Made by a program: the position numbers and the translations under genes. Source: a virus. From it: DNA of 64,000 nucleotides. The stretch lies in the IMG/VR virus record IMGVR_UViG_3300035687_000001; one strand, given 5' to 3'. The notes under the pieces are model-generated. The model worked only from the letters and a program-made list of their open reading frames with translations. It was not told the DNA's origin and searched no databases. Positions 1 to 64,000 of this stretch are shown here, piece by piece. Each line of letters starts with the position of its first letter. Position 1 is the first letter of the stretch.

Positions 1-238
1 AGTTCTGCCAGAGACTGCCGTCCTTGTAGAACTGGCCGCCTCCCTTTCTGTACTCGTGGTGACACTGGCTGGTCTTCAGATCGTGCAGGTGCAGCCCATG
101 GCCGCACCCACAGATCGCCTTCGGAGGCGGCGCGTCGCCGTTCTGCAAGAGCTTCGCCTGTCGGAGACCGCTCGCGCGGCCCATGGCGAAGAAGACCAGC
201 GCGAGCAGTGCGCCGATGATGAGGGTTAGGGGGTCCAC
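1..238 (-). CDS. hypothetical membrane-anchored Cys/His-rich protein, partial (3' end beyond window start)
   Basis: GTG 238 is 7 nt after AAGGAG and overlaps stop of 226..615; translates VDPLTLIIGALLALVFFAMG (TM helix) then CGCGHGLHLHD..CHH; high GC3; frame open to nt 1. Confidence 0.5.
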   Translation of the reverse strand, partial: MDPLTLIIGALLALVFFAMGRASGLRQAKLLQNGDAPPPKAICGCGHGLHLHDLKTSQCHHEYRKGGGQFYKDGSLWQN

Positions 239-615
239 GGTGTCTCCTTTCGTTTCCAGACGGCCAGCCGGACGAGTCCCACCTTCTCGCAGGCGGAGAT
301 GGGTTCGTTGTCCCACGAGACCGTGGGGGCGTCCGGGACCGTGTAGTCGGTGATCTCGATGCCGGTAGCCACCCGGTTCTCGGTGATCCGGGGGCCGGTC
401 ACCAGCCGGAAGTCGAACTCCTCGGTGGGCGTCCCCCAGTACCGGCACACGCCCACGCAGAAGGGGTGACGGCCGATGTCCCGGATGACGTCGCCGTCCG
501 GGTGGTGCTCGATCAGGGGCTTGCCGTCCGGGTGGTGGTGGTAGCCCAGCTGGCAGCCGCAGGGGACCGGAATCTCACCCTCCAGTCTCATGTGCGGCTG
601 CGTCGAGACGGTCAT
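226..615 (-). CDS. hypothetical protein (129 aa, Cys/His-rich)
   Basis: ATG 615 in ATGA overlap with stop of 612..1319; MTVSTQPHMRLEG..; rest of track ORF 226..1104 is R/A/G-rich shadow. Confidence 0.65.
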   Translation of the reverse strand: MTVSTQPHMRLEGEIPVPCGCQLGYHHHPDGKPLIEHHPDGDVIRDIGRHPFCVGVCRYWGTPTEEFDFRLVTGPRITENRVATGIEITDYTVPDAPTVSWDNEPISACEKVGLVRLAVWKRKETPWTP

Positions 616-1319
616 CGCAGTCGCACCTCCAGCGGCCAGAAGTCGTCTCCAAGGTCGCCGAGACGGCCATGCGGCTCGCTGAACACCCGGGGCAGGCTCA
701 GCTTCTCCGTGACGGTTCGAGAAGTCCTGCCGAGCACCAGGAGCCCAGAGAACTGGTTGAGCAGCCCCTGGGGCATGTGGACCTTGTAGAAGTAGCCCTG
801 CCGGATGTTCGCCAGCACGTGGATCCGCCCGGCCCGGCCAACCTGGAGCAGGTGCTGGAGCCCGTTCAGGAGGCTCTTCCCCGCCTCGCTCGGGTCGTAA
901 CTCGCGGGCAGCGTGGCGAGGTCGAGGATGTCGTGCAGCTCCGGCACCGTCACCAGCATCGGCGCGATGTCCTCGCCCTGCTCGATACGCGCGGCGCGCT
1001 CCAGTGCGATGAGATTGAGTCGCGCCACCTGAGCCGCGCAGCTGGACAGCGAGATGAGCCACCACGGCGGCCGGTCGCGAGGTCCGTGGTACTCCTCGTC
1101 CCACCAGACTTTCGGGTCCAGTTGAACGCGGTCGCCCTCATGCTTGCGGGCCCTCAGTCGGACCAGGTTTTCTCCGGCGCCGTAGGAGTCCCGCTCGATC
1201 ACGAGCAGGTGCGCACGCTCCTGCCACGCCCAGACGGCCTCCAGGCCGCTTTCGTACCGGCCCAGAGGGATCCCCGGCGTCGTGCTGTGCCGGAAGCGCA
1301 GCTTCTTGAAGAAGGTCAT
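612..1319 (-). CDS. FtsK/SpoIIIE-like protein with degenerate Walker A/B (possible pseudo-ATPase)
   Basis: Track ORF, normal composition; HLLVIERDSYGAGEN at Walker A position (no GKS/T), VQLDPK, MLVTVPELHDIL at Walker B position, GRAGRIHVLANIRQ; alignable by eye to CDS 46491..48548. Confidence 0.6.
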   Translation of the reverse strand: MTFFKKLRFRHSTTPGIPLGRYESGLEAVWAWQERAHLLVIERDSYGAGENLVRLRARKHEGDRVQLDPKVWWDEEYHGPRDRPPWWLISLSSCAAQVARLNLIALERAARIEQGEDIAPMLVTVPELHDILDLATLPASYDPSEAGKSLLNGLQHLLQVGRAGRIHVLANIRQGYFYKVHMPQGLLNQFSGLLVLGRTSRTVTEKLSLPRVFSEPHGRLGDLGDDFWPLEVRLR

Positions 1320-1329
1320 CAGCTGCCTC

Positions 1330-1698
1330 TCAGGACCAGTTGCCGTAGTGCACGTCGTCCGGGCCCACGGCAGCGAAGCCGTCGTAGTGCGCGCTCTGGC
1401 GCTTCTGGTCGCGGCACTGCTCGACCTCGCGGAAGAACTCCTCGACCATGTACGTGATGCCGTACTCGTCCTCGATCCGGCCCTCGGCGTAGGTGACCTC
1501 GGCCGTCAGGAACTCGCGCCAGGTCTTCGCGTCGAACAGCCCGGCGGGGGTGCCCGGGATGTCGTTGCCGTTGAAGCCCTGCCAGACGAAGACCCAGCCG
1601 CCCGAGCGCTTGCCGATGTGGACCTCGGCCTCACGGCCGGGCTTGCCGCATTCGCCGCAGTCCTGCGGGTCGCGGTGCAGGTAGAAGTTAGTGGACAC
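1330..1698 (-). CDS. hypothetical protein (122 aa)
   Basis: GTG 1698 is 8 nt after GGAGG of cassette P1; VSTNFYLHRDPQDCGECGKPG..; upstream part of track ORF 1330..2121 is R/P/G-rich. Confidence 0.7.
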   Translation of the reverse strand: MSTNFYLHRDPQDCGECGKPGREAEVHIGKRSGGWVFVWQGFNGNDIPGTPAGLFDAKTWREFLTAEVTYAEGRIEDEYGITYMVEEFFREVEQCRDQKRQSAHYDGFAAVGPDDVHYGNWS

Positions 1699-1706
1699 GG
1701 TGTGCT

Positions 1707-1762
1707 CCTCCGGTGCGGGATGCGTCTCGGCACATACTACCCGAACGGGTAGGGTCAGGCAA
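1707..1762 (-). promoter_or_regulatory. promoter/operator/leader cassette P1
   Basis: Box cctccggtgcgg 1707-1718; core CTACCC-N4-GGGTAG 1737-1752; minus-strand TTGCCT(1757-1762)-17 nt-TAGTAT(1734-1739); precedes CDS 1330..1698. Confidence 0.6.
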
Positions 1763-2222
1763 GCCCCAGTCCCAGGGTGAGGAATTTGAGGCTGAAGGAC
1801 TTGGATGCCGTGCGCACGATCTCGCCGTGGTCGAAGGCCAGCTCGTCCACGTTCACCTCGTGCAGCGGCAGCCATGCGGCCATCAGGGCATCGTCGGCGC
1901 CCCGCACCGGCGGGCGGGGGCCGGTCAGCAGGATGGCGAAGGGGAAGCTGACGTACCTGCCCCGGTGGTCGCGGTCCGGGTGCGCGCGGACCGGCTGCGG
2001 GATCCAGTTGTTGCTCTCGAACGGGATCGCCAGGCCGGTCTCCTCGGCCAGCTCGCGCTCGCAGGTGCCCTCCACCGGCTCGTAGACCTCGACATCGACA
2101 CAGCCGCCCGGCAGCGCCCACTTGCCGTCGTCCTGGCGCTGGATCAGCAACAGCGAGACGCCGCCGCTCTCGGCGTCCTCGTGGAAGACCACCGCGTCGG
2201 CGGCCAGCACTACCTCGATCAT
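1755..2222 (-). CDS. Nudix hydrolase
   Basis: Nudix box GGCVDVEVYEPVEGTCERELAEETGL; ATG 2222 after GGAGGA; track ORF 1755..2402 trimmed. Confidence 0.85.
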   Translation of the reverse strand: MIEVVLAADAVVFHEDAESGGVSLLLIQRQDDGKWALPGGCVDVEVYEPVEGTCERELAEETGLAIPFESNNWIPQPVRAHPDRDHRGRYVSFPFAILLTGPRPPVRGADDALMAAWLPLHEVNVDELAFDHGEIVRTASKSFSLKFLTLGLGLA

Positions 2223-2251
2223 GAGTCCTCCTCGTTTGGTTTCCATGAGTC

Positions 2252-2536
2252 TCAGCGACGGCGGCGGTTCAGTCCGTCCTCGACCTCGTCGGTGATCTGG
2301 TCCTGGAAAGCTCGGACCTGGTTCTCCAGCGGCGCCGTCTCCGCGCGCTCGGCCGCGTTGGCCGCCCGTACCTGGACCTCGTAGCAGCCCTTGACGCGAC
2401 ACGACGTCACGACCTTGCGGCCCATGTCTGACGGAAACTCCATCCCGCTGAAGTCGTGTTCGTGCTCGCCGGGCTCCACCGACACGACCTTGCGCGGCGG
2501 GAAGATCCAGGCCTTGAGCTTCTCGATCGGATTCAT
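2252..2536 (-). CDS. hypothetical protein (94 aa)
   Basis: ATG 2536 (MNPIEKLKAW) 2 nt after stop of 2539..2862; track ORF 2252..2575 trimmed. Confidence 0.65.
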   Translation of the reverse strand: MNPIEKLKAWIFPPRKVVSVEPGEHEHDFSGMEFPSDMGRKVVTSCRVKGCYEVQVRAANAAERAETAPLENQVRAFQDQITDEVEDGLNRRRR

Positions 2537-2538
2537 GA

Positions 2539-2862
2539 TCACTCCTCGTTGGATTCCATCAGCTGCTCGTGACATCGGCAGCAGGTCTTGGGACGCCCGT
2601 CGTTGTCCAGGGCGTCCGCGCCGTTGAAGATCGGCTGCGGGACCTCGGTGGTCTCGCGCAGGTACGTCAGGCCGTTCTCGGCGGCCCAGATCTCGATCTC
2701 GCTCTCCAGCACCGCACCGGCGCGCACGGGACCGGTCGTGCTGGTGCCCATCGCCTCCAGGGTGCAGCGCGGGCAGTACTCCTCAGTTCGCCAGGCGTAG
2801 CCCACGACGTCGGTCGAGCTGCCGCCGTAGGACTGGGTGAATCCGGTTCCATTCCAGCGCAT
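2539..2862 (-). CDS. hypothetical protein with CPRC..CCRC zinc-ribbon-like motifs (107 aa)
   Basis: ATG 2862 (MRWNGTG) 2 nt after stop of 2865..3113; N-terminal extension in track ORF 2539..3003 is R/G-rich. Confidence 0.65.
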   Translation of the reverse strand: MRWNGTGFTQSYGGSSTDVVGYAWRTEEYCPRCTLEAMGTSTTGPVRAGAVLESEIEIWAAENGLTYLRETTEVPQPIFNGADALDNDGRPKTCCRCHEQLMESNEE

Positions 2863-2864
2863 GA

Positions 2865-3113
2865 TCAGCCTTCCTGGGGGAGTTCGGGCGTGGCGGCGAA
2901 GTCGCCGCCCTCGTGCTGGCGCTGAGCCTCGGCCAGCATGTCCGCGAAGGTGATCCGCAGCCGCCACTGGCCCGCGTACTCCGGGCGGGGGTCGGGCTCC
3001 CACTCGCCGATGCGGATGCTCCGGCCTTGCGGGTTCTCGACCTCGACGAAGCGCGGAGCCTCGTGGCTCGGTGGGCCGTCGAAGATGATGTGGATGGCGC
3101 TGGGTTCGTTCAC
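2865..3113 (-). CDS. hypothetical protein (82 aa)
   Basis: GTG 3113 after GAAAGGA; VNEPSAIHIIFDGPP..; the 99 nt upstream (alt ATG 3212) have clearly lower GC3 and hairpin potential, so treated as non-coding. Confidence 0.55.
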   Translation of the reverse strand: MNEPSAIHIIFDGPPSHEAPRFVEVENPQGRSIRIGEWEPDPRPEYAGQWRLRITFADMLAEAQRQHEGGDFAATPELPQEG

Positions 3114-3211
3114 GAGCGAGATCCTTTCAGGGAGAGCCGGGGCGGCTGACCTGCGCAGTGCCTTGAGGCGCCCACATGGACAGGTAATGGCAGCGCCGCC
3201 CCGGCAGGTCA

Positions 3212-3577
3212 TCAGCCCCAGGTCACGCGACGGTTGTGGGCGACCGCGTACTCGGCGATCGCGAGCAGCTCGCCGAGCTTGTCCTGGGTATAGCCCGACC
3301 GGCGGCCGCCCTCGATCCAGCGCGGGTTGTCCAGATCGGCCACCGCCGGGCGGCCCTCGTCCTTCGGCGCGAGACCCAGGGCGATCAGCACCCGGCCGAG
3401 GAAGTCGTGCCCCGTCGGGTACTCGAAGTCCGCCGGGAGGTTCCACGGGTCCGTCGGCAGGCCGAGGGTCTCCAGGAGCATCCCGGCGTTGGCGTTGTTG
3501 ACGTTGATGCCGGGCGAGGCCTCCCACACCGAGTCGTGGTCGAAGTTGGTGCACTCGACGTTGAATTCGACGCTCAT
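3212..3577 (-). CDS. hypothetical protein (121 aa)
   Basis: ATG 3577 is 5 nt after GGAGG of cassette P2; MSVEFNVECTNFDHD..; track ORF 3212..3913 trimmed. Confidence 0.75.
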   Translation of the reverse strand: MSVEFNVECTNFDHDSVWEASPGINVNNANAGMLLETLGLPTDPWNLPADFEYPTGHDFLGRVLIALGLAPKDEGRPAVADLDNPRWIEGGRRSGYTQDKLGELLAIAEYAVAHNRRVTWG

Positions 3578-3582
3578 GGTGG

Positions 3583-3643
3583 CCTCCAGTGCGGCTCGGG
3601 TGGTGATGTGGCCCACCCTACCCGATCGGGTAGGGTCACGCAA
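3583..3643 (-). promoter_or_regulatory. promoter/operator/leader cassette P2
   Basis: Box cctccagtgcgg 3583-3594; core 3618-3633; TTGCGT(3638-3643)-17-TAGGGT(3615-3620) on minus strand; precedes CDS 3212..3577. Confidence 0.6.
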
Positions 3644-3652
3644 GCGGGAGGG

Positions 3653-3684
3653 CCCGCGTCCGGCTCGCCCAAGCAGACGCGGGT
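3653..3684 (-). terminator. possible hairpin terminator after CDS 3739..4470
   Basis: 8-bp stem cccgcgtc/gacgcggg with 16-nt loop; second short hairpin ccgctg/cagcgg at 3699-3716; no clear U-tract. Confidence 0.35.
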
Positions 3685-3738
3685 CCTCGACCTCCGGGCC
3701 GCTGTTGCAGCAGCGGGCGATCCCCGGATGAGAAAAGA

Positions 3739-4470
3739 TCAGTTGTCGAAAAAGAAGATGTACCGCAGCTGGTCCGGCTCGAAGCCCTCGGCCGCCCCGG
3801 CGATCTTGAGGTTGGCCATGCTGGCCAGCAGCCCCCGGGCGACCTCGGCCCAGGTGTGCGACCAGGCGACCTCGGTCAGGTAGGCGACTCCGTTGATCTT
3901 CGAATCGTGCCACGAGTCCTCGGGCACTTCGATCCCGTGGGCCGCGATCAGCTCACGCATCTCGTCATTGGTCACGACCTGCAAGCCCCGGAAGCTGAGC
4001 GGCTGACCCCAGGAGTCCGGCTCGCCGTCCTTCTCGTAGGTCTGGAACTGCCGGGCGTCCACGTGACCGCACTGGCGAATCAGCCTGTGGTCCCAGGGAA
4101 CGGCCTCCAGCTCCTTGAGGGTGAGCCACGAGTGGCTGTGGCCATCGCAGCCCCACTCGTCGATCTCGGTTTTCACCTCGGCGCTGACGTCCTCCGGCAC
4201 ACCGCGCGGCTTGGAGATCGGAGTGATCGGCTCGCCGGTCTTGACGCTGGCGAACCCGATGCCGTTGCGCACGCCCGCGAGCATCGAGAAGACGCGGTAG
4301 TTCCGGTCCTCCCAGATGACGTCGTCGTGGTTGAGGGCCAGCGGGCGGCTGGCGGGCCCACCCTCCTTCTCGTCGCCCGGCTCGTACCACTTGTTGTGCT
4401 CGGGCGGGGTGAACGGGTACCAGGTGTCGCCGATCTTCTTCTCGGCGTACATGTGGATGTCGCAGCCCAT
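3739..4470 (-). CDS. hypothetical protein (243 aa)
   Basis: ATG 4470 7 nt after GGAGG of cassette P3; MGCDIHMYAEKKIGDTWYPF..; track ORF 3739..4701 trimmed. Confidence 0.75.
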   Translation of the reverse strand: MGCDIHMYAEKKIGDTWYPFTPPEHNKWYEPGDEKEGGPASRPLALNHDDVIWEDRNYRVFSMLAGVRNGIGFASVKTGEPITPISKPRGVPEDVSAEVKTEIDEWGCDGHSHSWLTLKELEAVPWDHRLIRQCGHVDARQFQTYEKDGEPDSWGQPLSFRGLQVVTNDEMRELIAAHGIEVPEDSWHDSKINGVAYLTEVAWSHTWAEVARGLLASMANLKIAGAAEGFEPDQLRYIFFFDN

Positions 4471-4477
4471 GAGGCCT

Positions 4478-4529
4478 CCTCCAGTGCGGTGGTCCCGCAA
4501 CACTACCCGTTCGGGTAGAGATGTGGCAA
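4478..4529 (-). promoter_or_regulatory. promoter/operator/leader cassette P3
   Basis: Box 4478-4489; core 4503-4518; TTGCCA(4524-4529)-18-TAGTGT(4500-4505); precedes CDS 3739..4470. Confidence 0.6.
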
Positions 4530-4594
4530 GGTCACCCGCCAGATAGGCTGACAGAGTTCGAGCATCGCTCAGGAACCGAGGGGGCAACGCCAGC

Positions 4595-5122
4595 ATGGTG
4601 AACCCGGAACGGGCGCTGGCCCTGACCGAGGCCGTCAAGCTGCACGCCGGATCGTTCGGCGACAAACAGTTCGAGGAAGACCGAGATGCGGTGCTCGCCA
4701 CGGCGGTGCGCTTCTACGCCTTCCTCACCGGCCCCGCGACGGCAACAGTGGCCTTCGGCCCCATCGTGAAGCAGAACACTCTGGAACCCACCGGAAAGGC
4801 TGGTACTGCCATGGCCCAGATCCACGACGACGAGGAATTCGACGTCTCGCTCACCGCTGCCGACGCCAAAGGCGCCGAGGTCCTCGACAAGGCGGGCGAC
4901 ACCTCCGACGACCCGGCGTTCGTCAGCTCGGACGAGAGCGTCTTCACCTACCGGATCGACTCGAACGACCCGCGCCAGGCCACGGTCGTCGCCGGGATGC
5001 CGGGCTCGGCGGTCGGCACGATCACCCTGGGCAGCATCACGGTGACCCACGCGGTGGACGTGGTCGCGGGCGACGTCGCCGTGGTGAACGTCAGCGAGGG
5101 TGCGGCCCGCAAGCAGGCCTGA
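4595..5122 (+). CDS. hypothetical protein with Ig-like (Big_2-type) C-terminal region
   Basis: Only well-formed plus-strand ORF in a gap between minus CDS; C-terminus VVAGMPGSAVGTITLGSITVTHAVDVVAGDVAVVNV resembles bacterial Ig-like repeats; followed by hairpin 5166-5219. Confidence 0.7.
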   Translation: MVNPERALALTEAVKLHAGSFGDKQFEEDRDAVLATAVRFYAFLTGPATATVAFGPIVKQNTLEPTGKAGTAMAQIHDDEEFDVSLTAADAKGAEVLDKAGDTSDDPAFVSSDESVFTYRIDSNDPRQATVVAGMPGSAVGTITLGSITVTHAVDVVAGDVAVVNVSEGAARKQA

Positions 5123-5165
5123 TCGGCTACCCTGACCCGTGGGTTAGGGGCCCGCCTCAACGCAG

Positions 5166-5219
5166 CGAACCCCCGCCGGATCTGTCTCCCTAGGACAGTG
5201 CTCTCCGCGCGGGGGTTCG
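5166..5219. terminator. bidirectional hairpin terminator between convergent CDS
   Basis: 11-bp stem cgaacccccgc/gcgggggttcg with inner ctgtc/gacag stem; lies between stops at 5122 (+) and 5232 (-). Confidence 0.6.
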
Positions 5220-5231
5220 TTGTGTCCGGGG

Positions 5232-5624
5232 TCAGTAGACCGAGGTGCCGTCCGGCCAGCGGACGTCCGCCTTCTCGATGATCAGCTTGCCCCGGCGGAT
5301 GCCGTATCGCACGATGTCGCCCTGCTCCTCGCCCTCGCGCACCAGCCAGCCCACCGTGTCGCGGTCGGGGCCGATCAGCTCGGCGATCTCCTTCAGGTGG
5401 TTCTCCAGCTTGTAGTGCTTGCGCCGCTCCTCGGGGCCGACGACCGCGACGGCCGTGCGCGTGATGATCTCGTCGTCACCCTCGGTCCGCGTCTTCACGG
5501 CCAGCTCGAACCAGACACCCCGCAACGCGCCGAGGGAATCCACGTACTCGCTGCCCACGACCGCGCTCCAGGGCAGCGGCGGATCGATCTCGATGCGGCC
5601 TTCCAGGCTGCTGTAGTAACCCAT
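5232..5624 (-). CDS. hypothetical protein (130 aa)
   Basis: ATG 5624 after GGAGGA; MGYYSSLEGRIEIDPP..; track ORF 5232..5846 trimmed. Confidence 0.7.
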   Translation of the reverse strand: MGYYSSLEGRIEIDPPLPWSAVVGSEYVDSLGALRGVWFELAVKTRTEGDDEIITRTAVAVVGPEERRKHYKLENHLKEIAELIGPDRDTVGWLVREGEEQGDIVRYGIRRGKLIIEKADVRWPDGTSVY

Positions 5625-5644
5625 GTGTCCTCCAATGTGGACAG

Positions 5645-5995
5645 TCAGACCCATTCCATTTCGTACTCCTCGGCCAGGCCGGAGAGCCAGCTCCCGGCCC
5701 ACGCGTCGCCCAGCTGCATCGCCTGTCGCAGCGCGTAGATCAATCCGACCAGCTGGTTGCGCGTGAGGTTCATCGCGCCGAGGCGCTCGGGCCAGCGGTA
5801 GGACTCCTGGATCGGGATCCCCGTGTAGTCCTCTCCCCAGGCCCACCCGCAGAAGAAGGCGATCTCCAGGGCGTTGGCCATGTCCTGGCGGCAGCCCTCG
5901 CAGCCGGTGAGCGAGTGGAGGGTTTGCCCATCGCGCTCGATCGCCTTGACGAGTGCCTCGACGGCCTCGGGACTGCCGAAGGTGAACAGCTCCAT
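5645..5995 (-). CDS. hypothetical protein (116 aa)
   Basis: Track ORF; ATG 5995 overlaps TAA of upstream CDS by 1 nt. Confidence 0.75.
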   Translation of the reverse strand: MELFTFGSPEAVEALVKAIERDGQTLHSLTGCEGCRQDMANALEIAFFCGWAWGEDYTGIPIQESYRWPERLGAMNLTRNQLVGLIYALRQAMQLGDAWAGSWLSGLAEEYEMEWV

Positions 5996-6447
5996 TACGC
6001 GACCCGCCCCCCGGACAGACGCCGGTCCGCGATCAGCCCAGGAGTCAGCTCGACGACCTCATCCCAACGCGGAACGATGATCTGCCGGGCCTCCTCCTTC
6101 GCCTCGTCCCAGGTCGGCGCGTTCGGCATCAGCGGCGCGTCTTCGGTGAAGAACCCGAAGTCCGATCCGGCGGTGAACTCGATCGGCAGACCATGCAGCT
6201 GGAACCAGTACTCGGAAGCGGCCTGGCCAGCGGCATCCACCAGCAGCATCCCCCGGTAGAGAGTCCAGTCCTTGGCGCTGCCGTCCGCCGGGTACTTGAA
6301 GCTCCTCAGGTCGCAGTAGGCGCCGGTGATCTCGCTGGACCAGAAGGAGGTCTCCAGCGTGATCCCCCGGCTTCCCAGGCCGACCTCCTTGGCCGTGATG
6401 AGGTGCCCCAGCTCGTGCGCGGCAACCATCTCGTCAGGCCACTTCAT
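5995..6447 (-). CDS. zinc metallopeptidase-like protein (HExxH, FtsH/M41 protease-domain-like)
   Basis: Track ORF; VAAHELGHLI motif near N-terminus and later AAGQAASE, resembling the FtsH protease domain. Confidence 0.7.
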   Translation of the reverse strand: MKWPDEMVAAHELGHLITAKEVGLGSRGITLETSFWSSEITGAYCDLRSFKYPADGSAKDWTLYRGMLLVDAAGQAASEYWFQLHGLPIEFTAGSDFGFFTEDAPLMPNAPTWDEAKEEARQIIVPRWDEVVELTPGLIADRRLSGGRVA

Positions 6448-6659
6448 CAGGACTCCCAGTGGTTGAGGTAGGAGCCCGCGTCAGCGACGCGGCGCTGGGC
6501 AGCGGCCAGCTCGGCCTGGAGCTTCTTGATCTCTGCCTCGTAGACCCGGGCCGCGCGGTTGAACGCGGTGTCCTCGGTCTCCGGCGGCATCTCGACGATG
6601 GGGCGCGGGTAGGTGTACTCGTGATACGCCTCGGCGCGCACGGCCAGCAGGTCCCTCAC
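6447..6659 (-). CDS. hypothetical protein (70 aa)
   Basis: Track ORF; start and stop overlap the neighbouring CDS. Confidence 0.65.
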   Translation of the reverse strand: MRDLLAVRAEAYHEYTYPRPIVEMPPETEDTAFNRAARVYEAEIKKLQAELAAAQRRVADAGSYLNHWES

Positions 6660-7144
6660 TCTCCCTCACCCCGCGCCACGTCCTCGGCCTGCTCGTCGAT
6701 GAAGTAGCCCGGCGCGCGCGGCCCTCGGGGACGCGGCTCCGGAAGACCCGCCTTGTCGAGAGCGGCGAGCATCCGCTTCCGGTCCTCGTAGGGCAGCGGC
6801 TTGAGCACCTTGCCGGTCGGGTCGGCCTCGCGCACCAGGTCCGGTCCGAGCACCTTGTCCAGCTCGGCGATGATGACCTGGAGCCCGTAGCTCTCGGGCG
6901 TGAAGTCCGGCTCCCGGTCCAGCATCTGATAGGCGGTGTCGCGCGCCCTGCTTGCGGCCTGGAGGCCCTCGTCCGCCACCGTGACCGTCATGACGCGCCC
7001 TTCGGTCGCCTTGCGCAGCTCGCGCTCGTAAACCTCGGCTCCGCCCGCGAACGCCTGCCCGGCGTCCTGGGTTGTGATCGCGGCTCGGCGGAAGGCGTAG
7101 AGCGCCTCGACGCGCAGTGCGCGCAGCTCTTCGTCAGTACTCAT
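6656..7144 (-). CDS. hypothetical protein (162 aa)
   Basis: ATG 7144 (MSTDEELRAL) in ATGA overlap with stop of 7141..7350; track ORF 6656..7324 trimmed. Confidence 0.65.
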   Translation of the reverse strand: MSTDEELRALRVEALYAFRRAAITTQDAGQAFAGGAEVYERELRKATEGRVMTVTVADEGLQAASRARDTAYQMLDREPDFTPESYGLQVIIAELDKVLGPDLVREADPTGKVLKPLPYEDRKRMLAALDKAGLPEPRPRGPRAPGYFIDEQAEDVARGEGE

Positions 7145-7350
7145 GACCTGTCCTCCAGGGGGACGATGACGGCCTCGTGGCCGGTGACATACAGAACCCA
7201 CGCGGCCGCTGCCTCCTTGCAGCCGGGCAGATTGCAGACGTAGGTGGACGCGTGCGGCTCGCCGTCGACCGGGATGCCGGTGGGCCAGCAGGAGCGCTCG
7301 TGAAAGCCCTGGTCGTGGAGGCACGAGGGCATGGGGACGAGGTCCGCCAT
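7141..7350 (-). CDS. hypothetical Cys-rich protein (69 aa)
   Basis: Track ORF; six Cys; start overlaps stop of 7350..7451. Confidence 0.65.
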   Translation of the reverse strand: MADLVPMPSCLHDQGFHERSCWPTGIPVDGEPHASTYVCNLPGCKEAAAAWVLYVTGHEAVIVPLEDRS

Positions 7351-7451
7351 CAGTTCTTCTCCCGCGCGTCCTTGAGGGCCTTGGCCAGCGCGCGCTGGGT
7401 CTCCCTCTCGCGGGCTTCGCGGGCCTGCTTCTCGGCTTCGGTCTCCGGCAT
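7350..7451 (-). CDS. small charged helical protein (33 aa)
   Basis: ATG 7451 is 7 nt after GGAGG of cassette P4; MPETEAEKQAREARERETQRALAKALKDAREKN; below ORF-track size cutoff. Confidence 0.5.
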   Translation of the reverse strand: MPETEAEKQAREARERETQRALAKALKDAREKN

Positions 7452-7458
7452 GATCGGA

Positions 7459-7514
7459 CCTCCAGTGCGGTCGGGTGAGCCTCCAGGTTACCCTACCCAG
7501 AAGGGTAGGGTCAA
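7459..7514 (-). promoter_or_regulatory. promoter/operator/leader cassette P4 (class with -35-like hexamer abutting core)
   Basis: Box 7459-7470; core 7493-7508; TTGACC 7509-7514 directly abuts core; -10 candidate TAACCT 7485-7490 at 18 nt. Confidence 0.5.
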
Positions 7515-7518
7515 CCGG

Positions 7519-7614
7519 TTACAGAAAGCAGTACGCCGCCGCGAGCGTGAGGAACACGATGGCGGCGGCGCTGCCGACGAAGGCGCGCGCGATGCGCAGC
7601 CCAGTCGAAGACAT
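7519..7614 (-). CDS. small hydrophobic membrane peptide (31 aa)
   Basis: ATG 7614 after GGAG; MSSTGLRIARAFVGSAAAIVFLTLAAAYCFL; fills gap between 7622..7987 and P4. Confidence 0.45.
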   Translation of the reverse strand: MSSTGLRIARAFVGSAAAIVFLTLAAAYCFL

Positions 7615-7621
7615 GGATCTC

Positions 7622-7987
7622 CTACGGGGTAAAGGGAACGGTCGGGTGGAGCTGGAGCGTACCGTCCGCGCTCAGCTCCGAGATCAGGAAGTAGTTGTTG
7701 TGGCTCGGGTCCTTGGACCAGGCGTCCGGCCAGCGCGTCGACTGCCAGATCGCGATCTCGCCGACGAGGGTGAACTGGCTGACCCACTCCGCCGGGTTGT
7801 TCGTCAGCGGCGTCAGGGGGCTGAAGGCCAGCAGCTTCTCCAGGTAAGTCCGCATGAGCGGCCAGTTCGTCTCGGGGTTCGGGACGTCGGCGAAGTTGCC
7901 GACGATGGTGATCAGCGGCGTCTTGATCACATCCGGCGCGTTGATCGCGGTCAACTCGGCGATGGCGTGATCACCCAGTGCAGTCAT
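7622..7987 (-). CDS. hypothetical protein (121 aa)
   Basis: ATG 7987 (MTALGDHAI) after AAGGAG; track ORF 7622..8014 trimmed. Confidence 0.7.
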   Translation of the reverse strand: MTALGDHAIAELTAINAPDVIKTPLITIVGNFADVPNPETNWPLMRTYLEKLLAFSPLTPLTNNPAEWVSQFTLVGEIAIWQSTRWPDAWSKDPSHNNYFLISELSADGTLQLHPTVPFTP

Positions 7988-7998
7988 CTGATCTCCTT

Positions 7999-8042
7999 GG
8001 TCCGGCGGCTTCACCAGTTGAGGTGCATAAGGCCGCCGGACC
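7999..8042 (-). terminator. hairpin terminator after CDS 8051..8155
   Basis: 11-bp stem ggtccggcggc/gccgccggacc, 22-nt loop. Confidence 0.5.
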
Positions 8043-8050
8043 GCAGGAAA

Positions 8051-8155
8051 TCAGCGGCGCGGGCACTTCCCGATGTGGCCATCCGGCCAGCCGCCGCAGA
8101 TCGTGCACTGGTCCGGGTGCAGCACAGACAGCACGGTCTTCCACAGTCGTCTCAT
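8051..8155 (-). CDS. small CxxC..C zinc-ribbon-like protein (34 aa)
   Basis: ATG 8155 8 nt after CACTGGAGG; MRRLWKTVLSVLHPDQCTICGGWPDGHIGKCPRR; rest of track ORF 8051..8755 is R-rich shadow. Confidence 0.5.
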   Translation of the reverse strand: MRRLWKTVLSVLHPDQCTICGGWPDGHIGKCPRR

Positions 8156-8319
8156 GGCGCGTTCCTCCAGTGATCGTCGGTCCCGGCAGGGCGCCGCATC
8201 AGGATCCGCTCGCTGTTCTGGGCCACCCAGTGGCGGGCCCGCTCTTCGGTGGGAAAGGGCCCCAGGGTCTGGTTCGGGGCCTGGTCGGGGTAGCGGATGC
8301 CGTACTCGAAGCCGCCCAC
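8152..8319 (-). CDS. hypothetical protein (55 aa)
   Basis: GTG 8319 7 nt after GGAGGA; very high GC3; ATGA overlap with 8051..8155; VGGFEYGIRYPDQAPNQTLGPFPTEERARHW.. Confidence 0.55.
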   Translation of the reverse strand: MGGFEYGIRYPDQAPNQTLGPFPTEERARHWVAQNSERILMRRPAGTDDHWRNAP

Positions 8320-8322
8320 CGC

Positions 8323-8802
8323 TCAGTCCTCCGGCCAGTCCTTCGAGGTCAGGACCGACGAGTTGCCCTCCTGGTCCGTGGCCACGGTGATCAGCCCGGA
8401 CTTGCGCATGATGTGGTTCGTCGAGCCCATGCGCGAGGACATGTCCGGGAAGACCATCTTCTCCTCGTCCTCGCGCTCCTCCGGCTCGCCGTAGCACTCG
8501 GCGTTCGGGTCCACCTCGAACCAGGCGTGCCCGAAGCTGGACGCGAAGACCTTGCCGTTCTCGTACGCGTAGGCGTAGTCCGTCGTGCCCGAGTTCTCCC
8601 ACGGCCAGGGCCACGGCTCGGTCGGCCGCGTGACGTCGTCGCGCGCGGCGAAGAACGCCGTCACGGCCGTGCGGTACTCGTGCTCGGTCGTCGGGAAGAA
8701 GACGGCGTCGTCGATCCCGGCCGGGTAGCCGTCCCAGGTGATGGAGCCCAGCCACTCAGCCTTGCGGCCGCGCCCCACGTAGAAGTCCGCTCGTGTGCCC
8801 AT
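8323..8802 (-). CDS. hypothetical protein (159 aa)
   Basis: ATG 8802 (MGTRADFYVGRG) 8 nt after AAGGAG; alt ATG 8808 is too close to the SD; track ORF 8323..8886 trimmed. Confidence 0.7.
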   Translation of the reverse strand: MGTRADFYVGRGRKAEWLGSITWDGYPAGIDDAVFFPTTEHEYRTAVTAFFAARDDVTRPTEPWPWPWENSGTTDYAYAYENGKVFASSFGHAWFEVDPNAECYGEPEEREDEEKMVFPDMSSRMGSTNHIMRKSGLITVATDQEGNSSVLTSKDWPED

Positions 8803-8804
8803 GG

Positions 8805-9158
8805 TCATTTCTCCTTCGGTGTGATGTTGTCGGTCTGCTCCAGGAGCTGCTGGAGGGCCTGAAGATCGGAGATCTCCCCTTCCCACAGCTCGATGCGCTT
8901 CCGTCGTCGAGCGATGCGGTCCCTGACCGACTCCACGGAGAAGCTGTCCGGGCGCTCGAAGGTGACCGGCACCGTGAGAGCGCGCAGCCGGAAGTTGTGT
9001 CGGACCTGTCCCTCAGCGCCGATCACGTGCGCAATCGGCCACGAGGATCGCCCATCTCGTACCGGGCGCGCCAGCAGCAGCCACCAGCCTCCGTGGTAGA
9101 TGAACATCCCCGGACGCAGATGGCTGATCGCCCACTCGCGGCGTGGAGGCGGCGTCAC
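8805..9158 (-). CDS. hypothetical protein (117 aa)
   Basis: GTG 9158 in GTGA overlap with stop of 9155..9640; alt internal ATG (MFIYHGGWW); track ORF 8805..9551 trimmed. Confidence 0.55.
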   Translation of the reverse strand: MTPPPRREWAISHLRPGMFIYHGGWWLLLARPVRDGRSSWPIAHVIGAEGQVRHNFRLRALTVPVTFERPDSFSVESVRDRIARRRKRIELWEGEISDLQALQQLLEQTDNITPKEK

Positions 9159-9640
9159 TGCTCCACCAACGGCTCGAAGCGCACCAGGACGAAGCGCGTC
9201 TCGCCGGGCCCGAGGTAGCTGTTCGCTCGGTGCTTGACCACGCGCTCGGCCACCTCCTCGGTGATCAGCACCCGCGACTTGTCCGGGTCGCTGAAGCGCG
9301 CGACCTCGACCTCGGCGCCGAGAGGGAGATCGCCGGACATCCCCATCAGGAACCACTCCGAGCCGAAGGCGGGCATCCGGATGAACTTCGGCGGCTCTCG
9401 CCGGAAGTGGTACTTGCCGTCCGGGATGCGCGGGAGCCGCCCCGTCTGGTGGCAGGCTGCCCAGTGCTCGTCGGCCGCCTCGATCAGCTGGTTCAGCGGC
9501 AGGAAGGCGACGGACTCGCCGAGCACGGCGTGCTCTCCAGGGCGCGGGCAATCGAGGTGCACCAGCTGCCAGCGCTCATAGCCGTTGTTGAGTGGCTGCT
9601 GCACGGGCATGCCGACGAACTGGCCGTAGGGGATCGACAT
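9155..9640 (-). CDS. hypothetical protein (161 aa)
   Basis: Track ORF, normal composition; start overlaps stop of 9640..9855. Confidence 0.75.
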   Translation of the reverse strand: MSIPYGQFVGMPVQQPLNNGYERWQLVHLDCPRPGEHAVLGESVAFLPLNQLIEAADEHWAACHQTGRLPRIPDGKYHFRREPPKFIRMPAFGSEWFLMGMSGDLPLGAEVEVARFSDPDKSRVLITEEVAERVVKHRANSYLGPGETRFVLVRFEPLVEQ

Positions 9641-9855
9641 CAGTTACCGCCTGCCACTGCTCCTGCGATGGCGATGTTGACCGCCAGCTGGGTGTTCGGA
9701 TCCAGTGCGCCACCACCGCCGCTTGCGGGCGGCTTCGGCGGCTTGTTCCACGGGTCGTTGCCCGTGAGGTAGACGTGCAGCCGCTGCCACCACGGCCGGT
9801 GACCCGGCTTCCGCCGGGCCCAGGCTGGCTCATCGAAGCCGTCCCACATGCCCAT
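9640..9855 (-). CDS. hypothetical protein (71 aa)
   Basis: Track ORF; coupled to both neighbours. Confidence 0.6.
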   Translation of the reverse strand: MGMWDGFDEPAWARRKPGHRPWWQRLHVYLTGNDPWNKPPKPPASGGGGALDPNTQLAVNIAIAGAVAGGN

Positions 9856-10037
9856 CAGCTCTTCCTCCAGGGATAGCCGTTGTTCAGCAGGCCACCGAGC
9901 ACAACGGCCAGCAAGGCGGTGGGTACGCCGATCGCGGCCGAGCCGCCCAGGAACAGGGTCAGGGCGGTCGTCGCCAGCGACACGCTGAAGACGACGTAGA
10001 GCGCAGCTCGGACCCGGCGCCGTGCGGTCGCGGTCAT
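9855..10037 (-). CDS. small membrane protein (60 aa, two hydrophobic helices)
   Basis: ATG 10037 in ATGA overlap with stop of 10034..10297; MTATARRRVRAALYVVFSVSLATTALTLFLGG.. Confidence 0.6.
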   Translation of the reverse strand: MTATARRRVRAALYVVFSVSLATTALTLFLGGSAAIGVPTALLAVVLGGLLNNGYPWRKS

Positions 10038-10297
10038 TCTTTGTCCTCCAGCAGGGTCTCGGCCCAGAACTGGTCTCGCTCGCGCGCCACGAGCCTGGCG
10101 ATGTGCAGTTCCCGCTCTGTGGCCGTGGGCAGCCACCTCTGAAGTCGAGCCACGTCGGCAGACGGCGCCTCGGTCTCGATCAGGATCACGTAGCGCACCC
10201 GACGAGCGATGCAGTCGTGGAACTGGCAGACGTCGCGCGGGCCCTGGTGACTGATGAACGGGTTGTTGGCGGACACGTGGGTGTCGGTGATGTTCAT
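10034..10297 (-). CDS. hypothetical protein (87 aa)
   Basis: ATG 10297 (MNITDTHV) in ATGA overlap with stop of 10294..10875. Confidence 0.65.
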   Translation of the reverse strand: MNITDTHVSANNPFISHQGPRDVCQFHDCIARRVRYVILIETEAPSADVARLQRWLPTATERELHIARLVARERDQFWAETLLEDKE

Positions 10298-10875
10298 CGG
10301 CCCGCCAGCTTCCGCGCACGCTCCATGACGCCGGGCTCCTGCGCCGTGCCGCCGCCGTTGACGAGCAGGAACAGCTCGGCCTCGGACTCCGGGCTGGGCA
10401 GCTGCGCCTCGACCATCGGCAACTGGAACCCGTGGCCCTGGTGGCGCTGCATCGGCAGCGTGAGCCAGCTGTACTTGACCCACTTCTGCCCGGTCTGCGC
10501 GCCGCCGAAGTCGATGGTCTGCTCGACGTGCTCCGGGTCGAACCAGTCGGCCGGGACGGTGAGCTGGTTCTCGAACCACCAGCGCGCGGTCTCGATGCGC
10601 TGCTTGCCGTCCACGCAGCCGTAGACGATCGCGTCCTCGCGCTCGTAGACGTCGCCGGTCGTCTTCTTCCAGCCGGGGTTGTCGCGCAGGTTGATGATCA
10701 CGATGCCGACCGGGACGCCCATGATCCAGGACCGCACCAGCTCACGGCGCTGGCCAACGGTCCAGACGTGGTCGCGCTGGTAGGGCGGGTTCATGTCCAT
10801 CTGCGGGACCATCTGCCGCGCCACCTCGCGGGCGTTGCGGTTGGTCGGGGAGAGGCGGTACTCGGGGAGCGCCAT
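10294..10875 (-). CDS. DUF262 (GmrSD N-terminal-type, ParB/Srx-fold) domain protein
   Basis: Track ORF; NPPYQRDHVW and VDGKQRIE motifs typical of DUF262; first gene after cassette P5. Confidence 0.8.
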   Translation of the reverse strand: MALPEYRLSPTNRNAREVARQMVPQMDMNPPYQRDHVWTVGQRRELVRSWIMGVPVGIVIINLRDNPGWKKTTGDVYEREDAIVYGCVDGKQRIETARWWFENQLTVPADWFDPEHVEQTIDFGGAQTGQKWVKYSWLTLPMQRHQGHGFQLPMVEAQLPSPESEAELFLLVNGGGTAQEPGVMERARKLAGR

Positions 10876-10880
10876 GCTGA

Positions 10881-10937
10881 CCTCCAGTGCGGTCTCGGTG
10901 ATGACCCCACACTACCCGATCGAGTAGTGTGGGGCAA
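10881..10937 (-). promoter_or_regulatory. promoter/operator/leader cassette P5
   Basis: Box 10881-10892; core 10912-10927 within 30-bp imperfect palindrome 10905-10934; TTGCCC(10932-10937)-17-TAGTGT(10909-10914). Confidence 0.6.
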
Positions 10938-10944
10938 CCCCGTC

Positions 10945-11400
10945 TTACAGCGACTCGGCCCGGAGAGGGAAGTACCGCCGGTTCAGGTGCTCGACGATCT
11001 CGGCCGCGTCGGCCGCGCGCAGCTGCATCTCGCACCGGCAGGCGACGAGAGCGTCCCGCATGCGACGCTGCTCCTCCACACCGACGGCCCAGCGCTTGCG
11101 CGCGCCGGAGTCGTCGTGGTTGGCCGCCATGAAGGCCGACTGCTCTTCCAGGTACACGGCGTAGCAGTACGGGCACACCTGCCCGGTGTTCGGCGTGAGC
11201 TGGCAGTGCAGGCGCCCGACCTCGTAGTTCTCCCACCTGCTCGCGGCCCAGGCGTCGAACGTGATCCAGCCGTCGTGGCCGTAGGTCATGCCGGACGCGG
11301 GGTTCTCGTCCGGCAGCCGGGTTAGGCCGCCACCGTAGGAGATCGGCTTGGTGACCCTGCGGTCGAAGAGGGCGTCAGTGATCTTGTCGAGCCAGCCCAT
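10945..11400 (-). CDS. hypothetical Cys-containing protein (151 aa)
   Basis: ATG 11400 (MGWLDKITD) 2 nt after stop of 11403..12092; track ORF 10945..11817 trimmed. Confidence 0.7.
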   Translation of the reverse strand: MGWLDKITDALFDRRVTKPISYGGGLTRLPDENPASGMTYGHDGWITFDAWAASRWENYEVGRLHCQLTPNTGQVCPYCYAVYLEEQSAFMAANHDDSGARKRWAVGVEEQRRMRDALVACRCEMQLRAADAAEIVEHLNRRYFPLRAESL

Positions 11401-11402
11401 GA

Positions 11403-12092
11403 TCAGTCCTTCTCGTCGGCGAGGTGCGCGCGAGGGTTCTTGACCCCGCGCTCCTTGCGCGCCCGCGTCACGGCGGCGTCGTAGTCGATGTTCATGTGGA
11501 CGACGTCGTAGTTCGCGGTGTGGACCTCGCCCGGGTCGTACTCCTTGTAGTCGTCCTCGACCTCGCCGTGGTGGTCGATCATCGGCAGGTGGCTGGGGAT
11601 GTCGTCCCCCTCCAGGTAGACGGCGGGCGGCGGCGTCCAGCCTGCCGCGAGGAGCAGCGCGCGGATCTCCATCGCCTGGTCCCGCATGCCGCCTTCCAGC
11701 GAGCCGACCTGGGAGACGATGTAGTCGACGATCGGCTGGGCGTCCTCCTCGAACGGGATGACGTCCACGGCAGGCTCGATGTCGATCTCGCCGATGGCGC
11801 AGCCGCCGCCGGTGCACTCCCCGCCGACCTGCTTGGCCAGCTCGTCGGCCTTCTCGTGCACGGCCTGGATCTCGTCGTAGTCGAAGTCCGGCTTGTGCAG
11901 GGTGACCGACGAGTAGGTCTCCTCGGGGATGTAGGGGTCGGCGACGGACAGCGGGTCGTCGGCCTCGGAGAACGGCTCGCCCTTGGCGTAGTTGAAGACG
12001 GAGCCGACGGTCCAGCCCTCGATCTCGCCGAGCTTGACCAGCTTGGCGGCCGCGTCGGCGTCGGGGACGTTGAAGAACAGGTCACGGATCAC
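11403..12092 (-). CDS. hypothetical acidic protein (229 aa)
   Basis: GTG 12092 after GGAAGGA of cassette P6; VIRDLFFNVPDADAAAKLV..; track ORF 11403..12554 trimmed. Confidence 0.7.
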   Translation of the reverse strand: MIRDLFFNVPDADAAAKLVKLGEIEGWTVGSVFNYAKGEPFSEADDPLSVADPYIPEETYSSVTLHKPDFDYDEIQAVHEKADELAKQVGGECTGGGCAIGEIDIEPAVDVIPFEEDAQPIVDYIVSQVGSLEGGMRDQAMEIRALLLAAGWTPPPAVYLEGDDIPSHLPMIDHHGEVEDDYKEYDPGEVHTANYDVVHMNIDYDAAVTRARKERGVKNPRAHLADEKD

Positions 12093-12099
12093 GGGGATT

Positions 12100-12155
12100 C
12101 CTTCCGATGCAGGATGTTGCGAGTCGACACTACTCGATCGAGTAGTGTCGGTCAA
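12100..12155 (-). promoter_or_regulatory. promoter/operator/leader cassette P6 (variant box)
   Basis: Variant box ccttccgatgcag 12100-12112; perfect 24-bp palindrome gacactactcga/tcgagtagtgtc 12126-12149; TTGACC(12150-12155)-17-TAGTGT(12127-12132). Confidence 0.6.
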
Positions 12156-12367
12156 ACGCGGCGGCGCGGGTGCGGCCGCTCCTTGCGCTCGATGAAGTAG
12201 CTGGCCTTGACGGTCACGGCCGCGATGCTCGCGTGCCTGCGGGACAGCCCGCCCGCCATCAGGTCCTCGACCAGCTGCTCGTGCTGGTCCTCGACGGTCG
12301 GGTGGGACGAGTTGGTGCCCGCGCACGAGCACCGGACGCCGCAGAGCATGAGTGCGCAGGTGGCCAT
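12152..12367 (-). CDS. hypothetical Cys-rich protein (71 aa)
   Basis: ATG 12367 (MATCALMLCGVRCSCAG) overlaps stop of 12367..12666 by 1 nt. Confidence 0.6.
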   Translation of the reverse strand: MATCALMLCGVRCSCAGTNSSHPTVEDQHEQLVEDLMAGGLSRRHASIAAVTVKASYFIERKERPHPRRRV

Positions 12368-12666
12368 CAGCCCTTCTCCTGCCACTTGCGGCGAGCCTGT
12401 TCGTTGGCGATCGCGCGGGCGAGGTCTTCCAGCTCGATGTATCCCATGCTGAGCAGGTCGCTCTGCGGGTCCTCGATGTGGACCACAGGGCCCTTGTACG
12501 CGGGCGCCACGGGCCACGGGGCGTCGTACCCCTCGGCCTCCACGACTTCGGCACACGCGCGCAACCAGGCGCTCGTACGCTCCTTCCCGGCCCGCTGGGC
12601 CAGCTCGGCTACACGCCGGAGTGCGGAGATGATCGGACCCCGGGGGTTCGCGACGCTGCGGCCCAT
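12367..12666 (-). CDS. hypothetical protein (99 aa)
   Basis: ATG 12666 (MGRSVANPRG) 2 nt after stop of 12669..13040. Confidence 0.65.
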   Translation of the reverse strand: MGRSVANPRGPIISALRRVAELAQRAGKERTSAWLRACAEVVEAEGYDAPWPVAPAYKGPVVHIEDPQSDLLSMGYIELEDLARAIANEQARRKWQEKG

Positions 12667-12668
12667 GA

Positions 12669-13040
12669 TCAGATCACCTCCGAGATCGCGACGTACTTCT
12701 CGCCCCTGCGGTTGTGGAAGATCGGCATGTAGCCGGTGCTCTTCTCGCCGACGCGCACGACGATCTCGTCCCCATCGGGCACGTAGCCACCCGCCAGCCA
12801 GGTCTTCAGGCACTCGACGGCCCCCTCCAGCGTGGTGCACTGACCGGTGATGTCGGTGTCGTGTTCCTCCGGCGAGCCGAGCCAGTACTGGACGACGTAC
12901 CAGAGCTTCTCGTTGCCGCCGGACTGGTAGATGCCGTAGTTGTTCAGGTCGACGCGCACGGAGAAGAGATTGTTGCTGGCGTTCTTCTCCCGTGACACCA
13001 CCCAGCCCTCGGGCCAGGTGACAGTTTCGGGTTCGATCAT
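12669..13040 (-). CDS. hypothetical protein (123 aa)
   Basis: Track ORF; AAGGAGAG upstream of ATG 13040. Confidence 0.75.
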   Translation of the reverse strand: MIEPETVTWPEGWVVSREKNASNNLFSVRVDLNNYGIYQSGGNEKLWYVVQYWLGSPEEHDTDITGQCTTLEGAVECLKTWLAGGYVPDGDEIVVRVGEKSTGYMPIFHNRRGEKYVAISEVI

Positions 13041-13069
13041 CGGATCTCTCCTTGCTGAACGTTGACAGC

Positions 13070-13112
13070 GACGCAGCGTTCCTTACGCCCTGGGGGCAAG
13101 AAACGCTGCGTC
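13070..13112 (-). terminator. hairpin overlapping stop of CDS 13111..13359
   Basis: 11-bp stem gacgcagcgtt/aacgctgcgtc, 21-nt loop. Confidence 0.5.
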
Positions 13113-13359
13113 AGCCGGTGTGCGGGGTGGACTGAGATCGGACCTTTGCGGCGACCACGTACGGATCGGCGAAGGCGTGGGTGCAGTGGCCCATCTGCGC
13201 GGCCACCAGGCGGGCCTCGAAGGCGCTCTCGGCTTCGACCTCGACCACGAGCACCTCGGGGGTGAACCACGGGCCGCCCCAGAGCTGGTCCGGCGCGCCC
13301 GGCGGGCGCTTCATCGCGCTGTGCTCGACGACGTGGACATCAACGGTGAAGACGGACAT
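13111..13359 (-). CDS. hypothetical protein (82 aa)
   Basis: ATG 13359 (MSVFTVDV) 8 nt after GGGAGG; track start 13368 abuts the SD. Confidence 0.65.
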   Translation of the reverse strand: MSVFTVDVHVVEHSAMKRPPGAPDQLWGGPWFTPEVLVVEVEAESAFEARLVAAQMGHCTHAFADPYVVAAKVRSQSTPHTG

Positions 13360-13364
13360 GCGGA

Positions 13365-13544
13365 TCACCTCCCGAGGATGTAGATGGCTCCGGTAGCCAG
13401 GAACCCTGCCGAGATCACAGAGGCCAACGTCACGAGGAGCATGACCTCAGCCCAACGATCCTGAGCTGCGCGTAGTACTGCGGCGAGCCAGAAGAACACG
13501 CCGGTGGCGAGCCAGAGGATGATCCAGAAGTACTCCCAGAACAT
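13365..13544 (-). CDS. small membrane protein (59 aa, two TM)
   Basis: ATG 13544 (MFWEYFWIILWLATGVFFWLAAV..) overlaps stop of next small ORF. Confidence 0.6.
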   Translation of the reverse strand: MFWEYFWIILWLATGVFFWLAAVLRAAQDRWAEVMLLVTLASVISAGFLATGAIYILGR

Positions 13545-13648
13545 CAGCGCACCTTCGCGAAGAGGATGCAGCCCACGATGAACAGCAGGGCTCCGAGGAC
13601 CCACATCAGCGTCCAGAAGCCGTCGTCGCTCAGCTCGATCGCGTACAT
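13544..13648 (-). CDS. small membrane peptide (34 aa)
   Basis: MYAIELSDDGFWTLMWVLGALLFIVGCILFAKVR; start and stop each overlap a neighbour by 1 nt; below track cutoff. Confidence 0.45.
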   Translation of the reverse strand: MYAIELSDDGFWTLMWVLGALLFIVGCILFAKVR

Positions 13649-13731
13649 CAGCGCACCCCCGCTCTGACGAACAGCCACAGCAGCGCGTAGCGCTTCCACA
13701 TCTCGACGTAGAAGCCCGGCAACGGGTCCAT
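13648..13731 (-). CDS. possible small hydrophobic peptide (27 aa)
   Basis: ATG 13731 2 nt after stop of 13734..13973; MDPLPGFYVEMWKRYALLWLFVRAGVR. Confidence 0.35.
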   Translation of the reverse strand: MDPLPGFYVEMWKRYALLWLFVRAGVR

Positions 13732-13733
13732 GA

Positions 13734-13973
13734 TCACAACCTCGATCCTGCGACGGAGCACGCCATGCCGAAGATGGCGATCACCGCGAGCAGCGTGGTC
13801 GGGACGAAGATCCACAACCCGACATTGCCCAGCGTCTCGTTCTGGTTGATCGCACCGATGCAGACCACGGCGAGACTGCCGAAGAACAGCACGAGCCACG
13901 TGACCACGATGGCCACGAACACACGCCCCTCACGCCGGACGGAGGCCTCGATTTCAGCCTGGGTCTTGTCCAT
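13734..13973 (-). CDS. small membrane protein (79 aa, two TM)
   Basis: Track ORF; VFVAIVVTWLVLFFGSLAVVCIGA and LWIFVPTTLLAVIAIFGMA helices. Confidence 0.65.
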   Translation of the reverse strand: MDKTQAEIEASVRREGRVFVAIVVTWLVLFFGSLAVVCIGAINQNETLGNVGLWIFVPTTLLAVIAIFGMACSVAGSRL

Positions 13974-13975
13974 GA

Positions 13976-14290
13976 TCAGTCCTTCCAGACGATGACGAGC
14001 GCGTACTCGTCGCGGACCTCGAAGGTCCAGTCCTGCTCAGCGGCCAGCGACTTGCCGGTCTCGCTCTCGACGTACTCCAGGGTCCAGGCCTCCTTGCCGT
14101 ACCAGGCGATCTCTACGCGGCCCTTGGGCAGCTCGGCCGCGTGGTGCCCGGCGGAGTTGAACTCGCGGACGTTGACGTCGTAGAACTTCGCGGCGTCGAT
14201 GGCCACGGTGGCGCTGATGGCCGCTTCGAGCGAGCTGCCGTCCCCCGCCCAGGCCGGGCCGAGGATGTAGCTGTCGGAGTGGGCTCCCAT
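13976..14290 (-). CDS. hypothetical protein (104 aa)
   Basis: ATG 14290 5 nt after GGAGG of cassette P7; MGAHSDSYILGPAW.. Confidence 0.75.
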   Translation of the reverse strand: MGAHSDSYILGPAWAGDGSSLEAAISATVAIDAAKFYDVNVREFNSAGHHAAELPKGRVEIAWYGKEAWTLEYVESETGKSLAAEQDWTFEVRDEYALVIVWKD

Positions 14291-14295
14291 GATGA

Positions 14296-14356
14296 CCTCC
14301 GGTGCGGTCCTTGAACTGACAAGACCCACACTACCCGAGTGGGTAGTGTGGGTCAA
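14296..14356 (-). promoter_or_regulatory. promoter/operator/leader cassette P7 (extended-palindrome subfamily)
   Basis: Box 14296-14307; leader hairpin 14306-14326 (CTGAC loop); 32-bp palindrome gacccacactaccc-N4-gggtagtgtgggtc 14323-14354; TTGACC(14351-14356)-17-TAGTGT(14328-14333). Confidence 0.65.
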
Positions 14357-14370
14357 GCCTACTGGCTGGG

Positions 14371-15144
14371 TCAGGCGAAGATGACGTCGGTGAGCAGCGT
14401 GAAGGCGATCGTGCCGACCGCCAGTATCGAGGTCGCCACCTCGAAGGCCAGCACCGCGCGGGGACTGAGCCCGGCGGCGCTGAGTACCCGGCTGAAGATC
14501 CGCCCGCCGTCGAAGGGGAACAGCGGGATCATGTTCAGGATGCCGAGCGAGACCGAGAGCAACCCGGCCAGCACGAGCGCCAGGGAGGCGTTGTCCGCCA
14601 GGCTGAACAGGCGGACGGTGCCCACGACGCCGATCTGGCTGTGATCCATCACGGCGAGGACGGTGCCCCAGATGAGCAGGCCGAGCGCAGGGATCCCGAG
14701 CACCGGCACCACGTAGGCCGCAAAGAGCTTACGTCCCAGCCACAGCAGCGTCGCGGCGGCGAGGTAGGCCAGACAGCCGGTCCAGTTGCCGATCGTCAGC
14801 GCGGCGAGGCTGAGCAGAACCAAGCCGAGCGCCAGGTTGATCACGACGCCGGAGCCCATGATCCAAGTGAACTGCCGGTAGGGCAGCTCGTCGATCCGCT
14901 TCTCGTCCCGTTCGTCGGCGCGCACGAAGGCGCCGAGCACCCAGGGGGACAGCTGGAACTTTGTCACCGTGCCGTCCGGGTTCTTCTTCCGGTAGACGGT
15001 GAACGTGGGCGGGAAGGGGAAGCCCACCCCCGCCGAGTGGATGCGGACGCCCGCGCGGCGCATGGACGCGTAGTGCCCGGCCTCGTGAGCGACGATAGTG
15101 CCGAGGAACAGCACCGCCGCCAGGGTGATCCAGAGTGCGCTCAT
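14371..15144 (-). CDS. M50 family site-2 protease (RseP-like intramembrane metalloprotease)
   Basis: HEAGHYASM (HExxH) in first TM region; NMIPLFPFDGGRIF motif near C-terminus; multiple TM helices; ATG 15144; track ORF 14371..15252 trimmed. Confidence 0.85.
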   Translation of the reverse strand: MSALWITLAAVLFLGTIVAHEAGHYASMRRAGVRIHSAGVGFPFPPTFTVYRKKNPDGTVTKFQLSPWVLGAFVRADERDEKRIDELPYRQFTWIMGSGVVINLALGLVLLSLAALTIGNWTGCLAYLAAATLLWLGRKLFAAYVVPVLGIPALGLLIWGTVLAVMDHSQIGVVGTVRLFSLADNASLALVLAGLLSVSLGILNMIPLFPFDGGRIFSRVLSAAGLSPRAVLAFEVATSILAVGTIAFTLLTDVIFA

Positions 15145-15181
15145 TGGTCTTCTTCCTGTTGGGGGAGACGGTATCCGGCGA

Positions 15182-15481
15182 TCACGGCCGCTCCTCGATC
15201 CGCAGCCGGATCGCGCGGCCGCGCCCGGCTGCTTCCTCGGCCTTGTAGCCATGGGCGAAGTTGATGTTGAAAAGGCTCTTGTGGGTGATCATCTCCGGTA
15301 CGCCCGTGTTGCGCGGGTGGCCCTCGCGATCGTCCAGCCAGCCGAGGTAGTCGCCGTTGGGACTCTGGATCACCTCGACCGGCACCGGGTTCGCGCACCC
15401 GTGCATCTTCACCGTGCGGCAGTCGCTGATCACGATCCACTCGCCGTCGCCCTTGGGATAGCCGAACATCTCCCAGCTCAT
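15182..15481 (-). CDS. hypothetical protein (99 aa)
   Basis: Track ORF; ATGA overlap with 15478..15843. Confidence 0.7.
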   Translation of the reverse strand: MSWEMFGYPKGDGEWIVISDCRTVKMHGCANPVPVEVIQSPNGDYLGWLDDREGHPRNTGVPEMITHKSLFNINFAHGYKAEEAAGRGRAIRLRIEERP

Positions 15482-15843
15482 CGGCGCACGTCCCGCAGGA
15501 TCTCGGCGATCAGGTTGCGCAGCTCGACGGCCGAGTCACCGTCGTGGTCACGGGCGATCTGCTCCATGCCGTCCAGCGCGCGCATGAGCAGCCGGGTATC
15601 GCCGCCCGAGGTCGCCAGCGCGCGGCGCACCCGCAGGAGGTCCAGCGCCAGCTCGGCGCCCTCCTCGGTGTCGTACGCCTCGGGCGTCATGATCCGCATC
15701 GCGTCGTAGCCGGAGTAGTCGAACCACTGCATGCAGATCGTGACCGGGCCCATCGTCGCGTGGTCGTAGAGCCGGTAGTGCACGTCGTCGCGGTGCCGGT
15801 GGCTGTCAGCCTCGGGGTCGACGCCGTAGTTCACGTAGGACAT
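15478..15843 (-). CDS. hypothetical protein (121 aa)
   Basis: ATG 15843 8 nt after GGAGG of cassette P8; MSYVNYGVDPEADSHRH.. Confidence 0.75.
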   Translation of the reverse strand: MSYVNYGVDPEADSHRHRDDVHYRLYDHATMGPVTICMQWFDYSGYDAMRIMTPEAYDTEEGAELALDLLRVRRALATSGGDTRLLMRALDGMEQIARDHDGDSAVELRNLIAEILRDVRR

Positions 15844-15851
15844 GGGTTCCT

Positions 15852-15900
15852 CCTCCAGTGCGGATCCACCCAGACTACCCGAACGGGTAGGGTTGGTCAA
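15852..15900 (-). promoter_or_regulatory. promoter/operator/leader cassette P8
   Basis: Box 15852-15863; core 15875-15890; TTGACC(15895-15900)-17-TAGTCT(15872-15877). Confidence 0.6.
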
Positions 15901-16076
15901 CGAGACCGTCCACCCGCTCGAAGGTAGGCGGTGAGGAAGCGATCCCAGGCCCGGCGTCGCTGTTTGCGAGCCCTGAACCAGCCCGGCGTCAGAGGGATCC
16001 TCCGGCGCTGCTCTTCGACCCAGGTCAGCCACTCGCGCTCGGCTGCCGAGATGTCCTCCAGAAAGGGATCAGTCAT
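15897..16076 (-). CDS. hypothetical basic protein (59 aa)
   Basis: ATG 16076 overlaps end of 16069..16530 by 8 nt; MTDPFLEDISAAEREWLTWVEEQRRR..; weak RBS; 3' end overlaps P8. Confidence 0.45.
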   Translation of the reverse strand: MTDPFLEDISAAEREWLTWVEEQRRRIPLTPGWFRARKQRRRAWDRFLTAYLRAGGRSR

Positions 16077-16530
16077 CGGTCCGCCAGATGCTGACCTCGG
16101 TGACCGGGAAGGAGAAGCCGAAGGCCAGGCCGTCCTCGGTCTTGCCGAACGCCTCGATCACGCCACCGCTGCGCCCGACCTCGCTGACCCGGATGCCGTC
16201 GCTGTCGGTCAGTAGAGCCGAGACGATGAAGTCGAGCAGCTCCTTCGGCTCCGGCAGCTCGCGCTCGGCCATCTCCTCGGCGCTCTTGGCCTGTTCGACG
16301 TCGGAAGCCAGCACGCAGACGTTGTTCACGCCGCCGTTGGCGTTGCCCCAGTAGAAGGCGCACGGCTTCCCGTCGACCTCGCCGTCCGGGATGTAGTCCT
16401 CCACCTCGAACTCGAAGCCCTTCAGGTAGAGACGCTCGCCGTCGAGGCCGTTCTGCCGGATCAGCACGAGGTCCTTGGTGTTGTTGTTGTTGACGCGCGC
16501 CAGCGCGCCTCGCTTCATCGGTTCGATCAT
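16069..16530 (-). CDS. hypothetical protein (153 aa)
   Basis: Track ORF, normal composition; ATGA-coupled to 16527..16871. Confidence 0.75.
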   Translation of the reverse strand: MIEPMKRGALARVNNNNTKDLVLIRQNGLDGERLYLKGFEFEVEDYIPDGEVDGKPCAFYWGNANGGVNNVCVLASDVEQAKSAEEMAERELPEPKELLDFIVSALLTDSDGIRVSEVGRSGGVIEAFGKTEDGLAFGFSFPVTEVSIWRTDD

Positions 16531-16871
16531 GTCTGCTCCTCGGTTTTCTTCAGCTCGTCCATGAGCGACTTGAGCTGCTGGCGGATGCGGTCGATGCTCG
16601 CGATAGCCTCGGCCCAGTCGAAGTACTCGGTGCTCTCGGCCAGGATCTTCTCGACGCTCTTGCGGAAGTCACGCAGCTGGTGCAGTTCGGTCATCACCTC
16701 GAAGGCGGGCGTGCCGGAGTAGTACTGCTGGTCCGGCGAGAGCGTCAGTCCGATGAGGACTTGAGCGTCTCGCAGCTCCCTCCGGACCTTGTTCAGCTCC
16801 TCGGCGATCGTCGGGTGCGCCGGGTAGAACTGATCGCCGATCTTGATCATCGGCCCCTTCGGCGCGGTCAT
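16527..16871 (-). CDS. hypothetical protein (114 aa)
   Basis: Track ORF; coupled to metallophosphoesterase gene. Confidence 0.75.
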   Translation of the reverse strand: MTAPKGPMIKIGDQFYPAHPTIAEELNKVRRELRDAQVLIGLTLSPDQQYYSGTPAFEVMTELHQLRDFRKSVEKILAESTEYFDWAEAIASIDRIRQQLKSLMDELKKTEEQT

Positions 16872-17686
16872 CCGTCCATCTCCTCAAGCCAGAGGTGCGG
16901 GGCCGGAACCTCTTGCAGGGTCCTGGTGTCGAGCAGCACGAAGTTGCCCGGCTCGCCGTCCATGTCCAGGCCCATCACGCGGGTGCCGTACGGCTCGATC
17001 GTCTGCCGGACGACGCGGTGGTAGTGCCCGTGGACGAGCAGCTCGGGCTGGACCTTGTCCACGACGTCCTGGAGCTGATCGCGGTGCGCGTCGCTGCGCG
17101 CGAGGTCCATCACGTCCCAGATGCTCGGCGGCTGGCCGAAGGCCATCTTCACCGCGCTCGGCGAGTCGTGCGTCAGCATGGCGTGCACCTTGCCCGGCCG
17201 CTGGGCGTGCTTGATCTGCTCGCCGGTGAGGGTCTCCTCGGGCCACCAGGACCGGCCCTTGACCCGCACGGCCGCATCGACCGACACAGCGCCACCCAGG
17301 CCCACCCAGGTCTTGCGGTGCCAGGTCCAGCGGTGCCCACGCGGGATCCAGAAGATCGACGCCTCCGGCCCGGGGCGGTCGATCGGGACGAGCCCGTGAT
17401 TCCCGTGGCTCAGCTCCTCCTCGCGTAGCGCGATCAGCTCGGGGTGCCACTCGTGGTTGCCGTCCACGAACCACAGCTCGATGTCGGCGAGCTGGAGCGA
17501 GAACGAGATGTCGTCCAGGAACTGGCGCCCGGTCGCGCCCGGCCAGACGCCGAAGTCGCCCGCGTGCAGGATGATCTTGCGCTCCTCGCGCTTGAGCAGT
17601 TGCCGGGCCTTCCCGATCACGTGGCGAGCCCAGCCGCTGTTGCCGTGCCAGTCGCCCGCCAGCACCACGGCTCCGGGGTCCGTCAT
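16868..17686 (-). CDS. calcineurin-like metallophosphoesterase
   Basis: GDWHGN, HAGDFG, DGNHEWH, LTHD, LVHGHYH motifs in canonical order; ATG 17686 in ATGA overlap. Confidence 0.85.
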   Translation of the reverse strand: MTDPGAVVLAGDWHGNSGWARHVIGKARQLLKREERKIILHAGDFGVWPGATGRQFLDDISFSLQLADIELWFVDGNHEWHPELIALREEELSHGNHGLVPIDRPGPEASIFWIPRGHRWTWHRKTWVGLGGAVSVDAAVRVKGRSWWPEETLTGEQIKHAQRPGKVHAMLTHDSPSAVKMAFGQPPSIWDVMDLARSDAHRDQLQDVVDKVQPELLVHGHYHRVVRQTIEPYGTRVMGLDMDGEPGNFVLLDTRTLQEVPAPHLWLEEMDG

Positions 17687-17931
17687 CGGTTCCTCGCGTT
17701 CATCTTCAGCGCGTAGGCCTTCAGGCCCGCGATCGCGGGGCCGGTCAGGGTCTCCACGCTGACCACCCGGCCGTCGTCGAGCACCGTGCCGTCGAGTCGG
17801 TCCCAGACGTCCTCCCAGTCGACCTGGATGGCCTGGTACCAGCCGTCCACGATGTCGTCCACGGCGCACTTGACCTCGTCCGGGATCTCCTCGAAAGAAG
17901 TCCGCGAGGTGATCTCCAAGTAGTCGCTCAC
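17683..17931 (-). CDS. hypothetical protein (82 aa)
   Basis: GTG 17931 in GTGA overlap with stop of 17928..18197; VSDYLEITSRTSFEEIPDE.. Confidence 0.65.
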   Translation of the reverse strand: MSDYLEITSRTSFEEIPDEVKCAVDDIVDGWYQAIQVDWEDVWDRLDGTVLDDGRVVSVETLTGPAIAGLKAYALKMNARNR

Positions 17932-18197
17932 ACGCCCTCCGGCTGACTCGACGGGAACTCGTCCGGCCACCCGGTCTCCTTGACCTTGAGGTAGTCCTCG
18001 AAGGCCTTGCGCTGGGCGTCGTCCCAGTACTGGGACGCGTCGCGCAGCGCGGTCAGCAGGCTGGCGACCTGATCGACCGCTTCGCAGGTGGTGGCCTCTT
18101 CGAGCAGGCTCAGCGCACGGTCGGCCTGCTGGACGGTCAGTGCCGCCACGCCGTGCGTCCGCATCCGTTCGATGAGCGCTGCGGTGGTGCCATCCAT
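17928..18197 (-). CDS. hypothetical protein (89 aa)
   Basis: ATG 18197 after GAAGGAGGA; MDGTTAALIERMRTHG.. Confidence 0.7.
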   Translation of the reverse strand: MDGTTAALIERMRTHGVAALTVQQADRALSLLEEATTCEAVDQVASLLTALRDASQYWDDAQRKAFEDYLKVKETGWPDEFPSSQPEGV

Positions 18198-18265
18198 CGG
18201 ATCCTCCTTCAGTCGGTGCTTCACGACTTCCCTTCGCTCTCGTGGCGGGTGCTCGACCGGCGTGG

Positions 18266-18481
18266 TCACGACTCCATCGCTTCGCGCAGGACATACAGGC
18301 CCTCCGAGGTGATGTTGCACTTCCAGACCCGGTCCTCGTCCGCCAGCTCGGCGGTGATCAAGCCGCGCCGGACGAGGGCGTCGAGCGTCCGGACGTAGGT
18401 CGACTTCGCCAGGAACGTGACGTCCGGCCCGCGCCAGTCGACCTCGGAGAGCACCTGGTGCTGGGTCTCGCTGAGCTTCAT
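18266..18481 (-). CDS. winged-helix (MarR-like) DNA-binding protein (71 aa)
   Basis: Track ORF; TYVRTLDALVRRGLITAE....ITSEG pattern typical of wHTH. Confidence 0.65.
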   Translation of the reverse strand: MKLSETQHQVLSEVDWRGPDVTFLAKSTYVRTLDALVRRGLITAELADEDRVWKCNITSEGLYVLREAMES

Positions 18482-18484
18482 GGA

Positions 18485-18727
18485 TCACTCCTCGATGAGA
18501 CGGCATTCGGGGCAGTCCGGGCCGGTACACGGCTTGCCCGCCGGAGGACCAGGACACTGCTCGGGGGAGTGGCGCTGGCGCATGGACTTGCAACGCTCCG
18601 GCGCGTGCTCCGGGCACTCGGGCACGGTCTGGTCCTCTGGGACCAATCCGCACGGCGCCTTCGGGCAGGGACACTCGTCTTCGAGCGGGTGGCCGGACCA
18701 GCTCCGGCCGATGTGGTGGCTCAGCAT
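18485..18727 (-). CDS. hypothetical Cys/Pro-rich protein (80 aa)
   Basis: Track ORF; about 12 Cys in CPCP, CPEH, CPGPP, CPEC patterns. Confidence 0.6.
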   Translation of the reverse strand: MLSHHIGRSWSGHPLEDECPCPKAPCGLVPEDQTVPECPEHAPERCKSMRQRHSPEQCPGPPAGKPCTGPDCPECRLIEE

Positions 18728-18730
18728 GAT

Positions 18731-19009
18731 CTACATCCCCTCGGTGGTCTTGATCCAGATGCGGTCACCGTCGGCGTAGTCGTAGAGGCCGCGCATGATC
18801 TCGTCGAACATCCCCACCGAGCTGCCGAACTTGGCGAAGTCGCTGAACTCGTCGAGGATGTCCTGGATCTCGAACGTCCAGTCGTTCCGGAAGAACGCAG
18901 AGATCTCGATACGCCCGGCGACCTTGCTGGCCTTCTCGCCCAGGGTCAGCGTGTCGTCGTGGTAGAAGTCGCTCAGGTCGAGCGTGTAGGTCCAGACGTT
19001 CGTGGGCAT
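18731..19009 (-). CDS. hypothetical protein (92 aa)
   Basis: Track ORF; ATG 19009 5 nt after GGAGG of cassette P9. Confidence 0.75.
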   Translation of the reverse strand: MPTNVWTYTLDLSDFYHDDTLTLGEKASKVAGRIEISAFFRNDWTFEIQDILDEFSDFAKFGSSVGMFDEIMRGLYDYADGDRIWIKTTEGM

Positions 19010-19014
19010 CGCGG

Positions 19015-19074
19015 CCTCCAGTGCGGCTTGGGTGCGTTCCCCACGATACTACCCGTTCGGGTAGTGGTTGTCTA
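19015..19074 (-). promoter_or_regulatory. promoter/operator/leader cassette P9
   Basis: Box 19015-19026; core 19049-19064; TAGACA(19069-19074)-17-TAGTAT(19046-19051). Confidence 0.6.
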
Positions 19075-19362
19075 CCCGCGCCGGGCGCGCCACTTCGCCA
19101 GCAGGTCGGCGCCCTTCGAGGTGACCCGCAGACGGCGGCGGGCCTGGTGCCCGACCATGATGTGCTCGCTGTGCACGATGGCCTCGGCCGCGAGCAGCAG
19201 CAGCACGGGGTGCCGGTCCTGCGGCTTGTGGACGAACACCTCGCGCTGGAGGTAACTGACGCCCAGGCCGCCCGGGTTGAAGGAATGCAGGTCGCCGTCC
19301 TCGGCTGCCACCAGCGTCTCCTGACGCTCGGGCGTCCACGCGATCTCGCGCGTCTCGCTCAT
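19072..19362 (-). CDS. winged-helix DNA-binding protein, candidate regulator (96 aa)
   Basis: Track ORF; sole CDS between cassettes P10 and P9; C-terminal RLRVTSKGADLLAKW resembles a wHTH wing. Confidence 0.65.
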   Translation of the reverse strand: MSETREIAWTPERQETLVAAEDGDLHSFNPGGLGVSYLQREVFVHKPQDRHPVLLLLAAEAIVHSEHIMVGHQARRRLRVTSKGADLLAKWRARRG

Positions 19363-19367
19363 CCTGA

Positions 19368-19435
19368 CCTCCAGTGTGGTCCTGCACGTGCAGATGGATG
19401 GGCATCACGCTACCCGTTCGGGTAGATCGGCTCAA
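19368..19435 (-). promoter_or_regulatory. promoter/operator/leader cassette P10
   Basis: Variant box cctccagtgtgg 19368-19379; core 19410-19425; TTGAGC(19430-19435)-17-TAGCGT(19407-19412). Confidence 0.6.
19382..19393. promoter_or_regulatory. 12-bp perfect palindrome CTGCACGTGCAG in leader of CDS 19072..19362
   Basis: Lies between -10 of P10 and its SD box; not present in other cassettes. Confidence 0.4.
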
Positions 19436-19505
19436 GAGGCCAACCGGATGATCACAGGCCAGACAGGCTGTAGGCCGTTCGTTGAGGGTACTTCTGCCGT
19501 CATGA

Positions 19506-19543
19506 CACGGGCCCCGTCCGGCCGAAGCCAGGCGGGGCCCGTG
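19506..19543 (-). terminator. hairpin terminator after CDS 19554..19859
   Basis: 11-bp stem cacgggccccg/cggggcccgtg, 16-nt loop. Confidence 0.6.
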
Positions 19544-19553
19544 GTGTGCTCGA

Positions 19554-19859
19554 TCAGGCAGGAACGTCGAACAGGTCGACGATCTTGCCGTCGTACAGCT
19601 CGCCCTCGACCTGCTCGGCGTTGGTCCAGCCCGGCACCGTGAGCGTGCCCACGAGCATGTCCACGGTCGGGTCGTCGAGGTAGCCCTCCACCGTGGCCTC
19701 GTCGGCCAGGTCGTCGAGCAGCCGGACCGGCTCGTCCTCGGGGTTGGTGTAGTTGAGCCAGCTCAGCTTTTCGGCGAGGTCGGCCAGGGCCGTCTCGTTG
19801 CCGTCCACCTGAAGCCAGAAGGTGCCCTTGACGCTGTCGAGGTACTTGCGGAACTGCAT
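19554..19859 (-). CDS. hypothetical protein (101 aa), paralog of 20155..20535
   Basis: Track ORF; shares FWLQVDGNET, L-VP-W and LY-G...LF with 20155..20535. Confidence 0.75.
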   Translation of the reverse strand: MQFRKYLDSVKGTFWLQVDGNETALADLAEKLSWLNYTNPEDEPVRLLDDLADEATVEGYLDDPTVDMLVGTLTVPGWTNAEQVEGELYDGKIVDLFDVPA

Positions 19860-19870
19860 GATCGTCTCCC

Positions 19871-20158
19871 TCAGTCGTCGTCGGTGTCGGCGGCGCGCAG
19901 CTCGCGCATCGCGTCGTCGTAACCGACCCAGTTGTCCACGCCGTACTGCTCCAGGGCGTTGAGCTTGTCCTGGTCCTCGATCAGGCGCTTGTACCGGTTG
20001 GGGCCGACCACCACGTGCGTGGACAGGTAGCCCGCGATCCGGCGCAGATCCTGTTGCACCTCGTCTCCGGTGCTGCGAGCGCCGGACTTGCGGTCCTGCT
20101 CGTCGAACCAGTCGGCCAGGAAACGCAGCTTGCCCGCGTCGTCGTCGATCCTGCTCAC
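19871..20158 (-). CDS. hypothetical protein (95 aa)
   Basis: Track ORF; GTG 20158 in GTGA overlap. Confidence 0.7.
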   Translation of the reverse strand: MSRIDDDAGKLRFLADWFDEQDRKSGARSTGDEVQQDLRRIAGYLSTHVVVGPNRYKRLIEDQDKLNALEQYGVDNWVGYDDAMRELRAADTDDD

Positions 20159-20535
20159 GTGGTCGCCGTCTCGTGGAACAGCTTGGCGACCCCGCCCTTG
20201 TACAGGTCCCGCTCCATGCGGCTGCCGAAGTCGATCGGCGCGGGCCAGTTCGGCACCCGCAGCACGCCGGTGACCTTGTGGTCGCTGGCCATGTAGCCGC
20301 CCTCCTCCTCGTCGGCCTGCTCGATCAGGACGTCCACGTAGGACTCGTCCTTGGCGTGGTCGGTCGAGTCGAGCACGAAGGGTGAGCCGGGCTCGCCGTC
20401 GTCGTAGAGCACCTTGAGCGCGGCCAGGGCGATGTACAGCCGCTCCAGTTCGGTCTCGTTGCCGTCGACCTGGAGCCAGAAGCGCCAGGTCTCACCCTCG
20501 TGCTCGTTCTCCTCGGTGAGCTTAATGAACTTCAC
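20155..20535 (-). CDS. hypothetical protein (126 aa), paralog of 19554..19859
   Basis: Track ORF; GTG 20535 after AAGGAG preceded by CCACACCGAAGG box variant. Confidence 0.75.
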   Translation of the reverse strand: MKFIKLTEENEHEGETWRFWLQVDGNETELERLYIALAALKVLYDDGEPGSPFVLDSTDHAKDESYVDVLIEQADEEEGGYMASDHKVTGVLRVPNWPAPIDFGSRMERDLYKGGVAKLFHETATT

Positions 20536-20660
20536 GATCTTCTCCTTCGGTGTGGAGGGGCGGCCACCGCGAGCACGGTACTTCCGCCGAAGCGGCCCGC
20601 GCCCGACCAGCCCAGCGCGCTACTCGCGGTCGTTCTGCGGCTGTCCACGCCGCCCCTGGT

Positions 20661-21053
20661 TTACTGCTTGAACTCGGGGAAGCAGCCCATGTGCCCCTGC
20701 GGACCGGTCGGCCCGCCGCAGCGCGTGCAGTGCATGCTGACGCACACGCCGTTGATCTCCGAGCACAACGGGCCGTGGATCGGCGCGACCGCCTGGCTGC
20801 CCTCGCCGGACTGGCCGCGCACCGCGAGCAGCACCGGCTTTCCCGAGGGGACCAGGAACGGCACCATGCCCATCTCGCGGCCGACGCCATCCTCGCGCGG
20901 CAGGCGGCCGGTGATGACCTCCAGGCCACCCCACGAGTCGAACACGATCCAGCGCTGCTCGGCGGGCTCCTTCAACTCCGGGTGCTGATCCGGCCAGAAC
21001 AGCGCGACCGCGCTGCCGACGTCGTAGAACATGCCGGGCGTGTAGTCGCTCAC
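20661..21053 (-). CDS. hypothetical protein (130 aa)
   Basis: Track ORF; GTG 21053 in GTGA overlap. Confidence 0.7.
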   Translation of the reverse strand: MSDYTPGMFYDVGSAVALFWPDQHPELKEPAEQRWIVFDSWGGLEVITGRLPREDGVGREMGMVPFLVPSGKPVLLAVRGQSGEGSQAVAPIHGPLCSEINGVCVSMHCTRCGGPTGPQGHMGCFPEFKQ

Positions 21054-21418
21054 CGGTTCTCCTCCATCATCTGGTCGACCCAGCGCCGTCGCTGAACGTG
21101 CTCCTCCAGGGCCTCGGCCGAGGGCAGCACGATCTCGATGGCCCAGCCGTGGAGCGCGCGGCCCCGGCGGTCGCGCCAGATGTTGCCTGCGTAGTCGATG
21201 ACCGGCACTCCGGCGGGCACGGTCTCTCCAGCGAGGAAGACGCGCCCCATCTGCGGGCTCGGCACGAGCTGACTCCAGGAGTCCGGGATGACTTCGATCA
21301 TGCCCTGCTTGTCCCAGGAGCCGAGGATGTTGCGCCCCAGTTCGATGAACTCGCCGTCCGACGTCTCGACCGCGAGGCTGGTCCCCTCCGGGCTCTGGTA
21401 TACCTCGGGCAAGATCAT
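21050..21418 (-). CDS. hypothetical protein (122 aa)
   Basis: ATG 21418 (MILPEVYQSPEG) in ATGA overlap; track ORF 21050..21649 trimmed. Confidence 0.7.
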   Translation of the reverse strand: MILPEVYQSPEGTSLAVETSDGEFIELGRNILGSWDKQGMIEVIPDSWSQLVPSPQMGRVFLAGETVPAGVPVIDYAGNIWRDRRGRALHGWAIEIVLPSAEALEEHVQRRRWVDQMMEENR

Positions 21419-21834
21419 GACTGCTCCTCTCCGGCGTGCTTCCACCCGGCCAGCGGCGTCTCGGCGGCCCGGCGGCACGCGGCTTGGAGGTTCCAGGCGC
21501 GCACGGTCAGGGTGAAGGGCTCGTACTCCACCGGCTCGGCGCCGTCGCGGTAGTACCCATCGCCGTCGCGGTAGGCGCCCTGCACCATGACCTGGAAGTG
21601 GAACTGGTGGCCGCGCCGCGCGTCCCCGCTGTCCCGGCAGAAGGTGCACAGGCCGTCAGCCGTGCTGCTGGCCGCGCGCGAGCGCTCGTTCTCCTGGCAG
21701 CTGATGCACTTCACCTGGCCGGGCGTGAGCGGCCCGGTCGGCGCGTCGTAGTCGTCGACCCTGTTCACGGCTCGTGCAGCATGATCGAACTCTCGCGCGG
21801 AGTTGCGCAGCATCTCCTCGGTGGCCTCGTCCAT
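21415..21834 (-). CDS. hypothetical zinc-ribbon protein (139 aa)
   Basis: ATG 21834 overlaps stop of ParB-like gene by 1 nt; CISC...CTFC motif; track ORF 21415..22548 trimmed. Confidence 0.7.
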   Translation of the reverse strand: MDEATEEMLRNSAREFDHAARAVNRVDDYDAPTGPLTPGQVKCISCQENERSRAASSTADGLCTFCRDSGDARRGHQFHFQVMVQGAYRDGDGYYRDGAEPVEYEPFTLTVRAWNLQAACRRAAETPLAGWKHAGEEQS

Positions 21835-22643
21835 CACGCCAGCTTGAAGTGCTCGTCGGTCAGCTCGGGCAGCCCCTTGAGCACGAGGACCTTGATCTTC
21901 TTCCCCTCGCGCTTGGCGTTCCAGGCCTTGGTTCCGGCGGCCAGGAACGGCTTCACCGGCTTCTCGCCGCCCTTCTGCGCGTGGCGGATGATCAACGCCC
22001 GCAGGGCCAGCTCCGGATCGCCCTGGTGCAGCCCCTCGCCGCGCATGACGCCTTCCCAGAACTCCAGGGCCGTGGCCGCGTCGATCCGGAAGGTGAGGAA
22101 GTACAGGCAGCCGAACGCCGCCGGGAGCCCGCCGATCTCGTTGCGCAGCCCCATGCCGTAACGCACTGCCTGGCCGATCGCGTCGCGGTTCGCCACGACG
22201 TAGTCGACGATCTCGGTGTCGGTGGGCTTGTAGACCTCGCCCCGGACTTCTTCGACCTCCCAGAGCAGCGCGAGCCGGGCCACGGCCGAGGCCGATTTCG
22301 CCGACGGGACGTCGTGGCCCATCTTCAGCTCGTCGGACGCGGTCCGGCGCCGGTTCCGGTCCATCTTGAAGCGGTCTTCGCGCGGGATGCCCTCGATGAT
22401 GAAGAACTCGACCGTCACGCCCGCCTCGACCAGCGCTTCCAGCCGGTGCTGGCCGTCGATCAGGTGACCGTCCTCGTCGAACTTGATCGTCTCGCCGATG
22501 TTGGGGAACTGGTTGTTCCGCATGTCCCGGGCCATCTTGCCGACCCACGAAGGCGACGGTGAGCGGTTGTCGCTATTCGTGAGCAGCCACTTCTTCGCCA
22601 GCTGCGGTGTGACCGGCATCTTCTTGGCCCTCAGGTTGCTCAA
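21834..22643 (-). CDS. ParB N-terminal-domain (ParB-like nuclease) protein
   Basis: Track ORF; DEDGHLIDGQHRLEAL motif; TTG 22643 6 nt after GGAGG (alt ATG 22619); first gene after cassette P11. Confidence 0.8.
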   Translation of the reverse strand: MSNLRAKKMPVTPQLAKKWLLTNSDNRSPSPSWVGKMARDMRNNQFPNIGETIKFDEDGHLIDGQHRLEALVEAGVTVEFFIIEGIPREDRFKMDRNRRRTASDELKMGHDVPSAKSASAVARLALLWEVEEVRGEVYKPTDTEIVDYVVANRDAIGQAVRYGMGLRNEIGGLPAAFGCLYFLTFRIDAATALEFWEGVMRGEGLHQGDPELALRALIIRHAQKGGEKPVKPFLAAGTKAWNAKREGKKIKVLVLKGLPELTDEHFKLA

Positions 22644-22658
22644 AATCAGCCTCCATTC

Positions 22659-22711
22659 CCTCCGGTGCGGGTTGCTCCAATCAGACTACCCGATTAGGTA
22701 GGTTCTGACCA
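22659..22711 (-). promoter_or_regulatory. promoter/operator/leader cassette P11 (weak -35)
   Basis: Box 22659-22670; core ctacccgattaggtag 22686-22701; TAGTCT 22683-22688; -35 position reads TGGTCA. Confidence 0.5.
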
Positions 22712-22722
22712 GAGAATCTCCA

Positions 22723-22784
22723 CTTTCCCAGCATAAGACGTGTCGTGACTACACATTGTCACATAGCTTCTGAGCTGGGGAAAG
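22723..22784 (-). terminator. possible long-loop hairpin in low-GC gap after CDS 22844..23068
   Basis: Imperfect inverted repeat ctttcccagc / gctggggaaag enclosing gtgac..gtcac. Confidence 0.3.
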
Positions 22785-22843
22785 TGTCGAGTCGCCTCAG
22801 GCGCTACCTCGGCACCTGGAGATCAATTACTACTCTCTGTGAT

Positions 22844-23068
22844 TTATTCTACGTAGCGCCACATACGCGGGTCGACGCGGGCATTCCGCGCCGATTCGGA
22901 GCGCAGGTAGGCGTGCACCCAGAGGATGTCGCCCTGCTCGATCTCGGTGCGCCTCGGCGTGAAGAGCACCTCGCAGTGGTAGCCGTCGCCGATGCTCACG
23001 ATGGTCCAGGGCCCGACCCTCCAGGGCTCGCCGAGGAATCGGACAGGCACCCTCGTGATGTCGTTCAC
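22844..23068 (-). CDS. hypothetical protein (74 aa)
   Basis: GTG 23068 in GTGA overlap; VNDITRVPVRFLGEPWRVGPW..; track ORF 22844..23302 trimmed. Confidence 0.6.
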   Translation of the reverse strand: MNDITRVPVRFLGEPWRVGPWTIVSIGDGYHCEVLFTPRRTEIEQGDILWVHAYLRSESARNARVDPRMWRYVE

Positions 23069-23409
23069 GGGTACCGCTCGATCGACCCGTTCGGCCAGAT
23101 CAGCATGGTGTTGTGCTCGCTCGCGATGGGGCAGTGCTTGGCGTCGCGCAGGTGCAGCCGGGCAGCGCGGCGCGCCTCGTTCAGCGAGTGCCCGAAGAAC
23201 TCGCATTCGCTGGTGATGTCGATGTCCCGCAAAAAGCCCAGCGGGGTGCGCACCAAACAGGGGATCGCCACTCGGATCGTGCCCTGTGACCAGGTGTGCC
23301 ATGGCGGGATCGTGGGCCAGGCCTTAGGGTCGTTGTCCCGGTTGGCCGCCCAGCACCGCGCGCACTCGCATACCGGCTGCTCCTCGTCGAAGAGGCTCGG
23401 GGCCGTCAT
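23065..23409 (-). CDS. hypothetical Cys-containing protein (114 aa)
   Basis: ATG 23409 (MTAPSLFDEEQPVCECARCW) in ATGA overlap; track ORF 23065..23655 trimmed. Confidence 0.7.
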   Translation of the reverse strand: MTAPSLFDEEQPVCECARCWAANRDNDPKAWPTIPPWHTWSQGTIRVAIPCLVRTPLGFLRDIDITSECEFFGHSLNEARRAARLHLRDAKHCPIASEHNTMLIWPNGSIERYP

Positions 23410-23630
23410 TCCGGATGCCGCTCGAACCAGGCCTTGACCGCACCGTGCAGGTCGTCGAGAGCCTTGGCGGCGTCCCCGGCGCGGTCCATGATCTCCTGGC
23501 CGTCGGGCCATTGCTTCGCGTCCTGCTCCAGGTCCTCGACGTCGTACAGCGCGCTGAGCACGGTGTCCTCGTCGTTCTCCACCGGCCCGGTCTTGCGCAG
23601 CTCCTGCTGGCGATCGCTGAGGGGGTTCAT
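23406..23630 (-). CDS. hypothetical acidic protein (74 aa)
   Basis: ATG 23630 (MNPLSDRQQEL) in ATGA overlap with 23627..23836. Confidence 0.65.
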   Translation of the reverse strand: MNPLSDRQQELRKTGPVENDEDTVLSALYDVEDLEQDAKQWPDGQEIMDRAGDAAKALDDLHGAVKAWFERHPE

Positions 23631-23836
23631 GCTGGTCCCGATCCCTTCGGCGCACGGCCGTGCGCCAGCTCGTTGTTGGACCAGCTCGTCATGGCATGGT
23701 TCGGCCCGGCGAAGTGCGCGTGGTCGATGCAGATGAGGTAGCCGTTGACCACGGTCAGCGCGGCGTCCAGCCAGGCCACCGGGCGCTCCCCGGGTTCCAG
23801 GAAGAGGCACACGCTGCACCGCAGCGGCTGGCGCAT
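23627..23836 (-). CDS. hypothetical protein (69 aa)
   Basis: ATG 23836 (MRQPLRCSVCLFLEPG) overlaps stop of 23836..24267. Confidence 0.6.
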   Translation of the reverse strand: MRQPLRCSVCLFLEPGERPVAWLDAALTVVNGYLICIDHAHFAGPNHAMTSWSNNELAHGRAPKGSGPA

Positions 23837-24267
23837 CACGCCGGGCTCCCTGCGGGCAGCTGGCGGCCGATCTCCCAGTTGTCGTAGACGGTGCCGCCGG
23901 TGCTGGTGCGCATGTACGGCAGGAAGACCTGCGGCGTGGTGACCATCTCCGTCTGGATGATCGCCATCTGCGCGCGTACCCAGTCCCGCAGGATGCGCCA
24001 GGCCACACGCTCGGCGTGCTCGAAGGTCCAGTACCGGCGGTCGACCTTCTGGGCCTTCAGCGTGGCACTCACCTTGTCGACGTGCACCGGCAGCGTGTAG
24101 TGGTACGTGTCGCCGTCGAAGACGAGCGCGAAGGTCAGCGCGGTGACGCGCCGGGCGTCGTCGTACTCGGTGGCGATGCCCCGGGCACCGGCCTTGATCA
24201 GCATCTCGGTGATCTCGTTGACGCTCTTGGTCGGCGCCACGGTCGAGGTGTAGTTCGCGATGGGCAT
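23836..24267 (-). CDS. hypothetical protein (143 aa)
   Basis: ATG 24267 (MPIANYTSTVAPTKSVNEIT); track ORF 23836..24369 trimmed. Confidence 0.7.
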   Translation of the reverse strand: MPIANYTSTVAPTKSVNEITEMLIKAGARGIATEYDDARRVTALTFALVFDGDTYHYTLPVHVDKVSATLKAQKVDRRYWTFEHAERVAWRILRDWVRAQMAIIQTEMVTTPQVFLPYMRTSTGGTVYDNWEIGRQLPAGSPA

Positions 24268-24272
24268 GATGA

Positions 24273-24557
24273 TCAGTCCTTGTCGTCTTCCCGGGCGCGA
24301 GCAATAAGTCGCTTCCGGGGGCCTTCGGTGAGGCGCTCCATCCAGAGCCTGGCCCAGTACGGGTACCACAGGGCCAGGCTGGCCGCGCCGAGGCAGAACA
24401 TGATCAGCCCCAGGATCGACCCGTCGAGGTCCACCTTCATCACGTCCCGGGCCCAGTAGGTCAGGCCGAGGTTGAGCAGCATGCAGGGGCCGACCAGTGT
24501 GGTCAGGTCGGCCAGGAAAATCAGCCCCACCAGCAGGTAGGCGTTGTTCCTCTTCAC
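24273..24557 (-). CDS. membrane protein (94 aa)
   Basis: GTG 24557 in GTGA overlap; three hydrophobic helices. Confidence 0.6.
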   Translation of the reverse strand: MKRNNAYLLVGLIFLADLTTLVGPCMLLNLGLTYWARDVMKVDLDGSILGLIMFCLGAASLALWYPYWARLWMERLTEGPRKRLIARAREDDKD

Positions 24558-24778
24558 CGGCCGGTCAGCTCCTTCCAGATGTGGTTCCAGCCCACGAAGA
24601 AGTCGAGCATGAAGGCCAGGCCTGCCATGATCGTGAAGTTCGCGGCCAGCAGCAGCGCGCCCCACCACGGGAACCAGATCAGCAAGGTCAGGGCGACCAT
24701 GATCAGGCCGAAGCCCACGCCCGCCAGAGCCCACCATCCGGGCCGGTGCTCTTCCGAGCTGCGATGCTGGCCGCTCAT
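24554..24778 (-). CDS. membrane protein (74 aa)
   Basis: ATG 24778 (alt GTG 24781); WWALAGVGFGLIMVALTLLIWFPWWGALLLAANFTIMAGLAFML. Confidence 0.6.
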   Translation of the reverse strand: MSGQHRSSEEHRPGWWALAGVGFGLIMVALTLLIWFPWWGALLLAANFTIMAGLAFMLDFFVGWNHIWKELTGR

Positions 24779-24966
24779 CACCGCAGCCTTCCGATCGCCT
24801 GGACGACGTTGCCCAGCTCGGTGCTCAGGTCGTGGAAGGCCTCGGCCTGGGCCAGGGCGATGTGCGCCTGAGCCAGCTCCATCGACTGCTCACGCTTGAG
24901 GCCGTCGGACTTCGCGGCCTCCTTCAGCGCCTCGTTGGCCGCGTTGCGGCTGGAATGGAACGTCAT
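24778..24966 (-). CDS. hypothetical helical protein (62 aa)
   Basis: ATG 24966 after GGAGAGGG; MTFHSSRNAANEALKEAAK.. Confidence 0.65.
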   Translation of the reverse strand: MTFHSSRNAANEALKEAAKSDGLKREQSMELAQAHIALAQAEAFHDLSTELGNVVQAIGRLR

Positions 24967-24968
24967 GC

Positions 24969-25217
24969 TCAACCCTCTCCGAGGCACTTCGGATAGCTGC
25001 ACATCCCGGCGCAGGCGACCTGACACACACCCTTGGCGCGGACCACGTCCAGCGAGCACTCGGTGCAACGCCAGTGTGTGCGCTTCGCCCGTCGGAACCA
25101 GCGCACGCGCTTCTCGATCGAGAAGAGGTTGTGGGCGAGCATCCCTCGCTGCATGCAGGGCTCGGTGCGCAGGCGCTCGTACTGCGCCTGGGTCATGGGG
25201 TCGTCGAAGTGGATCAC
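24969..25217 (-). CDS. hypothetical Cys-rich zinc-finger-like protein (82 aa)
   Basis: GTG 25217 in GTGA overlap; WRCTECS..CQVACAGMCSYPKC. Confidence 0.6.
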   Translation of the reverse strand: MIHFDDPMTQAQYERLRTEPCMQRGMLAHNLFSIEKRVRWFRRAKRTHWRCTECSLDVVRAKGVCQVACAGMCSYPKCLGEG

Positions 25218-25405
25218 TCGTCCACCCGCTCGACGGGGCCGATGGTGCGCTTGGCGAGCTTCCGCGCGCCGGGCAGCGACAGCCGCACCCACTCGCGCGC
25301 GTCCGCCTCGTTGCCGCAGGGCAGGAACTGTTCGTCCTCGGGGTCGTCGGCCGGGAGCACGTAGCCCCAGACCACGTGCTCCGTGGTGCTGATCATGGGC
25401 AGCAT
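25214..25405 (-). CDS. hypothetical protein (63 aa)
   Basis: ATG 25405 overlaps TAA of 25405..25611. Confidence 0.6.
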   Translation of the reverse strand: MLPMISTTEHVVWGYVLPADDPEDEQFLPCGNEADAREWVRLSLPGARKLAKRTIGPVERVDE

Positions 25406-25611
25406 TACTCGCCTTCCTGCTTGAGTTCGGCGGCGGCCGCAGCGTGATCGGCTCGGATCGCCTCGTTGCGGTGCCGGGAGGGGATGAGCACGCCCCGAGT
25501 GCCGCCGCAGCGGTGGCAGGCGTGCCGCCAGGTCAGGCTGGCGCCGGAGCGCTTCCACCCGCACTGGGCGCACACCCACGTGCCGCACACGGGGCACTCG
25601 GGGATGATCAT
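25405..25611 (-). CDS. zinc-ribbon protein (68 aa)
   Basis: Track ORF; CPVCGTWVCAQCG ... CHRCGG. Confidence 0.65.
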   Translation of the reverse strand: MIIPECPVCGTWVCAQCGWKRSGASLTWRHACHRCGGTRGVLIPSRHRNEAIRADHAAAAAELKQEGE

Positions 25612-25913
25612 CAGCGAGAGCAGCGCGGGTCGGCGAGCTTGACCAGCGTGACGGTGGAGGTCAGGCCGCCGCCGTTCTGGCCACCGGCGGTGTCCGAGCC
25701 TCGCGAGGTGACGGCGAGCGAGTCGCCTGCGGTGTTGCAGAACTCGATGACGTTGCGGAAGCCGTCCGGCAGCTGGTAGGCGCCGACGATCTTCGGGGGC
25801 TTGACGTTGGCCGGGAGCGGGTCCGGACCGGACTGCTGGGACAGACCGGCGCAGCCACTCAGGGCGAACAGCGCGACGATGGCGCTGGCGCCGATGGCGA
25901 TCTTCTTGTTCAT
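25611..25913 (-). CDS. lipoprotein (100 aa)
   Basis: Track ORF; signal peptide MNKKIAIGASAIVALFALSGC with LSGC lipobox; first gene after cassette P12. Confidence 0.8.
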   Translation of the reverse strand: MNKKIAIGASAIVALFALSGCAGLSQQSGPDPLPANVKPPKIVGAYQLPDGFRNVIEFCNTAGDSLAVTSRGSDTAGGQNGGGLTSTVTLVKLADPRCSR

Positions 25914-25921
25914 GGGGTGCT

Positions 25922-25981
25922 CCTCCGATGCGGGGCAGGTAGATATGGGTAGACCCTACCCGAGTGGGTAGGGTCGGTCAA
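25922..25981 (-). promoter_or_regulatory. promoter/operator/leader cassette P12
   Basis: Variant box cctccgatgcgg 25922-25933; extra GGTAG/GGGTAG half-sites 25939-25952; core 25956-25971; TTGACC(25976-25981)-17-TAGGGT(25953-25958). Confidence 0.6.
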
Positions 25982-25990
25982 GCGGGTCGT

Positions 25991-26287
25991 TCAGCTCTCC
26001 AGGGCCTTGCGGATCGTATGCTCCAGCAGCTCGGCCACCCGGCGCTGCTCAGCCTTGATCGAGCGCTCCGCGATAGTGCCGTAGGGGTCTGCGCTCGCCA
26101 GCGGCGCGTAGCCCAGCGCACGCAGCCCCTCGGCGAAGGTGATCACGTCCTCCAGAGCACGGAAGACCTCGCCGCCGAGCACGCCCAGGGCCCGGCGGTA
26201 CTCCGTGCCGTTGACGTTGACGACCACGAGCCGATCGGCTTGCTCGGCCAGCAGCACGCGGTTCTCGTTGATCTCCTCGGCGGCCAT
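25991..26287 (-). CDS. hypothetical protein (98 aa)
   Basis: ATG 26287 (MAAEEINENRVLL) overlaps stop of 26287..26808. Confidence 0.7.
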   Translation of the reverse strand: MAAEEINENRVLLAEQADRLVVVNVNGTEYRRALGVLGGEVFRALEDVITFAEGLRALGYAPLASADPYGTIAERSIKAEQRRVAELLEHTIRKALES

Positions 26288-26808
26288 CAGCTGAAGACCT
26301 TGAGCACGGCGGCCTCGATGCGGTCGGCGATCTGTTCCTGAGCCTGCCGCCATGCGAAGGCCTCATCAGGGCTCGTGCCCTCGACCCACCCCTTGGACTC
26401 CTCACGCAGCTCTTCGGCCACCGTGAGCGCCTCCTGGGCGGCCATGAAGGCCTTGCCCGCCGCCTCGCCGCGCCGTACGCCGACCATGGCGCCCACCGGC
26501 GCGCTGACCCAGCCGGGCTGGGTGGACAGCTCGATCTCGTGCGCCGTGCGCGCGTAGTCGCGCAGCGCCTGCCGCGCCTTGCTGATCGTGTCGGTCATGG
26601 AATCCTCCTTAGGGGCCCTCAACAGGCTTTCCAGCGAGATCAGCACAGAGAGCCGGTCCTCGTAGGGCAGCTGGACGAACTTGCGCTCGATCAGCAGCTT
26701 GATCGCTTTGGGGTGCAGCAGATCTGTCGCGGTGCTGGCCGTGGTGAAGGGGCCGTGTTCATGTCGCAGGTCTCCAAGCCCCGCCAAGAGATCCCAGATG
26801 TCGCTCAT
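26287..26808 (-). CDS. hypothetical protein (173 aa)
   Basis: Track ORF; ATG 26808 in ATGA overlap; strong internal in-frame SD AAGGAGGA before ATG 26598 could give a shorter isoform. Confidence 0.65.
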   Translation of the reverse strand: MSDIWDLLAGLGDLRHEHGPFTTASTATDLLHPKAIKLLIERKFVQLPYEDRLSVLISLESLLRAPKEDSMTDTISKARQALRDYARTAHEIELSTQPGWVSAPVGAMVGVRRGEAAGKAFMAAQEALTVAEELREESKGWVEGTSPDEAFAWRQAQEQIADRIEAAVLKVFS

Positions 26809-27053
26809 ACCAGCTCCTTCTTGATCTTCACCAGTAGCCCGCGAGCGAGGTACAGCTGCCCGGCCGTGTGTCCCTCGCCGAAGTCGGTGCCGCTCGCCTC
26901 GGCGTTGAGATTCCCGACCTCGGCGAGCCCGTCCAGCACGGCGAACAGCGCGTCCTGCTGCTGCCTGATGACCTGGCCTGGCCTCAGGCGGGCTTCCAGC
27001 GTGTCCACCAGCGCCACGACGTCGGCCAGCAGCCAGGCGTACTCGTCGCTCAT
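26805..27053 (-). CDS. hypothetical protein (82 aa)
   Basis: ATG 27053 (MSDEYAWLLADVV) in ATGA overlap. Confidence 0.65.
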   Translation of the reverse strand: MSDEYAWLLADVVALVDTLEARLRPGQVIRQQQDALFAVLDGLAEVGNLNAEASGTDFGEGHTAGQLYLARGLLVKIKKELV

Positions 27054-27319
27054 CCCAGGACCTCCGTGATCGAGTGGTGGATGAGGCTGATCAAGCGGAA
27101 GCGCGCCATGCCCTCGTCGCGGGCGGGCTCCTGGGCGGGGAAGTACTCGGCCCACTTCACGAAGCTCTCGACGGCCTCCTCCATCACGCCCAGAGCGGCG
27201 TGCAGGGCCTCGTAGGGGCTGGTACTCCCCTCGTACGGGAAGTGCTCGTCACGGAGCTGCTGGCGGGTCTCCTGGATGCCGTGGTGCAGGTCCCGCGCTT
27301 CCTTGGCGAACTCGCTCAT
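27050..27319 (-). CDS. hypothetical protein (89 aa)
   Basis: Track ORF; coupled. Confidence 0.7.
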   Translation of the reverse strand: MSEFAKEARDLHHGIQETRQQLRDEHFPYEGSTSPYEALHAALGVMEEAVESFVKWAEYFPAQEPARDEGMARFRLISLIHHSITEVLG

Positions 27320-27573
27320 GCCTCCGCCACCCGCACGATCGCTTCGAGCAGCTGCCGGGCCAGGCTCTGCTTGCCCCGGATGTAGGCGTTCTCCTCGGCG
27401 TTGACCGCGTACGCGGGGTCGAGTTCGGTGACCTGGCGCAGGATGCCGGTAACGGCCTCCAGAGCGTCCATCTGCCGGTCGACGAAGGCGTGCATCTCGC
27501 CCAGGTCCAGGGCGTCCATCAGCGACTGGGCCGAGGCGACGATCTCGTCGTGGTGCGGGCGCGGCGCGCTCAC
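27316..27573 (-). CDS. hypothetical protein (85 aa)
   Basis: Track ORF; coupled. Confidence 0.7.
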   Translation of the reverse strand: MSAPRPHHDEIVASAQSLMDALDLGEMHAFVDRQMDALEAVTGILRQVTELDPAYAVNAEENAYIRGKQSLARQLLEAIVRVAEA

Positions 27574-28361
27574 TTCACCACGACCTCGACGTAGCGCGCG
27601 AGGACGCGGCGGGTGCCGTCCGGGCCGTACTCCGGCATCGTGTCCATGAGGCGGTAGTGCGTGACCTCACCGCTCACGTCCCGCATGAAGAAGTTGGTCT
27701 CGACGATGTCGCTCTGGAGCAGCTGGTCACCGTTGGAGTCGATGTAGGTGTACTTCGGCTCGGGCTTCGGCGCGGGCTTGAGCTTGGCCAGCTGCTCCCG
27801 CAGGCTCGCCTCCTCCTGCTCGGCGATGTCCTCCAGGCTGCGGTAGTAGCTCCGGCCGGTGATGCCCTCGGCACCCGGGCCGAACTCGTAGGCCATGAAG
27901 CCCTCACGCTGGTAGCCCTTCACCGAGCCGTCGGCGGCCACGTAGTCGAAGCGCTGCGGGGTGAAGGGCTCGTCGCCCTCCCACAGCTCGTCGCCGGTCT
28001 CGCTGTCCACCAGCTCGTACCGCTGCACCTCGTGCTTGTTCTCGGGCTCGACCGGCAGGAAGCACCGGGCCACGGCCTCACGCCGGTCCTCGGGCATCTC
28101 CAGCATGGCCGCGTCCACGACCAGGTTGGCCGGGTAGTTGCGGGTCAGCTCGTGGATACTGCCACGCAGCTTCTGCGGCAGGCCGGTCTGCGAGTAGGGC
28201 TCGACGACCTCGGCCGGGTGCGGGGTCACGTTTTCGTCGAACAGGTACCGGAGCAGGCCACGGCGTTCCTCGGCGGTCAGCATGTCGATGCTCTTGAGCG
28301 CCACCGTCCTGCCGGTGAACGTGCGGTGCAGCTTCTCCAGGCTGCTCATCAATTCAGTCAC
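27570..28361 (-). CDS. hypothetical protein (263 aa)
   Basis: GTG 28361 7 nt after GGAGG of orphan box cctccaatgcgg 28369-28380 (alt ATG 28349); track ORF 27570..28430 trimmed. Confidence 0.7.
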   Translation of the reverse strand: MTELMSSLEKLHRTFTGRTVALKSIDMLTAEERRGLLRYLFDENVTPHPAEVVEPYSQTGLPQKLRGSIHELTRNYPANLVVDAAMLEMPEDRREAVARCFLPVEPENKHEVQRYELVDSETGDELWEGDEPFTPQRFDYVAADGSVKGYQREGFMAYEFGPGAEGITGRSYYRSLEDIAEQEEASLREQLAKLKPAPKPEPKYTYIDSNGDQLLQSDIVETNFFMRDVSGEVTHYRLMDTMPEYGPDGTRRVLARYVEVVVK

Positions 28362-28475
28362 TTGTGGGCCTCCAATGCGGCGGTAATGCGGGCGAAAGTC
28401 ATCTTCTTTGTAAGACTTTGTGGTGCGCAATGTAGCAAGAAGTCCCTGCGAATGCAGGACCTATCGCAAGATCGG

Positions 28476-28988
28476 TCATTTGTCATCCAGCTCGACGCCC
28501 AGGTCCACCAGGGCGTTCTGGAGCTGCTCGTGCATGTCGTTCAGCTCGATGATCGCGGCGGTGTACTCGATGTCGTTGCTCAGCCCGTCCACGACGTACT
28601 TGCGCGGCTTGACGACCAGCTCCAGGAAGGTGCTGATGGCCTGGACCGTGAGGTACTCGGCGCGCTTCTCGGGGGTGTCCTCGGCCTTGAACCACCGCAT
28701 CTCACCCCGAAGGCGCTCGGCAAGGGCCTCTGCCAGCGAAGCCTCTTCCTCGACGGGCTCAGGCAGGGTCAAGCCGGTCTGCTCCGCGAACATCACCAGC
28801 TTCCGCTCGCAGGCGTCCCGGGTGCTGGCGATGTTGGGGAAGCCCTCGAACGTCACGCCGGTCCAGTTGAAGAGGATGTCCCAGGCCTGGTTGTCAGGGC
28901 TGGGCTTGACCACGAAGGCCACGCGCGCGCCCACATTGCCCAGCCAGTGGCTGGTGTCCTGCTGAAGCTGCCACGTGATGCGTCCCAT
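28476..28988 (-). CDS. hypothetical protein (170 aa), ITW-family paralog
   Basis: ATG 28988 (MGRITWQLQQDTSHWLGNVGARVAF); tandem with related 28991..29530. Confidence 0.7.
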   Translation of the reverse strand: MGRITWQLQQDTSHWLGNVGARVAFVVKPSPDNQAWDILFNWTGVTFEGFPNIASTRDACERKLVMFAEQTGLTLPEPVEEEASLAEALAERLRGEMRWFKAEDTPEKRAEYLTVQAISTFLELVVKPRKYVVDGLSNDIEYTAAIIELNDMHEQLQNALVDLGVELDDK

Positions 28989-28990
28989 GA

Positions 28991-29530
28991 TCAGCGCTCC
29001 CTGTCCCAGCCGAGGCGACGCAGCTCGGTGAGCAGGTCGTCCAGCCGCAGGTCGAACTCGGCGAAGGCGTGGCCGCCGCCGTCGACCAGCTCGCCCGCGA
29101 TCTCGCCCAGGTACGTGCGCGCCTGCTGGGTGGTGGTGAAGGCGGCGCGGGCTCCCTCGACGCGCAGCGTGGTCCACGGCTCGTCGATGATCCCGGAGAG
29201 GGTCTTGGCCACCTCATCGGTGATCTGTTCGGCGCGCGAGGGGCCGACGGGTTCCGGCGGGGTCACCAGGCCGGTCAGGCTCAGGAAACGCTCCAGCTCG
29301 ACCTCGGCGTGTTTGCGGGCGTCGAGTTGGTTCATCGGAACCAGCCGCTCCGTTTGACCGCCCAGGAGGTGGCTCTTCAGCTGCCACTCGCACCGGTAGA
29401 CGCCGGTCAGCGTCTCGTCCAGCGTCTGAGGGACGTCGGCGATGAGAGTGAAAGCCACTACGCGACCCAGGCGAGCCTGCCAAGTGTTGTCGACCGGGCT
29501 GAGGACGCGGCGCCAGGTAAGTGTGCTCAT
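28991..29530 (-). CDS. hypothetical protein (179 aa), ITW-family paralog
   Basis: Track ORF; MSTLTWRRVLSPVDNTWQARLGRVVAF. Confidence 0.75.
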   Translation of the reverse strand: MSTLTWRRVLSPVDNTWQARLGRVVAFTLIADVPQTLDETLTGVYRCEWQLKSHLLGGQTERLVPMNQLDARKHAEVELERFLSLTGLVTPPEPVGPSRAEQITDEVAKTLSGIIDEPWTTLRVEGARAAFTTTQQARTYLGEIAGELVDGGGHAFAEFDLRLDDLLTELRRLGWDRER

Positions 29531-29533
29531 GGA

Positions 29534-29926
29534 TCAGCTCTCCTCGGGGATGAAGACCTCGCGACGAGCGCGGGCGTCGTATTCGAACTGGCCGATGATC
29601 AGCCAGCCGTTGCCGGTGAAGCGGGCGACCGGGTTGGTGCCGCCCTTGTCCATGTGCGCGACGACCTCGCCGTGCGTCCGGAGGTAGCCCACGACCTTCA
29701 GCGCCTCGGCGTGCACGCTGCCGCCCCAGACCCGCAGCGAGCGAGGGCTGGAGACGTGCGGGATGCCCGCGTGGTCGGCGATCTCCACGGCTTCGGCGGC
29801 GGTGTGCGCCACGATGTACCACGTGCCCTGGGACTGGCCCAGCCGAGCGCCCAGCAATTCGCGCGTGTCGCGCGGCAGGTAGCTGTCGCAGGACTGCTTG
29901 GCCTCGTAGATCTTGAGCTGCGGCAT
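29534..29926 (-). CDS. hypothetical protein (130 aa)
   Basis: Track ORF; first gene after cassette P13. Confidence 0.75.
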   Translation of the reverse strand: MPQLKIYEAKQSCDSYLPRDTRELLGARLGQSQGTWYIVAHTAAEAVEIADHAGIPHVSSPRSLRVWGGSVHAEALKVVGYLRTHGEVVAHMDKGGTNPVARFTGNGWLIIGQFEYDARARREVFIPEES

Positions 29927-29935
29927 GGAAACCGA

Positions 29936-29995
29936 CCTCCGGTGCGGTCTTGAACTGATACGCCCACCCTACCCGATCGGGTAGGGTGGGCGCAA
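29936..29995 (-). promoter_or_regulatory. promoter/operator/leader cassette P13
   Basis: Box 29936-29947; perfect 28-bp palindrome cccaccctacccga/tcgggtagggtggg 29963-29990; TTGCGC(29990-29995)-18-TAGGGT(29966-29971). Confidence 0.6.
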
Positions 29996-30000
29996 GGGGT

Positions 30001-30207
30001 TCAGCAGGGTTGCGTCAACGTGACGTGCTGGACGGCGACACCGTCTTCACTCAGTTCACCGTCGGTCAGCATGATATGAGCCTCGACGGCAACCAGCTTC
30101 AAGCCCTCGCGATGGAAGATGGTGCCCACAGGCACAAAGGGCATCATCCCTACCCAGTCGCGGGTGTGACGGCTGCTGATCACGCTCACGTAGGTCTTCA
30201 GCATCAT
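30001..30207 (-). CDS. hypothetical protein (68 aa), paralog of 30242..30442
   Basis: ATG 30207/30204 (MMLKTYVSVISS); shares TY(V/I)S, P..P.GT(I/V)F, AVQ(H/Y)V with neighbour. Confidence 0.6.
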   Translation of the reverse strand: MMLKTYVSVISSRHTRDWVGMMPFVPVGTIFHREGLKLVAVEAHIMLTDGELSEDGVAVQHVTLTQPC

Positions 30208-30241
30208 CGCTCTCTTCGAAGAAGTGCACGGCGTAAGTGGT

Positions 30242-30442
30242 TCAGCTACGCGGGAAGGCGCTGACGTACTGCACGGCCTCCGCGTCGAAGTCGGGCGCGT
30301 CATCCAGGTCGACGAACGAGCTGGTGACCACGTAGAAGTGGCCGCCGGTCCGGAAGACCGTGCCCTCGGGGAGCAGCGGGTACAGGTCGTGGCGCTCGTC
30401 GCCGCCGCCGGGGGTCTCGATGCTGATGTAGGTGTCGAACAC
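30242..30442 (-). CDS. hypothetical protein (66 aa)
   Basis: Track ORF. Confidence 0.65.
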   Translation of the reverse strand: MFDTYISIETPGGGDERHDLYPLLPEGTVFRTGGHFYVVTSSFVDLDDAPDFDAEAVQYVSAFPRS

Positions 30443-30452
30443 GATGCTCTCC

Positions 30453-30686
30453 TCAGGCCTGGATGCGCAGGTGGCGGTTGGCGGCGTCGTGGGCCGGGCC
30501 CACGGGGATCTCGTGGATGGCCTCCATGTCGTAGTGGTCGCCCGCCTCGATCACGCGCGCCACCACGATGACGGCGCCCGGCTCGGGGACCACCTCGTCG
30601 ATCATGAGCCGCGCGTGCAGCTCGATGTCGACGAGGGTGAGCCCCACCAGGTCGGCGGTGGCGTTCTCGGCGGTGAGCATCTGCAT
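30453..30686 (-). CDS. hypothetical protein (77 aa)
   Basis: Track ORF; first gene after cassette P14. Confidence 0.7.
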   Translation of the reverse strand: MQMLTAENATADLVGLTLVDIELHARLMIDEVVPEPGAVIVVARVIEAGDHYDMEAIHEIPVGPAHDAANRHLRIQA

Positions 30687-30691
30687 GGTGG

Positions 30692-30751
30692 CCTCCGGTG
30701 CGGCTCGGTTGGTGATACCTGAACCCTACCCGTTCGGGTAGTGTGCGTCAA
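30692..30751 (-). promoter_or_regulatory. promoter/operator/leader cassette P14
   Basis: Box 30692-30703; core 30726-30741; TTGACG(30746-30751)-17-TAGGGT(30723-30728); overlaps last codons of 30726..31199. Confidence 0.6.
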
Positions 30752-31199
30752 GCCATGCAGCGGAAACGGGCGACAACATGAGCTGCTGGAAACAGCCGAT
30801 CGGCGGCTTCCTCACACCGTCGAAGATCACCTTGGACTTGAGCGCGAGGCTGTCGTCCTGGCGCCAGCGCCACAGCATGGTGCGCACCGCCGAGGGCAGC
30901 GCACGCCACTCGCTGGTGCCCATCCGCTCGTAGAAGCGCCACGACCACGCGTTGTGCTCCAGCAGCGTGCCCTTGCGCATCTCCAGCAGCACCTCCAGCT
31001 CAAGCTCATCGGGCGCCTGGGCGATGCGGCGGGAGGCGGCCGCACGGAAGCTCTCGTTGGCCTCCTGGGCCACCTGAGAGGCCGTGGCAGCGTCCAGACC
31101 CTTGACGACCCAGTGGCCGGTCCACAGGTCGGTGACGGCCATCTCCTGCGGCGTGCGGTGGCCGCGCAGGACGTCGAGGAAACGGTCTTCGATGATCAC
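30726..31199 (-). CDS. hypothetical protein (157 aa)
   Basis: Track ORF; ATGA-coupled; C-terminal HYPNG is encoded by the cassette palindrome. Confidence 0.75.
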   Translation of the reverse strand: MIIEDRFLDVLRGHRTPQEMAVTDLWTGHWVVKGLDAATASQVAQEANESFRAAASRRIAQAPDELELEVLLEMRKGTLLEHNAWSWRFYERMGTSEWRALPSAVRTMLWRWRQDDSLALKSKVIFDGVRKPPIGCFQQLMLSPVSAAWLDAHYPNG

Positions 31200-31750
31200 T
31201 TGTCCAGCTCCGCCAGCAGGGCCTCGCCGAGGTCGGTCAGGATGACCTGGTGGTAGGCGACCGTCGTGGCGTTGACCTTCGCCGGGCGGATGTCGTAGGC
31301 CAGGGCCTTGAGGTTGCGCAGGCGGCGCAGGGCCTGGCGGCGCTCCTCCGGGATCCCGATGGGCAGGCGCCCGATGACCTCGCAGAAGTTCCGGTCCAGC
31401 AGGCTGTCCTCGTCGGCGCGGTGCACCACGGTGGTGGCCGTGACCGAACGCAGCGCGAAGGCGAAGGCCCGGCGGTTGTCCGCGCTGATGCGGCCCAGGA
31501 TCTCGGTGGCGCGCGCCTTCAGCTCGATCGCGTCCACGACCTCGTCGGCGTCCACGCTGTGCTCGGCGAGCAGCTCGCGGGCGGTGAGCGAGACGACCTT
31601 CACGTACTTGAGCACCTCGGCGTGGCCCGACCCGAGGGCGGCGACCATCTCCTCCAGCTTGTTGCGCTGGACGCGGTAGAGGTTGATCAGGTCCTGCGCG
31701 TCCTCGGTCAGCTCGGCGGTCTCGGTGATCTCGTCGAAGTCGTTCAGCAT
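31196..31750 (-). CDS. hypothetical protein (184 aa)
   Basis: Track ORF; first gene after cassette P15. Confidence 0.75.
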   Translation of the reverse strand: MLNDFDEITETAELTEDAQDLINLYRVQRNKLEEMVAALGSGHAEVLKYVKVVSLTARELLAEHSVDADEVVDAIELKARATEILGRISADNRRAFAFALRSVTATTVVHRADEDSLLDRNFCEVIGRLPIGIPEERRQALRRLRNLKALAYDIRPAKVNATTVAYHQVILTDLGEALLAELDK

Positions 31751-31755
31751 CGTGG

Positions 31756-31815
31756 CCTCCGGTGCGGCGTTCAGCGGGTATGACCGACCCTACCCGAATG
31801 GGTAGGGTCGGTCAA
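31756..31815 (-). promoter_or_regulatory. promoter/operator/leader cassette P15
   Basis: Box 31756-31767; 26-bp palindrome 31785-31810; TTGACC(31810-31815)-17-TAGGGT(31787-31792). Confidence 0.65.
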
Positions 31816-31823
31816 GGGGTGAA

Positions 31824-32207
31824 TCAGGAGAGGTGGACGATGACCGCGTGAGCGTCATCGCCCGTCCACTCGACCTCGAAGCCCTCGCCCCGGAATACCT
31901 CGGTGAGCGTCTGGGCGGCCACCAGGTCCGGCCCACCGTGGCCGAAGAAGATCTCGTACGCCTCGCCCTCAGCGCGACCATTGCGGTAGAGGGGCTGACC
32001 GTTGCGCCACACCAGCTGCTGTCCCTGACCGCCGAAGTGCCAGGCGTGGGGCTGCTCCGTACGAGCCTCGGCGCTCGGCAGACCCAGGTCGGAGAAGGTG
32101 GTGCAGCTCCGGCAACACGTCATGACGTTCAGCGCGAGGTGCACACCTCGCGCCCGGACGCCGTTCACGGCGGCCTCGAAGCGGACCTGGGCGTTAGTGA
32201 GAGACAT
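31824..32207 (-). CDS. hypothetical protein (127 aa)
   Basis: Track ORF. Confidence 0.7.
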   Translation of the reverse strand: MSLTNAQVRFEAAVNGVRARGVHLALNVMTCCRSCTTFSDLGLPSAEARTEQPHAWHFGGQGQQLVWRNGQPLYRNGRAEGEAYEIFFGHGGPDLVAAQTLTEVFRGEGFEVEWTGDDAHAVIVHLS

Positions 32208-32209
32208 GA

Positions 32210-32464
32210 TCAGGCGTCCTTTCCATCTTCGCTGAGCAGACCGGCCAGATTCAGGACCTTGACCACGCGACGCTCGGCTTCGGCCTTGGCCGCCTCCAGG
32301 TCCGCGAAGGTGAAGTGCCGGTCGCGGTCCTTACCGCCCAGGGTGACCTCGACGGTGAACTGCTCGGTCTGCCCCGAGACGAAGGCGCAGGTGAGCTGTC
32401 CGAGGTTGCCGACGTGCTGCGTGCCGCTGAACGAGTGCTTCGTGGTCCAGGTGAGCCGAGACAT
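32210..32464 (-). CDS. hypothetical protein (84 aa), ITW-family paralog
   Basis: ATG 32464 after orphan box cctccagtgtgg 32473-32484; MSRLTWTTKHSFSGTQHVGNLGQLTCAF. Confidence 0.7.
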   Translation of the reverse strand: MSRLTWTTKHSFSGTQHVGNLGQLTCAFVSGQTEQFTVEVTLGGKDRDRHFTFADLEAAKAEAERRVVKVLNLAGLLSEDGKDA

Positions 32465-32502
32465 GATCTTGACCTCCAGTGTGGTCGAGAAGCGGAGAAG
32501 GT

Positions 32503-32533
32503 CCGGCGGGACGCAGAGGGTGCGCCCCGCCGG
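32503..32533 (-). terminator. hairpin terminator after CDS 32538..32807
   Basis: 13-bp stem (1 mismatch) ccggcgggacgca/tgcgccccgccgg, 5-nt loop. Confidence 0.6.
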
Positions 32534-32537
32534 GTGA

Positions 32538-32807
32538 TCAGGAGTGGAGGCTGGCGCCCACGCGGCACATCGCGCACTCGCACGGCGTCTTGGCGCAGCG
32601 CTTGAAGTGCGGCAGGTGCTTGGCCGGGATACGGCCACCAGCGATCGCGCTGGACAGCGTCGCGTCGGCAAGGTACGGGCGCCCGGTGCGAGTCGAGGTC
32701 ACCCAGGCGACCATGGTGCAGCCGCAGTCGCGACAGGTGGCCTTGGGTCGGGTGTCGCGGGCGATCGAGGCGCTGATCGCGGCGTTGGCCTGAGCGGTGA
32801 TGTCCAT
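32538..32807 (-). CDS. zinc-finger protein (89 aa)
   Basis: Track ORF; CRDCGC ... CAKTPCECAMC; first gene after cassette P16. Confidence 0.7.
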   Translation of the reverse strand: MDITAQANAAISASIARDTRPKATCRDCGCTMVAWVTSTRTGRPYLADATLSSAIAGGRIPAKHLPHFKRCAKTPCECAMCRVGASLHS

Positions 32808-32812
32808 GGTGA

Positions 32813-32871
32813 CCTCCGGTGCGGTCTTGCGGTGTACTCATGACACTACCTATTCAGGTAGTGTGAGTCAA
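32813..32871 (-). promoter_or_regulatory. promoter/operator/leader cassette P16
   Basis: Box 32813-32824; core ctacctattcaggtag 32846-32861; TTGACT(32866-32871)-17-TAGTGT(32843-32848). Confidence 0.6.
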
Positions 32872-32989
32872 CCGCCGTTTGAGGGCGGGCGCACACGCCC
32901 CGCGCCGCCCGCCGACCTGGAGCATCCAGGTGATCATCAGGGTAGGGCGAGGAGGTCCGAGCAGGCCTCTCATTTCGCCGTAGAGCGGT

Positions 32990-33055
32990 GCGGAGAGGCT
33001 CGGCGGCCCCACGATGCTCAGCGAGCCTCTCCGCGTCCCCAGGCACACCTGGGGA
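32990..33055 (-). terminator. tandem hairpin terminators after CDS 33057..33584
   Basis: 8-bp stem tccccagg/cctgggga (33036-33055) then 13-bp stem gcggagaggctcg/cgagcctctccgc (32990-33034). Confidence 0.65.
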
Positions 33056-33056
33056 G

Positions 33057-33584
33057 TCAGTGGAAGGCGATGAGCCCGTCCTCGGCCGCGAGCTTGCACG
33101 CCTTGTGGAAGTCGGCGAACGGGCCGTTGTAGGGATCGTCGAGCGCGCCCAGTTCGTGGTCCGGGCCGTAGGCCTCGAAGTCGGCCAGCAGGTTCTGCGC
33201 GGCCAGCGAACCGATCGTGCCCGCGTTGTCGGCGAACCAGATCAGCTCGAAGAAGGGCTCGGTCTCCTTGCGGTCCGGGTTGTACTTCTCCTGGAGCTGC
33301 TCGCGCCACCGGCCGTAGCCTCCGTAGGAACCGGCGCGGAAGCCGTGGGTCTGCGTGGTCTCGGTGATCTCGTAGCAGCCGCCGATCAGGAGATCGTCGC
33401 GGCGCTCCAGGATCGGCACGGCGAGGAACGAGAGCGGGAAGCTGTCGTAGACGTAGGCGCTGACGTGGTTGTCGTAGTAGCACCAGCTCGTCAGGCTGCC
33501 CGGCTCGCCATCGTTCAGCTCGGGGTCCTTCTCGTGCTGGCCCATGGCCTTCAGGTGGCTGTAGGCGGTGATGTCCAGGCCCAT
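33057..33584 (-). CDS. hypothetical protein (175 aa)
   Basis: Track ORF; GAGGAG before ATG 33584. Confidence 0.75.
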   Translation of the reverse strand: MGLDITAYSHLKAMGQHEKDPELNDGEPGSLTSWCYYDNHVSAYVYDSFPLSFLAVPILERRDDLLIGGCYEITETTQTHGFRAGSYGGYGRWREQLQEKYNPDRKETEPFFELIWFADNAGTIGSLAAQNLLADFEAYGPDHELGALDDPYNGPFADFHKACKLAAEDGLIAFH

Positions 33585-33606
33585 GATGGGCTCCTCTCGA
33601 TTCGGG

Positions 33607-33840
33607 TTAGGAAAACTGCTCGGGCACAGCGGCCTTGGCCGCGTACTGCCATGTGCCCTTGCGCACGTAGGGCACGTCCTGGCCCGGGTAGAACAGGCGG
33701 TTGCTGTGTCCGCCGTCGCGGTGGCGCACGACCACCACCAGGTCCCCGTCTCCGTTGACGCCCTCGACCTCGACCACGGTCATCTCCGGGACGCCCTTGT
33801 CGAAGTACACGTCGCCCGGTTCCAGCTCGTCAGCGATCAC
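33607..33840 (-). CDS. hypothetical protein (77 aa)
   Basis: Track ORF; GTG 33840 after GGAGAG. Confidence 0.65.
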   Translation of the reverse strand: MIADELEPGDVYFDKGVPEMTVVEVEGVNGDGDLVVVVRHRDGGHSNRLFYPGQDVPYVRKGTWQYAAKAAVPEQFS

Positions 33841-33859
33841 GATCTCTCCTGTGGATCAG

Positions 33860-33886
33860 GGCCGGGGCGCGGTGTGCGCCCCGGCC
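33860..33886 (-). terminator. hairpin terminator after CDS 33895..34803
   Basis: 11-bp GC stem ggccggggcgc/gcgccccggcc, 5-nt loop. Confidence 0.7.
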
Positions 33887-33894
33887 GGGGTAGG

Positions 33895-34803
33895 TCAGTG
33901 GCTCCAGCGAGCCATCTCCGCCTGGGCGCCCCTGATGGCCGAGCGGACCTTCGCCTGGACCTTCTTGTCCAGCTGGGTGGCCATCTCCTCGGTGGTGACG
34001 CCCGCCTTGTGGGCCAGCGCGGCCAGGTAGCGCTGCGCGTCCTTGGCGTGGCTGGCGGCGTACTCGCCGCAGACCCGGACGTGGTAGGCGTTGTCCGTGG
34101 CGCCCTGGAAGACCTGCGCCGGGGTGCCGAAGAAGATCGACATCGCCGCGTCCTCGATGTACTCGCTGCGGACCTTGGACTCGCGCTTGATCTCGTAGCC
34201 GATGCCGTCCAGAACCGGGGTGCCGTCCGGGTTGGTGATCGCCTCGGCGGCGTTCTTCGCGGCCTTGGTGGCCTTCTTGGCGTCGCGGGCGGCGGCAGCG
34301 GCCTCGCGCTCCTCACGAGCGGCGATGCGGGCCGGGGTGTCGATGCGGGCGTCACGCTTGGCCTGCATGACCTCGGCGGGCAGGTTCGGGAAACAGCGGG
34401 CGCAGGCGGCCTCGCCGGAGAGATTGCCCATCTCGTCCTGCTCGGTGCCGGAGAACTGGGTCAGCCAGCCGAAGTCGGTGTCGTCGAAGCAGGTGTCGCA
34501 CGAGGTCGAGGTGTGCACGTGGCCGCCGGTGTTGGTGACCAGGTAGTAGCGGGTCCAGCCGCCACGGCCCCGGTACTCGTCGTCCAGCGTCTCGCGCTCC
34601 TCGATCAGCGTGTTGCGCTCGATGACGAAGTTGCGGATGTCGGTCTCGGCCTTCGCCTTGGCCTGATCGGTGACGTAGACGCCGCCATCGATCGTGTACT
34701 CGGCGCGGCGGATGCCCATCTCGATCTCGGCGCGGCGGACCATGACGGCGGCGAAGCGGGTGTCGATCTCGGCGGGGGTGGCGGTGGCGAGGTTGGCGAT
34801 CAT
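33895..34803 (-). CDS. hypothetical protein (302 aa)
   Basis: Track ORF; first gene after cassette P17; central Cys cluster (SCDTC..CARC) and Lys/Ala-rich linker. Confidence 0.8.
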   Translation of the reverse strand: MIANLATATPAEIDTRFAAVMVRRAEIEMGIRRAEYTIDGGVYVTDQAKAKAETDIRNFVIERNTLIEERETLDDEYRGRGGWTRYYLVTNTGGHVHTSTSCDTCFDDTDFGWLTQFSGTEQDEMGNLSGEAACARCFPNLPAEVMQAKRDARIDTPARIAAREEREAAAAARDAKKATKAAKNAAEAITNPDGTPVLDGIGYEIKRESKVRSEYIEDAAMSIFFGTPAQVFQGATDNAYHVRVCGEYAASHAKDAQRYLAALAHKAGVTTEEMATQLDKKVQAKVRSAIRGAQAEMARWSH

Positions 34804-34808
34804 CTGGG

Positions 34809-34871
34809 CCTCCGGTGCGGCTCGTTCTTGCTGACAAGAATGAGATTACACTACCCACTTGGGTAGTGCAA
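34809..34871 (-). promoter_or_regulatory. promoter/operator/leader cassette P17 (-35-like hexamer abutting core)
   Basis: Box 34809-34820; leader hairpin ttcttg-ctga-caagaa 34825-34840; core 34851-34866; TTGCAC(34866-34871)-17-TAATCT(34843-34848); TGACCTGCG 34880-34888 just upstream. Confidence 0.55.
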
Positions 34872-34914
34872 CCCCCTCTTGACCTGCGGTTATGCGGTTG
34901 TCAGCTCCAGATGA

Positions 34915-35295
34915 TCATGCAGTCTTCGGGCGGAAGCCGTAACGCGCCTCGTGCAGGTCGGCGGCCAGCTCCTTGCCCAGGTTGGCGATGGCCTGCGTCG
35001 TGCTCTCGATGAACGAGGGCAGGTCCTCGCCCTCGACGAGCAGCTTGGTCAGCCGCTCGTTGGCCTTGACCAGCTTCGCGCGGCCCAGCTCGATGTCGCT
35101 CTCCAGCGTCACTCCGGCCAGGTGAGCGGCGAAGACCTTCTTCTGCCAGGCCTGCGAGCGCGACGGGGGCGCCTCGTTGGTGTAGCTCGTCCAACCGCCG
35201 CAGGTGCACTTCACGTCGGTGCCCGACGTACCGCGCATGCCCTTGATCGGGCTGCCGCCCCGCAGGCGCTTGGTGGCGATGAGTTCGTGCTTCAT
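34915..35295 (-). CDS. hypothetical protein (126 aa)
   Basis: ATG 35295 8 nt after GGAGG of cassette P18; MKHELIATKRLRGGSPIKG.. Confidence 0.7.
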   Translation of the reverse strand: MKHELIATKRLRGGSPIKGMRGTSGTDVKCTCGGWTSYTNEAPPSRSQAWQKKVFAAHLAGVTLESDIELGRAKLVKANERLTKLLVEGEDLPSFIESTTQAIANLGKELAADLHEARYGFRPKTA

Positions 35296-35303
35296 GGTGG
35301 GCT

Positions 35304-35366
35304 CCTCCGGTGCGGGCCTTCGTGCTGACAAGGACGACCCTACCCTACCCGTTCGGGTAGTGTCAA
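35304..35366 (-). promoter_or_regulatory. promoter/operator/leader cassette P18 (-35-like hexamer abutting core)
   Basis: Box 35304-35315; leader hairpin 35317-35333; core 35345-35360; TTGACA(35361-35366)-18-TAGGGT(35337-35342, second of two tandem TAGGGT). Confidence 0.55.
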
Positions 35367-35671
35367 CCGCTGGGCTGCACCGCCATGTGCGTGTAGGTGA
35401 TGCCGTCGATCTCGACCCCGTCGTCCAGCTCACGCCACGGCGCGTCCTGAGCGGCCTCGTGCAGGCTCAAGACGCCCTGCTGCTGGCGGTCATTGTCGGG
35501 GAACCAGAAGGGCACCACAGAGCCGTTCAGCTCGCGCAAGAGCGGGTTCAGCCGGTGCGGCTCCACGTCGCGCAGGTGCAGGCGGATGTCCGCCAGCGGC
35601 TGTGGGTTGCCCAGTGCCGGAGTGAGGAACTGGTAGGCGGCCATGAGCCGCTCGGTCAGCTCGACGTCCAT
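35363..35671 (-). CDS. hypothetical protein (102 aa)
   Basis: ATG 35671 9 nt after AAGGAGGG; track start 35677 (GTG) too close to the SD. Confidence 0.7.
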   Translation of the reverse strand: MDVELTERLMAAYQFLTPALGNPQPLADIRLHLRDVEPHRLNPLLRELNGSVVPFWFPDNDRQQQGVLSLHEAAQDAPWRELDDGVEIDGITYTHMAVQPSG

Positions 35672-35673
35672 GA

Positions 35674-35982
35674 TCACTCACCCTCCTTGTCCTGCTGCGC
35701 CCGTAGGCGGGCCTCGATGCCGTTCTGGTCGTCGTAGATCACGATGGCGTTGCCCCCGGCCCGGCGGACCTCGCGCAGCGCCTCGGCCGCGACGTAGTCG
35801 AAGTTCGGGCTGGCCATCCGCTTGCCGTTACTCGGCCGGGTGATCTCCCAGCAGAAGTGGCCCGCCGGACGCAACACCGTGATCACGGTCATCGCGCGGT
35901 ACTCGTCGAGCATGTCCAGCGGATCGGGGTTGTGCTGGTGTGCCTTGGCGGCCGGGTCCCAGTCGCCGAATTCGTCGGTCAT
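35674..35982 (-). CDS. hypothetical protein (102 aa)
   Basis: Track ORF. Confidence 0.7.
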   Translation of the reverse strand: MTDEFGDWDPAAKAHQHNPDPLDMLDEYRAMTVITVLRPAGHFCWEITRPSNGKRMASPNFDYVAAEALREVRRAGGNAIVIYDDQNGIEARLRAQQDKEGE

Positions 35983-36170
35983 CAGAAGTCACCAGCCTGA
36001 CTGTGTCCGCCCGCCCAGGCTTCCGGCAGGAAGCCGTTGCCGGAGAGCCAGTTGTCCAGCCCCTCGACCAGCTCGATGAGGCGCGCGGTTTTCCCCGCGC
36101 TCAGTTCGCCGTAGTTGGCGTGCTCCTCGTTCAGCCTGCGGATTTCGGCCAGTGCAGCATTGGGGTCCAT
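35982..36170 (-). CDS. hypothetical protein (62 aa)
   Basis: ATG 36170 after AAGGAG; MDPNAALAEIRRLNEEHANYG..; track ORF 35982..36920 trimmed. Confidence 0.65.
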   Translation of the reverse strand: MDPNAALAEIRRLNEEHANYGELSAGKTARLIELVEGLDNWLSGNGFLPEAWAGGHSQAGDF

Positions 36171-36185
36171 TGCGGACTCCTTTCT

Positions 36186-36213
36186 GGCGGGGGCTCCACC
36201 GGGAGCCCCCGCC
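36186..36213 (-). terminator. hairpin terminator after CDS 36221..37114
   Basis: 12-bp stem ggcgggggctcc/ggagcccccgcc, 4-nt loop. Confidence 0.7.
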
Positions 36214-36220
36214 GGTTGTC

Positions 36221-37114
36221 TCAGCGGATGACGGCCTTGGCGGGCCGCTTGAAGTAGGCGAAGGTCTCGTCGTCCGAGGCCTGCTCGAAGGTGGCGGTGA
36301 AGGCCACCCGGGTGCCCTGCTCGACGTCGGCGATCGCGGCCGGGACGGTGCCCCAGACCCGGGCGCCGTTGTCCAGGGTCACGGTCATCACCATGCGGAT
36401 GCCGCCGGTGAAGTCGTTGTCCCGGGTGTCCAGCTTGGTCACGGTGCCCTCGATCACCACGCGGCCCTCGGGGGCCGGACCGGCGTCGCTCTTGACCGCC
36501 GCGATCTCCGCGTTGCGCTGCTCCTGCTCGGCGAAGCGCTCGTCGAGCTGGGTCAGGATCCGGCTCACGAAGGCCAGCTGCTTCACGGAGACGTCGCCGC
36601 CGTACTGGCGAGCCTTGTGGGCGATGTCGGCGAGCGGGCCAACGCCCCAGATGTCCGCACCGGCGGGAGCGGCAGCCTCGATGTTCCAGGCGTAGGTGGC
36701 GTAGGCAAGGTCCTGGTAGGCGTCGCAGGCGGCCAGGAAGCCGTCCAGCAGCTTGTGCGCCTCGCGGGCGGCCTTGGCCTCGGCCATCATCCGCTTGACC
36801 TCGTCCTTGGCCATCGCGAAGCGGCCGACGAGGCAGTTCAGACCGACCTCGACCAGCGCGTTCGACGGGTGGTGGAAGAGGACCGCGACGTAGCGCAGGT
36901 GCTGGCCGCAGGCGTCGCACTGGTAGTGCGGGTGGACGAGCACGTAGGGGAAGCCCTCGGTCTCCATCGCGCGGACCGCCTTGCGGCCCCGGCTGTCGTC
37001 GGCACGGAACGGGCTGGTGTCGGTGTCCAGCACGCCGATGAACTTGTAGTCGGCCGGGTCGAAGTTGACGTGAGCGGCGGTGTGGACATCATGGCGGGCG
37101 ATCGAGGTGGTCAT
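36221..37114 (-). CDS. hypothetical protein (297 aa)
   Basis: Track ORF; first gene after cassette P19. Confidence 0.8.
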   Translation of the reverse strand: MTTSIARHDVHTAAHVNFDPADYKFIGVLDTDTSPFRADDSRGRKAVRAMETEGFPYVLVHPHYQCDACGQHLRYVAVLFHHPSNALVEVGLNCLVGRFAMAKDEVKRMMAEAKAAREAHKLLDGFLAACDAYQDLAYATYAWNIEAAAPAGADIWGVGPLADIAHKARQYGGDVSVKQLAFVSRILTQLDERFAEQEQRNAEIAAVKSDAGPAPEGRVVIEGTVTKLDTRDNDFTGGIRMVMTVTLDNGARVWGTVPAAIADVEQGTRVAFTATFEQASDDETFAYFKRPAKAVIR

Positions 37115-37119
37115 CGTGG

Positions 37120-37188
37120 CCTCCGGTGCGGCTCGTTCCGTGCTGACATGAGGAACTCTACACTACCTATCCGGGTAGTGTCCATACC
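37120..37188 (-). promoter_or_regulatory. promoter/operator/leader cassette P19 (weak -35)
   Basis: Box 37120-37131; leader hairpin gttcc..ggaac 37135-37156; core ctacctatccgggtag 37163-37178; TAGTGT 37160-37165; TGACCTGCG 37192-37200 upstream. Confidence 0.5.
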
Positions 37189-37225
37189 CTCTGACCTGCG
37201 ACTTTGGTTCCGGTGGTGGGTAGAA

Positions 37226-37261
37226 GGCGGCCCCCGTCCCACCGGAGTGACGGGGGCCGCC
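37226..37261 (-). terminator. hairpin terminator after CDS 37267..37875
   Basis: 13-bp stem ggcggcccccgtc/gacgggggccgcc, 10-nt loop. Confidence 0.65.
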
Positions 37262-37266
37262 GGTCT

Positions 37267-37875
37267 CTACAGGGCGTCGCGCATCTCGCCTTCGGCGATC
37301 TTGAGCAGTTCCGCGATCGAGAGCGCCTCGACGCCCACGTGGCAGGAGTGGTGCCACTTGTCCACGTGGGCGCACAGGCAGTACAGCTGGACCTCGGTCA
37401 TCGTCACGCGGTCGTCGTCGGCGAAGGTGCCCGCGAACTCGCTCCACGTGTCGTTCTGCGGCTCGCTGCTCTTGTCCCAGTCGATGCCACACAGCAGCGT
37501 GTGGATCAGCTCGTCCTGCCACGCGTAGCTGCCGTACTGACCGAACACCTTGCCCTTGAGCAGGATGTACGCGGTCAGCTCGTTCACCGAGGTCTTGCCG
37601 CCGGGGTTCATGTGCGCGAGCACGTCGGCCACGGTGGGCACCGCGAAGCCCTCGGGCAACCAGAACCGCTGGTGGCCGTTCCACTCCTCGTCGTGCTCCA
37701 GGCCGAGGTCCCGCAGAGCCTTCGCGCCGGGTAACTGACGCTTCACCTCGGCGGGCAGCTGCGGCTCCCAGTCGGCCTTGCCGATCGCTATCGGCACATC
37801 GCTGTGCTTGTCATAGCACTTGGTCACGTGCATGCGCCGCAGCAGCAGCGCCAGCTCGGGGGTGGGCTTCTTCAT
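37267..37875 (-). CDS. hypothetical protein (202 aa)
   Basis: ATG 37875 (MKKPTPELALLLRRMHV) 2 nt after stop of 37878..38204; track ORF trimmed. Confidence 0.75.
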   Translation of the reverse strand: MKKPTPELALLLRRMHVTKCYDKHSDVPIAIGKADWEPQLPAEVKRQLPGAKALRDLGLEHDEEWNGHQRFWLPEGFAVPTVADVLAHMNPGGKTSVNELTAYILLKGKVFGQYGSYAWQDELIHTLLCGIDWDKSSEPQNDTWSEFAGTFADDDRVTMTEVQLYCLCAHVDKWHHSCHVGVEALSIAELLKIAEGEMRDAL

Positions 37876-37877
37876 GA

Positions 37878-38204
37878 TCAGACTCCCGCCAGCTCGAAGA
37901 AGGAGACCTGCGCGACGGCGCCGGTCTTTTCGCCGTCGAACGCCAGCGTGCCCTCCGCATAGTCGAAGTCGCGAGCGAAGGTGACCCGGCACCGAACCAG
38001 ACCGTGCGAGTTGACGCGCTGGCCAGTCCGCTCGACACGAGCGAGCTGCTTGCCAGTGAAGCCCTCAACGATCAGGCCCGCCGGAGTGATGGCCACCAGG
38101 TCGTAGCGTCCACCTTGGTCAGTCTCGACGAAGAGCATGCGCAGCACCGAGCTGAACTGCCCGCGCAGCGCCTCGATCTCGGCGAGGGTGATGGTGTTCT
38201 GCAT
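37878..38204 (-). CDS. hypothetical protein (108 aa)
   Basis: Track ORF; first gene after cassette P20. Confidence 0.75.
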   Translation of the reverse strand: MQNTITLAEIEALRGQFSSVLRMLFVETDQGGRYDLVAITPAGLIVEGFTGKQLARVERTGQRVNSHGLVRCRVTFARDFDYAEGTLAFDGEKTGAVAQVSFFELAGV

Positions 38205-38209
38205 GGTGA

Positions 38210-38272
38210 CCTCCGGTGCGGTCGTGGTGTGCTGACCTGACCCACACTACCCGTTCAGGTAGTGTGGGTCAA
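38210..38272 (-). promoter_or_regulatory. promoter/operator/leader cassette P20 (extended-palindrome subfamily)
   Basis: Box 38210-38221; 32-bp palindrome 38239-38270; TTGACC(38267-38272)-17-TAGTGT(38244-38249). Confidence 0.65.
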
Positions 38273-38527
38273 CCCCCAGGGTCCGTAGGTCACATGGGCG
38301 GTGTGCTGCTCGTCGATGACGATCTCGCCACACGCGAGCATGTCGTCGAGCGCAGCGGCGGTCGGCGCGAACGTGACCGGCATCCACTCGTCGAGGTCCA
38401 ACGAGAGGCTCTCGCGGATTGCCCAGCCCTCGTCGTCCTTGCGGACCATGGGGATGCCGGTGTGCTCCGTGATCAACAGGATCGGTCGCACGATGTCGTG
38501 CATGGGACTGCGCCAGACGTCGCTCAC
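38255..38527 (-). CDS. hypothetical protein (90 aa)
   Basis: GTG 38527 in GTGA overlap; VSDVWRSPMHDIVRPILLITEHTG..; 3' end runs into P20 palindrome. Confidence 0.6.
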   Translation of the reverse strand: MSDVWRSPMHDIVRPILLITEHTGIPMVRKDDEGWAIRESLSLDLDEWMPVTFAPTAAALDDMLACGEIVIDEQHTAHVTYGPWGLTHTT

Positions 38528-39177
38528 AGCTCTTCCCCCGCCATCGTCGCGATCGCGGGCAGGACCTTGGTCGCGAACCACTCCGCCGGGCCGCCGGTGC
38601 CGGTGTGGAAGTTGCCGAAGTACTCCAGGCCGTCTCGGCCGATGTACCACTGGCACTGGTATTCGTTCTGCCAGGCCCACTCGCAGCCGCGCTCGTCGAG
38701 CCACTCGCCCAGCTCGTGGATGAACCGCGCGTGCCGCTGCGAGCACGACTCACCCCGGTCGTTCATGAAGCTGTAGGTGGTGTCGATCGAGATCTCGACA
38801 TCGGCCCAGCCGCACTCGCGCGGGTTGGCCACCACATCGGCGTCATGCTCGGCGACGTCCTCGGCGCTGACCCAGTAGCGCTCCTGCGGCAGGTCCCACT
38901 CGGCCCAGCCCACGCGCCGGGCACAGAACTTGTCGCAGTCGTGGGTCAGCAGGCCGTCGGGGCTGTAGTACATGATCAGCCACGCTTCCAGGCCGAGACC
39001 GGGCTGGTGCCAGAACTCCTTGACGCCGGGAGCCCGCGACGAGCCGCTGGCGTTGTCCAGCTCGGTCATGATCGGCGTTCCGGACGGCGTGCTGAGCAGA
39101 GCACGGCAGTACTCGAAGATCTCGCGAGGGGTCGCCTTCTCGGCGGTGCGGATCGCGATGCGGGTATCGAGAGTCAT
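38524..39177 (-). CDS. hypothetical protein (217 aa)
   Basis: ATG 39177 7 nt after GGAGG; MTLDTRIAIRTAEKATPREIFEY.. Confidence 0.75.
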   Translation of the reverse strand: MTLDTRIAIRTAEKATPREIFEYCRALLSTPSGTPIMTELDNASGSSRAPGVKEFWHQPGLGLEAWLIMYYSPDGLLTHDCDKFCARRVGWAEWDLPQERYWVSAEDVAEHDADVVANPRECGWADVEISIDTTYSFMNDRGESCSQRHARFIHELGEWLDERGCEWAWQNEYQCQWYIGRDGLEYFGNFHTGTGGPAEWFATKVLPAIATMAGEEL

Positions 39178-39198
39178 GATCAATCCTCCAGCGTGGGG

Positions 39199-39447
39199 TC
39201 AGGACAGGGCGAAGTTGATTCGGCTTTCGGTGACCTCGTACTCGGCCAACTGCTCCAGCAGCATCTCGCGGAAGTCCGCATCCGAAGCGGTGTCGACGAC
39301 CTGACCGTTTTCGATGCCCTGCCACTCGTCACCCTTGCGAATCCAGGCGCACCCCTTGGTCGCGGTCCACCCGGTCATCTCCCGAGCCGGAGTGAAACGG
39401 AAGGCGGCCTTGAGCAGGTGTTCGGTGCGGAAGGTGTCGAGCGACAT
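39199..39447 (-). CDS. hypothetical protein (82 aa)
   Basis: ATG 39447 5 nt after GGAGG of cassette P21. Confidence 0.7.
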   Translation of the reverse strand: MSLDTFRTEHLLKAAFRFTPAREMTGWTATKGCAWIRKGDEWQGIENGQVVDTASDADFREMLLEQLAEYEVTESRINFALS

Positions 39448-39452
39448 TGCGA

Positions 39453-39514
39453 CCTCCGGTGCGGTCTCTCTAACTGACAAGACCCACACTACCCGTCTGG
39501 GTAGTGTGGGTCAA
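39453..39514 (-). promoter_or_regulatory. promoter/operator/leader cassette P21 (extended-palindrome subfamily)
   Basis: Box 39453-39464; leader hairpin 39463-39484; 32-bp palindrome 39481-39512; TTGACC(39509-39514)-17-TAGTGT(39486-39491); near-identical to P22. Confidence 0.65.
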
Positions 39515-39528
39515 GCCTTAGGCGACAA

Positions 39529-39921
39529 TCACACCCGACCCATCAGCATCGCGGCGGCGCGCTTCGAGCCTTCGAGGCGGGCCGACTGCTCGCGGAGCTT
39601 CTCCTTCAGCGCCAGGCGCTCGCGATAGGCCAGCTCGGCCAGCGCCCGCTCGCCCAGGCCGCCCATGTCGGTCTCGGCGACGCGCCACAGCATGTGGTCG
39701 GTGAAGTGGGCGAAGTTGCGAACCTCGACTCCCAGGATGTCGATCACGCGGACCAGCACGTTGCGCCAGCGGTCGCCATCGGCGGTGAGCAGGGTGACCG
39801 GGACCACCTTGTCAGCGCCCAGGCCGTTGAGGTTCGGGCGCTGCACCAGCCAGCCGGTGACGCTCTGCGGGATGAGCCGGACGTAGACATAGCCGGTGAT
39901 GAGCTGCGGGGTGTGGGACAC
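39529..39921 (-). CDS. hypothetical protein (130 aa)
   Basis: Track ORF; GTG 39921 5 nt after GGAGG of cassette P22. Confidence 0.7.
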   Translation of the reverse strand: MSHTPQLITGYVYVRLIPQSVTGWLVQRPNLNGLGADKVVPVTLLTADGDRWRNVLVRVIDILGVEVRNFAHFTDHMLWRVAETDMGGLGERALAELAYRERLALKEKLREQSARLEGSKRAAAMLMGRV

Positions 39922-39926
39922 GTTGA

Positions 39927-39986
39927 CCTCCGGTGTGGCCTTTAACTGACAAGACCCACACTACCCGTCTGGGTAGTGTGGGTCAA
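39927..39986 (-). promoter_or_regulatory. promoter/operator/leader cassette P22 (extended-palindrome subfamily)
   Basis: Variant box cctccggtgtgg 39927-39938; 32-bp palindrome 39953-39984; TTGACC(39981-39986)-17-TAGTGT(39958-39963). Confidence 0.65.
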
Positions 39987-40003
39987 GCCCTGAAGCGCTG
40001 GAT

Positions 40004-40360
40004 CTACAGCTCGGCGCCCGCGCTCTCCGGCACCCGGACGAGCACGTCCTCGTTCTCGGCGGCGGTCCAGTCCTGGACGCCCTCGATCGCACCCGCGTAG
40101 GTGGCCCAGCCGCCCTCGTCGTCCTCCATCACCGGGTGCATGCCCCGGGCCTTGCCCGGCTCCGCGAAGAAGTCGGCGAAGCCCAGGTCGATCTGCTGCG
40201 TCTCCGGGTCCTGCACGAAGCCCACCAGGCGGCTCGGGGTGCCGTTCCAGAAGTCCTGGCGGCCGACCTGGCCGCGCTCGTCGCCCTCGGCCACGAGGTG
40301 GAACGGGTACGGCAGCACGCCGTCTTCGCGCGGCTGCGGCTGGATCGTGATCATCTTCAT
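40004..40360 (-). CDS. hypothetical protein (118 aa)
   Basis: Track ORF; GAGGAG before ATG 40360. Confidence 0.75.
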   Translation of the reverse strand: MKMITIQPQPREDGVLPYPFHLVAEGDERGQVGRQDFWNGTPSRLVGFVQDPETQQIDLGFADFFAEPGKARGMHPVMEDDEGGWATYAGAIEGVQDWTAAENEDVLVRVPESAGAEL

Positions 40361-40394
40361 GTAGTGCTCCTCTTCCGGTGTAGCGATCTACCGC

Positions 40395-40772
40395 TCAGGC
40401 GTTCTGGGCGGCGCGGTCGAGTGCTTCGGCCAGCATGCGCTGGCGCGGGGCGTCGTCCCACGAGGTGGGGCCGGTCAAGGCTTCGATCGCCTTGCCGATC
40501 GGGCCGTTGCCGTAGTTGTAGGTGTCGTCGCGGATCACGATCGGTCCCGCCGGGCCCTGCTCGTTCGCCGGGGTCTCGCAGACGAAGAACTGCGTGATGT
40601 GCACGTAGGCCGCGCCCTCGCCCGGCTCGCCGGTGCGCGTGAAGCCCTCCTCGGTGACCGCGTACAGGTCGGTGCCGGGGATCGGGGCCTGCCAGTACCG
40701 CAGCAGCGTCGGCTCGCCCAGCACCGGAGTGGGCACGCTGGTCAGCTCGACGTGGTCCAGGGCGATGGTCAT
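40395..40772 (-). CDS. hypothetical protein (125 aa)
   Basis: ATG 40772 5 nt after GGAGG of cassette P23; MTIALDHVELTSVPTPVLG.. Confidence 0.7.
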   Translation of the reverse strand: MTIALDHVELTSVPTPVLGEPTLLRYWQAPIPGTDLYAVTEEGFTRTGEPGEGAAYVHITQFFVCETPANEQGPAGPIVIRDDTYNYGNGPIGKAIEALTGPTSWDDAPRQRMLAEALDRAAQNA

Positions 40773-40777
40773 CGGGT

Positions 40778-40829
40778 CCTCCAGGTAGGTCGGTGAGACC
40801 TTGACCCTACCCGATCGGGTAGGGTCAAG
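40778..40829 (-). promoter_or_regulatory. promoter/operator/leader cassette P23 (perfect 30-bp palindrome)
   Basis: Variant box cctccaggtagg 40778-40789; cttgaccctacccga/tcgggtagggtcaag 40800-40829 with TTGACC on both arms; no well-spaced -10. Confidence 0.45.
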
Positions 40830-40852
40830 ACTGGACAGAAGCTGGACAGTTA

Positions 40853-41008
40853 CTAGCGGTTGTCCGGCAGCTGCACCTCGGTCCAATGCGGCTGCGCTGC
40901 ATCGACGGTGTTGTCCCGCCCAGTGATGGTGTCGAACTCGGTGATGCCGAACTCGTCCTCCCACGCGATTTCCTCGCGGGTGGGCGAAAGCCAGACTCTG
41001 CGGATCAT
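40853..41008 (-). CDS. hypothetical protein (51 aa)
   Basis: ATG 41008 6 nt after CCTGGAGG; MIRRVWLSPTREEIAWEDEFGITEFD..; below track cutoff. Confidence 0.5.
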   Translation of the reverse strand: MIRRVWLSPTREEIAWEDEFGITEFDTITGRDNTVDAAQPHWTEVQLPDNR

Positions 41009-41027
41009 GCTGACCTCCAGGGATAGA

Positions 41028-41064
41028 CCGGACGGGGCGGGAAGAGAATTGCCGCCCCGTCCGG
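41028..41064 (-). terminator. hairpin terminator after ArdC-like gene
   Basis: 13-bp stem ccggacggggcgg/ccgccccgtccgg, 11-nt loop. Confidence 0.65.
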
Positions 41065-41069
41065 AGCTT

Positions 41070-42017
41070 TCAGGCGGCCGTGGTGGCCTGCTCGTCGGTC
41101 TCCTCGGTCTTGGCCTGCTCGCGGCCGAGGATCATGTCAGCGGCCTTCTGGGCCTTCCCGGCGGCCACGATGATCGCGCGCGGGTCCTCCTTGATCGTCT
41201 TGATCCAGGAGGCCAGGTAGGCGGCCGAGTTGTCGAGAGTGGCCTGGATGCCGGTCTCGGCGCAGAGGAACGCGGCGCCCATCTCGGCGATCAGCTCCTC
41301 GCGGCCGTAGGCGTGGCTGCCGAAGGCGTTGCCCCGGCTCTCCTTACGGTCCAGGCGGTGCTCGGCGGCGGTCGAGTGGGTCAGCTCGTGGAAGAGGGTC
41401 GCGTGGTACTCGTCGAGCCCCTTGAAGCTCTCCACCGGCGGCATCGTGAGCACGTCCGTGGACCAGGTGAAGTGGGCCGAGTCGCCGCCGTGCTCAATGA
41501 CCGGCTTGGCGGCCCAGGCGTCCACCACGGACTGCGCGGCCGCGTGGCGCTCTTCGGCACTGGGGACCGGGCGGGCGACCGGGAAGGCGTCCTTGGGCAG
41601 CTTCTCGATGCCCTCGGTCTGGTCCAGGTTGAACAGGTAGAAGTGCTTGAGCAGCGGGATCATCTTCTTCTTGCCGGTCGCCTCGTCCTCGATCGGCAGC
41701 AGCTTCCAGAAGGTGACCAGGGTGCCCTTCTGCGTGCCCTTCTCGCCCTTCAGGCGGCCGCCAAGCTTGGCCATCTGGTTGAAGGTCAGCCAGTACGCGC
41801 TGCGGTAGTTCTTCTCGGCCTGCTCCAGGCCCAGCAGGATGGCGTTGACGCCCCGGTAGGCCTTGCGCGAGGAGAACGACTTCGGCGCGCCGGTGACGCT
41901 GTCCCACGGCTTGCTCCACGGCGCGGTGCCGTTCTCCAGCGCGGCCAGGATCTTGGTGGTGACGACGTCGTAGACATCGACCTTGGGCTTGCGGGTGGCG
42001 GTGGTCTTCGCGGCCAT
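41070..42017 (-). CDS. ardC: ArdC-type anti-restriction protein (ssDNA-binding N-domain + zincin metalloprotease domain)
   Basis: Track ORF; N-terminal DVYDVVTTKILAALENGTAPWSKPW and C-terminal HELTHSTAAEHRLDR motifs. Confidence 0.85.
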   Translation of the reverse strand: MAAKTTATRKPKVDVYDVVTTKILAALENGTAPWSKPWDSVTGAPKSFSSRKAYRGVNAILLGLEQAEKNYRSAYWLTFNQMAKLGGRLKGEKGTQKGTLVTFWKLLPIEDEATGKKKMIPLLKHFYLFNLDQTEGIEKLPKDAFPVARPVPSAEERHAAAQSVVDAWAAKPVIEHGGDSAHFTWSTDVLTMPPVESFKGLDEYHATLFHELTHSTAAEHRLDRKESRGNAFGSHAYGREELIAEMGAAFLCAETGIQATLDNSAAYLASWIKTIKEDPRAIIVAAGKAQKAADMILGREQAKTEETDEQATTAA

Positions 42018-42022
42018 GGTGT

Positions 42023-42088
42023 CCTCCGGTGCGGACTGTGTTCTTTGCTGACAAGACCCACACTACCCATTTAGGTAGTGTGGGTCAA
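42023..42088 (-). promoter_or_regulatory. promoter/operator/leader cassette P24 (extended-palindrome subfamily)
   Basis: Box 42023-42034; leader hairpin 42042-42056; 32-bp palindrome 42055-42086; TTGACC(42083-42088)-17-TAGTGT(42060-42065). Confidence 0.65.
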
Positions 42089-42117
42089 GGGGTGGAGCGG
42101 AAGAAATCTGCGAGCGG

Positions 42118-42351
42118 TCAGCCCGCGTTGATGTGCTCGTGCACGATGCCCTGCTTGACGCGGGGTCCCGCCGTGCCGATCTTCTGGAGCTTCGCCTTCC
42201 CGTGCGCCCAGACCTCCGGCGACTGGTCGCCACGCGTGCCCTTCGCCAGCTCGCGAGCGAGCTTCGGCGTGGCCGCCGCCACGACGAGCGACGCCATCTC
42301 GTCGTGGTCGACTTTGTCTGCCGGGCGCTCGATCAGGTAGAGATTCAGCAT
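42118..42351 (-). CDS. hypothetical protein (77 aa)
   Basis: Track ORF. Confidence 0.7.
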   Translation of the reverse strand: MLNLYLIERPADKVDHDEMASLVVAAATPKLARELAKGTRGDQSPEVWAHGKAKLQKIGTAGPRVKQGIVHEHINAG

Positions 42352-42372
42352 GTCGGATCCCTTCGTGGAAGT

Positions 42373-42399
42373 GGCGGGACGCCGGTGTGGCGTCCCGCC
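42373..42399 (-). terminator. hairpin terminator after CDS 42406..42774
   Basis: 11-bp stem ggcgggacgcc/ggcgtcccgcc, 5-nt loop. Confidence 0.7.
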
Positions 42400-42405
42400 C
42401 GGGGG

Positions 42406-42774
42406 TCAGCGGCCCTGGAGGCTGAGGTAGTAGCGCTCGCGGGCGTCCTCTTCGAGGTCCTCGGCGGTCGGCGCACGGAAGGCGCCCTCGAAGTACATCT
42501 CGGTGCGGCGCTCGGCCAGCATCTCGGCGCGGGCCTCGGCCTCCGCGTCGTAGTTCACGCCGAAGCAGTAGCGCACGTGCTCGACGGTGGCGTGACGGAT
42601 GACGTCACGGATCTTGACCTGCCCAGCGTCCCACTCGGCGCGGCGAGCGTGCTGGGTGCACGAGCCGCACACGATGCCGGTGAGCGTGGCGTCCGGCAGT
42701 TCCGCGTAGGCGCCGCGACCCTCCAGCTGATCGATGGGGCGGGCCTGGCTGGCGGGGATTGCGGTGCGGGTCAT
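42406..42774 (-). CDS. hypothetical protein (122 aa)
   Basis: Track ORF; first gene after cassette P25. Confidence 0.75.
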   Translation of the reverse strand: MTRTAIPASQARPIDQLEGRGAYAELPDATLTGIVCGSCTQHARRAEWDAGQVKIRDVIRHATVEHVRYCFGVNYDAEAEARAEMLAERRTEMYFEGAFRAPTAEDLEEDARERYYLSLQGR

Positions 42775-42779
42775 TCTGG

Positions 42780-42845
42780 CCTCCGGTGCGGCGCTCGCTT
42801 CGTGCTGACGTGAGGAAGCCTACCTACCCATTCGGGTAGTGTCAA
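42780..42845 (-). promoter_or_regulatory. promoter/operator/leader cassette P25 (-35-like hexamer abutting core)
   Basis: Box 42780-42791; leader hairpin gcttc..gaagc 42797-42819; core 42824-42839; TTGACA(42840-42845)-17-TAGGCT(42817-42822). Confidence 0.55.
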
Positions 42846-43040
42846 CTACCAGGGTGCCCGGGGTCGAGGAAGAACGCGCAGGCCCTGACGCAAGATCCCC
42901 GGCGGCAGGGGGCTGATGGTCATCAGCCACATCACCAGGACGGTGAGAACCCAGGCCAGCTGATGGGTCAGCCGGAGCAGCATCAGGACGCTCCAGCCGA
43001 CCCACCTCGCGACGTAGAGCGTGAACAGGTCGTCGTACAC
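42846..43040 (-). CDS. small membrane protein (64 aa)
   Basis: GTG 43040 2 nt after stop of 43043..43486; VYDDLFTLYVARWVGWSVLMLLRLTHQLAWVLTVLVMWLM.. Confidence 0.55.
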   Translation of the reverse strand: MYDDLFTLYVARWVGWSVLMLLRLTHQLAWVLTVLVMWLMTISPLPPGILRQGLRVLPRPRAPW

Positions 43041-43042
43041 GG

Positions 43043-43486
43043 TCAGGCCTTCATCGCGGCCTGCGCCTTGAGCCGGTAGCCCAGACGAGCCTGGGGGGAC
43101 AGCCCCTTCCAGATGGCGCTCCACATCTCGTCGTCGCACGCGAACTCACCCCGGAGCGTCACCCGGGCGATCGCCTGCGCAGCGGCCTCCAGCTGCTCCG
43201 AGTCCAGAGCGGCGTCGATGCGATCGGCCTTCGGTGCCTCGACGCCCGCCGCGAGCAGGCTGTTGAGGTGGATCTTCAGCATGGTCTCGGCAGTCTCCTG
43301 CGCGGCCGCCTCCGTAGCGTGCTCGGTGGTCTGCTTGATCCCGGGCAGGTTGGCCTTCAGCTGCCACGGGGTGTCCGACCCGCGCACCATGCCGTAGATA
43401 GTGCTGAACACCCGGGTCTTGCCGACATAGCCGTACTTGACGCTGTAGCCACCCTGCTTCCACGTGATGGCGGTCGTCTGCTTCAT
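43043..43486 (-). CDS. hypothetical protein (147 aa), ITW-family paralog
   Basis: ATG 43486 6 nt after GGAGG of cassette P26; MKQTTAITWKQGGYSVKYGYVGKTRVF. Confidence 0.7.
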   Translation of the reverse strand: MKQTTAITWKQGGYSVKYGYVGKTRVFSTIYGMVRGSDTPWQLKANLPGIKQTTEHATEAAAQETAETMLKIHLNSLLAAGVEAPKADRIDAALDSEQLEAAAQAIARVTLRGEFACDDEMWSAIWKGLSPQARLGYRLKAQAAMKA

Positions 43487-43492
43487 GATCTG

Positions 43493-43554
43493 CCTCCGGT
43501 GCGGCTCGGTGCTTGACGGGGTTGACGGTACCCTACCCGAATGGGTAGTGTCAA
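43493..43554 (-). promoter_or_regulatory. promoter/operator/leader cassette P26 (-35-like hexamer abutting core)
   Basis: Box 43493-43504; tandem TTGACGG x2 in leader (43512-43528); core 43533-43548; TTGACA(43549-43554)-18-TACCGT(43525-43530). Confidence 0.55.
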
Positions 43555-43730
43555 CTCGACAGCTCCAGAGAGTCGTACTCCACCGCCACGCGCTTGCCGT
43601 CCACGATGAGTGCGGCCATGTCGATGCCGTGGCGGCCGTGGGAGAAGCTGCCCAGGTAGGTGCCCTCCACCCGGTCGCCGGTCTCCGGCACGATACCCGC
43701 CACCTCGGTGCCGATGTCCGGTTCACGCAC
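43551..43730 (-). CDS. hypothetical protein (59 aa)
   Basis: GTG 43730 overlaps end of 43723..43914 by 8 nt; VREPDIGTEVAGIVPETGDRVEGTYLG..; high GC3; below track cutoff. Confidence 0.5.
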   Translation of the reverse strand: MREPDIGTEVAGIVPETGDRVEGTYLGSFSHGRHGIDMAALIVDGKRVAVEYDSLELSS

Positions 43731-43914
43731 GAGGAGGCACCTCGATCCAGTCCTCGACGATGATGATGCGGCGCTGGTACACCCTGCCGCCGTCCCGCTG
43801 CTTGTGCGTGATCCACTCCGTGAGCGGGTAGACCTGCTCCACCTCCGGATCGTTCGGCCGGACCGCCATCGAGCCTCCGGACATCACGATGGCGTGCTCG
43901 GTGACCTCAGCCAC
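43723..43914 (-). CDS. hypothetical protein (63 aa)
   Basis: GTG 43914 overlaps end of 43907..44476 by 8 nt; alt ATG 43869 4 nt after GGAGG. Confidence 0.5.
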   Translation of the reverse strand: MAEVTEHAIVMSGGSMAVRPNDPEVEQVYPLTEWITHKQRDGGRVYQRRIIIVEDWIEVPPRA

Positions 43915-44476
43915 GGCTGGCCGCCCAGCCCTCAAGGACATCCCACAGAGCCCGCTCGCGGCACCAGACCGTGTCGATGACGTCCAGGTTCGCCGCGTTG
44001 TCCAGGTCGTGCTGAGCGGCCGAGGAGATGTAGGGGAGGCAGTTGTCAGTGGTCCACCGGCCGCCGGTGACCACCACACCGTCCTCCTTGGACAGTGGCT
44101 CGTCGTGGAGCAGGCTATCCAGCACGAGCATCCCGGCGCCCTCCAGGTGACGCCGGAACTCCAGCATGTCGACCCGGGCCAGGTAGCCGCTGACGTACGC
44201 GCGCTGTTCGACCACCACACCGTTGATCTCCCACCGGCCGCCGGGCTGACTCTGGTGGGTGAAGAACCCGGCGGTGTTCACTCGCGCGAGCATGGACAGC
44301 AGCGGCACGGTCTCGGGGTCCGGCACGTCGTAGCCACTCGGGTGCGAGCCCAGCTCACCTCTGGCCCACTTGGCGCTGCGCAGGGCCAGATCGTCGAGGC
44401 TCTGAGCTTGACGCCAGTCGCGGTACTGCCCCCAGCGATACTTGACGTCTGCCCAGGCTTCCTTCAAGTCGATCAT
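43907..44476 (-). CDS. hypothetical protein (189 aa)
   Basis: Track ORF, normal composition. Confidence 0.75.
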   Translation of the reverse strand: MIDLKEAWADVKYRWGQYRDWRQAQSLDDLALRSAKWARGELGSHPSGYDVPDPETVPLLSMLARVNTAGFFTHQSQPGGRWEINGVVVEQRAYVSGYLARVDMLEFRRHLEGAGMLVLDSLLHDEPLSKEDGVVVTGGRWTTDNCLPYISSAAQHDLDNAANLDVIDTVWCRERALWDVLEGWAASRG

Positions 44477-44901
44477 CCGAATCCCTTCTCGGCGTAGATG
44501 CGCAGCTGGTCCTCCAGCGCGTGCGAGACGCTGTGACGGCTGGCCAGGATGGCCGCCTTCGCCTCGTCGTACGGTGCGCGCGGCACGATGAAGCGCAGCC
44601 GGGCGCGGGGCGTCTTGGCGCGGAACGGCGGGCGCCGCGCGGGGTCGTACTGCGGGTCCGGCCGAGCCTCGGCGGCGGCCGCGAACAGCAAGGCGCGAGC
44701 GACGGCGGCGTAGTCCACTCCGTCGCTCTCCGCGCGCTTGCTGGCGAGCCGGTTCACTTCCGCGTCGAGCAGGATGTCCGCCTCGAAGGTCTCCTGCGCC
44801 GGGTCGATGCCGTGCTGAGCCAGGATCTTCGAGAACGTGGCCTGAATTCGGGCCACCTGCGCATAGCCGCGTGCGTACCGGCCGATGCGTTCGATCGTCA
44901 C
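44473..44901 (-). CDS. hypothetical protein (142 aa)
   Basis: GTG 44901 in GTGA overlap; VTIERIGRYARGYAQVARIQ.. Confidence 0.65.
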   Translation of the reverse strand: MTIERIGRYARGYAQVARIQATFSKILAQHGIDPAQETFEADILLDAEVNRLASKRAESDGVDYAAVARALLFAAAAEARPDPQYDPARRPPFRAKTPRARLRFIVPRAPYDEAKAAILASRHSVSHALEDQLRIYAEKGFG

Positions 44902-45341
44902 GCCTTGGCGTCCTCGGTCAGCTCGTCCTCGACGGCCATGCCGACACGTTCCACGGTGGCCACCTCCCAACTCAACGTGTAGGCGCCGTAGAGCTTCTCC
45001 ACGTGCTCCTTGGCCAGCTTCACCGCCTCGACATGATCGCGCGGCGGCCAGGTGACAAAGGTCGTGACGTAGCCGTCCATGAAGGTCACCCGCCAGATCT
45101 CCTTGTCCTTCTGGGTCTGGTGGTTCCAGGTCACGTCCCGGGGCTGCAAGGGCAGGCGCTCGCCGTTGCCCTGCGCCTTGGAGGTCCACTCCAGACTCGC
45201 GCGCCGCTGGTTCGCGGCCTTGGGGCCGGTGTGCTTGGCGACGAACTCGGCGGACCCGTCGAAGATCCGCCAGAACTCCTTGGCCATCTGCGCCAGGATG
45301 CTCGGGCCCTTCTTCTTCGGCCGCTTCTTCGGCTTGGCCAT
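44898..45341 (-). CDS. hypothetical protein with basic N-terminus (147 aa)
   Basis: Track ORF; MAKPKKRPKKKG; ATG 45341 after CCCCTGGAGGG box variant; no canonical cassette upstream. Confidence 0.75.
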   Translation of the reverse strand: MAKPKKRPKKKGPSILAQMAKEFWRIFDGSAEFVAKHTGPKAANQRRASLEWTSKAQGNGERLPLQPRDVTWNHQTQKDKEIWRVTFMDGYVTTFVTWPPRDHVEAVKLAKEHVEKLYGAYTLSWEVATVERVGMAVEDELTEDAKA

Positions 45342-45387
45342 GATCCCTCCAGGGGTGGTTCAGGATTGCGTTCTCGCAGGGTATGTT

Positions 45388-45406
45388 ACCCCGTAGCCTA
45401 CGGGGT
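45388..45406. promoter_or_regulatory. 19-bp palindrome ACCCCGTAG-C-CTACGGGGT in divergent control region
   Basis: 9+1+9 perfect inverted repeat between divergent CDS 44898..45341 (-) and 45422..45691 (+); TATCCT at 45410-45415 ends 6 nt before ATG 45422. Confidence 0.45.
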
Positions 45407-45421
45407 GAGTATCCTACGGTC

Positions 45422-45691
45422 ATGACTTACGACTCCGAGCGTGACGAGACCCCGAGCTACGAGGGCGAGGTGACCGAGGTCCGTGAGGGCATGCGCCTGC
45501 GGACCAAGGTCGTCATCGGCGCGCTCGGCGCCGGGGTCGGACTGGCAGCGACCGGGAACTGGATGCTGCTGATCATGCTGATCTGCGCCTACGTGACCTG
45601 GATGTTCGTGCGGACGTGGCTGGAGAAGCGCCGTCGGGACCGGACCTGGCGAGACGGCGGCGGAACGATCGAGCGAGGAGGGATCCTGTGA
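45422..45691 (+). CDS. small membrane protein (89 aa)
   Basis: ATG 45422 (MTYDSERDE..), two adjacent TM helices VVIGALGAGVGLAATGNWMLLIMLICAYVTWMF; no SD, possibly leaderless; GTGA-coupled to next CDS. Confidence 0.6.
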   Translation: MTYDSERDETPSYEGEVTEVREGMRLRTKVVIGALGAGVGLAATGNWMLLIMLICAYVTWMFVRTWLEKRRRDRTWRDGGGTIERGGIL

Positions 45692-46494
45692 AGCTGCCCG
45701 ATGGCGGCAAGCTCGTGTCCTGGGCGGGCTTCATCTTCGGCACGGCGGTGTCGGTCGCCGCGAACGTGCTGGCCGCCCGGATCCCGCCGGATCACGCCGC
45801 GCCGGACTGGGCGCCCCGCATTGACACCCAGCTGGGCTCGGCCGTGTGGCCGCTGGCTCTGCTGCTCTCGATCGAGGTGCTCGCCCGGGTCGCCTGGCCC
45901 AAGGGCCTCTGGTGGAGCGTCGCGCGCTTCGGCGGCCTGAGCATCGTGGCCAGCGGCGCGTTCGTCATCTCCTACCAGCACATCAACCACGTGCTGGCCT
46001 CGTGGGGTTACGAGTGGCTGAGTCAGGGCGTCGGCCCGCTGGTGATCGACGGCCTGATGGTCATCTGCGGTGTGGCGATGCTGGCCAAGCCGGGCACGCT
46101 GCGCAAGCTGCTCGCGGGCAAGGACGAGCCGGAGCAGGACGTCACCCCCAAGGCCCCGAAGTCGATGCTGCGGCCGGTGAACGAGTCGAACATCGTCGGT
46201 CTGGGCAAGCCCTCGCCTGCCGAGGAGTCGCTGACCCTGGCCGACCTGGAGCACGACGTCCCGGTGCAGCGCACCAACGGCCACCGGGTGTCGACCGCGC
46301 TGAAGAGCGGCCCGAAGGCGCCCGCGCGCCGGACGTCGGGCAAGAGCGACGAGGAGATCGCCGCCGTGCTGCGCGCGGAGATCGAGCGCCGGGAGAGCCC
46401 GGACCTCACCAAGCGTGGCGTGATGACGCGATTCGGCATCGGCGCGCCGCGCTGGGCCCAGATCACCGAGCTGCTGAAGAAGGAGGAGTCGTGA
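45688..46494 (+). CDS. DUF2637-like membrane protein with C-terminal HTH-like tail
   Basis: GTG 45688 5 nt after GAGGAGGG; four TM helices, AFVISYQHINHVLASWGY..GPLVIDGLMV signature; track ORF 45616..46494 trimmed. Confidence 0.75.
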   Translation: MKLPDGGKLVSWAGFIFGTAVSVAANVLAARIPPDHAAPDWAPRIDTQLGSAVWPLALLLSIEVLARVAWPKGLWWSVARFGGLSIVASGAFVISYQHINHVLASWGYEWLSQGVGPLVIDGLMVICGVAMLAKPGTLRKLLAGKDEPEQDVTPKAPKSMLRPVNESNIVGLGKPSPAEESLTLADLEHDVPVQRTNGHRVSTALKSGPKAPARRTSGKSDEEIAAVLRAEIERRESPDLTKRGVMTRFGIGAPRWAQITELLKKEES

Positions 46495-48548
46495 GCGGAG
46501 AGTCAAAGGGGGTGGTGAAGGAGATCCTCGGCACGGCGGGCGGAGTCCTCGTTGCCGAGGGGATCGGGCGGGGGTGGAAGCGCGGCCGCAGGCTGATGTT
46601 CCGCTGGCGGCGCGCGCTCACCCCGCTGTGGTTCGGGTTCCTGATCTTCCTCACCTGCGTCATCTGGCGCTGGCAGATCCCGCAGTGGTGGCCGGTCGTG
46701 CTGACCGTGCCGGTCGGCGGCCTGCTGCTGGCGATCTTCGGGCCGAAGCTGTCGGACCGCTGGTCCCGGGTGGCGATGGCGTTGGTGCCCAGCGGGCTCG
46801 ACAAGGGCAAGGACGGGGTGCTGGACCGGCTCGTGGAGCGGGTCTACTTCGGCACCTTGACGACCTACATCGGCACCTACATGGTCCTGCGGATCGTGGA
46901 CGGCTCCAGCTCGTTCTCGGGCTGGATGTGGCAGCTCGGCGTGGCGGGCTTCGGCGGCGCCTGGTGGTACCACCGCCGGGTGCGGGTCGCCGGGCGCGCC
47001 GACCGATTCGCGAAGAAGTGGCCGAAGCTGTCCGACAAGACGACCTGCCCGCCCCGGCTCGTGCCGCTGGTCAACTCGAAGGTGGTCGACGCGCGGGCGT
47101 ACGGGAAGACCTCGAAGCTGAAGATCCGGCTCGGCGAGGGCCACACCGTGGACTCGGTGGCGCACCTACGTGACGCGCTGGCGAGCTTCTTCGGCATGCG
47201 GCCGCAGTCGGTGTTCATCGCGCCGGACGAGGATCAGGCTCGCAATGTGATGATCACGTTCCTGCCGAAGGACCCCTGGAGCGGCAAGATCGCGCACCCG
47301 GTCTTCACCGGCGACGTCAAGCCGGGCGAGACCAGCCTGAAGTCGATGGGCAAGCGCTTCGCCATGGGTCTGTACGCCCACGGCGAACGCATCATGTACC
47401 AGCTCCAGCACACGCTCGTCGTCGGCGCGTCCGGCTCGGGCAAGTCGGGCTGGCTGCACTCACTGATGACGTGGCTGGTCAGCTTCTGCGACGTCGTGGT
47501 GGTCGGCATCGACATGGCCGCCGGGGCGACCCTGGGCGTCTGGCGCAAGACCCTGGCGCTCCCGCTCGCCGAGGAGATCGACGCGGCGATCATCATCCTG
47601 GAGCGCGTCTTCGGCGTGATCCGGGACCGGGAGGCCCGGCTGGGTCTGGCCTCGGAAGACGACGATGACGCCGAGGACAGCTTCGAGCCCTCGCGTAAGA
47701 CCCCGTGGCTGATCCTGGTGATCGACGAGTTCCCGGACCTGCTGGCCGAGGCGAAGGCGACCACGAAGTACAACGAAGACGGCAAGGCCGACGGCAACTA
47801 CCTGGCCTACGTCATCGCCCTGCTGTCGCGCATCGCGAAGAAGGCGCGCAAGTGCGGGGTCCGGATCGTCATCGCCTCTCAGAACGGGACCAAGGCGGAC
47901 CTGGGCTCGAAGGAGATGCAGGCCCAGCTGCGCGCGATCGTGGGTCTGAGCCTGGACCCGCAGCAGTCGAAGAACCTCTGGCAGAACGACATGCACCGGG
48001 GCTGGAACTCGACGAACCTACGGGACGGCCAGTTCCTCCTGAAGGACGACGAGCACGGGACTCCGGACCCGGGCAAGGGGTACTGGGTCGAGAACAAGGA
48101 CCGCCGGGACCTCGTCAAGAAGGTGGCGCCGAAGGGGTACCGCGAGGTCTATCTGGAACCGACCGCGTGGGCCATCCTCACCGGCGAGGTCGAGCCCGAG
48201 ACCGTCGAGGGTGAAGTCATCGCGGAGGAGACCTTCGGTCCCGAGTACGCGGTCCTGGAGTACCTCCGGGTCGAGGCCAAGGACGGGGCGAAGGTGGAGA
48301 CCATCTCCGACGTCCTGACCCGGGCCAAGGAGGAGACCGGCGGGTCCGGGCCCGGTACCAGCCGGGCGACGATCTACCGGCACCTGGAGAAGCTGGAGAA
48401 GGGCGAGCTGGTCATCCGCAACGGCGGCGGCGAGGGCTTCTGGAAGGCGGCCGCTGTCACGACCACCACGCCGGTGCCCGAGCCCCGTACGGAGATCGAG
48501 GGGCCGGTGGTGATCGCCAGCATCCAGGGCGAGGCGATGGCGGAGTAG
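46491..48548 (+). CDS. TraB/FtsK/SpoIIIE-family DNA translocase (N-terminal TM, ATPase, C-terminal wHTH)
   Basis: GTG 46491 after AAGGAGGA, GTGA-coupled; Walker A GASGSGKSG, Walker B LILVIDEFPDL, VRIVIASQ; C-terminal SRATIYRHLEKLEKGELV wHTH; track ORF 45846..48548 trimmed. Confidence 0.85.
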   Translation: MSGESKGVVKEILGTAGGVLVAEGIGRGWKRGRRLMFRWRRALTPLWFGFLIFLTCVIWRWQIPQWWPVVLTVPVGGLLLAIFGPKLSDRWSRVAMALVPSGLDKGKDGVLDRLVERVYFGTLTTYIGTYMVLRIVDGSSSFSGWMWQLGVAGFGGAWWYHRRVRVAGRADRFAKKWPKLSDKTTCPPRLVPLVNSKVVDARAYGKTSKLKIRLGEGHTVDSVAHLRDALASFFGMRPQSVFIAPDEDQARNVMITFLPKDPWSGKIAHPVFTGDVKPGETSLKSMGKRFAMGLYAHGERIMYQLQHTLVVGASGSGKSGWLHSLMTWLVSFCDVVVVGIDMAAGATLGVWRKTLALPLAEEIDAAIIILERVFGVIRDREARLGLASEDDDDAEDSFEPSRKTPWLILVIDEFPDLLAEAKATTKYNEDGKADGNYLAYVIALLSRIAKKARKCGVRIVIASQNGTKADLGSKEMQAQLRAIVGLSLDPQQSKNLWQNDMHRGWNSTNLRDGQFLLKDDEHGTPDPGKGYWVENKDRRDLVKKVAPKGYREVYLEPTAWAILTGEVEPETVEGEVIAEETFGPEYAVLEYLRVEAKDGAKVETISDVLTRAKEETGGSGPGTSRATIYRHLEKLEKGELVIRNGGGEGFWKAAAVTTTTPVPEPRTEIEGPVVIASIQGEAMAE

Positions 48549-48552
48549 GGCC

Positions 48553-48566
48553 GTTTGCGCAGGTCA
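48553..48566 (-). repeat. TGACCTGCGCAAAC repeat, inverted copy
   Basis: Plus strand gtttgcgcaggtca; exact reverse complement of 48674-48687. Confidence 0.7.
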
Positions 48567-48590
48567 ACGGCCCATGAGCGGCTTAGAGTG

Positions 48591-48630
48591 CAGAAGGCCC
48601 CGGGTGTGCTCGACCACCCGGGGCCTTCTG
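48591..48630. terminator. strong hairpin terminator after translocase gene
   Basis: Perfect 16-bp stem cagaaggccccgggtg/cacccggggccttctg, 8-nt loop. Confidence 0.75.
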
Positions 48631-48673
48631 CTGTCCGCCCTGCGAAGAAGGACATCTTAGCCTAACACGCGCC

Positions 48674-48687
48674 TGACCTGCGCAAAC
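48674..48687 (+). repeat. TGACCTGCGCAAAC repeat, direct copy
   Basis: Exact 14-mer. Confidence 0.7.
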
Positions 48688-48753
48688 GTGCCTCGCGCGC
48701 CTGCGAACACGTACGTACGTACTGCATGCGCACACGCTACGTGCGCGCTGCGC

Positions 48754-48777
48754 GTCTCACGTCGCATGTCTCACGTC
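48754..48777 (+). repeat. tandem GTCTCACGTC repeat (14-nt period)
   Basis: gtctcacgtcgcat gtctcacgtc. Confidence 0.65.
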
Positions 48778-48842
48778 ATGCGTAACACGCGCAGGCGCGG
48801 ACGCTGCGAGAACACGAGATTGATCAAATATGCCCAGGTCAC

Positions 48843-48856
48843 TGACCTGCGGAAAC
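48843..48856 (+). repeat. TGACCTGCGGAAAC repeat, direct copy (1 mismatch)
   Basis: 13/14 match to 48674-48687. Confidence 0.65.
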
Positions 48857-48911
48857 TCTCAGAGGCCATCCTGGGGGTCTCGGCCCGTCTCGCTCCGGGT
48901 CGCGATCATGA

Positions 48912-48944
48912 AAGAGCCCCCGGCACCGTCTCCCGGGGGCTCTT
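48912..48944. terminator. hairpin terminator after minus-strand CDS 48960..49235
   Basis: 12-bp stem aagagcccccgg/ccgggggctctt, 9-nt loop; TTT follows on minus strand. Confidence 0.7.
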
Positions 48945-48959
48945 CTCGACGCAGCGTGA

Positions 48960-49235
48960 CTAGCTCTGGTCGTCCCAGCGGAACAGCCAGCGGCCGTTGC
49001 CGTAGTCCAGCACGGCACCGGGGATCCCGTACTGAGCGTGGGTCTCGGTCAGGATCCGGGTCACCACGGGACCGGCCTGCTGGCACAGGAAGGCGTCGAC
49101 CTTGCGTCCCCAGACCCAGCCCATGATCCCGCTGGGATCGCGGTACCGCTCGAAGGTGACGTGGAACAGAGCGTCCTGCAACCACTCGGAGTCGCTCTGG
49201 TCCCGGGTCGTGTCCCGCACGGCGTCGAGTTCCAT
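48960..49235 (-). CDS. hypothetical protein (91 aa)
   Basis: ATG 49235 (MELDAVRDTTRDQ); weak RBS, alt GTG 49250; track ORF 48960..49481 trimmed. Confidence 0.55.
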   Translation of the reverse strand: MELDAVRDTTRDQSDSEWLQDALFHVTFERYRDPSGIMGWVWGRKVDAFLCQQAGPVVTRILTETHAQYGIPGAVLDYGNGRWLFRWDDQS

Positions 49236-49294
49236 GATGAGGTGTTCCACGCTCGGCGCGAGACCCAGGTTGGGTCCGGTCCCAGTACCGGCGC

Positions 49295-49645
49295 TCACGG
49301 CATGGTCCCGACCCAGCGGAGCTGGAACCGCTCGGGACTCGCCTGGGTCACGGTCCCGTCGAGGTTCAGGTCCATCGACGCCGTCGCGAGGACCTCCTGG
49401 GCCAGGTCCGTGTGGGCCCAGCCGTAGTCGTCGGCCGGTACTGCAGCCTCGATCGCGGTCCCGTCGACCCCCGTGAGGCACAGTTCCGAGATCACCCAGT
49501 ACCGGGCCGCGTGGTACCGGTCCTTGTCGGTCTCGATCGGCGCCGCCGGGTTCGGCATGATCCGCACCAGCCGCTCCTTCGCCGCCTGCGCTGCGCCGAG
49601 AACCTCCGCCATCGCGGGCGGCGCCTCGGCCTTCGTGGTTGCCAT
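49295..49645 (-). CDS. hypothetical protein (116 aa)
   Basis: Track ORF; GGGAGAGAG before ATG. Confidence 0.7.
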   Translation of the reverse strand: MATTKAEAPPAMAEVLGAAQAAKERLVRIMPNPAAPIETDKDRYHAARYWVISELCLTGVDGTAIEAAVPADDYGWAHTDLAQEVLATASMDLNLDGTVTQASPERFQLRWVGTMP

Positions 49646-49682
49646 CTCTCTCCCTTCTCAGCCCCCGGGTGTCCGGGAACTG

Positions 49683-50387
49683 TCAATTGGTCAGAAGCTG
49701 GACGATCTCCCACCACGGCCTTCCGGCGGTCATCAGCGTGGCGGTGCCCAGCAGGCCGACCCCCACGGCCAGGCCCATCGTCACGGCGCCCTCGCCGAGA
49801 TTCACCCACGACCAGCGGGACAGGGTCTTGACCCGGCCCTTCTCGCGGTGGCCGCCGACGCGGAAGCGGGCGATCTCGGGGCAGGTCCAGACCGAGAACC
49901 AGCGCTTGCCGTTGTGCTCGACGAAGGGGGCCCAGAGCGGGATCCCGCTCAGCGTGATGCTGTCCCCCCACAGGTGCGCGAAGTGGCCCAGGGTCATGGC
50001 CAGCGAGGCCCACAGGGCCCAGTCGGACGCGGGACTGGCCGAGACCCCGAAGTAGGTCCCGAGACCCACCAGGACGCCCCAGACGGCCGTGTGGGTCAGG
50101 GTCCGGTGACCCGGGAATCGGCCCATCCGGTCCTTGGGGGTCCGGGTCGCCTCCCAGACGATGATCGAGAGCTTGTTGATCAGCCAGGCCAGGATCCAGG
50201 TGATCGGTCCCAGCAGCTTCGCGGCCTTGGCCTTCGGCATGTCCAGGTCCGGCAGCAGGGCCCCGATCCCGACGATCCCGACGAAGACCAGGGTCACCAC
50301 CGCGTTGGCGGGACCCGGGTGCGGGACCACCGGGGCCACGGCGAGCGCGACCACGTACCCGGAGAGCTGGTGTCCCGTGTGTTCCAT
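49683..50387 (-). CDS. membrane-bound metal-dependent hydrolase (YdjM/DUF457-like)
   Basis: Track ORF; multiple TM helices with conserved His/Asp (LLPDLD, GHRTLTH, LGHFAHLWGDSIT..GIPLWAPF). Confidence 0.75.
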   Translation of the reverse strand: MEHTGHQLSGYVVALAVAPVVPHPGPANAVVTLVFVGIVGIGALLPDLDMPKAKAAKLLGPITWILAWLINKLSIIVWEATRTPKDRMGRFPGHRTLTHTAVWGVLVGLGTYFGVSASPASDWALWASLAMTLGHFAHLWGDSITLSGIPLWAPFVEHNGKRWFSVWTCPEIARFRVGGHREKGRVKTLSRWSWVNLGEGAVTMGLAVGVGLLGTATLMTAGRPWWEIVQLLTN

Positions 50388-50390
50388 GGG

Positions 50391-50618
50391 TCAGCCCTCC
50401 GTGGTCTCGCGCTCACGCGCGGCGTCCCGCAGCTCGGCGAGATACTGCGCGACCTGACGGCAGGCCCAGGCCTCGTCGGACATGGCCTTCACGGTGCGCA
50501 GCTGGTCCGCCTTGCCGTAGGTCTCGGCCGCTCGCTCGTACTTGCGCTGGTCGGCCAGCACCGCGTTACGCGCCTTGTTCAGCGCGTGGACGTGCTCCGG
50601 ACCCAGCTCGATGCTCAT
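50391..50618 (-). CDS. hypothetical helical protein (75 aa)
   Basis: ATG 50618 overlaps stop of 50618..50812. Confidence 0.65.
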   Translation of the reverse strand: MSIELGPEHVHALNKARNAVLADQRKYERAAETYGKADQLRTVKAMSDEAWACRQVAQYLAELRDAARERETTEG

Positions 50619-50812
50619 CAGGGACTCCAGGGATCGACGTAGGGACCGCGCTCGTCGTCTCGCGAGTCGCAGAGGGACGTGTGCTCGTGGATCTCGAACT
50701 TGCCCTCGTGCGCGACTTCGCAGGGCGTGCAGCAGTGCTGGTAGACCACCCGCACCTGCCGGAGGCAAGCCGGGGTGTCGCACTTCTTCAGCTCCCAGGC
50801 CAGCGCGATCAC
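50618..50812 (-). CDS. hypothetical Cys-rich protein (64 aa)
   Basis: GTG 50812 in GTGA overlap; KKCDTPACLRQVRVVYQHCCTPCEVAHEG. Confidence 0.55.
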   Translation of the reverse strand: MIALAWELKKCDTPACLRQVRVVYQHCCTPCEVAHEGKFEIHEHTSLCDSRDDERGPYVDPWSP

Positions 50813-51222
50813 GAGCCCACCACCGGCGAGCAGGGGCCGAGGTGCGGGTGACAGGTGCCCTGGCAGTCCCAGCACCAGCCACCGGTGCACTCCTCGCCGG
50901 ACACGCCGCTGCCGCCGCACGGGCAGCCACAGGCCCCGCAGCAGCCCCGGCGGCTGTGCATCCGGCACCAGGCGTCGCTCTGGGTCGGGGTGCAGCTGCA
51001 CTCCAGGGCGTTGTGCCGGGTGCAGCTCGGGCAGATGCCCTGGTGGTGACCCGGCTCGCCGGGCACCGGGAAGTTCGCGCGCGGGTTGAAGCCGTCCCAC
51101 TCGTGCCCGCCGGAGAAGCGGCCGCACAGCGGGCAGGGCAGCCAGAAGTAGCCGAGCAGCAGCGCGTAGCCCCGATGGACCCAGCGGGGCAGCCAGGAAA
51201 TGTCGTCGAACCGGCGGATCAT
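50809..51222 (-). CDS. hypothetical cysteine-dense protein with one TM helix (137 aa)
   Basis: ATG 51222 in ATGA overlap; about 24 Cys incl. CCGACGCPCGGSG..CTGGWCWDCQGTC; track ORF 50809..51510 trimmed. Confidence 0.65.
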   Translation of the reverse strand: MIRRFDDISWLPRWVHRGYALLLGYFWLPCPLCGRFSGGHEWDGFNPRANFPVPGEPGHHQGICPSCTRHNALECSCTPTQSDAWCRMHSRRGCCGACGCPCGGSGVSGEECTGGWCWDCQGTCHPHLGPCSPVVGS

Positions 51223-51575
51223 GAGACCGCATCTCCGATCATGAAGACGCCGTGCTGGTCGAGGTGGCAGTAGAAGTCGCCCTCGACCACGGCGTGCTGG
51301 AGCTGCATCGTGGCCGCGCGAGTCATCGGGCAGTCGCGCAGATTCGGGCGGCAGGCCAGCGGGTGCTTGATCGTCCAGCTCTCCGGGGCCAGGCTGATCA
51401 CGTGCTGGCCGTTGTCCTCGACCGGCATCAGCCGGACGACGTCCTCGGGCAGCTTCTCGGGGATGCGACCGGCGAAGCCACGTCCCATAGCGGGGACGTA
51501 CTGCCCCCACTTACTGCTCCGCTCAAAGATCACCTCACGGCTCGGCGACCACCACAACTCGGGCATCTCAGGCAT
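51219..51575 (-). CDS. hypothetical protein (118 aa)
   Basis: ATG 51575 9 nt after GGAGG (alt ATG 51566). Confidence 0.65.
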   Translation of the reverse strand: MPEMPELWWSPSREVIFERSSKWGQYVPAMGRGFAGRIPEKLPEDVVRLMPVEDNGQHVISLAPESWTIKHPLACRPNLRDCPMTRAATMQLQHAVVEGDFYCHLDQHGVFMIGDAVS

Positions 51576-51957
51576 CTCGCTCCGCCTCCAGCTCGCTGAT
51601 GCGCTCACGCAGCCGCTCGTTCTCATCGCAGACCCGGCTGAAGGCGGCCTCGACGGAGTGCTCCTCGCTCAGTACGCCACCCGCGACGAAGACGTTCCAG
51701 GTGCGTTCAGGCCAACGCTCCTCGAAATCGTGGGCGGCCGTGGCGATCGCCTCGAAGAACTGGTTCAGCTCGCTGAGGGCCAGCGAAGCCGGAACCTCGG
51801 CGATCATCTGGTAGATCTCGTCGTCCCCGCCGCTCCGCGCGGCCGATCGCATGGCCTGCTCGACCGTGTTCAGCAGGGCCTCCAGCTCCCAACCCGCGTC
51901 GAGACTCAGGTCCTGGGGGACGTAGATCCGCAGGTGGTCCTCGAAGTCCTCGCTCAT
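51568..51957 (-). CDS. hypothetical protein (129 aa)
   Basis: ATG 51957 (MSEDFEDHLRIYVPQD) in ATGA overlap. Confidence 0.7.
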   Translation of the reverse strand: MSEDFEDHLRIYVPQDLSLDAGWELEALLNTVEQAMRSAARSGGDDEIYQMIAEVPASLALSELNQFFEAIATAAHDFEERWPERTWNVFVAGGVLSEEHSVEAAFSRVCDENERLRERISELEAERDA

Positions 51958-52736
51958 GAGAACAGGTCCAGCATCGAGACGCCGTGGCCGAAGCCATTGC
52001 GCAGGGTCTCCGGGCTCATCGCTTCCATCCCCTTCTGCTGGCGCAGGCCAGCCATGGCCAGGTCCCAGCGCTCGTCGTCGGTGTTGTCGTCGTACCAGGC
52101 GTCCTCGTTGAGCGGCTCGCCCTCGCCGTCCTGAGGGCCGACCCATCCGGCGACGTACTGGTTCGGGAAGCTGTCGGTCACCGAGTACGAGGTGACCACG
52201 GGGTGCTCGGAGCCGGAGCGCAACAGCGTCTGCACCTTGTCCCAGCCCATGCCGTCGCGGTAGAGACCGGTATCGAGACCCTGCTGGATCACGTCGGCCA
52301 GCCAGGCCCGGTCCGGCCCCTCGACCCAGGCGTGGATCTCGCACTGGGCGTGCAGCCGGGCGAACAGGCACAGCGGGTCGTTGCCGAGCATCAGGATGGT
52401 GTTGAGCTGGAGGCTGAAGGTCTCCAGTGGCTTGCCTTCGTGCTGGAAGAGACACCGCTCCAAGCCGACGCTGAACGACGAGCGCAGGTAGGCCTTGTCC
52501 AGCAGCGGACCGTGCTTCTCCAGGGTGACCGGGTCCACCGAGCTGCCGTCCGGGTAGGCGTCGCGTGCGTACCTCTGCTGGGCCTCCGGCACCATCGCGG
52601 CGAACACCTCGCGGTCCGAGAACTCCGGCAAATGCGAGACGGCCAGTTTGGTGACCATGAGACCCATGTGCGCGCGCTCGGCGCCGTGGACCTCGGCCTC
52701 GCCCTCGTGCTGGGTGTGGAAGTAGATGCGGCTCAC
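51954..52736 (-). CDS. hypothetical protein (260 aa)
   Basis: GTG 52736 in GTGA overlap; VSRIYFHTQHEGEAEVHGAERAHMG..; track ORF 51954..53138 trimmed. Confidence 0.7.
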   Translation of the reverse strand: MSRIYFHTQHEGEAEVHGAERAHMGLMVTKLAVSHLPEFSDREVFAAMVPEAQQRYARDAYPDGSSVDPVTLEKHGPLLDKAYLRSSFSVGLERCLFQHEGKPLETFSLQLNTILMLGNDPLCLFARLHAQCEIHAWVEGPDRAWLADVIQQGLDTGLYRDGMGWDKVQTLLRSGSEHPVVTSYSVTDSFPNQYVAGWVGPQDGEGEPLNEDAWYDDNTDDERWDLAMAGLRQQKGMEAMSPETLRNGFGHGVSMLDLFS

Positions 52737-52954
52737 GGGTTCTCCTCGATGTAGACGGGCGAGTCCCAGCGGTGCCGCCAGGTCACGACCTTCAGTCCGG
52801 CGCGCTGGGCACGGCGTGCTTCGAGCAGCGCGTGCAGTTGAGCCTGCCGCTCGGCGGCCTCTCGCTGGGCCAGCACCAGCCGGTTCTCGACTTTGGCGAT
52901 CTGGGCGTCCAGCTCCTCGACGTTCAGGACCTGGCACTGCGGGTAGAGGCTCAT
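52733..52954 (-). CDS. hypothetical coiled-coil protein (73 aa)
   Basis: Track ORF. Confidence 0.7.
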   Translation of the reverse strand: MSLYPQCQVLNVEELDAQIAKVENRLVLAQREAAERQAQLHALLEARRAQRAGLKVVTWRHRWDSPVYIEENP

Positions 52955-53208
52955 GCGGGGTCCGGCTGCCCGTAGTAAGGATCGACGTCGGCGGCGCGGT
53001 AGTTGGACCGGGCCGCGCTGTCGAGGCGAGTGACCTTGATCCGGACACCTCGGCGCGGGACCGCAGAGCCGCCCAGCTCGTCGTACCAGGTGGTGCAGAC
53101 GGCGTAGATCGGCTGATCCGGGCCGATGCTGTCGACACGCAGGAAGCGCGTCGCGCGATTGCGCGGGTCGTTGTCGATGAAGAGAGATCCGGGCTCGGGC
53201 GTGGTCAT
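52951..53208 (-). CDS. hypothetical protein (85 aa)
   Basis: Track ORF; first gene after cassette P27; heads an 11-gene run with no further cassette down to terminator 48912-48944. Confidence 0.75.
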   Translation of the reverse strand: MTTPEPGSLFIDNDPRNRATRFLRVDSIGPDQPIYAVCTTWYDELGGSAVPRRGVRIKVTRLDSAARSNYRAADVDPYYGQPDPA

Positions 53209-53216
53209 TGCCTCAT

Positions 53217-53273
53217 CCTCCAGTGCGGATGCGTTGTCAGTGGGATACTACCCGATTGGGTAGGTGATCACAA
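53217..53273 (-). promoter_or_regulatory. promoter/operator/leader cassette P27
   Basis: Box 53217-53228; core 53248-53263; TTGTGA(53268-53273)-17-TAGTAT(53245-53250). Confidence 0.6.
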
Positions 53274-53378
53274 GCGCTTCCGGCGGCGGTCCTGCCGTAT
53301 CGAGCGCTCGCGGTTGGACAGCTTGCCCTCGCGGTAGGCCCGGACGAGACGCCGCACGAGACGCGCGAAGCCGATCAC
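53268..53378 (-). CDS. possible small basic protein (36 aa)
   Basis: GTG 53378 in GTGA overlap; VIGFARLVRRLVRAYREGKLSNRERSIRQDRRRKRL. Confidence 0.4.
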   Translation of the reverse strand: MIGFARLVRRLVRAYREGKLSNRERSIRQDRRRKRL

Positions 53379-53566
53379 AGCGGCCACGACCAGGTCACCG
53401 GCGCCATCGCGCGCAGTTCGTCGAGCTTGGCCAGCGAGAACCCCGCCAGCGGGACGAACCGGCCGCGCCAGCTGAACCCGCTGTGCTTGCTCGCACGGTG
53501 GCGGGCGAGGGTCGGCGGCGTTCTCAGCGGCAGGCTGCACACGCGGTGCAGCAGCTCCTTCAGCAT
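53375..53566 (-). CDS. hypothetical protein (63 aa)
   Basis: ATG 53566 after TGGAGGAAG; high GC3; MLKELLHRVCSLPLRTPP.. Confidence 0.55.
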   Translation of the reverse strand: MLKELLHRVCSLPLRTPPTLARHRASKHSGFSWRGRFVPLAGFSLAKLDELRAMAPVTWSWPL

Positions 53567-53593
53567 GATGTCTTCCTCCAGGGCGGAGACGGG

Positions 53594-53635
53594 CCGAGCC
53601 CGGCAGCTGGTTGTCACACCAGTTGCCGGGCTCGG
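53594..53635 (-). terminator. hairpin terminator after WhiB-like gene
   Basis: 18-bp stem (1 mismatch) ccgagcccggcagctggt/accagttgccgggctcgg, 6-nt loop. Confidence 0.7.
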
Positions 53636-53652
53636 GTTCGGGGGTGAACAGC

Positions 53653-53904
53653 TCAGACGCGGGAGCGGGTGAGCTTGCGACGCTCGTCGGGGGTCGTGCC
53701 GCCGAAGATGCCGTGGTCGAGACCGTTCTCCAGGGCGAAGCCCAGGCAGACCTCCCTGACCGGGCAGGTGCCGCAGACCGCCTTCGCCTGCGCCGTCTGC
53801 CGCTCGCCGGGCCCGAACTCGGAGACCGGGAAGAACAGCTCCGGGTCCTCGTCCTTGCACGCGGCGAAGTCGCTCCACGCGAACTGTCCGATGCGCTCGT
53901 TCAT
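53653..53904 (-). CDS. whiB: WhiB-family Fe-S transcription factor
   Basis: Track ORF; four Cys (C..CGTCPVREVC) plus GIFGG turn and basic tail; GAGGAGG before ATG. Confidence 0.9.
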   Translation of the reverse strand: MNERIGQFAWSDFAACKDEDPELFFPVSEFGPGERQTAQAKAVCGTCPVREVCLGFALENGLDHGIFGGTTPDERRKLTRSRV

Positions 53905-53967
53905 GATCGGCCTCCTCTCAGGCTTCGGTACGAAGTGAAACGGAATGGAACGTTCTGGAACAGCGGA

Positions 53968-54141
53968 TTACCGCTGGACCTCGCCACGGTCGATCACGGC
54001 CGACATCGTGTTGAGGCCGTTCTGGACCTCGTCGAGCAGGTCCGTCTCGCTCAGCTCGAAGCCCACCATGGCGGGGTCGAGGACGAACCTGACGGAGACG
54101 GTGACTTCGTACAGGCCGTTCTCGTTCTGCTTGGCGCGCAT
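53968..54141 (-). CDS. hypothetical protein (57 aa)
   Basis: ATG 54141 5 nt after GGAGG of cassette P28; MRAKQNENGLYEVTVSVRFVLDPAM..; below track cutoff. Confidence 0.6.
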   Translation of the reverse strand: MRAKQNENGLYEVTVSVRFVLDPAMVGFELSETDLLDEVQNGLNTMSAVIDRGEVQR

Positions 54142-54146
54142 TGTGG

Positions 54147-54206
54147 CCTCCGGTGCGGCTTGGTGGTGTACTGATCACAGTACCCGAATGGGTAGGGTAG
54201 GCGCAA
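54147..54206 (-). promoter_or_regulatory. promoter/operator/leader cassette P28
   Basis: Box 54147-54158; core gtacccgaatgggtag 54180-54195; TTGCGC(54201-54206)-18-TACTGT(54177-54182). Confidence 0.55.
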
Positions 54207-54209
54207 GCC

Positions 54210-54323
54210 CTACTTCCGGCGTCTCTTGCGCCAGCGCCGGAAGAGCGGCTCGACGCCGAGCCAGAGGAATGCCATACCCGCAATCGCAGCGCCGGACACG
54301 CCGATGTACCCCAGCGTGGTCAC
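54210..54323 (-). CDS. small membrane peptide with basic tail (37 aa)
   Basis: GTG 54323 in GTGA overlap; VTTLGYIGVSGAAIAGMAFLWLGVEPLFRRWRKRRRK. Confidence 0.45.
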   Translation of the reverse strand: MTTLGYIGVSGAAIAGMAFLWLGVEPLFRRWRKRRRK

Positions 54324-54616
54324 GAGGCCCGCTCCCGGCGACGGCGCTCCCACCAGTGCTCCTTGGTGAAGACCACCTTGCCGCCGACGAACTGTTGTCC
54401 GCAGGTGCGCGGCGGCTTGCGCCGGACCCAGACCTGCCCGCAGTCGTCGCACTGCCAGCGGCAGCCGACCGGGAAGTCCATGCCATGAGGCGGCGCGGAG
54501 GTCACCGTTCCGGCCGGGAGACCCAGCCGGTTCCCCTCGGGCAGCGGTGGCTTCTGTCCCCAGCCCGGGTAGCAGCGATGGTTCGACTTGGGCTTGAAGA
54601 TGACCCGGCCGCTCAC
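54320..54616 (-). CDS. zinc-ribbon protein (98 aa)
   Basis: Track ORF; CRWQCDDCGQVW. Confidence 0.7.
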   Translation of the reverse strand: MSGRVIFKPKSNHRCYPGWGQKPPLPEGNRLGLPAGTVTSAPPHGMDFPVGCRWQCDDCGQVWVRRKPPRTCGQQFVGGKVVFTKEHWWERRRRERAS

Positions 54617-54855
54617 GAGGCCAGCTCACGCAGCTCGGTCAGCACGTCCTCGGGGATGACCTCGGTCAGACCGAGCATGTCGGCCAGCTCCAGGTAGTCC
54701 TCCGGGCTGGCCGACATGGGCAGGAGGTTCTTAGCCGCCCGCACCCGCTCCTCGCGCCGGTAGGCCTGCTCGGCCTCGCGCATCTCGGCGTCGGTCTTGC
54801 CGAGCCGCGTGGTCAGCGGGTTCCAGGTGCCGTTGTTGGCGATCGTGCTGCGCAT
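54613..54855 (-). CDS. hypothetical protein (80 aa)
   Basis: Track ORF. Confidence 0.7.
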   Translation of the reverse strand: MRSTIANNGTWNPLTTRLGKTDAEMREAEQAYRREERVRAAKNLLPMSASPEDYLELADMLGLTEVIPEDVLTELRELAS

Positions 54856-55073
54856 CAGGCTGCCGCCTCCTCGATGTCGGTGTGGACCACGCCGGTGGGC
54901 TCGAAGCCGCCCCGCTCGTCGAAGGGCTCACCGTGCCAGCCGCGCTGCCAGGCGCGGTAGGACACCGTGGTCGGGTGGTAGGGGTTGCCCAGGTCGGGCT
55001 GGGCCTCCAGGTGGGCCGTGTCGCCCTGACGCCAGGCCAGGTGGGTCTGATCGGTACGCGGGATGGCACTCAT
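54855..55073 (-). CDS. hypothetical protein (72 aa)
   Basis: Track ORF; ATG after CCACACCGAAGGGAGCGGAG (orphan box variant 55082-55093). Confidence 0.7.
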   Translation of the reverse strand: MSAIPRTDQTHLAWRQGDTAHLEAQPDLGNPYHPTTVSYRAWQRGWHGEPFDERGGFEPTGVVHTDIEEAAA

Positions 55074-55100
55074 CTCCGCTCCCTTCGGTGTGGGATTGGA

Positions 55101-55149
55101 GCAACCCCCTGCTTGGCGGCCCTAGGGCATCCGCCGGGCAGGGGGTTGC
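55101..55149 (-). terminator. long hairpin terminator after Lsr2-like gene
   Basis: 12-bp stem gcaaccccctgc/gcagggggttgc with inner ggcgg/ccgcc stem. Confidence 0.55.
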
Positions 55150-55160
55150 TGGCTCTTCAT

Positions 55161-55526
55161 CTATTGACGGTGCTTGAGAGGGCCCACGGACCGCTCGAAG
55201 GCGTCCAGCACGGGTGTCGGGACCTTCCCCCGGGTGCTGACCCTCATGCCCTGCTGGTTGGCCCAGGCGCGAACATCGGCCAGCTCGGCGCGCTTGGCCT
55301 GCGCCGGGGTCATGTCCCGGCGGGCCTCCACGTCGATCAGCGGCCGCGCCGCCGTGACGTACTCGATCAGCGCCGCACGCAGGTCCTTGGCGTTGCGGTC
55401 GGAGAGGTCGATGACGTAGCTCGTGCCGTCGATGCCGAAGACGATCTCCTCGTCCGCCGCGATGTCGAGGTTGCCGCGCTGGCGCTCCAGGTCGTCGACC
55501 CGGCGACGGATCACTTGTTCCGCCAT
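55161..55526 (-). CDS. lsr2: Lsr2-like nucleoid-associated protein
   Basis: ATG 55526 after GGGAGG; N-terminal VDDLERQ..EIVFGIDGTSYVIDLSDRNAKDLRAAL and C-terminal VRAWANQQGMRVSTRGKVPTPVLDAF match the Lsr2 dimerisation and AT-hook-like domains; track ORF 55161..55601 trimmed. Confidence 0.85.
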   Translation of the reverse strand: MAEQVIRRRVDDLERQRGNLDIAADEEIVFGIDGTSYVIDLSDRNAKDLRAALIEYVTAARPLIDVEARRDMTPAQAKRAELADVRAWANQQGMRVSTRGKVPTPVLDAFERSVGPLKHRQ

Positions 55527-55636
55527 TACGGCCTCCCTTTCCGTCGGATTCTGCTGGACATTGCGCAGAGTTCTGAGGGTATTCAAGCGTATATCACTCA
55601 CCTCTTTCGATCAATAAGCGCAGGGACTTCGATACG

Positions 55637-55673
55637 AGAAGAGCCGGGAGAGGGGGTCTCTCCCGGCTCTTCT
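55637..55673 (-). terminator. strong hairpin terminator after CDS 55677..56219
   Basis: Perfect 16-bp stem agaagagccgggagag/ctctcccggctcttct, 5-nt loop. Confidence 0.75.
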
Positions 55674-55676
55674 GGG

Positions 55677-56219
55677 TCAGGCCTTGCTCGCGCACTCGTC
55701 GCCGATGCCCGCCGCGCGGGTGTGCTCCCGGGTGAGGCGCTTGCCGCACTTCCAGCACGTGCGGGTCTCCTGGCCAAACCGCACCCCGGCGGCCTCCAGG
55801 TCGGTCGCAGCCAGCTTGCGCAGCACGCCCGCCGCCGCCTTCGCCGGAAGCTTGCGCTGCTCGTCGGAGGCGTAGACGTACACGGCGGTGTTGACGTCGT
55901 TCTTGACCGCGACACGGTAGAAAGCCAGCGCGCCCTCGTTGTTGTCGATCGCGTAGCGGCCCGCCGGGATGAACGGCACCGGCTCGTTCGCCTTGACGTG
56001 AGCCGCGCGGCGGGCGGAGCGCTTGAGGTCGATCAGGGTCTGGATCTCGTGGCTGGCCCGGCTCATGGTCAGCGAGCCACCCTTGCTCAGGTGCGCCAGG
56101 TGCGTCCACGTCTCGCGGGCGGCCTCGACGTTGAACTCGGCGTACTCGGCGCAGAGCGTCTTCAGAGTCTCAACCTGAGCCGGAGTCGCGGTGCGGGTCT
56201 CGTGGCTGGTGCTGTTCAT
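55677..56219 (-). CDS. hypothetical protein with C-terminal CxxC GIG zinc-ribbon (DUF6011-like)
   Basis: ATG 56219 5 nt after GGAGG of cassette P29; C-terminus TCWKCGKRLTREHTRAAGIGDEC. Confidence 0.7.
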   Translation of the reverse strand: MNSTSHETRTATPAQVETLKTLCAEYAEFNVEAARETWTHLAHLSKGGSLTMSRASHEIQTLIDLKRSARRAAHVKANEPVPFIPAGRYAIDNNEGALAFYRVAVKNDVNTAVYVYASDEQRKLPAKAAAGVLRKLAATDLEAAGVRFGQETRTCWKCGKRLTREHTRAAGIGDECASKA

Positions 56220-56224
56220 CTCTG

Positions 56225-56287
56225 CCTCCGGTGCGGCGCTTCGTGCTGTCGAGATGAACACTACCCGTTCGGGTAGGGTGACGTCAA
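56225..56287 (-). promoter_or_regulatory. promoter/operator/leader cassette P29
   Basis: Box 56225-56236; core 56261-56276; TTGACG(56282-56287)-18-TAGTGT(56258-56263). Confidence 0.6.
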
Positions 56288-56715
56288 CCCTCGTCCTCGG
56301 CCTCGATGATGATGATCGCGTTCGGCAGCGGCAGGAGGGCGCGGTCGATCTCCTTGATCAGGAAGCCGTCCGGCTCGATGCCCTGCTCGCGGCACACGCG
56401 GTTCTGCACGACGTCCACCCAGACCCAGAAGGAAGCCCAGTCGACGCGCTGGCGGCCGAAGGCGACCCGGGGAAGCTGGAGTCCCGCCAGCCACGGATGC
56501 TGCCGGTGCAGCTCCTCGCGGAGGCACTCGACCACCGGCGGCGGGTAGAAGGTCAGCGCGGGCAGCCCGATGCCCGAGATCCGCCACATCAGCGGCAGCA
56601 GGCCCTGGTTCTCGGGGATGTCCAGGCGGGCGCGCACGTGCAGGCTGAGCAGGTCGACGAAGTGGAACCTCTCCGGGACATCGAAGAGGCTCACTCCGCC
56701 GCCGGGCTCGCTCAT
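56284..56715 (-). CDS. hypothetical protein (143 aa)
   Basis: ATG 56715 (MSEPGGGVSLFDVPERF) in ATGA overlap. Confidence 0.7.
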   Translation of the reverse strand: MSEPGGGVSLFDVPERFHFVDLLSLHVRARLDIPENQGLLPLMWRISGIGLPALTFYPPPVVECLREELHRQHPWLAGLQLPRVAFGRQRVDWASFWVWVDVVQNRVCREQGIEPDGFLIKEIDRALLPLPNAIIIIEAEDEG

Positions 56716-57080
56716 GACGCTGGCGGAGTCGCGAGATCTTCGAGGTCGATGCCCGGCGGCGGCGCGAAGCCGTTGCCGACCTCGGCGATCTTCTGCCGGA
56801 AGTTGCCCAGCAGGTCCTTGACCATCTCGCGCGCGTAGGCCTCGTCCACGCCAGCCGAGATGAACACCGTGTTGGCGAACCGCTGGAGACCGTTGTTGAT
56901 CGGGACCTCGGCGTAGAGCACCAGCGAGCTGACCATCCGCTGCTTCTCCGTCGGGTGCGGGAGGGTGCACAGGCCCAGCTCCCAGCGGACGTCGAGGCCT
57001 TGGCCGTGCTCGGCGAAGGCCTCCTCGAACCACGGCTCGACGGTCGCGAACAGCCGCTGGGGGCCGGGCGTGGCGGTCAT
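56712..57080 (-). CDS. hypothetical protein (122 aa)
   Basis: ATG 57080 (MTATPGPQRLFATVEPW) in ATGA overlap. Confidence 0.7.
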   Translation of the reverse strand: MTATPGPQRLFATVEPWFEEAFAEHGQGLDVRWELGLCTLPHPTEKQRMVSSLVLYAEVPINNGLQRFANTVFISAGVDEAYAREMVKDLLGNFRQKIAEVGNGFAPPPGIDLEDLATPPAS

Positions 57081-57430
57081 TCGCCCTCCTCGGGAATCAG
57101 GTCGAGCAGCTTGAACATGTCGTCGAAGGACAGCCGGACGTACCCGCGCCCGTCCTTCGTCGGCGCCACCTTCTCCGGCGTGACGCCGAACTCCTTCAGC
57201 TCCTGCGTGAGCTGGAGGGTCTCCAGGAACATCTCGCGGTTGCGCTCGGTGTTCGGGATGCTGTTCTGCTCGAAGTCGTAGAGCATCTTCTGGTAGACGT
57301 CCGGGGGCATGTCCTCCGGGAACTTCAGGTCCAGGAAGTCGGTCTCGGCAATCAGCCGGGTCACTTTGCGCTCGAACTGCCAGTCCCGGGCTGCGGGGTC
57401 GTAGCGAGCGCTCACCTTCGAATACGGCAT
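57077..57430 (-). CDS. hypothetical protein (117 aa)
   Basis: Track ORF; orphan box cctccagtgcgg 57441-57452 upstream without palindrome. Confidence 0.75.
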   Translation of the reverse strand: MPYSKVSARYDPAARDWQFERKVTRLIAETDFLDLKFPEDMPPDVYQKMLYDFEQNSIPNTERNREMFLETLQLTQELKEFGVTPEKVAPTKDGRGYVRLSFDDMFKLLDLIPEEGE

Positions 57431-57506
57431 TTCCCTCGCTCCTCCAGTGCGGATCGGTTGGCCTTATGGTCTCACACCGTTGGCCGCACGCCAGCATCTG
57501 TGATGA

Positions 57507-59666
57507 TCACCGGGCTGGAGCCGGGCTGTTGCTCCAGTCTGCCGGAGCGGCGAGGGAACCGGGGTCCTCCGTGGCCCGGCGGTGACAGTCGAAGAGCTTT
57601 TGCATCAGGCCTTTCTGATCCAGGGCCTTCTCGATGACGTTGCGCGGATCCCACCAGCCCTCGCCGTTCGGGCCGAAGGCGTCGGAGCGGTTGGCGTGCA
57701 CGAACTCCCAGAAGGCGGCGCCGTTCTGGGTCCGGTAGGGCTCCGGCATGGCCAGGATGCCCTCGGCCGCCTCGACCATGCCCTTGACCTCCTCGGCGAT
57801 CCCCGGGCCCTCGGGGAAGCTTTTGAGCGACCAGTCCGGCAGGTGCGGCGGCTTCACGAGCCACTGGTCGGTCACCACGTCGTAGGCCGCGTACGGCCGG
57901 ATCTCGGCGATGTCCCAGCCCTGGAGGTTGGCGAACCAGGTCTGGTCGTAGGTGCCCTCGACGCCCGGGAAGACGTGCTGCGGGTCGTTCAGCTCGGCGT
58001 GCATCTCCCGGGTGAAGCGCGCGGCGATGTCGGCGTCGGAGGCCCAGACGTCCGCGTGGTTGTGCAGCCGGTAGCTGAAGTAGTGGATACCGATCGAGAG
58101 GTCGAAGTCGCTGTTGCCGTGCAGGTCCGGCGCCGTCCACTCGCTGGCCTCGGAGCCGAAAAAGACGATCTTCGCCCAGTGCGGCCAGCCCGCGTAGCCG
58201 TGCCGCTCGCAGAACTCGGTGAACTGCCGGACCACCGAGCTGCGCACGGCCAGCTTGAGCTGCTCGCCGTCCCAGAGCCGGGTGTCCAGGCCGTAGGTCG
58301 GGCCGAACAGCCGCTCTGTGGGCGCCACGTAGCGGCCGCTGCGCCGGGCGCCCTGCTCGTAGGCCTCGTCGTGGTTGCCCGCGCTGAGCACGTGCAGCTC
58401 GTCGCCGTCGTACCGGTGCACCACGCGGTTCAGGAAGTTCAGGTTGGTGGCCTGCCAGCCCTTCAGCGCGCCGTTGAGCGCGTGCGTGGACGGGTGCGGC
58501 TCGCCGCGCCGGAGGCCGTCCACGCGCTCGTGGTAGGCCGTCTGGACGTTCCTCGGCAGCTTGGCCAGGTCCCGGGAGACCTTCGGGTGTTCGGTCAGCG
58601 GCCGGAGTGCTCCTCGTGCGCCCTCTCCGTCGGAGTCCCCGCCGGAGTCCGGTGCCAGTGCTCGCGCGGAGTTGCCTTCCGACGGCGCAGCTCCGCGCGC
58701 CACGTCGGGTGCCACGTGCCGTGGCTTTCCCTTCCCTGCGATTCGGCCATCGTGTTCCTCCATCAGGTCCGAGACGCTCTTGTCGGAGTACTCACCATCG
58801 TGGCTGATTGAGCCGTCAGCGTGCTCCCAGCCGTTCTGCGGGTCGAACTCCACTGGCAATCCGCAGGGGCAGCGGAGCTGCTCCTGGGCCCCGCGCCGAG
58901 GCATCCTGGTCAGCTCGTGCTCGGGGACCTCGCGCAGCACCCGGAAGCCGTGCGGGCTCCGCACGTCGGCGTCGTAGCCCGGGTCCGGCTCCAGCGCGTG
59001 CGCCGGGCCGGAGTGCTCGACCTGGTAGACCCGGGGGCGGCCGCCGGTGTCGATGCCGGACATCTCGGCGTAGCTGCGTGCCATCTGCGGGTCGTGCGTC
59101 GCGTAGGCACGGTCGGTCCGCGTCAGGCCGGTGGACACTTCCCCCTGGCCGTGTCGGTCGGCGGGCACCACGTTGTCCAGGTCGCGCGAGGTTCCGTGGT
59201 AGAGCGGCCGGGCCGCCGCTCTCTTAAAACCCAGGCGCCGCCGGTTGGTGCGATCCTGCACTGAGGTGCCGTTCCGGTAGGTCATCCGGTCCGCGAGGAT
59301 CCGGTGGTGGCCACCGCCGATCCAATGCTCGCCGTTGTGCTCCCAGGTGCTCGGCTCGCCGGGGCGCGGGCCGATGCCCCCGCCGCCGGTGTAGGGGTGG
59401 CGGATGTAGTGCTCCAGCCCGCTCTTGTAGAGAGTGTCCTGAGACGTGTGCAGCGGGACGTTGGCCGGGTGGTGCACCGAGCCAGCCTCCGAGGGATGGA
59501 CCATGTGGTCGTCGTCGACATCACCGGCCTCCCACGGATCTTCGTCGTGGTGGTGGATGCCGTGCTCGCGCATCAGGTGGGCGGCGTCGGAGCCGGAAAT
59601 GATCTCGTCGTACCCGTGCAGCTGATGCAAGGCGTGGCGCTGCACATGGTCCAGATCATCTTCCAC
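57507..59666 (-). CDS. polyvalent protein: ParB-like + Arr-type ADP-ribosyltransferase + Zn ribbon + RelE/ParE-like + nucleotidyltransferase domains
   Basis: Track ORF (719 aa), GTG after GAGGAGG; WIGGGHHRILA; LYHGTS..YATHD..ARSYAE..GRPRVYQVEHSGP..EPDP..FRVLREV; CPCG; KLPRNVQ..LNGALKGWQATNL..RVVHRY..HVLSAGNHDEAY; VFFGSEAS..SDFDLSIG. Confidence 0.8.
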   Translation of the reverse strand: MEDDLDHVQRHALHQLHGYDEIISGSDAAHLMREHGIHHHDEDPWEAGDVDDDHMVHPSEAGSVHHPANVPLHTSQDTLYKSGLEHYIRHPYTGGGGIGPRPGEPSTWEHNGEHWIGGGHHRILADRMTYRNGTSVQDRTNRRRLGFKRAAARPLYHGTSRDLDNVVPADRHGQGEVSTGLTRTDRAYATHDPQMARSYAEMSGIDTGGRPRVYQVEHSGPAHALEPDPGYDADVRSPHGFRVLREVPEHELTRMPRRGAQEQLRCPCGLPVEFDPQNGWEHADGSISHDGEYSDKSVSDLMEEHDGRIAGKGKPRHVAPDVARGAAPSEGNSARALAPDSGGDSDGEGARGALRPLTEHPKVSRDLAKLPRNVQTAYHERVDGLRRGEPHPSTHALNGALKGWQATNLNFLNRVVHRYDGDELHVLSAGNHDEAYEQGARRSGRYVAPTERLFGPTYGLDTRLWDGEQLKLAVRSSVVRQFTEFCERHGYAGWPHWAKIVFFGSEASEWTAPDLHGNSDFDLSIGIHYFSYRLHNHADVWASDADIAARFTREMHAELNDPQHVFPGVEGTYDQTWFANLQGWDIAEIRPYAAYDVVTDQWLVKPPHLPDWSLKSFPEGPGIAEEVKGMVEAAEGILAMPEPYRTQNGAAFWEFVHANRSDAFGPNGEGWWDPRNVIEKALDQKGLMQKLFDCHRRATEDPGSLAAPADWSNSPAPAR

Positions 59667-59698
59667 GGATCCTCCTCGGGTTCGCTCGTTGGGCGCGA

Positions 59699-60307
59699 TC
59701 AGTGGCGGCTGAACAGCCAGATCAGCAGCACGGTGGCGCCCAGGGTGACCACGTTGGCGATCAGGCGGCGGCGGCGCTCGCGCTTCTCCTCGTCGGAGAC
59801 GAACACGTCGAAGCGGATGTCGGTCAGCTTGTCGTAGCGCGGCGCCGGGGCGTGGTTCAGCGCGTGCCGGTAGGCCACTACGAGGAAGGGCAGCGCGACC
59901 CAGATCCAGGGAATGACGTCCGGCGCCAGGCCGAGCAGCACCAGCGAGAGGAAGGCGAACATGCCGACCGCGTAGTGCACGCGGCGAATGGCGTCGTGGC
60001 GGCTCTCAGCGCGCACAGCGGCCCCGGCAAGGCGCTCGTTCTCCCGGCGGACCAGGTCGATGTCCGGCATGCCGTAGAGCCGCTCGTCACGGGTGTCGCG
60101 GTACCAGTAGACGCCGTCGCTGACGTCGATCTGCACCAGGTACTTGCGCGCGTCGGACTCTCGCTGCGGGTAGCTCAGGGCCCAGACGTCCCAGGCCGGG
60201 CCGATCTGGTCCTCGTAGGTGACGTCGAACTCGACGTCCTCGGCCGGGGGCTGCTCGCGGTAGTCGCGGCGGACCTCTTCCCAGCTCAGGGGCTCGAAAT
60301 CGGTCAT
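59699..60307 (-). CDS. membrane protein (202 aa, three C-terminal TM helices)
   Basis: Track ORF; first gene after cassette P30. Confidence 0.75.
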   Translation of the reverse strand: MTDFEPLSWEEVRRDYREQPPAEDVEFDVTYEDQIGPAWDVWALSYPQRESDARKYLVQIDVSDGVYWYRDTRDERLYGMPDIDLVRRENERLAGAAVRAESRHDAIRRVHYAVGMFAFLSLVLLGLAPDVIPWIWVALPFLVVAYRHALNHAPAPRYDKLTDIRFDVFVSDEEKRERRRRLIANVVTLGATVLLIWLFSRH

Positions 60308-60312
60308 GGCAG

Positions 60313-60369
60313 CCTCCAGGTGGTGGGCGGGTCACCACTCATACTACCCGAATGGGTAGGGTAGGTCAA
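60313..60369 (-). promoter_or_regulatory. promoter/operator/leader cassette P30
   Basis: Variant box cctccaggtggt 60313-60324; core 60344-60359; TTGACC(60364-60369)-17-TAGTAT(60341-60346). Confidence 0.6.
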
Positions 60370-60680
60370 CGAGGCATCTGGACACCGGCGCGCTGGTGCG
60401 TCCGCTCGAAGGCCGAGCGGCTCATCCCGAGCTTGACGATGATCTCCATCCGCTTCAGGCCCTGCTCGGCCAGGAAGGTGGTCTCCTCGATGACCTCGGC
60501 CGCGCGGCGGTAGACCGTCGGATAGTCGTCGAGCACGCCGTGCCCCCTGGCCCAGGCGAAGCAGCGGCGGCAGAGGTGCCGGGACTTGTGCACGACGAAG
60601 CCCGGGGGCGGCTGAGTTTCCACCGTCCCCGGGACCATCGGCCAGTCGCACCTCTTGCAAGGCGGCAGGCTGGATTTCAC
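60366..60680 (-). CDS. DNA-binding protein (N-terminal CxxC..CxxC zinc ribbon + C-terminal HTH)
   Basis: Track ORF; CKRCDW..CRRCFAW then EIIVKLGMSRSAFERTHQRAG. Confidence 0.65.
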   Translation of the reverse strand: MKSSLPPCKRCDWPMVPGTVETQPPPGFVVHKSRHLCRRCFAWARGHGVLDDYPTVYRRAAEVIEETTFLAEQGLKRMEIIVKLGMSRSAFERTHQRAGVQMPR

Positions 60681-60880
60681 TCGCTCGGCACCTCGTTCTG
60701 GACCGCGTAGCGCTCGTCGAGCGCTTCCGCCACGAGGTCGAGCAACATGGCCCGCTCCGCCGCCCGGCGCGAGCGACGCTGGAGCGTCCTTGCGGCGGTG
60801 GGGGCGGACGAGATGCAGACGATCTTGTGGTGGGTGTGATGACGAGCAGCGCGGTCCCGGTGAACGGCAGTGGCTTCCAT
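60677..60880 (-). CDS. hypothetical protein (67 aa)
   Basis: ATG 60880 7 nt after GGAGG of cassette P31; track ORF 60677..61174 trimmed. Confidence 0.6.
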   Translation of the reverse strand: MEATAVHRDRAARHHTHHKIVCISSAPTAARTLQRRSRRAAERAMLLDLVAEALDERYAVQNEVPSE

Positions 60881-60887
60881 GACTTTG

Positions 60888-60949
60888 CCTCCAGTGCGGC
60901 GGTGTTCCTTGACCTCTCCAACACTACCCAACCGGGTAGTGCGTGTCAA
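60888..60949 (-). promoter_or_regulatory. promoter/operator/leader cassette P31
   Basis: Box 60888-60899; core 60924-60939; TTGACA(60944-60949)-17-TAGTGT(60921-60926); -35 overlaps terminase stop. Confidence 0.6.
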
Positions 60950-62916
60950 CGCCTCCGGCGGTGCGGGTTGCGCGCGGGGTTCAGGCCTCCGGCGCGCACC
61001 CGCGACCGGCCGCCGGGGATCAGCTGGTCGAAGACCTGCCGGTCGGCCTCCTGGCGCTGGTACGGGTTGAAGCCGCCCTGCTGGCCGGTCACGATGTTCA
61101 TCTCGCGCAGCATGCCCGCCTGCCAGTTCCGGACCTGCTCGCCGAGGATGGTCCAGACCACTTCCATCATGCACCTGGCCACGTCGTCATGGACAACGGG
61201 CCCGGTGTCCTGGTGCACGACGCGGTTGGTGGTCGCGGTGGTCTTCAGCTGGAGGAACTTCAGCTCCAGCTCGGCGGTCTCGTACCAGGGCGCCTCGACC
61301 CAGCCCTGGTTGATCGCGACCTTGAAGCACTCGGCCACCTGCCAGTTGTGCTTGGCGTCGGACTTCTGCTCGAAGATCGTCATGCGCTTCGGCGCGCGGT
61401 TCTGCCGGACCTTGCGGTTGAGCCGCTGGATCGGCATGGCCGAGTTGTGCTGGTCGAAGGTGAACTCGTCGATCTTGAAGCCCCAGATGATCTCCCACAG
61501 CTCGACGTCCACGACCTGGATGTAGTCGATCGTGTGGTCGGGGAACTCGGCCGGATCCCAGTGGTGGAGCAGATCGAAGCGGCAACGGAGGAAGCCGTCC
61601 TCGTGCTCCTCGGCGTGGCCGACCGCGAGGCCGAAGTTGTCGTTGACCTTCGATGGGTCCGCGTGTCCTTTGTAGAACGTCGTGAGGTTCTTGGCCGTGC
61701 GGGTCATCGCGAGATCGCTCTGGAAGATCGCCTCGACCTTCTTCGGGTCCAGGTAGGCGTCCACGACCGACTGCCAGTGCGAGCGCCGCTCGACGGCGAA
61801 GGTGTCGGGGTTGGCCCGCTCCAGCTTCTCCATCCGCTCGTCGTACTCCTGGATGGCGCCCTTGAGCCGCTGGAAATTCGGGTGCGGGCGCTCCAGGTAC
61901 TCCCCGAGGTCGCCGGTGAACTCCGCCGGGAAGACGGGCAGCATGTGCGCGTCTTTCCAGTCGTAGTAGATCTCCCAGCTGGCCAACTGGAGCATCATCA
62001 TCTCGGGGTACTCGGGGTTGCCCTCCTCGTCGAAGGCCAGCGTCATCTCCCAGTTCGCGTAGAACTGGCCGATCTGCTGCCAGGGGCTCGACGGATCGAT
62101 GATGAAGCCGTCCATCTTGAACTGGTCGAGCGACGGCGTCGCGCTGCCGTAGACCTCTTCCGCCGACCGCCCTGCGCCCGAGGGCACCACGTGCGCCATC
62201 TCGTCGAAGCCGAGCCCGAAGGATGCCGGGCCACGCGCGGACATCAGCGTGGCCTCCTTCGGCTGGATCGTGAAGGTCGCCATGTCCCGCGCGGTGTTGA
62301 TCCCGCGCTGGTTCTGCCGCCGCAGCCGGACGAAGTCGTGCGGGGCGTAGATGGTCAGGTTCTCGCCGAGCGACCGGGAGATGTACTTGGCGAAGCACGG
62401 GGCGCCCTGGATGACGTTGACGACGTCCTTCCAGAGGTTCTCCCGGGCCTGCTGCTTCTTCCCGGCGTAGATGAACATCGCCAGCTGCTTGTCGCGGTCG
62501 ATCCCGTAGTACTCCTGGGGATCGCCCTTGGCCATGAAGCGCCAGAGCACGTAGGCCATGGCCAGCGCCGAGACGTAGCCCTTCCCGGCGCGGCGGCCGA
62601 GGACCAGCAGGACCTCGCGGAAGTAGAAGTAGCCCTTGAGCCGGAGCGAGGCCATCCGCTGGCGGATCTTCGGCACGATGCCGTTGTTCCCGTGGCGATC
62701 GAAGGAGTCCTCCCACTCGTCGATGACCATGTGGTCGTACTCGGTGAGGAGGTCGTTGCGCAGGAAGATGACCTTGAGCAAGGTCGCCTGACGCGGGTAG
62801 AGTTGCCCCCGGCCACACCAGCGCGGGCTGATCGCGAAGGTGATGGGGTCAGGAACCGGCAGCCCCGTGAACGCTGCGAAGTCCACGGGGCTGAAGGCCG
62901 GAGGCGAGAGGGTCAT
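60946..62916 (-). CDS. terL: terminase large subunit
   Basis: ATG 62916 in ATGA overlap with 62913..63500; Walker A-like LGRRAGKGY, Walker B GFDEMAH, C-terminal nuclease-type region; first 113 codons of track ORF 60946..63255 are R/G-rich shadow. Confidence 0.9.
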   Translation of the reverse strand: MTLSPPAFSPVDFAAFTGLPVPDPITFAISPRWCGRGQLYPRQATLLKVIFLRNDLLTEYDHMVIDEWEDSFDRHGNNGIVPKIRQRMASLRLKGYFYFREVLLVLGRRAGKGYVSALAMAYVLWRFMAKGDPQEYYGIDRDKQLAMFIYAGKKQQARENLWKDVVNVIQGAPCFAKYISRSLGENLTIYAPHDFVRLRRQNQRGINTARDMATFTIQPKEATLMSARGPASFGLGFDEMAHVVPSGAGRSAEEVYGSATPSLDQFKMDGFIIDPSSPWQQIGQFYANWEMTLAFDEEGNPEYPEMMMLQLASWEIYYDWKDAHMLPVFPAEFTGDLGEYLERPHPNFQRLKGAIQEYDERMEKLERANPDTFAVERRSHWQSVVDAYLDPKKVEAIFQSDLAMTRTAKNLTTFYKGHADPSKVNDNFGLAVGHAEEHEDGFLRCRFDLLHHWDPAEFPDHTIDYIQVVDVELWEIIWGFKIDEFTFDQHNSAMPIQRLNRKVRQNRAPKRMTIFEQKSDAKHNWQVAECFKVAINQGWVEAPWYETAELELKFLQLKTTATTNRVVHQDTGPVVHDDVARCMMEVVWTILGEQVRNWQAGMLREMNIVTGQQGGFNPYQRQEADRQVFDQLIPGGRSRVRAGGLNPARNPHRRRR

Positions 62917-63500
62917 CCCTGGACGGTCTCGGAACCCCGGAAGCGCCGCGCGTCGTCCGGGAACCGCTCGCTGTAGGCACTGGTCGACATCCGCTCGCCC
63001 GAGGGCCACAGCTCGACCATGTCGCCGTCGTCGGTGGCCCAGCTGACGAACGCGGGCTCGTTGCCGGTCAGCTTCGCCTTCTGGAGCGCGTAGACCCGGG
63101 CCTTGTCCGGCGAGTCCTCCTCGGCGGCGACCTCGGGCAGATCGCGGTTCGTGAAGCACACGAACGCGCCGTACACAGCCATGCTCTGCTCCTTTGTGGA
63201 TTTGCGGAGGATCAGGTTGTACTCGACCCGGTCGCCCTCCGCCTTGCGTCCCCACCGGCTCGTAAGGACGTCGAACTGATCACCGTTGACCTCCAGCGCC
63301 GAACCGACCTCGGGAAGGTCGAAGGGGAACACCCCGAAGCCGCTGATGCCGCGATAGTCGTCCTGGCTCGCGGCATGACGCCACGCGAGGAAGGCAGCAC
63401 GCACGTCCAGGACGCTGGACTCTCGGGGCGCAGGAAGACCGGCCACCACGCACCCGGCGAGCAGCGCGGCCAGCTCCTCGGTGGTCTTCCGCTCGCTCAC
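62913..63500 (-). CDS. hypothetical protein (195 aa); small-terminase role suggested only by position
   Basis: Track ORF, coupled to terL; no recognisable motif. Confidence 0.7.
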   Translation of the reverse strand: MSERKTTEELAALLAGCVVAGLPAPRESSVLDVRAAFLAWRHAASQDDYRGISGFGVFPFDLPEVGSALEVNGDQFDVLTSRWGRKAEGDRVEYNLILRKSTKEQSMAVYGAFVCFTNRDLPEVAAEEDSPDKARVYALQKAKLTGNEPAFVSWATDDGDMVELWPSGERMSTSAYSERFPDDARRFRGSETVQG

Positions 63501-63772
63501 TTGACCTCCGACGGCTCCACGGCGAAGCCCTCGTCCTTCAGGCCCTTGCTGGCCAGGAACTCGTCCCAGCTCAGCTCGGTGTCGTCGATCAGCCGGACGT
63601 GGCGGGTGTCGCCGATGTCGTAGCCGATGCCGACCGGCTCGCGTCCGGCCTTGGCGAGATTCCGGCAGACACGGTTGGCGCGCTCCCGGGCAGCCTCCAC
63701 GGTCTCGGCACGCACCTCGGTGAAGACCAGGGTGCCCCTGTCGTCGTTGATCGCGGTCGCCTGCACGCTCAT
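63497..63772 (-). CDS. hypothetical protein (91 aa)
   Basis: Track ORF; coupled. Confidence 0.7.
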   Translation of the reverse strand: MSVQATAINDDRGTLVFTEVRAETVEAARERANRVCRNLAKAGREPVGIGYDIGDTRHVRLIDDTELSWDEFLASKGLKDEGFAVEPSEVK

Positions 63773-64000
63773 CAGTGGTGGTGTCCCTTCGTGTACTGCC
63801 GGACGATGTCGTCGAGGTTGCGCTCGGCCCTGATCACGCTCGGGCCGTCGTTCTTCAGGCCCAGCAGGTTGGACTGGACCTCGTGCGCCATCCGGTCGTG
63901 GTCGAACTCATGCCGGTCGACGCGTCCCTGGATCTCGACGTCGAAGCTCCACAGGTCCGGCACGTGCTCCACCATCGACTCGCCGGTGAGCGGGTGCTGG
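63772..64000 (-). CDS. hypothetical protein, partial (5' end may lie beyond window end)
   Basis: Track ORF 63772..63975; frame stays open to nt 64000 so start uncertain. Confidence 0.55.
   Translation of the reverse strand, partial: QHPLTGESMVEHVPDLWSFDVEIQGRVDRHEFDHDRMAHEVQSNLLGLKNDGPSVIRAERNLDDIVRQYTKGHHH

Follow-up and report, generated by a model that had tools for sequence, protein, structure and literature searches.

The window, a stretch of 64,000 nucleotides of viral DNA, carries at positions 57507..59666 of the minus strand an open reading frame (ORF) for a protein of 719 amino acids. It begins with GTG at 59666 and ends with a TGA stop codon (57507-57509), and a Shine-Dalgarno sequence, GAGGAGG, can be read directly from the sequence 4 nt 5' of the start codon (59671..59677, minus strand). 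The GC1, GC2 and GC3 values of the ORF were 0.71, 0.47 and 0.91, respectively, a typical coding pattern for a window of 68% GC. In public metagenomes, a 719-aa protein 100% identical to it (P0001) was found on contigs of up to 155 kb. The ORF is a genuine gene.

A gene for a predicted membrane protein of 202 aa lies upstream (59699..60307, minus strand); it matched no family, and a 202-aa gene occupies the equivalent position in the related phage contig L003. A promoter-like site at 60369..60341 precedes this gene and the 719-aa gene, and the two may be co-transcribed. The gene for the terminase large subunit (60946..63255, minus strand; PHROG phrog_2, E = 1.2e-9) is found on the same strand, 1.3 kb upstream of the 719-aa gene, and its product is approximately 33% identical to those of Rhodococcus phage E3 and mycobacteriophages of about 155 kb. 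HNH, Lsr2 and WhiB genes are also nearby, the downstream neighbours being of the small regulator type (Lsr2, WhiB and DUF6011); the vicinity of the 719-aa gene showed none for a portal, capsid or MuF protein. The locus is syntenic in L003. Related genes are carried by three Streptomyces assemblies on contigs of 152-157 kb, and the one examined, L004, has two of them after its terminase. The homologues were found on phage-sized contigs of about 150-157 kb, and the host is likely Streptomyces.

When the whole 719-aa protein was searched alone, no match was obtained in Pfam, PHROGs or PDB sequences, and family profiles were therefore used. Narrow profiles from 49 close homologues gave weak signals only (Arr, E = 1.3; RelK, E = 0.17), and significant matches were reached only once module copies from a representative search had joined the profiles. 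An earlier note on this DNA had read the ORF as a string of five modules. Every motif that it quoted was confirmed at its site: WIGGGHHRIL (aa 115-124), RPLYHGT (aa 153), CPCG (aa 266), TEHPKVSRD (aa 358), HDEAY (aa 432-436), VFFGSEAS (aa 501) and SDFDLSIG (aa 519). The nucleotide ranges it gave for the modules correspond to aa 75-128, 150-250, 265-290, 358-437 and 447-530, and they agree with the module boundaries that were independently derived from the homologues. All five assignments gained support, but only through family profiles and structure models: those to Arr and RelE/ParE are strong, those to ParB/sulfiredoxin and nucleotidyltransferase are moderate, and the putative zinc-binding element was read from a residue pattern.

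The N-terminal module (59238..59666, minus strand; aa 1-143) contains a predicted ParB/sulfiredoxin-like core at about aa 62-138 (nt 59253-59483), with the motifs LHTSQ (aa 72-76) and GGHHR (aa 118-122). Alignment of this core with the other ParB-like modules of the family by hhalign gave a probability of 96.2% and an E value of 2.4e-9; these sister modules, not the N core itself, match ParB (4umk), with an E value of only 0.016. The AF2 model of the N module (pLDDT 85.5) was compared with the PDB by Foldseek, and the best 22 matches were all sulfiredoxin, ParB, Noc, KorB or PadC, none of them significant (E = 0.13-2.7; TM about 0.35). The hhalign result and these top matches lend moderate support to a ParB/sulfiredoxin fold for residues 62-138, as had been suggested from the motif. 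G119-H120-H121-R122 were invariant across all copies of the N module and the sister ParB-like modules. Judged by eye, they may correspond to the GxxR of the superfamily, and by its position the arginine of GxHHR may be the superfamily's conserved arginine. The N module appears to share a predicted alpha/beta core, carrying GxHHR, with the ParB/sulfiredoxin superfamily, which includes the DdrB-like ParB domains of polyvalent proteins; it differs in having no HTH, dimerisation domain or ParA partner and in its family-specific N-terminal extension of about 60 aa.

The next module (58911..59210, minus strand; aa 153-252) resembles the Arr-family ADP-ribosyltransferases (ARTs). Profile A4, in which the query was included, matched Arr in the PDB (2hw2 and 9iaf, E = 1.3e-12; ARR-2 9iba, E = 1.9e-11) and spanned Arr residues 15-114. 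Pfam Arr-ms (PF12120) matched 16 of the 24 module copies, with a best E value of 2.6e-14; the query's own copy was below Arr-ms detection and did not reach an E value of 0.1. The columns of H157, Y188 and D228, the putative catalytic residues, were invariant or nearly so and aligned with Arr residues 19, 49 and 84, that is, the histidine of YHGT, the tyrosine of (A/V)Y and the aspartate of (E)PD, which we take to be the H-Y-D catalytic configuration of Arr. Profile evidence strongly supports the assignment of aa 153-252 to the Arr family with an apparently intact H-Y-D triad, and the Arr-type pattern recognised earlier was borne out. The module shows full-length profile similarity, at E = 1e-12, to the Arr rifampin ADP-ribosyltransferases; whereas these are stand-alone resistance enzymes of about 140 aa, the phage module is embedded in a 719-aa protein.

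A small Cys/His module follows (58761..58871, minus strand; aa 266-302), with the arrangement C266-x-C268...H282...H289. Its C, C, G, H, D, G, S and H were invariant in 48 to 51 unique copies, and among the homologues it moves on its own, apart from the other modules. The CPCG at aa 266, previously called zinc-ribbon-like, is present, and the invariant C-x-C...H...H pattern is what suggests a putative zinc-binding element. Beyond it, a basic low-complexity leader (58596..58760, minus strand; aa 303-357) consists of GRIAGKGKPRH and a stretch rich in G, A, P and D. This leader adjoined the RelE module in all 35 of the 35 proteins among the close relatives, and a unit of GRGKPRR plus RelE is likewise present in distant relatives.

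The RNase-like fold after the leader (58338..58595, minus strand; aa 358-443) is of the YoeB/RelE/YafQ type, within the RelE/ParE superfamily, and its conserved residues are H395, R414, H417, H432 and Y436. Against the PDB, profile A5 matched YoeB (7bwf and 6l8e, E about 3e-6, i.e. 2.8e-6), RelK (3oei, 4.8e-5) and RelE (9g12, 6.7e-4), and more weakly YoeB 2a6q (8.8e-4) and YafQ 9lew (2.3e-3). Pfam ParE_toxin matched 11 of the 27 copies of the module (best E = 7.4e-5), and YoeB_toxin was matched at 2.6e-4; two relatives are named YafQ in the JGI annotation. In the alignment with YoeB, R414 fell on the arginine of the EHRLVY strand and H432 on the histidine at the C-terminus, and H84 and Y88 of alignment A5 were invariant. 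From YoeB and YafQ, the central-strand arginine and the C-terminal histidine and tyrosine or phenylalanine presumably have RNase-type catalytic roles. These profiles strongly favour a RelE/ParE superfamily fold for aa 358-443, where a toxin signature of this type had been proposed. With the type II toxins YoeB, RelE and YafQ (Pfam PF05016 and PF06769), the phage module shares a fold-length alignment and the positions of R414, H432 and Y436; it differs in being fused within a larger protein, always after the conserved basic GKGKPR leader, and in having a histidine (H395) where YoeB has a glutamate in the alignment. Neither flanking gene matched an antitoxin family, and the module lies inside a fusion protein; it therefore has the fold of the toxins without forming a type II toxin-antitoxin system.

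The remaining 276 residues (57510..58337, minus strand; aa 444-719) form a C-terminal domain with a nucleotidyltransferase (NTase)-like core at about aa 467-605 (nt 57852-58268). The core has G504-S505 and D520-x-D522, and the helical half that follows carries H657, R660, N676 and K680. The domain was found in 47 of the 49 homologues and in 503 clusters at 50% identity. In profile searches this domain had no match in Pfam or NCBIfam and none in the PDB with the close alignment, the diverse alignment or the NTase core alone; a word-indexed profile search of a large protein collection gave only 7 short unannotated matches. In the AF2 model (pLDDT 83.7), a helix (29-46 in the numbering of the domain model) is followed by a strand (55-61) ending in GS, a loop and a strand (77-84) with DxD. 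The hG[GS]...DxD motif that lies on the strand-turn-strand of Pol-beta superfamily nucleotidyltransferases is thus present. In a set filtered to below 50% identity, G504 and D520-x-D522 were invariant, and position 505 was mostly serine, with glycine in three copies. For the third catalytic carboxylate, expected on the next strand, the candidates are D585, which hardly varies, and D596, a position occupied by D, N, E or S.

Comparison of the C-terminal model with the PDB by Foldseek placed CCA-adding enzymes on top at non-significant E values of 0.07-0.5 (TM about 0.2). In BFVD, 11 matches were significant, including a predicted structure whose UniProt name is 'Polymerase, nucleotidyl transferase domain containing protein' (E = 9e-9). 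Motif, topology, the CCA-enzyme matches and this viral structural relative give moderate support to a Pol-beta-like nucleotidyltransferase domain at aa 444-719, in keeping with the motif noted earlier; the approximately 190 residues then left unassigned are in fact part of the conserved 276-aa unit. In BRock and LuckySocke, two BRock-like Streptomyces phages, the domain makes up a gene by itself, adjacent to that of the endolysin and among DNA-metabolism genes. In giant relatives it sits internally, and polyvalent genes that do not have it also exist (P0048 and the second gene of L004). The domain is an unannotated but widespread phage family. Its constancy had raised the idea of a MuF-like virion anchor, which was dropped as the leading idea because of these stand-alone, internal and absent cases.

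Module orders and combinations vary across the 49 close homologues and a wider set of 188 proteins. Chance does not explain the motifs: every module moves as a unit of its own in 9 to 47 of the 49 homologues and turns up in the wider set as well. Further modules occur in the relatives, namely GNAT, which is the most frequent partner, SprT-like peptidase (HExxH), ART-PolyVal, NUDIX, 2H and additional ParB-like modules; the SprT-like modules are absent from the 719-aa protein. The earlier note had considered the domain order unusual, but adjacency of RelE and the C-terminal domain is common in the family of 49 homologues.

The exchange could be followed at the DNA level in contig L003, which was placed for the locus comparison by its protein P0002. 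Over about 8 kb, the window and L003 were 85-90% identical (about 89%), and three points mark exactly where the similarity ends, namely the start codon, aa 144 and aa 437/444, the last being the junction of RelE and the C-terminal domain. The break at aa 144 coincides with the junction peptide RLGFKRAAA (59211..59237, minus strand; aa 144-152): the blastn breakpoint is at 59237, and the DNA similarity restarts at the first base of the peptide. The motif RLGF or RLDF is repeated at the module junctions of homologues. At these points L003 carries an insertion of 520 nt, and a GNAT module stands where the window has its ParB-like one. Near-identical phages exchange modules like cassettes at fixed junctions. 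A recurring xRTA motif was considered as a protease site; it was enriched 2.2-fold over shuffles, but most module starts are not preceded by it, and it is given here simply as an observation.

In 2017, Iyer, Burroughs, Anand, de Souza and Aravind described the polyvalent proteins that phages and conjugative elements encode, together with their mosaicism (PMC5512222); the class includes ART, GNAT, ParB, NTase and BECR-fold RNase modules, and orthologue mosaicism was described for Helicobacter jhp1044. Such proteins combine at least two disparate activities, for which the 719-aa protein has predicted ParB/sulfiredoxin-like, Arr-like, RelE/YoeB-like and NTase-like modules. They are encoded by phages or mobile elements, as is indicated here by the nearby terminase, HNH, Lsr2 and WhiB genes and the phage-sized contigs, and they are mosaic, often with a zincin-like peptidase, a mosaicism seen here in the shuffled relatives and in the DNA breakpoints at the junctions. 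Genes of the class also lie among virion packaging or late genes (or T4SS genes), and their products enter the host with the DNA; in the window the terminase gene is the packaging gene at hand, and the other neighbours are of the small regulator type. By the definition of Iyer et al. 2017 the 719-aa protein is polyvalent; it represents a new family and not a new principle, and the polyvalent reading put forward earlier fits both the module shuffling and the phage context.

With the proteins of PMC5512222, the window protein has in common the fusion of disparate domains in a phage polypeptide, the extensive mosaicism and the closeness of a packaging gene. It differs in several respects. Its ART is nearest Arr-ms, not ART-PolyVal or HYD2, and its RNase module appears to be of the classical YoeB/RelE/YafQ type and not of the PBECR families of that study. 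Its NTase-like domain is a two-lobed unit of 276 aa absent from Pfam, whereas the firmicute elements have a minimal NTox45-like NTase. MuF, portal, DarA/DarB and peptidase modules are absent, and the host lineage is actinobacterial. MuF toxins, other polymorphic phage toxins and T4 Alt, a packaged ART, likewise have toxin-type enzyme modules near packaging genes and exchanged as cassettes. In the window protein the arrangement of polymorphic toxins is reversed: its constant portion, which is enzyme-like, lies at the C-terminus, with the variable modules ahead of it at the N-terminus. A MuF domain is absent.

These results leave the 2017 account of polyvalent proteins, in its general outline, as it was. 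Arr-family ARTs and classical YoeB/RelE-type folds are now extended to a polyvalent protein, for which no earlier report was found in the literature searched. The C-terminal NTase-like unit, as a widespread unannotated phage domain, merits a family definition and a biochemical test. If the assignments hold, the locus would be a compact catalogue of the host processes hit by a large Streptomyces phage, namely translation, NAD+-dependent modification and nucleotide transfer, and the near-identical relatives with swapped modules offer ready isogenic comparisons for pairing a module with a host defence.

The explanation that we favour, with a probability of about 0.8, is that the product of the gene is a polyvalent multi-effector protein, belonging to a phage of about 155 kb that likely infects Streptomyces; its five independently folding and mobile modules would act in parallel on the host. 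The protein would be made during infection and possibly packaged and injected, and it may be cut at the junctions. The ParB/sulfiredoxin-fold module may be an NTP-binding nuclease or an NTPase, the Arr-family module would be an NAD+-dependent ADP-ribosyltransferase, and the YoeB/YafQ/RelE-type module would provide an endoribonuclease fold with its basic leader, beside the small Cys2His2 module and the Pol-beta-like nucleotidyltransferase domain at the C-terminus. Acting in parallel on host RNA or translation, on DNA and on targets modifiable with NAD+ or NTP, the modules could bring the host to a halt or weaken its defences, and their fast turnover would reflect an arms race.

Whether packaging belongs to this picture is less certain. 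The same modules, with the same activities, could belong to a protein that takes over the host or counters its defences, is synthesised early or midway through infection inside the cell, acts there whole or after cleavage, and never enters the virion; we consider this a serious possibility, at odds somewhat longer than even. Domains that could anchor it in the virion, MuF and portal among them, are missing from the protein; it also lacks a peptidase module, and it matches no structural family in Pfam or PHROGs. The regulator-type genes downstream, the promoter-like site before the gene pair and the position of the lone C-terminal domain in BRock and LuckySocke, where lysis and DNA-metabolism genes surround it, point in the same direction. 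Against it, the gene follows the terminase not only in the window but also in L003 and L004, and terminase adjacency is treated as an indicator of head packaging in PMC9503650. As evidence of packaging this adjacency is weak, because in this phage type the terminase is not within a structural block, the window being otherwise filled with small early-type genes. In addition, a free RelE-type toxin produced early would strike phage mRNAs as well.

A bolder proposal, to which we give roughly one chance in eight, is that the C-terminal domain founds a new phage-specific family of two-lobed nucleotidyltransferases, its 503 clusters being covered by none of Pfam, NCBIfam and PHROGs, and is the hub of a Streptomyces-phage effector system. 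The N-terminal cassettes (Arr-like ART, GNAT, RelE-type RNase and ParB-like) would swap at the junction peptides, and some of them, instead of attacking macromolecules, would neutralise anti-phage defences of the host that are based on nucleotides or on small molecules of the antibiotic type.

In a purely chemical form of counter-defence, which we regard as improbable, the Arr- and NTase-like modules, and GNAT-like ones in the relatives, would resemble enzymes that modify antibiotics. Their substrates would be small molecules, produced by Streptomyces or by organisms around it, that block phage infection or the transcription and translation of the host, and the modules would inactivate them. 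Aminoglycoside and lincosamide nucleotidyltransferases exist, and Streptomyces metabolites can inhibit phages. The characterised members of the family to which the ART module belongs ADP-ribosylate rifamycins, GNAT is the commonest partner in the relatives and the likely host is Streptomyces. Antibiotic modification was also weighed in PMC9503650 for the stand-alone Arr genes noted in actinophages. However, the RelE-type RNase, ParB-like, SprT-like peptidase, NUDIX and 2H modules of the same proteins point to macromolecular or nucleotide targets, and no sequence relationship between the NTase-like domain and the antibiotic NTases was detectable.

It is more doubtful still that the gene is a phage-borne exclusion or abortive toxin cassette, in which the task of the RelE-like and ART modules would be to kill or halt the cell, or rival phages, and not to help an infection become established. 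The RelE/YoeB fold retains catalytic-type residues, no adjacent antitoxin gene was recognised, and fast module turnover is typical of defence islands too; but the gene lies in the core collinear backbone beside the terminase and not in a variable island, a partial survey of the 64-kb window revealed no lysogeny functions, and the architecture fits polyvalent effectors rather than known defence systems. Least probable of all, with a very slight chance, is a non-enzymatic structural or scaffold protein with enzyme-like folds as decayed relics, to which the empty searches with the protein alone and the far divergence from characterised enzymes might point, but the H, Y and D of the ART, the H, R, H and Y of the RelE-like fold, the C-terminal GS and DxD and the GHHR of the N module are invariant or nearly so, and the retention of catalytic-type residues across diverse copies argues for selection on activity.

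The 64-kb window (~68% GC) carries nearly all of its genes on the minus strand, among them the polyvalent-protein gene at 57507..59666 (-), which starts with GTG and encodes 719 aa. Since the GC contents of its three codon positions are 0.71/0.47/0.91, this ORF is taken as a genuine coding sequence for the window. A Shine-Dalgarno sequence, GAGGAGG, lies 4 nt 5' of the start codon, and a 100% identical 719-aa protein (P0001) is found in a public collection on contigs up to 155 kb. An earlier note had read the ORF as a fusion of ParB/Srx-like, Arr-type ADP-ribosyltransferase (ART), zinc-ribbon-like, RelE/ParE-type and nucleotidyltransferase (NTase) modules. All the peptide motifs that it quoted were found in place, in ranges that translate to aa 75-128, 150-250, 265-290, 358-437, and 447-530; together with the coding evidence, they confirm a multi-module ORF. 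Family profiles and structure models supported this reading with a strength that differed by module.

The 719-aa protein as sole query gave no significant match in Pfam, PHROGs, or PDB sequences, and the search of a large protein collection recovered 49 homologues. Six segments of the query were mapped onto these homologues to test their independence, and they behaved as independent units. Of the 49 proteins, 9 had the N module (aa 1-152), 20 the ART module (aa 150-265), 34 the Cys/His element (aa 262-306), and 47 the C-terminal domain (aa 444-719); 35 had the basic leader (aa 303-357), in every case together with the RelE-like fold (aa 352-443). Module order varied among the homologues, with GNAT, SprT-like HExxH, ART-PolyVal, and additional ParB-like modules interspersed. 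The complete six-part order of the query recurred only in P0001, and every pairwise adjacency was found again, as in the homologues P0005, P0007, and P0010, which share the series from ART through Cys/His element, leader, and RelE-like fold to the C-terminal domain. The placement of a RelE fold next to the NTase, which had been considered unusual, is therefore common within the family.

The exchange of modules was directly visible when the window was compared by blastn with L003, a related 157-kb JGI phage contig in which the locus is syntenic. Identity was 85-90% across ~8 kb and was broken only within the polyvalent gene. Similarity ended at the start codon (window 59662) and restarted at 59237, the position of aa 144, with which the junction RLGFKRAAA begins; L003 carries a GNAT module in place of the ParB-like module of the window. 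Similarity ended again at 58357 and restarted at 58337, where the C-terminal domain begins (aa 444); ahead of this domain, after the RelE-like fold, L003 has an insertion of 520 nt. The comparison shows directly that phages otherwise nearly the same exchange entire modules at fixed junctions. An xRTA-type tetrapeptide of the form [GRHEAK][RK]T[AMILG] (GRTA, RRTA, GKTA, etc.), often located at module junctions, occurred 297 times in 188 family proteins versus 134 +/- 12 times in shuffled sequences, a 2.2-fold enrichment. In 19 of 51 cases the motif came before the GKGKPR leader, 15 times as GRTA. It may mark putative sites of proteolytic processing or may be no more than a conserved linker. The counterpart in the window is GRIA (aa 307-310, nt 58737-58748).

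The RelE-like fold (aa 358-443) was recognized with a broadened family profile, which matched YoeB (E 2.8e-6 and 3.6e-6), RelK (4.8e-5), RelE (6.7e-4), E. coli YoeB (8.8e-4), and a YafQ-family toxin (2.3e-3); Pfam ParE_toxin matched 11 of 27 copies of the module. The proposed RelE/ParE-type signature is thus upheld. R414, H432, and Y436 are conserved, R414 and H432 being aligned with the strand arginine and the C-terminal histidine of YoeB, and the fold invariably follows a basic leader of the GKGKPR type and a stretch of low complexity. For the ART module (core aa 153-252, Arr family profile), a narrow profile matched PDB Arr only at E ~1.3. A profile including the query and widened with diverse copies from a representative search reached E 1.3e-12 for Arr structures 2hw2 and 9iaf and 1.9e-11 for ARR-2, over Arr residues 15-114. 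Pfam Arr-ms matched 16 of 24 copies (best E 2.6e-14) and ART-PolyVal 2 of 24; the query's copy alone was below threshold with Arr-ms. H157, Y188, and D228 occupy columns that are invariant or nearly so, and correspond in the alignment to Arr positions 19, 49, and 84. The Arr-type assignment is well founded on the widened profile and the Arr-ms matches.

The core of the N module (aa 68-127) aligned with the family's other ParB-like modules at an hhalign probability of 96.2% (E 2.4e-9), and these modules in turn matched ParB 4umk weakly (E 0.016). For an AF2 model of aa 1-152 (pLDDT 85.5), the first 22 Foldseek PDB matches were all sulfiredoxin, ParB, PadC, Noc, or KorB, although each had an E value of only 0.13-2.7. 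Both results agree with the ParB/Srx-like segment noticed earlier, in which GGHHR is invariant. In the Cys/His element, C266, C268, G269, H282, D284, G285, S286, and H289 are invariant among ~50 unique copies; this C/C...H...H pattern lends the CPCG zinc-ribbon-like element support at sequence level and is compatible with a putative four-ligand zinc site.

The C-terminal domain formed 503 clusters at 50% identity, many within proteins of 1000-3300 aa. Four such giant proteins were scanned; two contained several GNAT domains, and NUDIX, 2H, SprT-like, and Arr-ms domains were each found in one. None of three profiles of the domain gave a Pfam, NCBIfam, or PDB sequence match. In the AF2 model (pLDDT 83.7), a long helix leads to a strand that ends in G504-S505; after a loop comes a strand with D520-x-D522, and then a helical lobe. 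The predicted layout from helix to second strand is that of Pol-beta NTases. In a set filtered to <50% identity, G504, D520, and D522 were invariant, as were T576, P591, Y592, A594, W602, H657, R660, N676, and K680, and position 505 was mostly Ser, with Gly in three copies. Foldseek ranked CCA-adding and tRNA nucleotidyltransferases first in the PDB, non-significantly (E 0.07-0.5, TM ~0.2). Against viral predicted structures it returned 11 significant matches, one of which is named 'Polymerase, nucleotidyl transferase domain containing protein' (E 9e-9). The proposed NTase is favored by motif, topology, and this viral match, while the PDB comparison stayed non-significant; the domain is probably, though not provenly, a nucleotidyltransferase. 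The ~190 residues left unassigned earlier proved to be the second half of the same 276-aa unit. The extreme C-terminus (AP.DWSN.P..., aa 703-719, window 57510-57560) is conserved in many copies although it lies outside the predicted helices, and could be a candidate targeting or interaction peptide.

The terminase large subunit, which shares ~33% identity with its counterparts in Rhodococcus phage E3 and ~155-kb mycobacteriophages, is encoded (60946..63255, -) 1.3 kb upstream of the polyvalent gene. Between them are a gene for a 104-aa Cys-rich HNH-like protein (60366-60680, -; PHROG annotated HNH endonuclease, E 3e-6; no Pfam match) and one for a 202-aa membrane protein. Just 5' of the latter is a sigma-70-like promoter match, TTGACC-17-TAGTAT (60341-60369, -), the sole one in 56500-64000, and the minus strand from terminase to polyvalent gene has no terminator-like site. 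Downstream follow a 117-aa gene and genes for a DUF6011 protein (55677-56261, -), an Lsr2-like nucleoid protein (55161-55601, -; PHROG E 1.5e-23), and a WhiB-type regulator (53653-53904, -; Pfam E 2e-23), the last three in an order common to the window and L003. By ARAGORN, the window (1-64000) has neither tRNA nor tmRNA genes. Unlike almost every other gene, the one for a 900-aa FtsK/SpoIIIE-like protein (45846-48548; PHROG E 1.5e-15) is on the plus strand. Packaging and injection have been proposed for the polyvalent class (PMC5512222), and for this protein the terminase adjacency (PMC9503650) is suggestive. The 719-aa protein has neither a virion-anchor domain nor a peptidase module, and its neighborhood is non-structural apart from the terminase, both of which count against packaging.

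When species-representative genomes were scanned for the C-terminal domain, relatives were located on stand-alone 152-157 kb contigs in three Streptomyces isolate assemblies (L004, Streptomyces sp. A0642, NZ_SSBL01000019.1; L005; and L006), which points to Streptomyces as the likely phage host. The match in size with the phage contigs suggests that such phages persist in Streptomyces cultures, as a carrier state or an extrachromosomal element. One of these contigs has a coverage of 196 stated in its name. In L004 (2349-9923), the terminase gene (2349-4505) is followed by two adjoining polyvalent genes. The first encodes 667 aa with GNAT, CxxC finger, ART-like module, and C-terminal domain; the second encodes 1043 aa with Arr-like ART, HExxH peptidase, GRGKPR-RelE, and other modules, without the C-terminal domain. 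Two polypeptides can therefore share the module set between them.

By its disparate domains, mobile-element origin, and mosaicism, the protein qualifies at the sequence level as polyvalent, as had been proposed. It differs from described polyvalent proteins in that its ART is of the Arr rather than the ART-PolyVal type and its RNase-type module is a classical YoeB/RelE/YafQ-type fold; instead of the minimal NTox45-like NTase of firmicute elements (PMC5512222), it has a large NTase-like domain that lacks annotation. That actinophages can carry Arr as a stand-alone gene was noted earlier (PMC9503650). The polyvalent class is already known; our literature search found no description of this protein family, and the C-terminal domain family itself is undescribed. 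The modules, each identified at its own level of evidence, belong to a protein of phage origin that conserves catalytic-type residues and exchanges its parts. One such protein would supply a ribosome-dependent mRNase, NAD+-dependent ADP-ribosylation, nucleotidyl transfer, and an NTP-binding nuclease/NTPase. These activities would act on host targets during infection, and module turnover would reflect conflict with host defenses. A reading in which the C-terminal domain is a new phage NTase family and serves as hub of an effector system that exchanges cassettes, with some modules (Arr-like, GNAT, NTase-like) directed against Streptomyces defenses based on small molecules or nucleotides, is a long shot as a whole; we assign it a probability of about 0.12. 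The polyvalent-protein finding is well-formed and experimentally tractable.

The C-terminal domain also occurs alone. In BRock/LuckySocke-type Streptomyces phages it is a stand-alone gene of ~328 aa adjoining the endolysin gene, annotated as a hypothetical protein in both LuckySocke (gp186, 95522-96508) and BRock (gp39, 19282-20271). On its other side is a ~168-aa gene, annotated as a phosphatase in LuckySocke and as hypothetical in BRock. LuckySocke also carries an ArdA-like anti-restriction gene 5 kb downstream.
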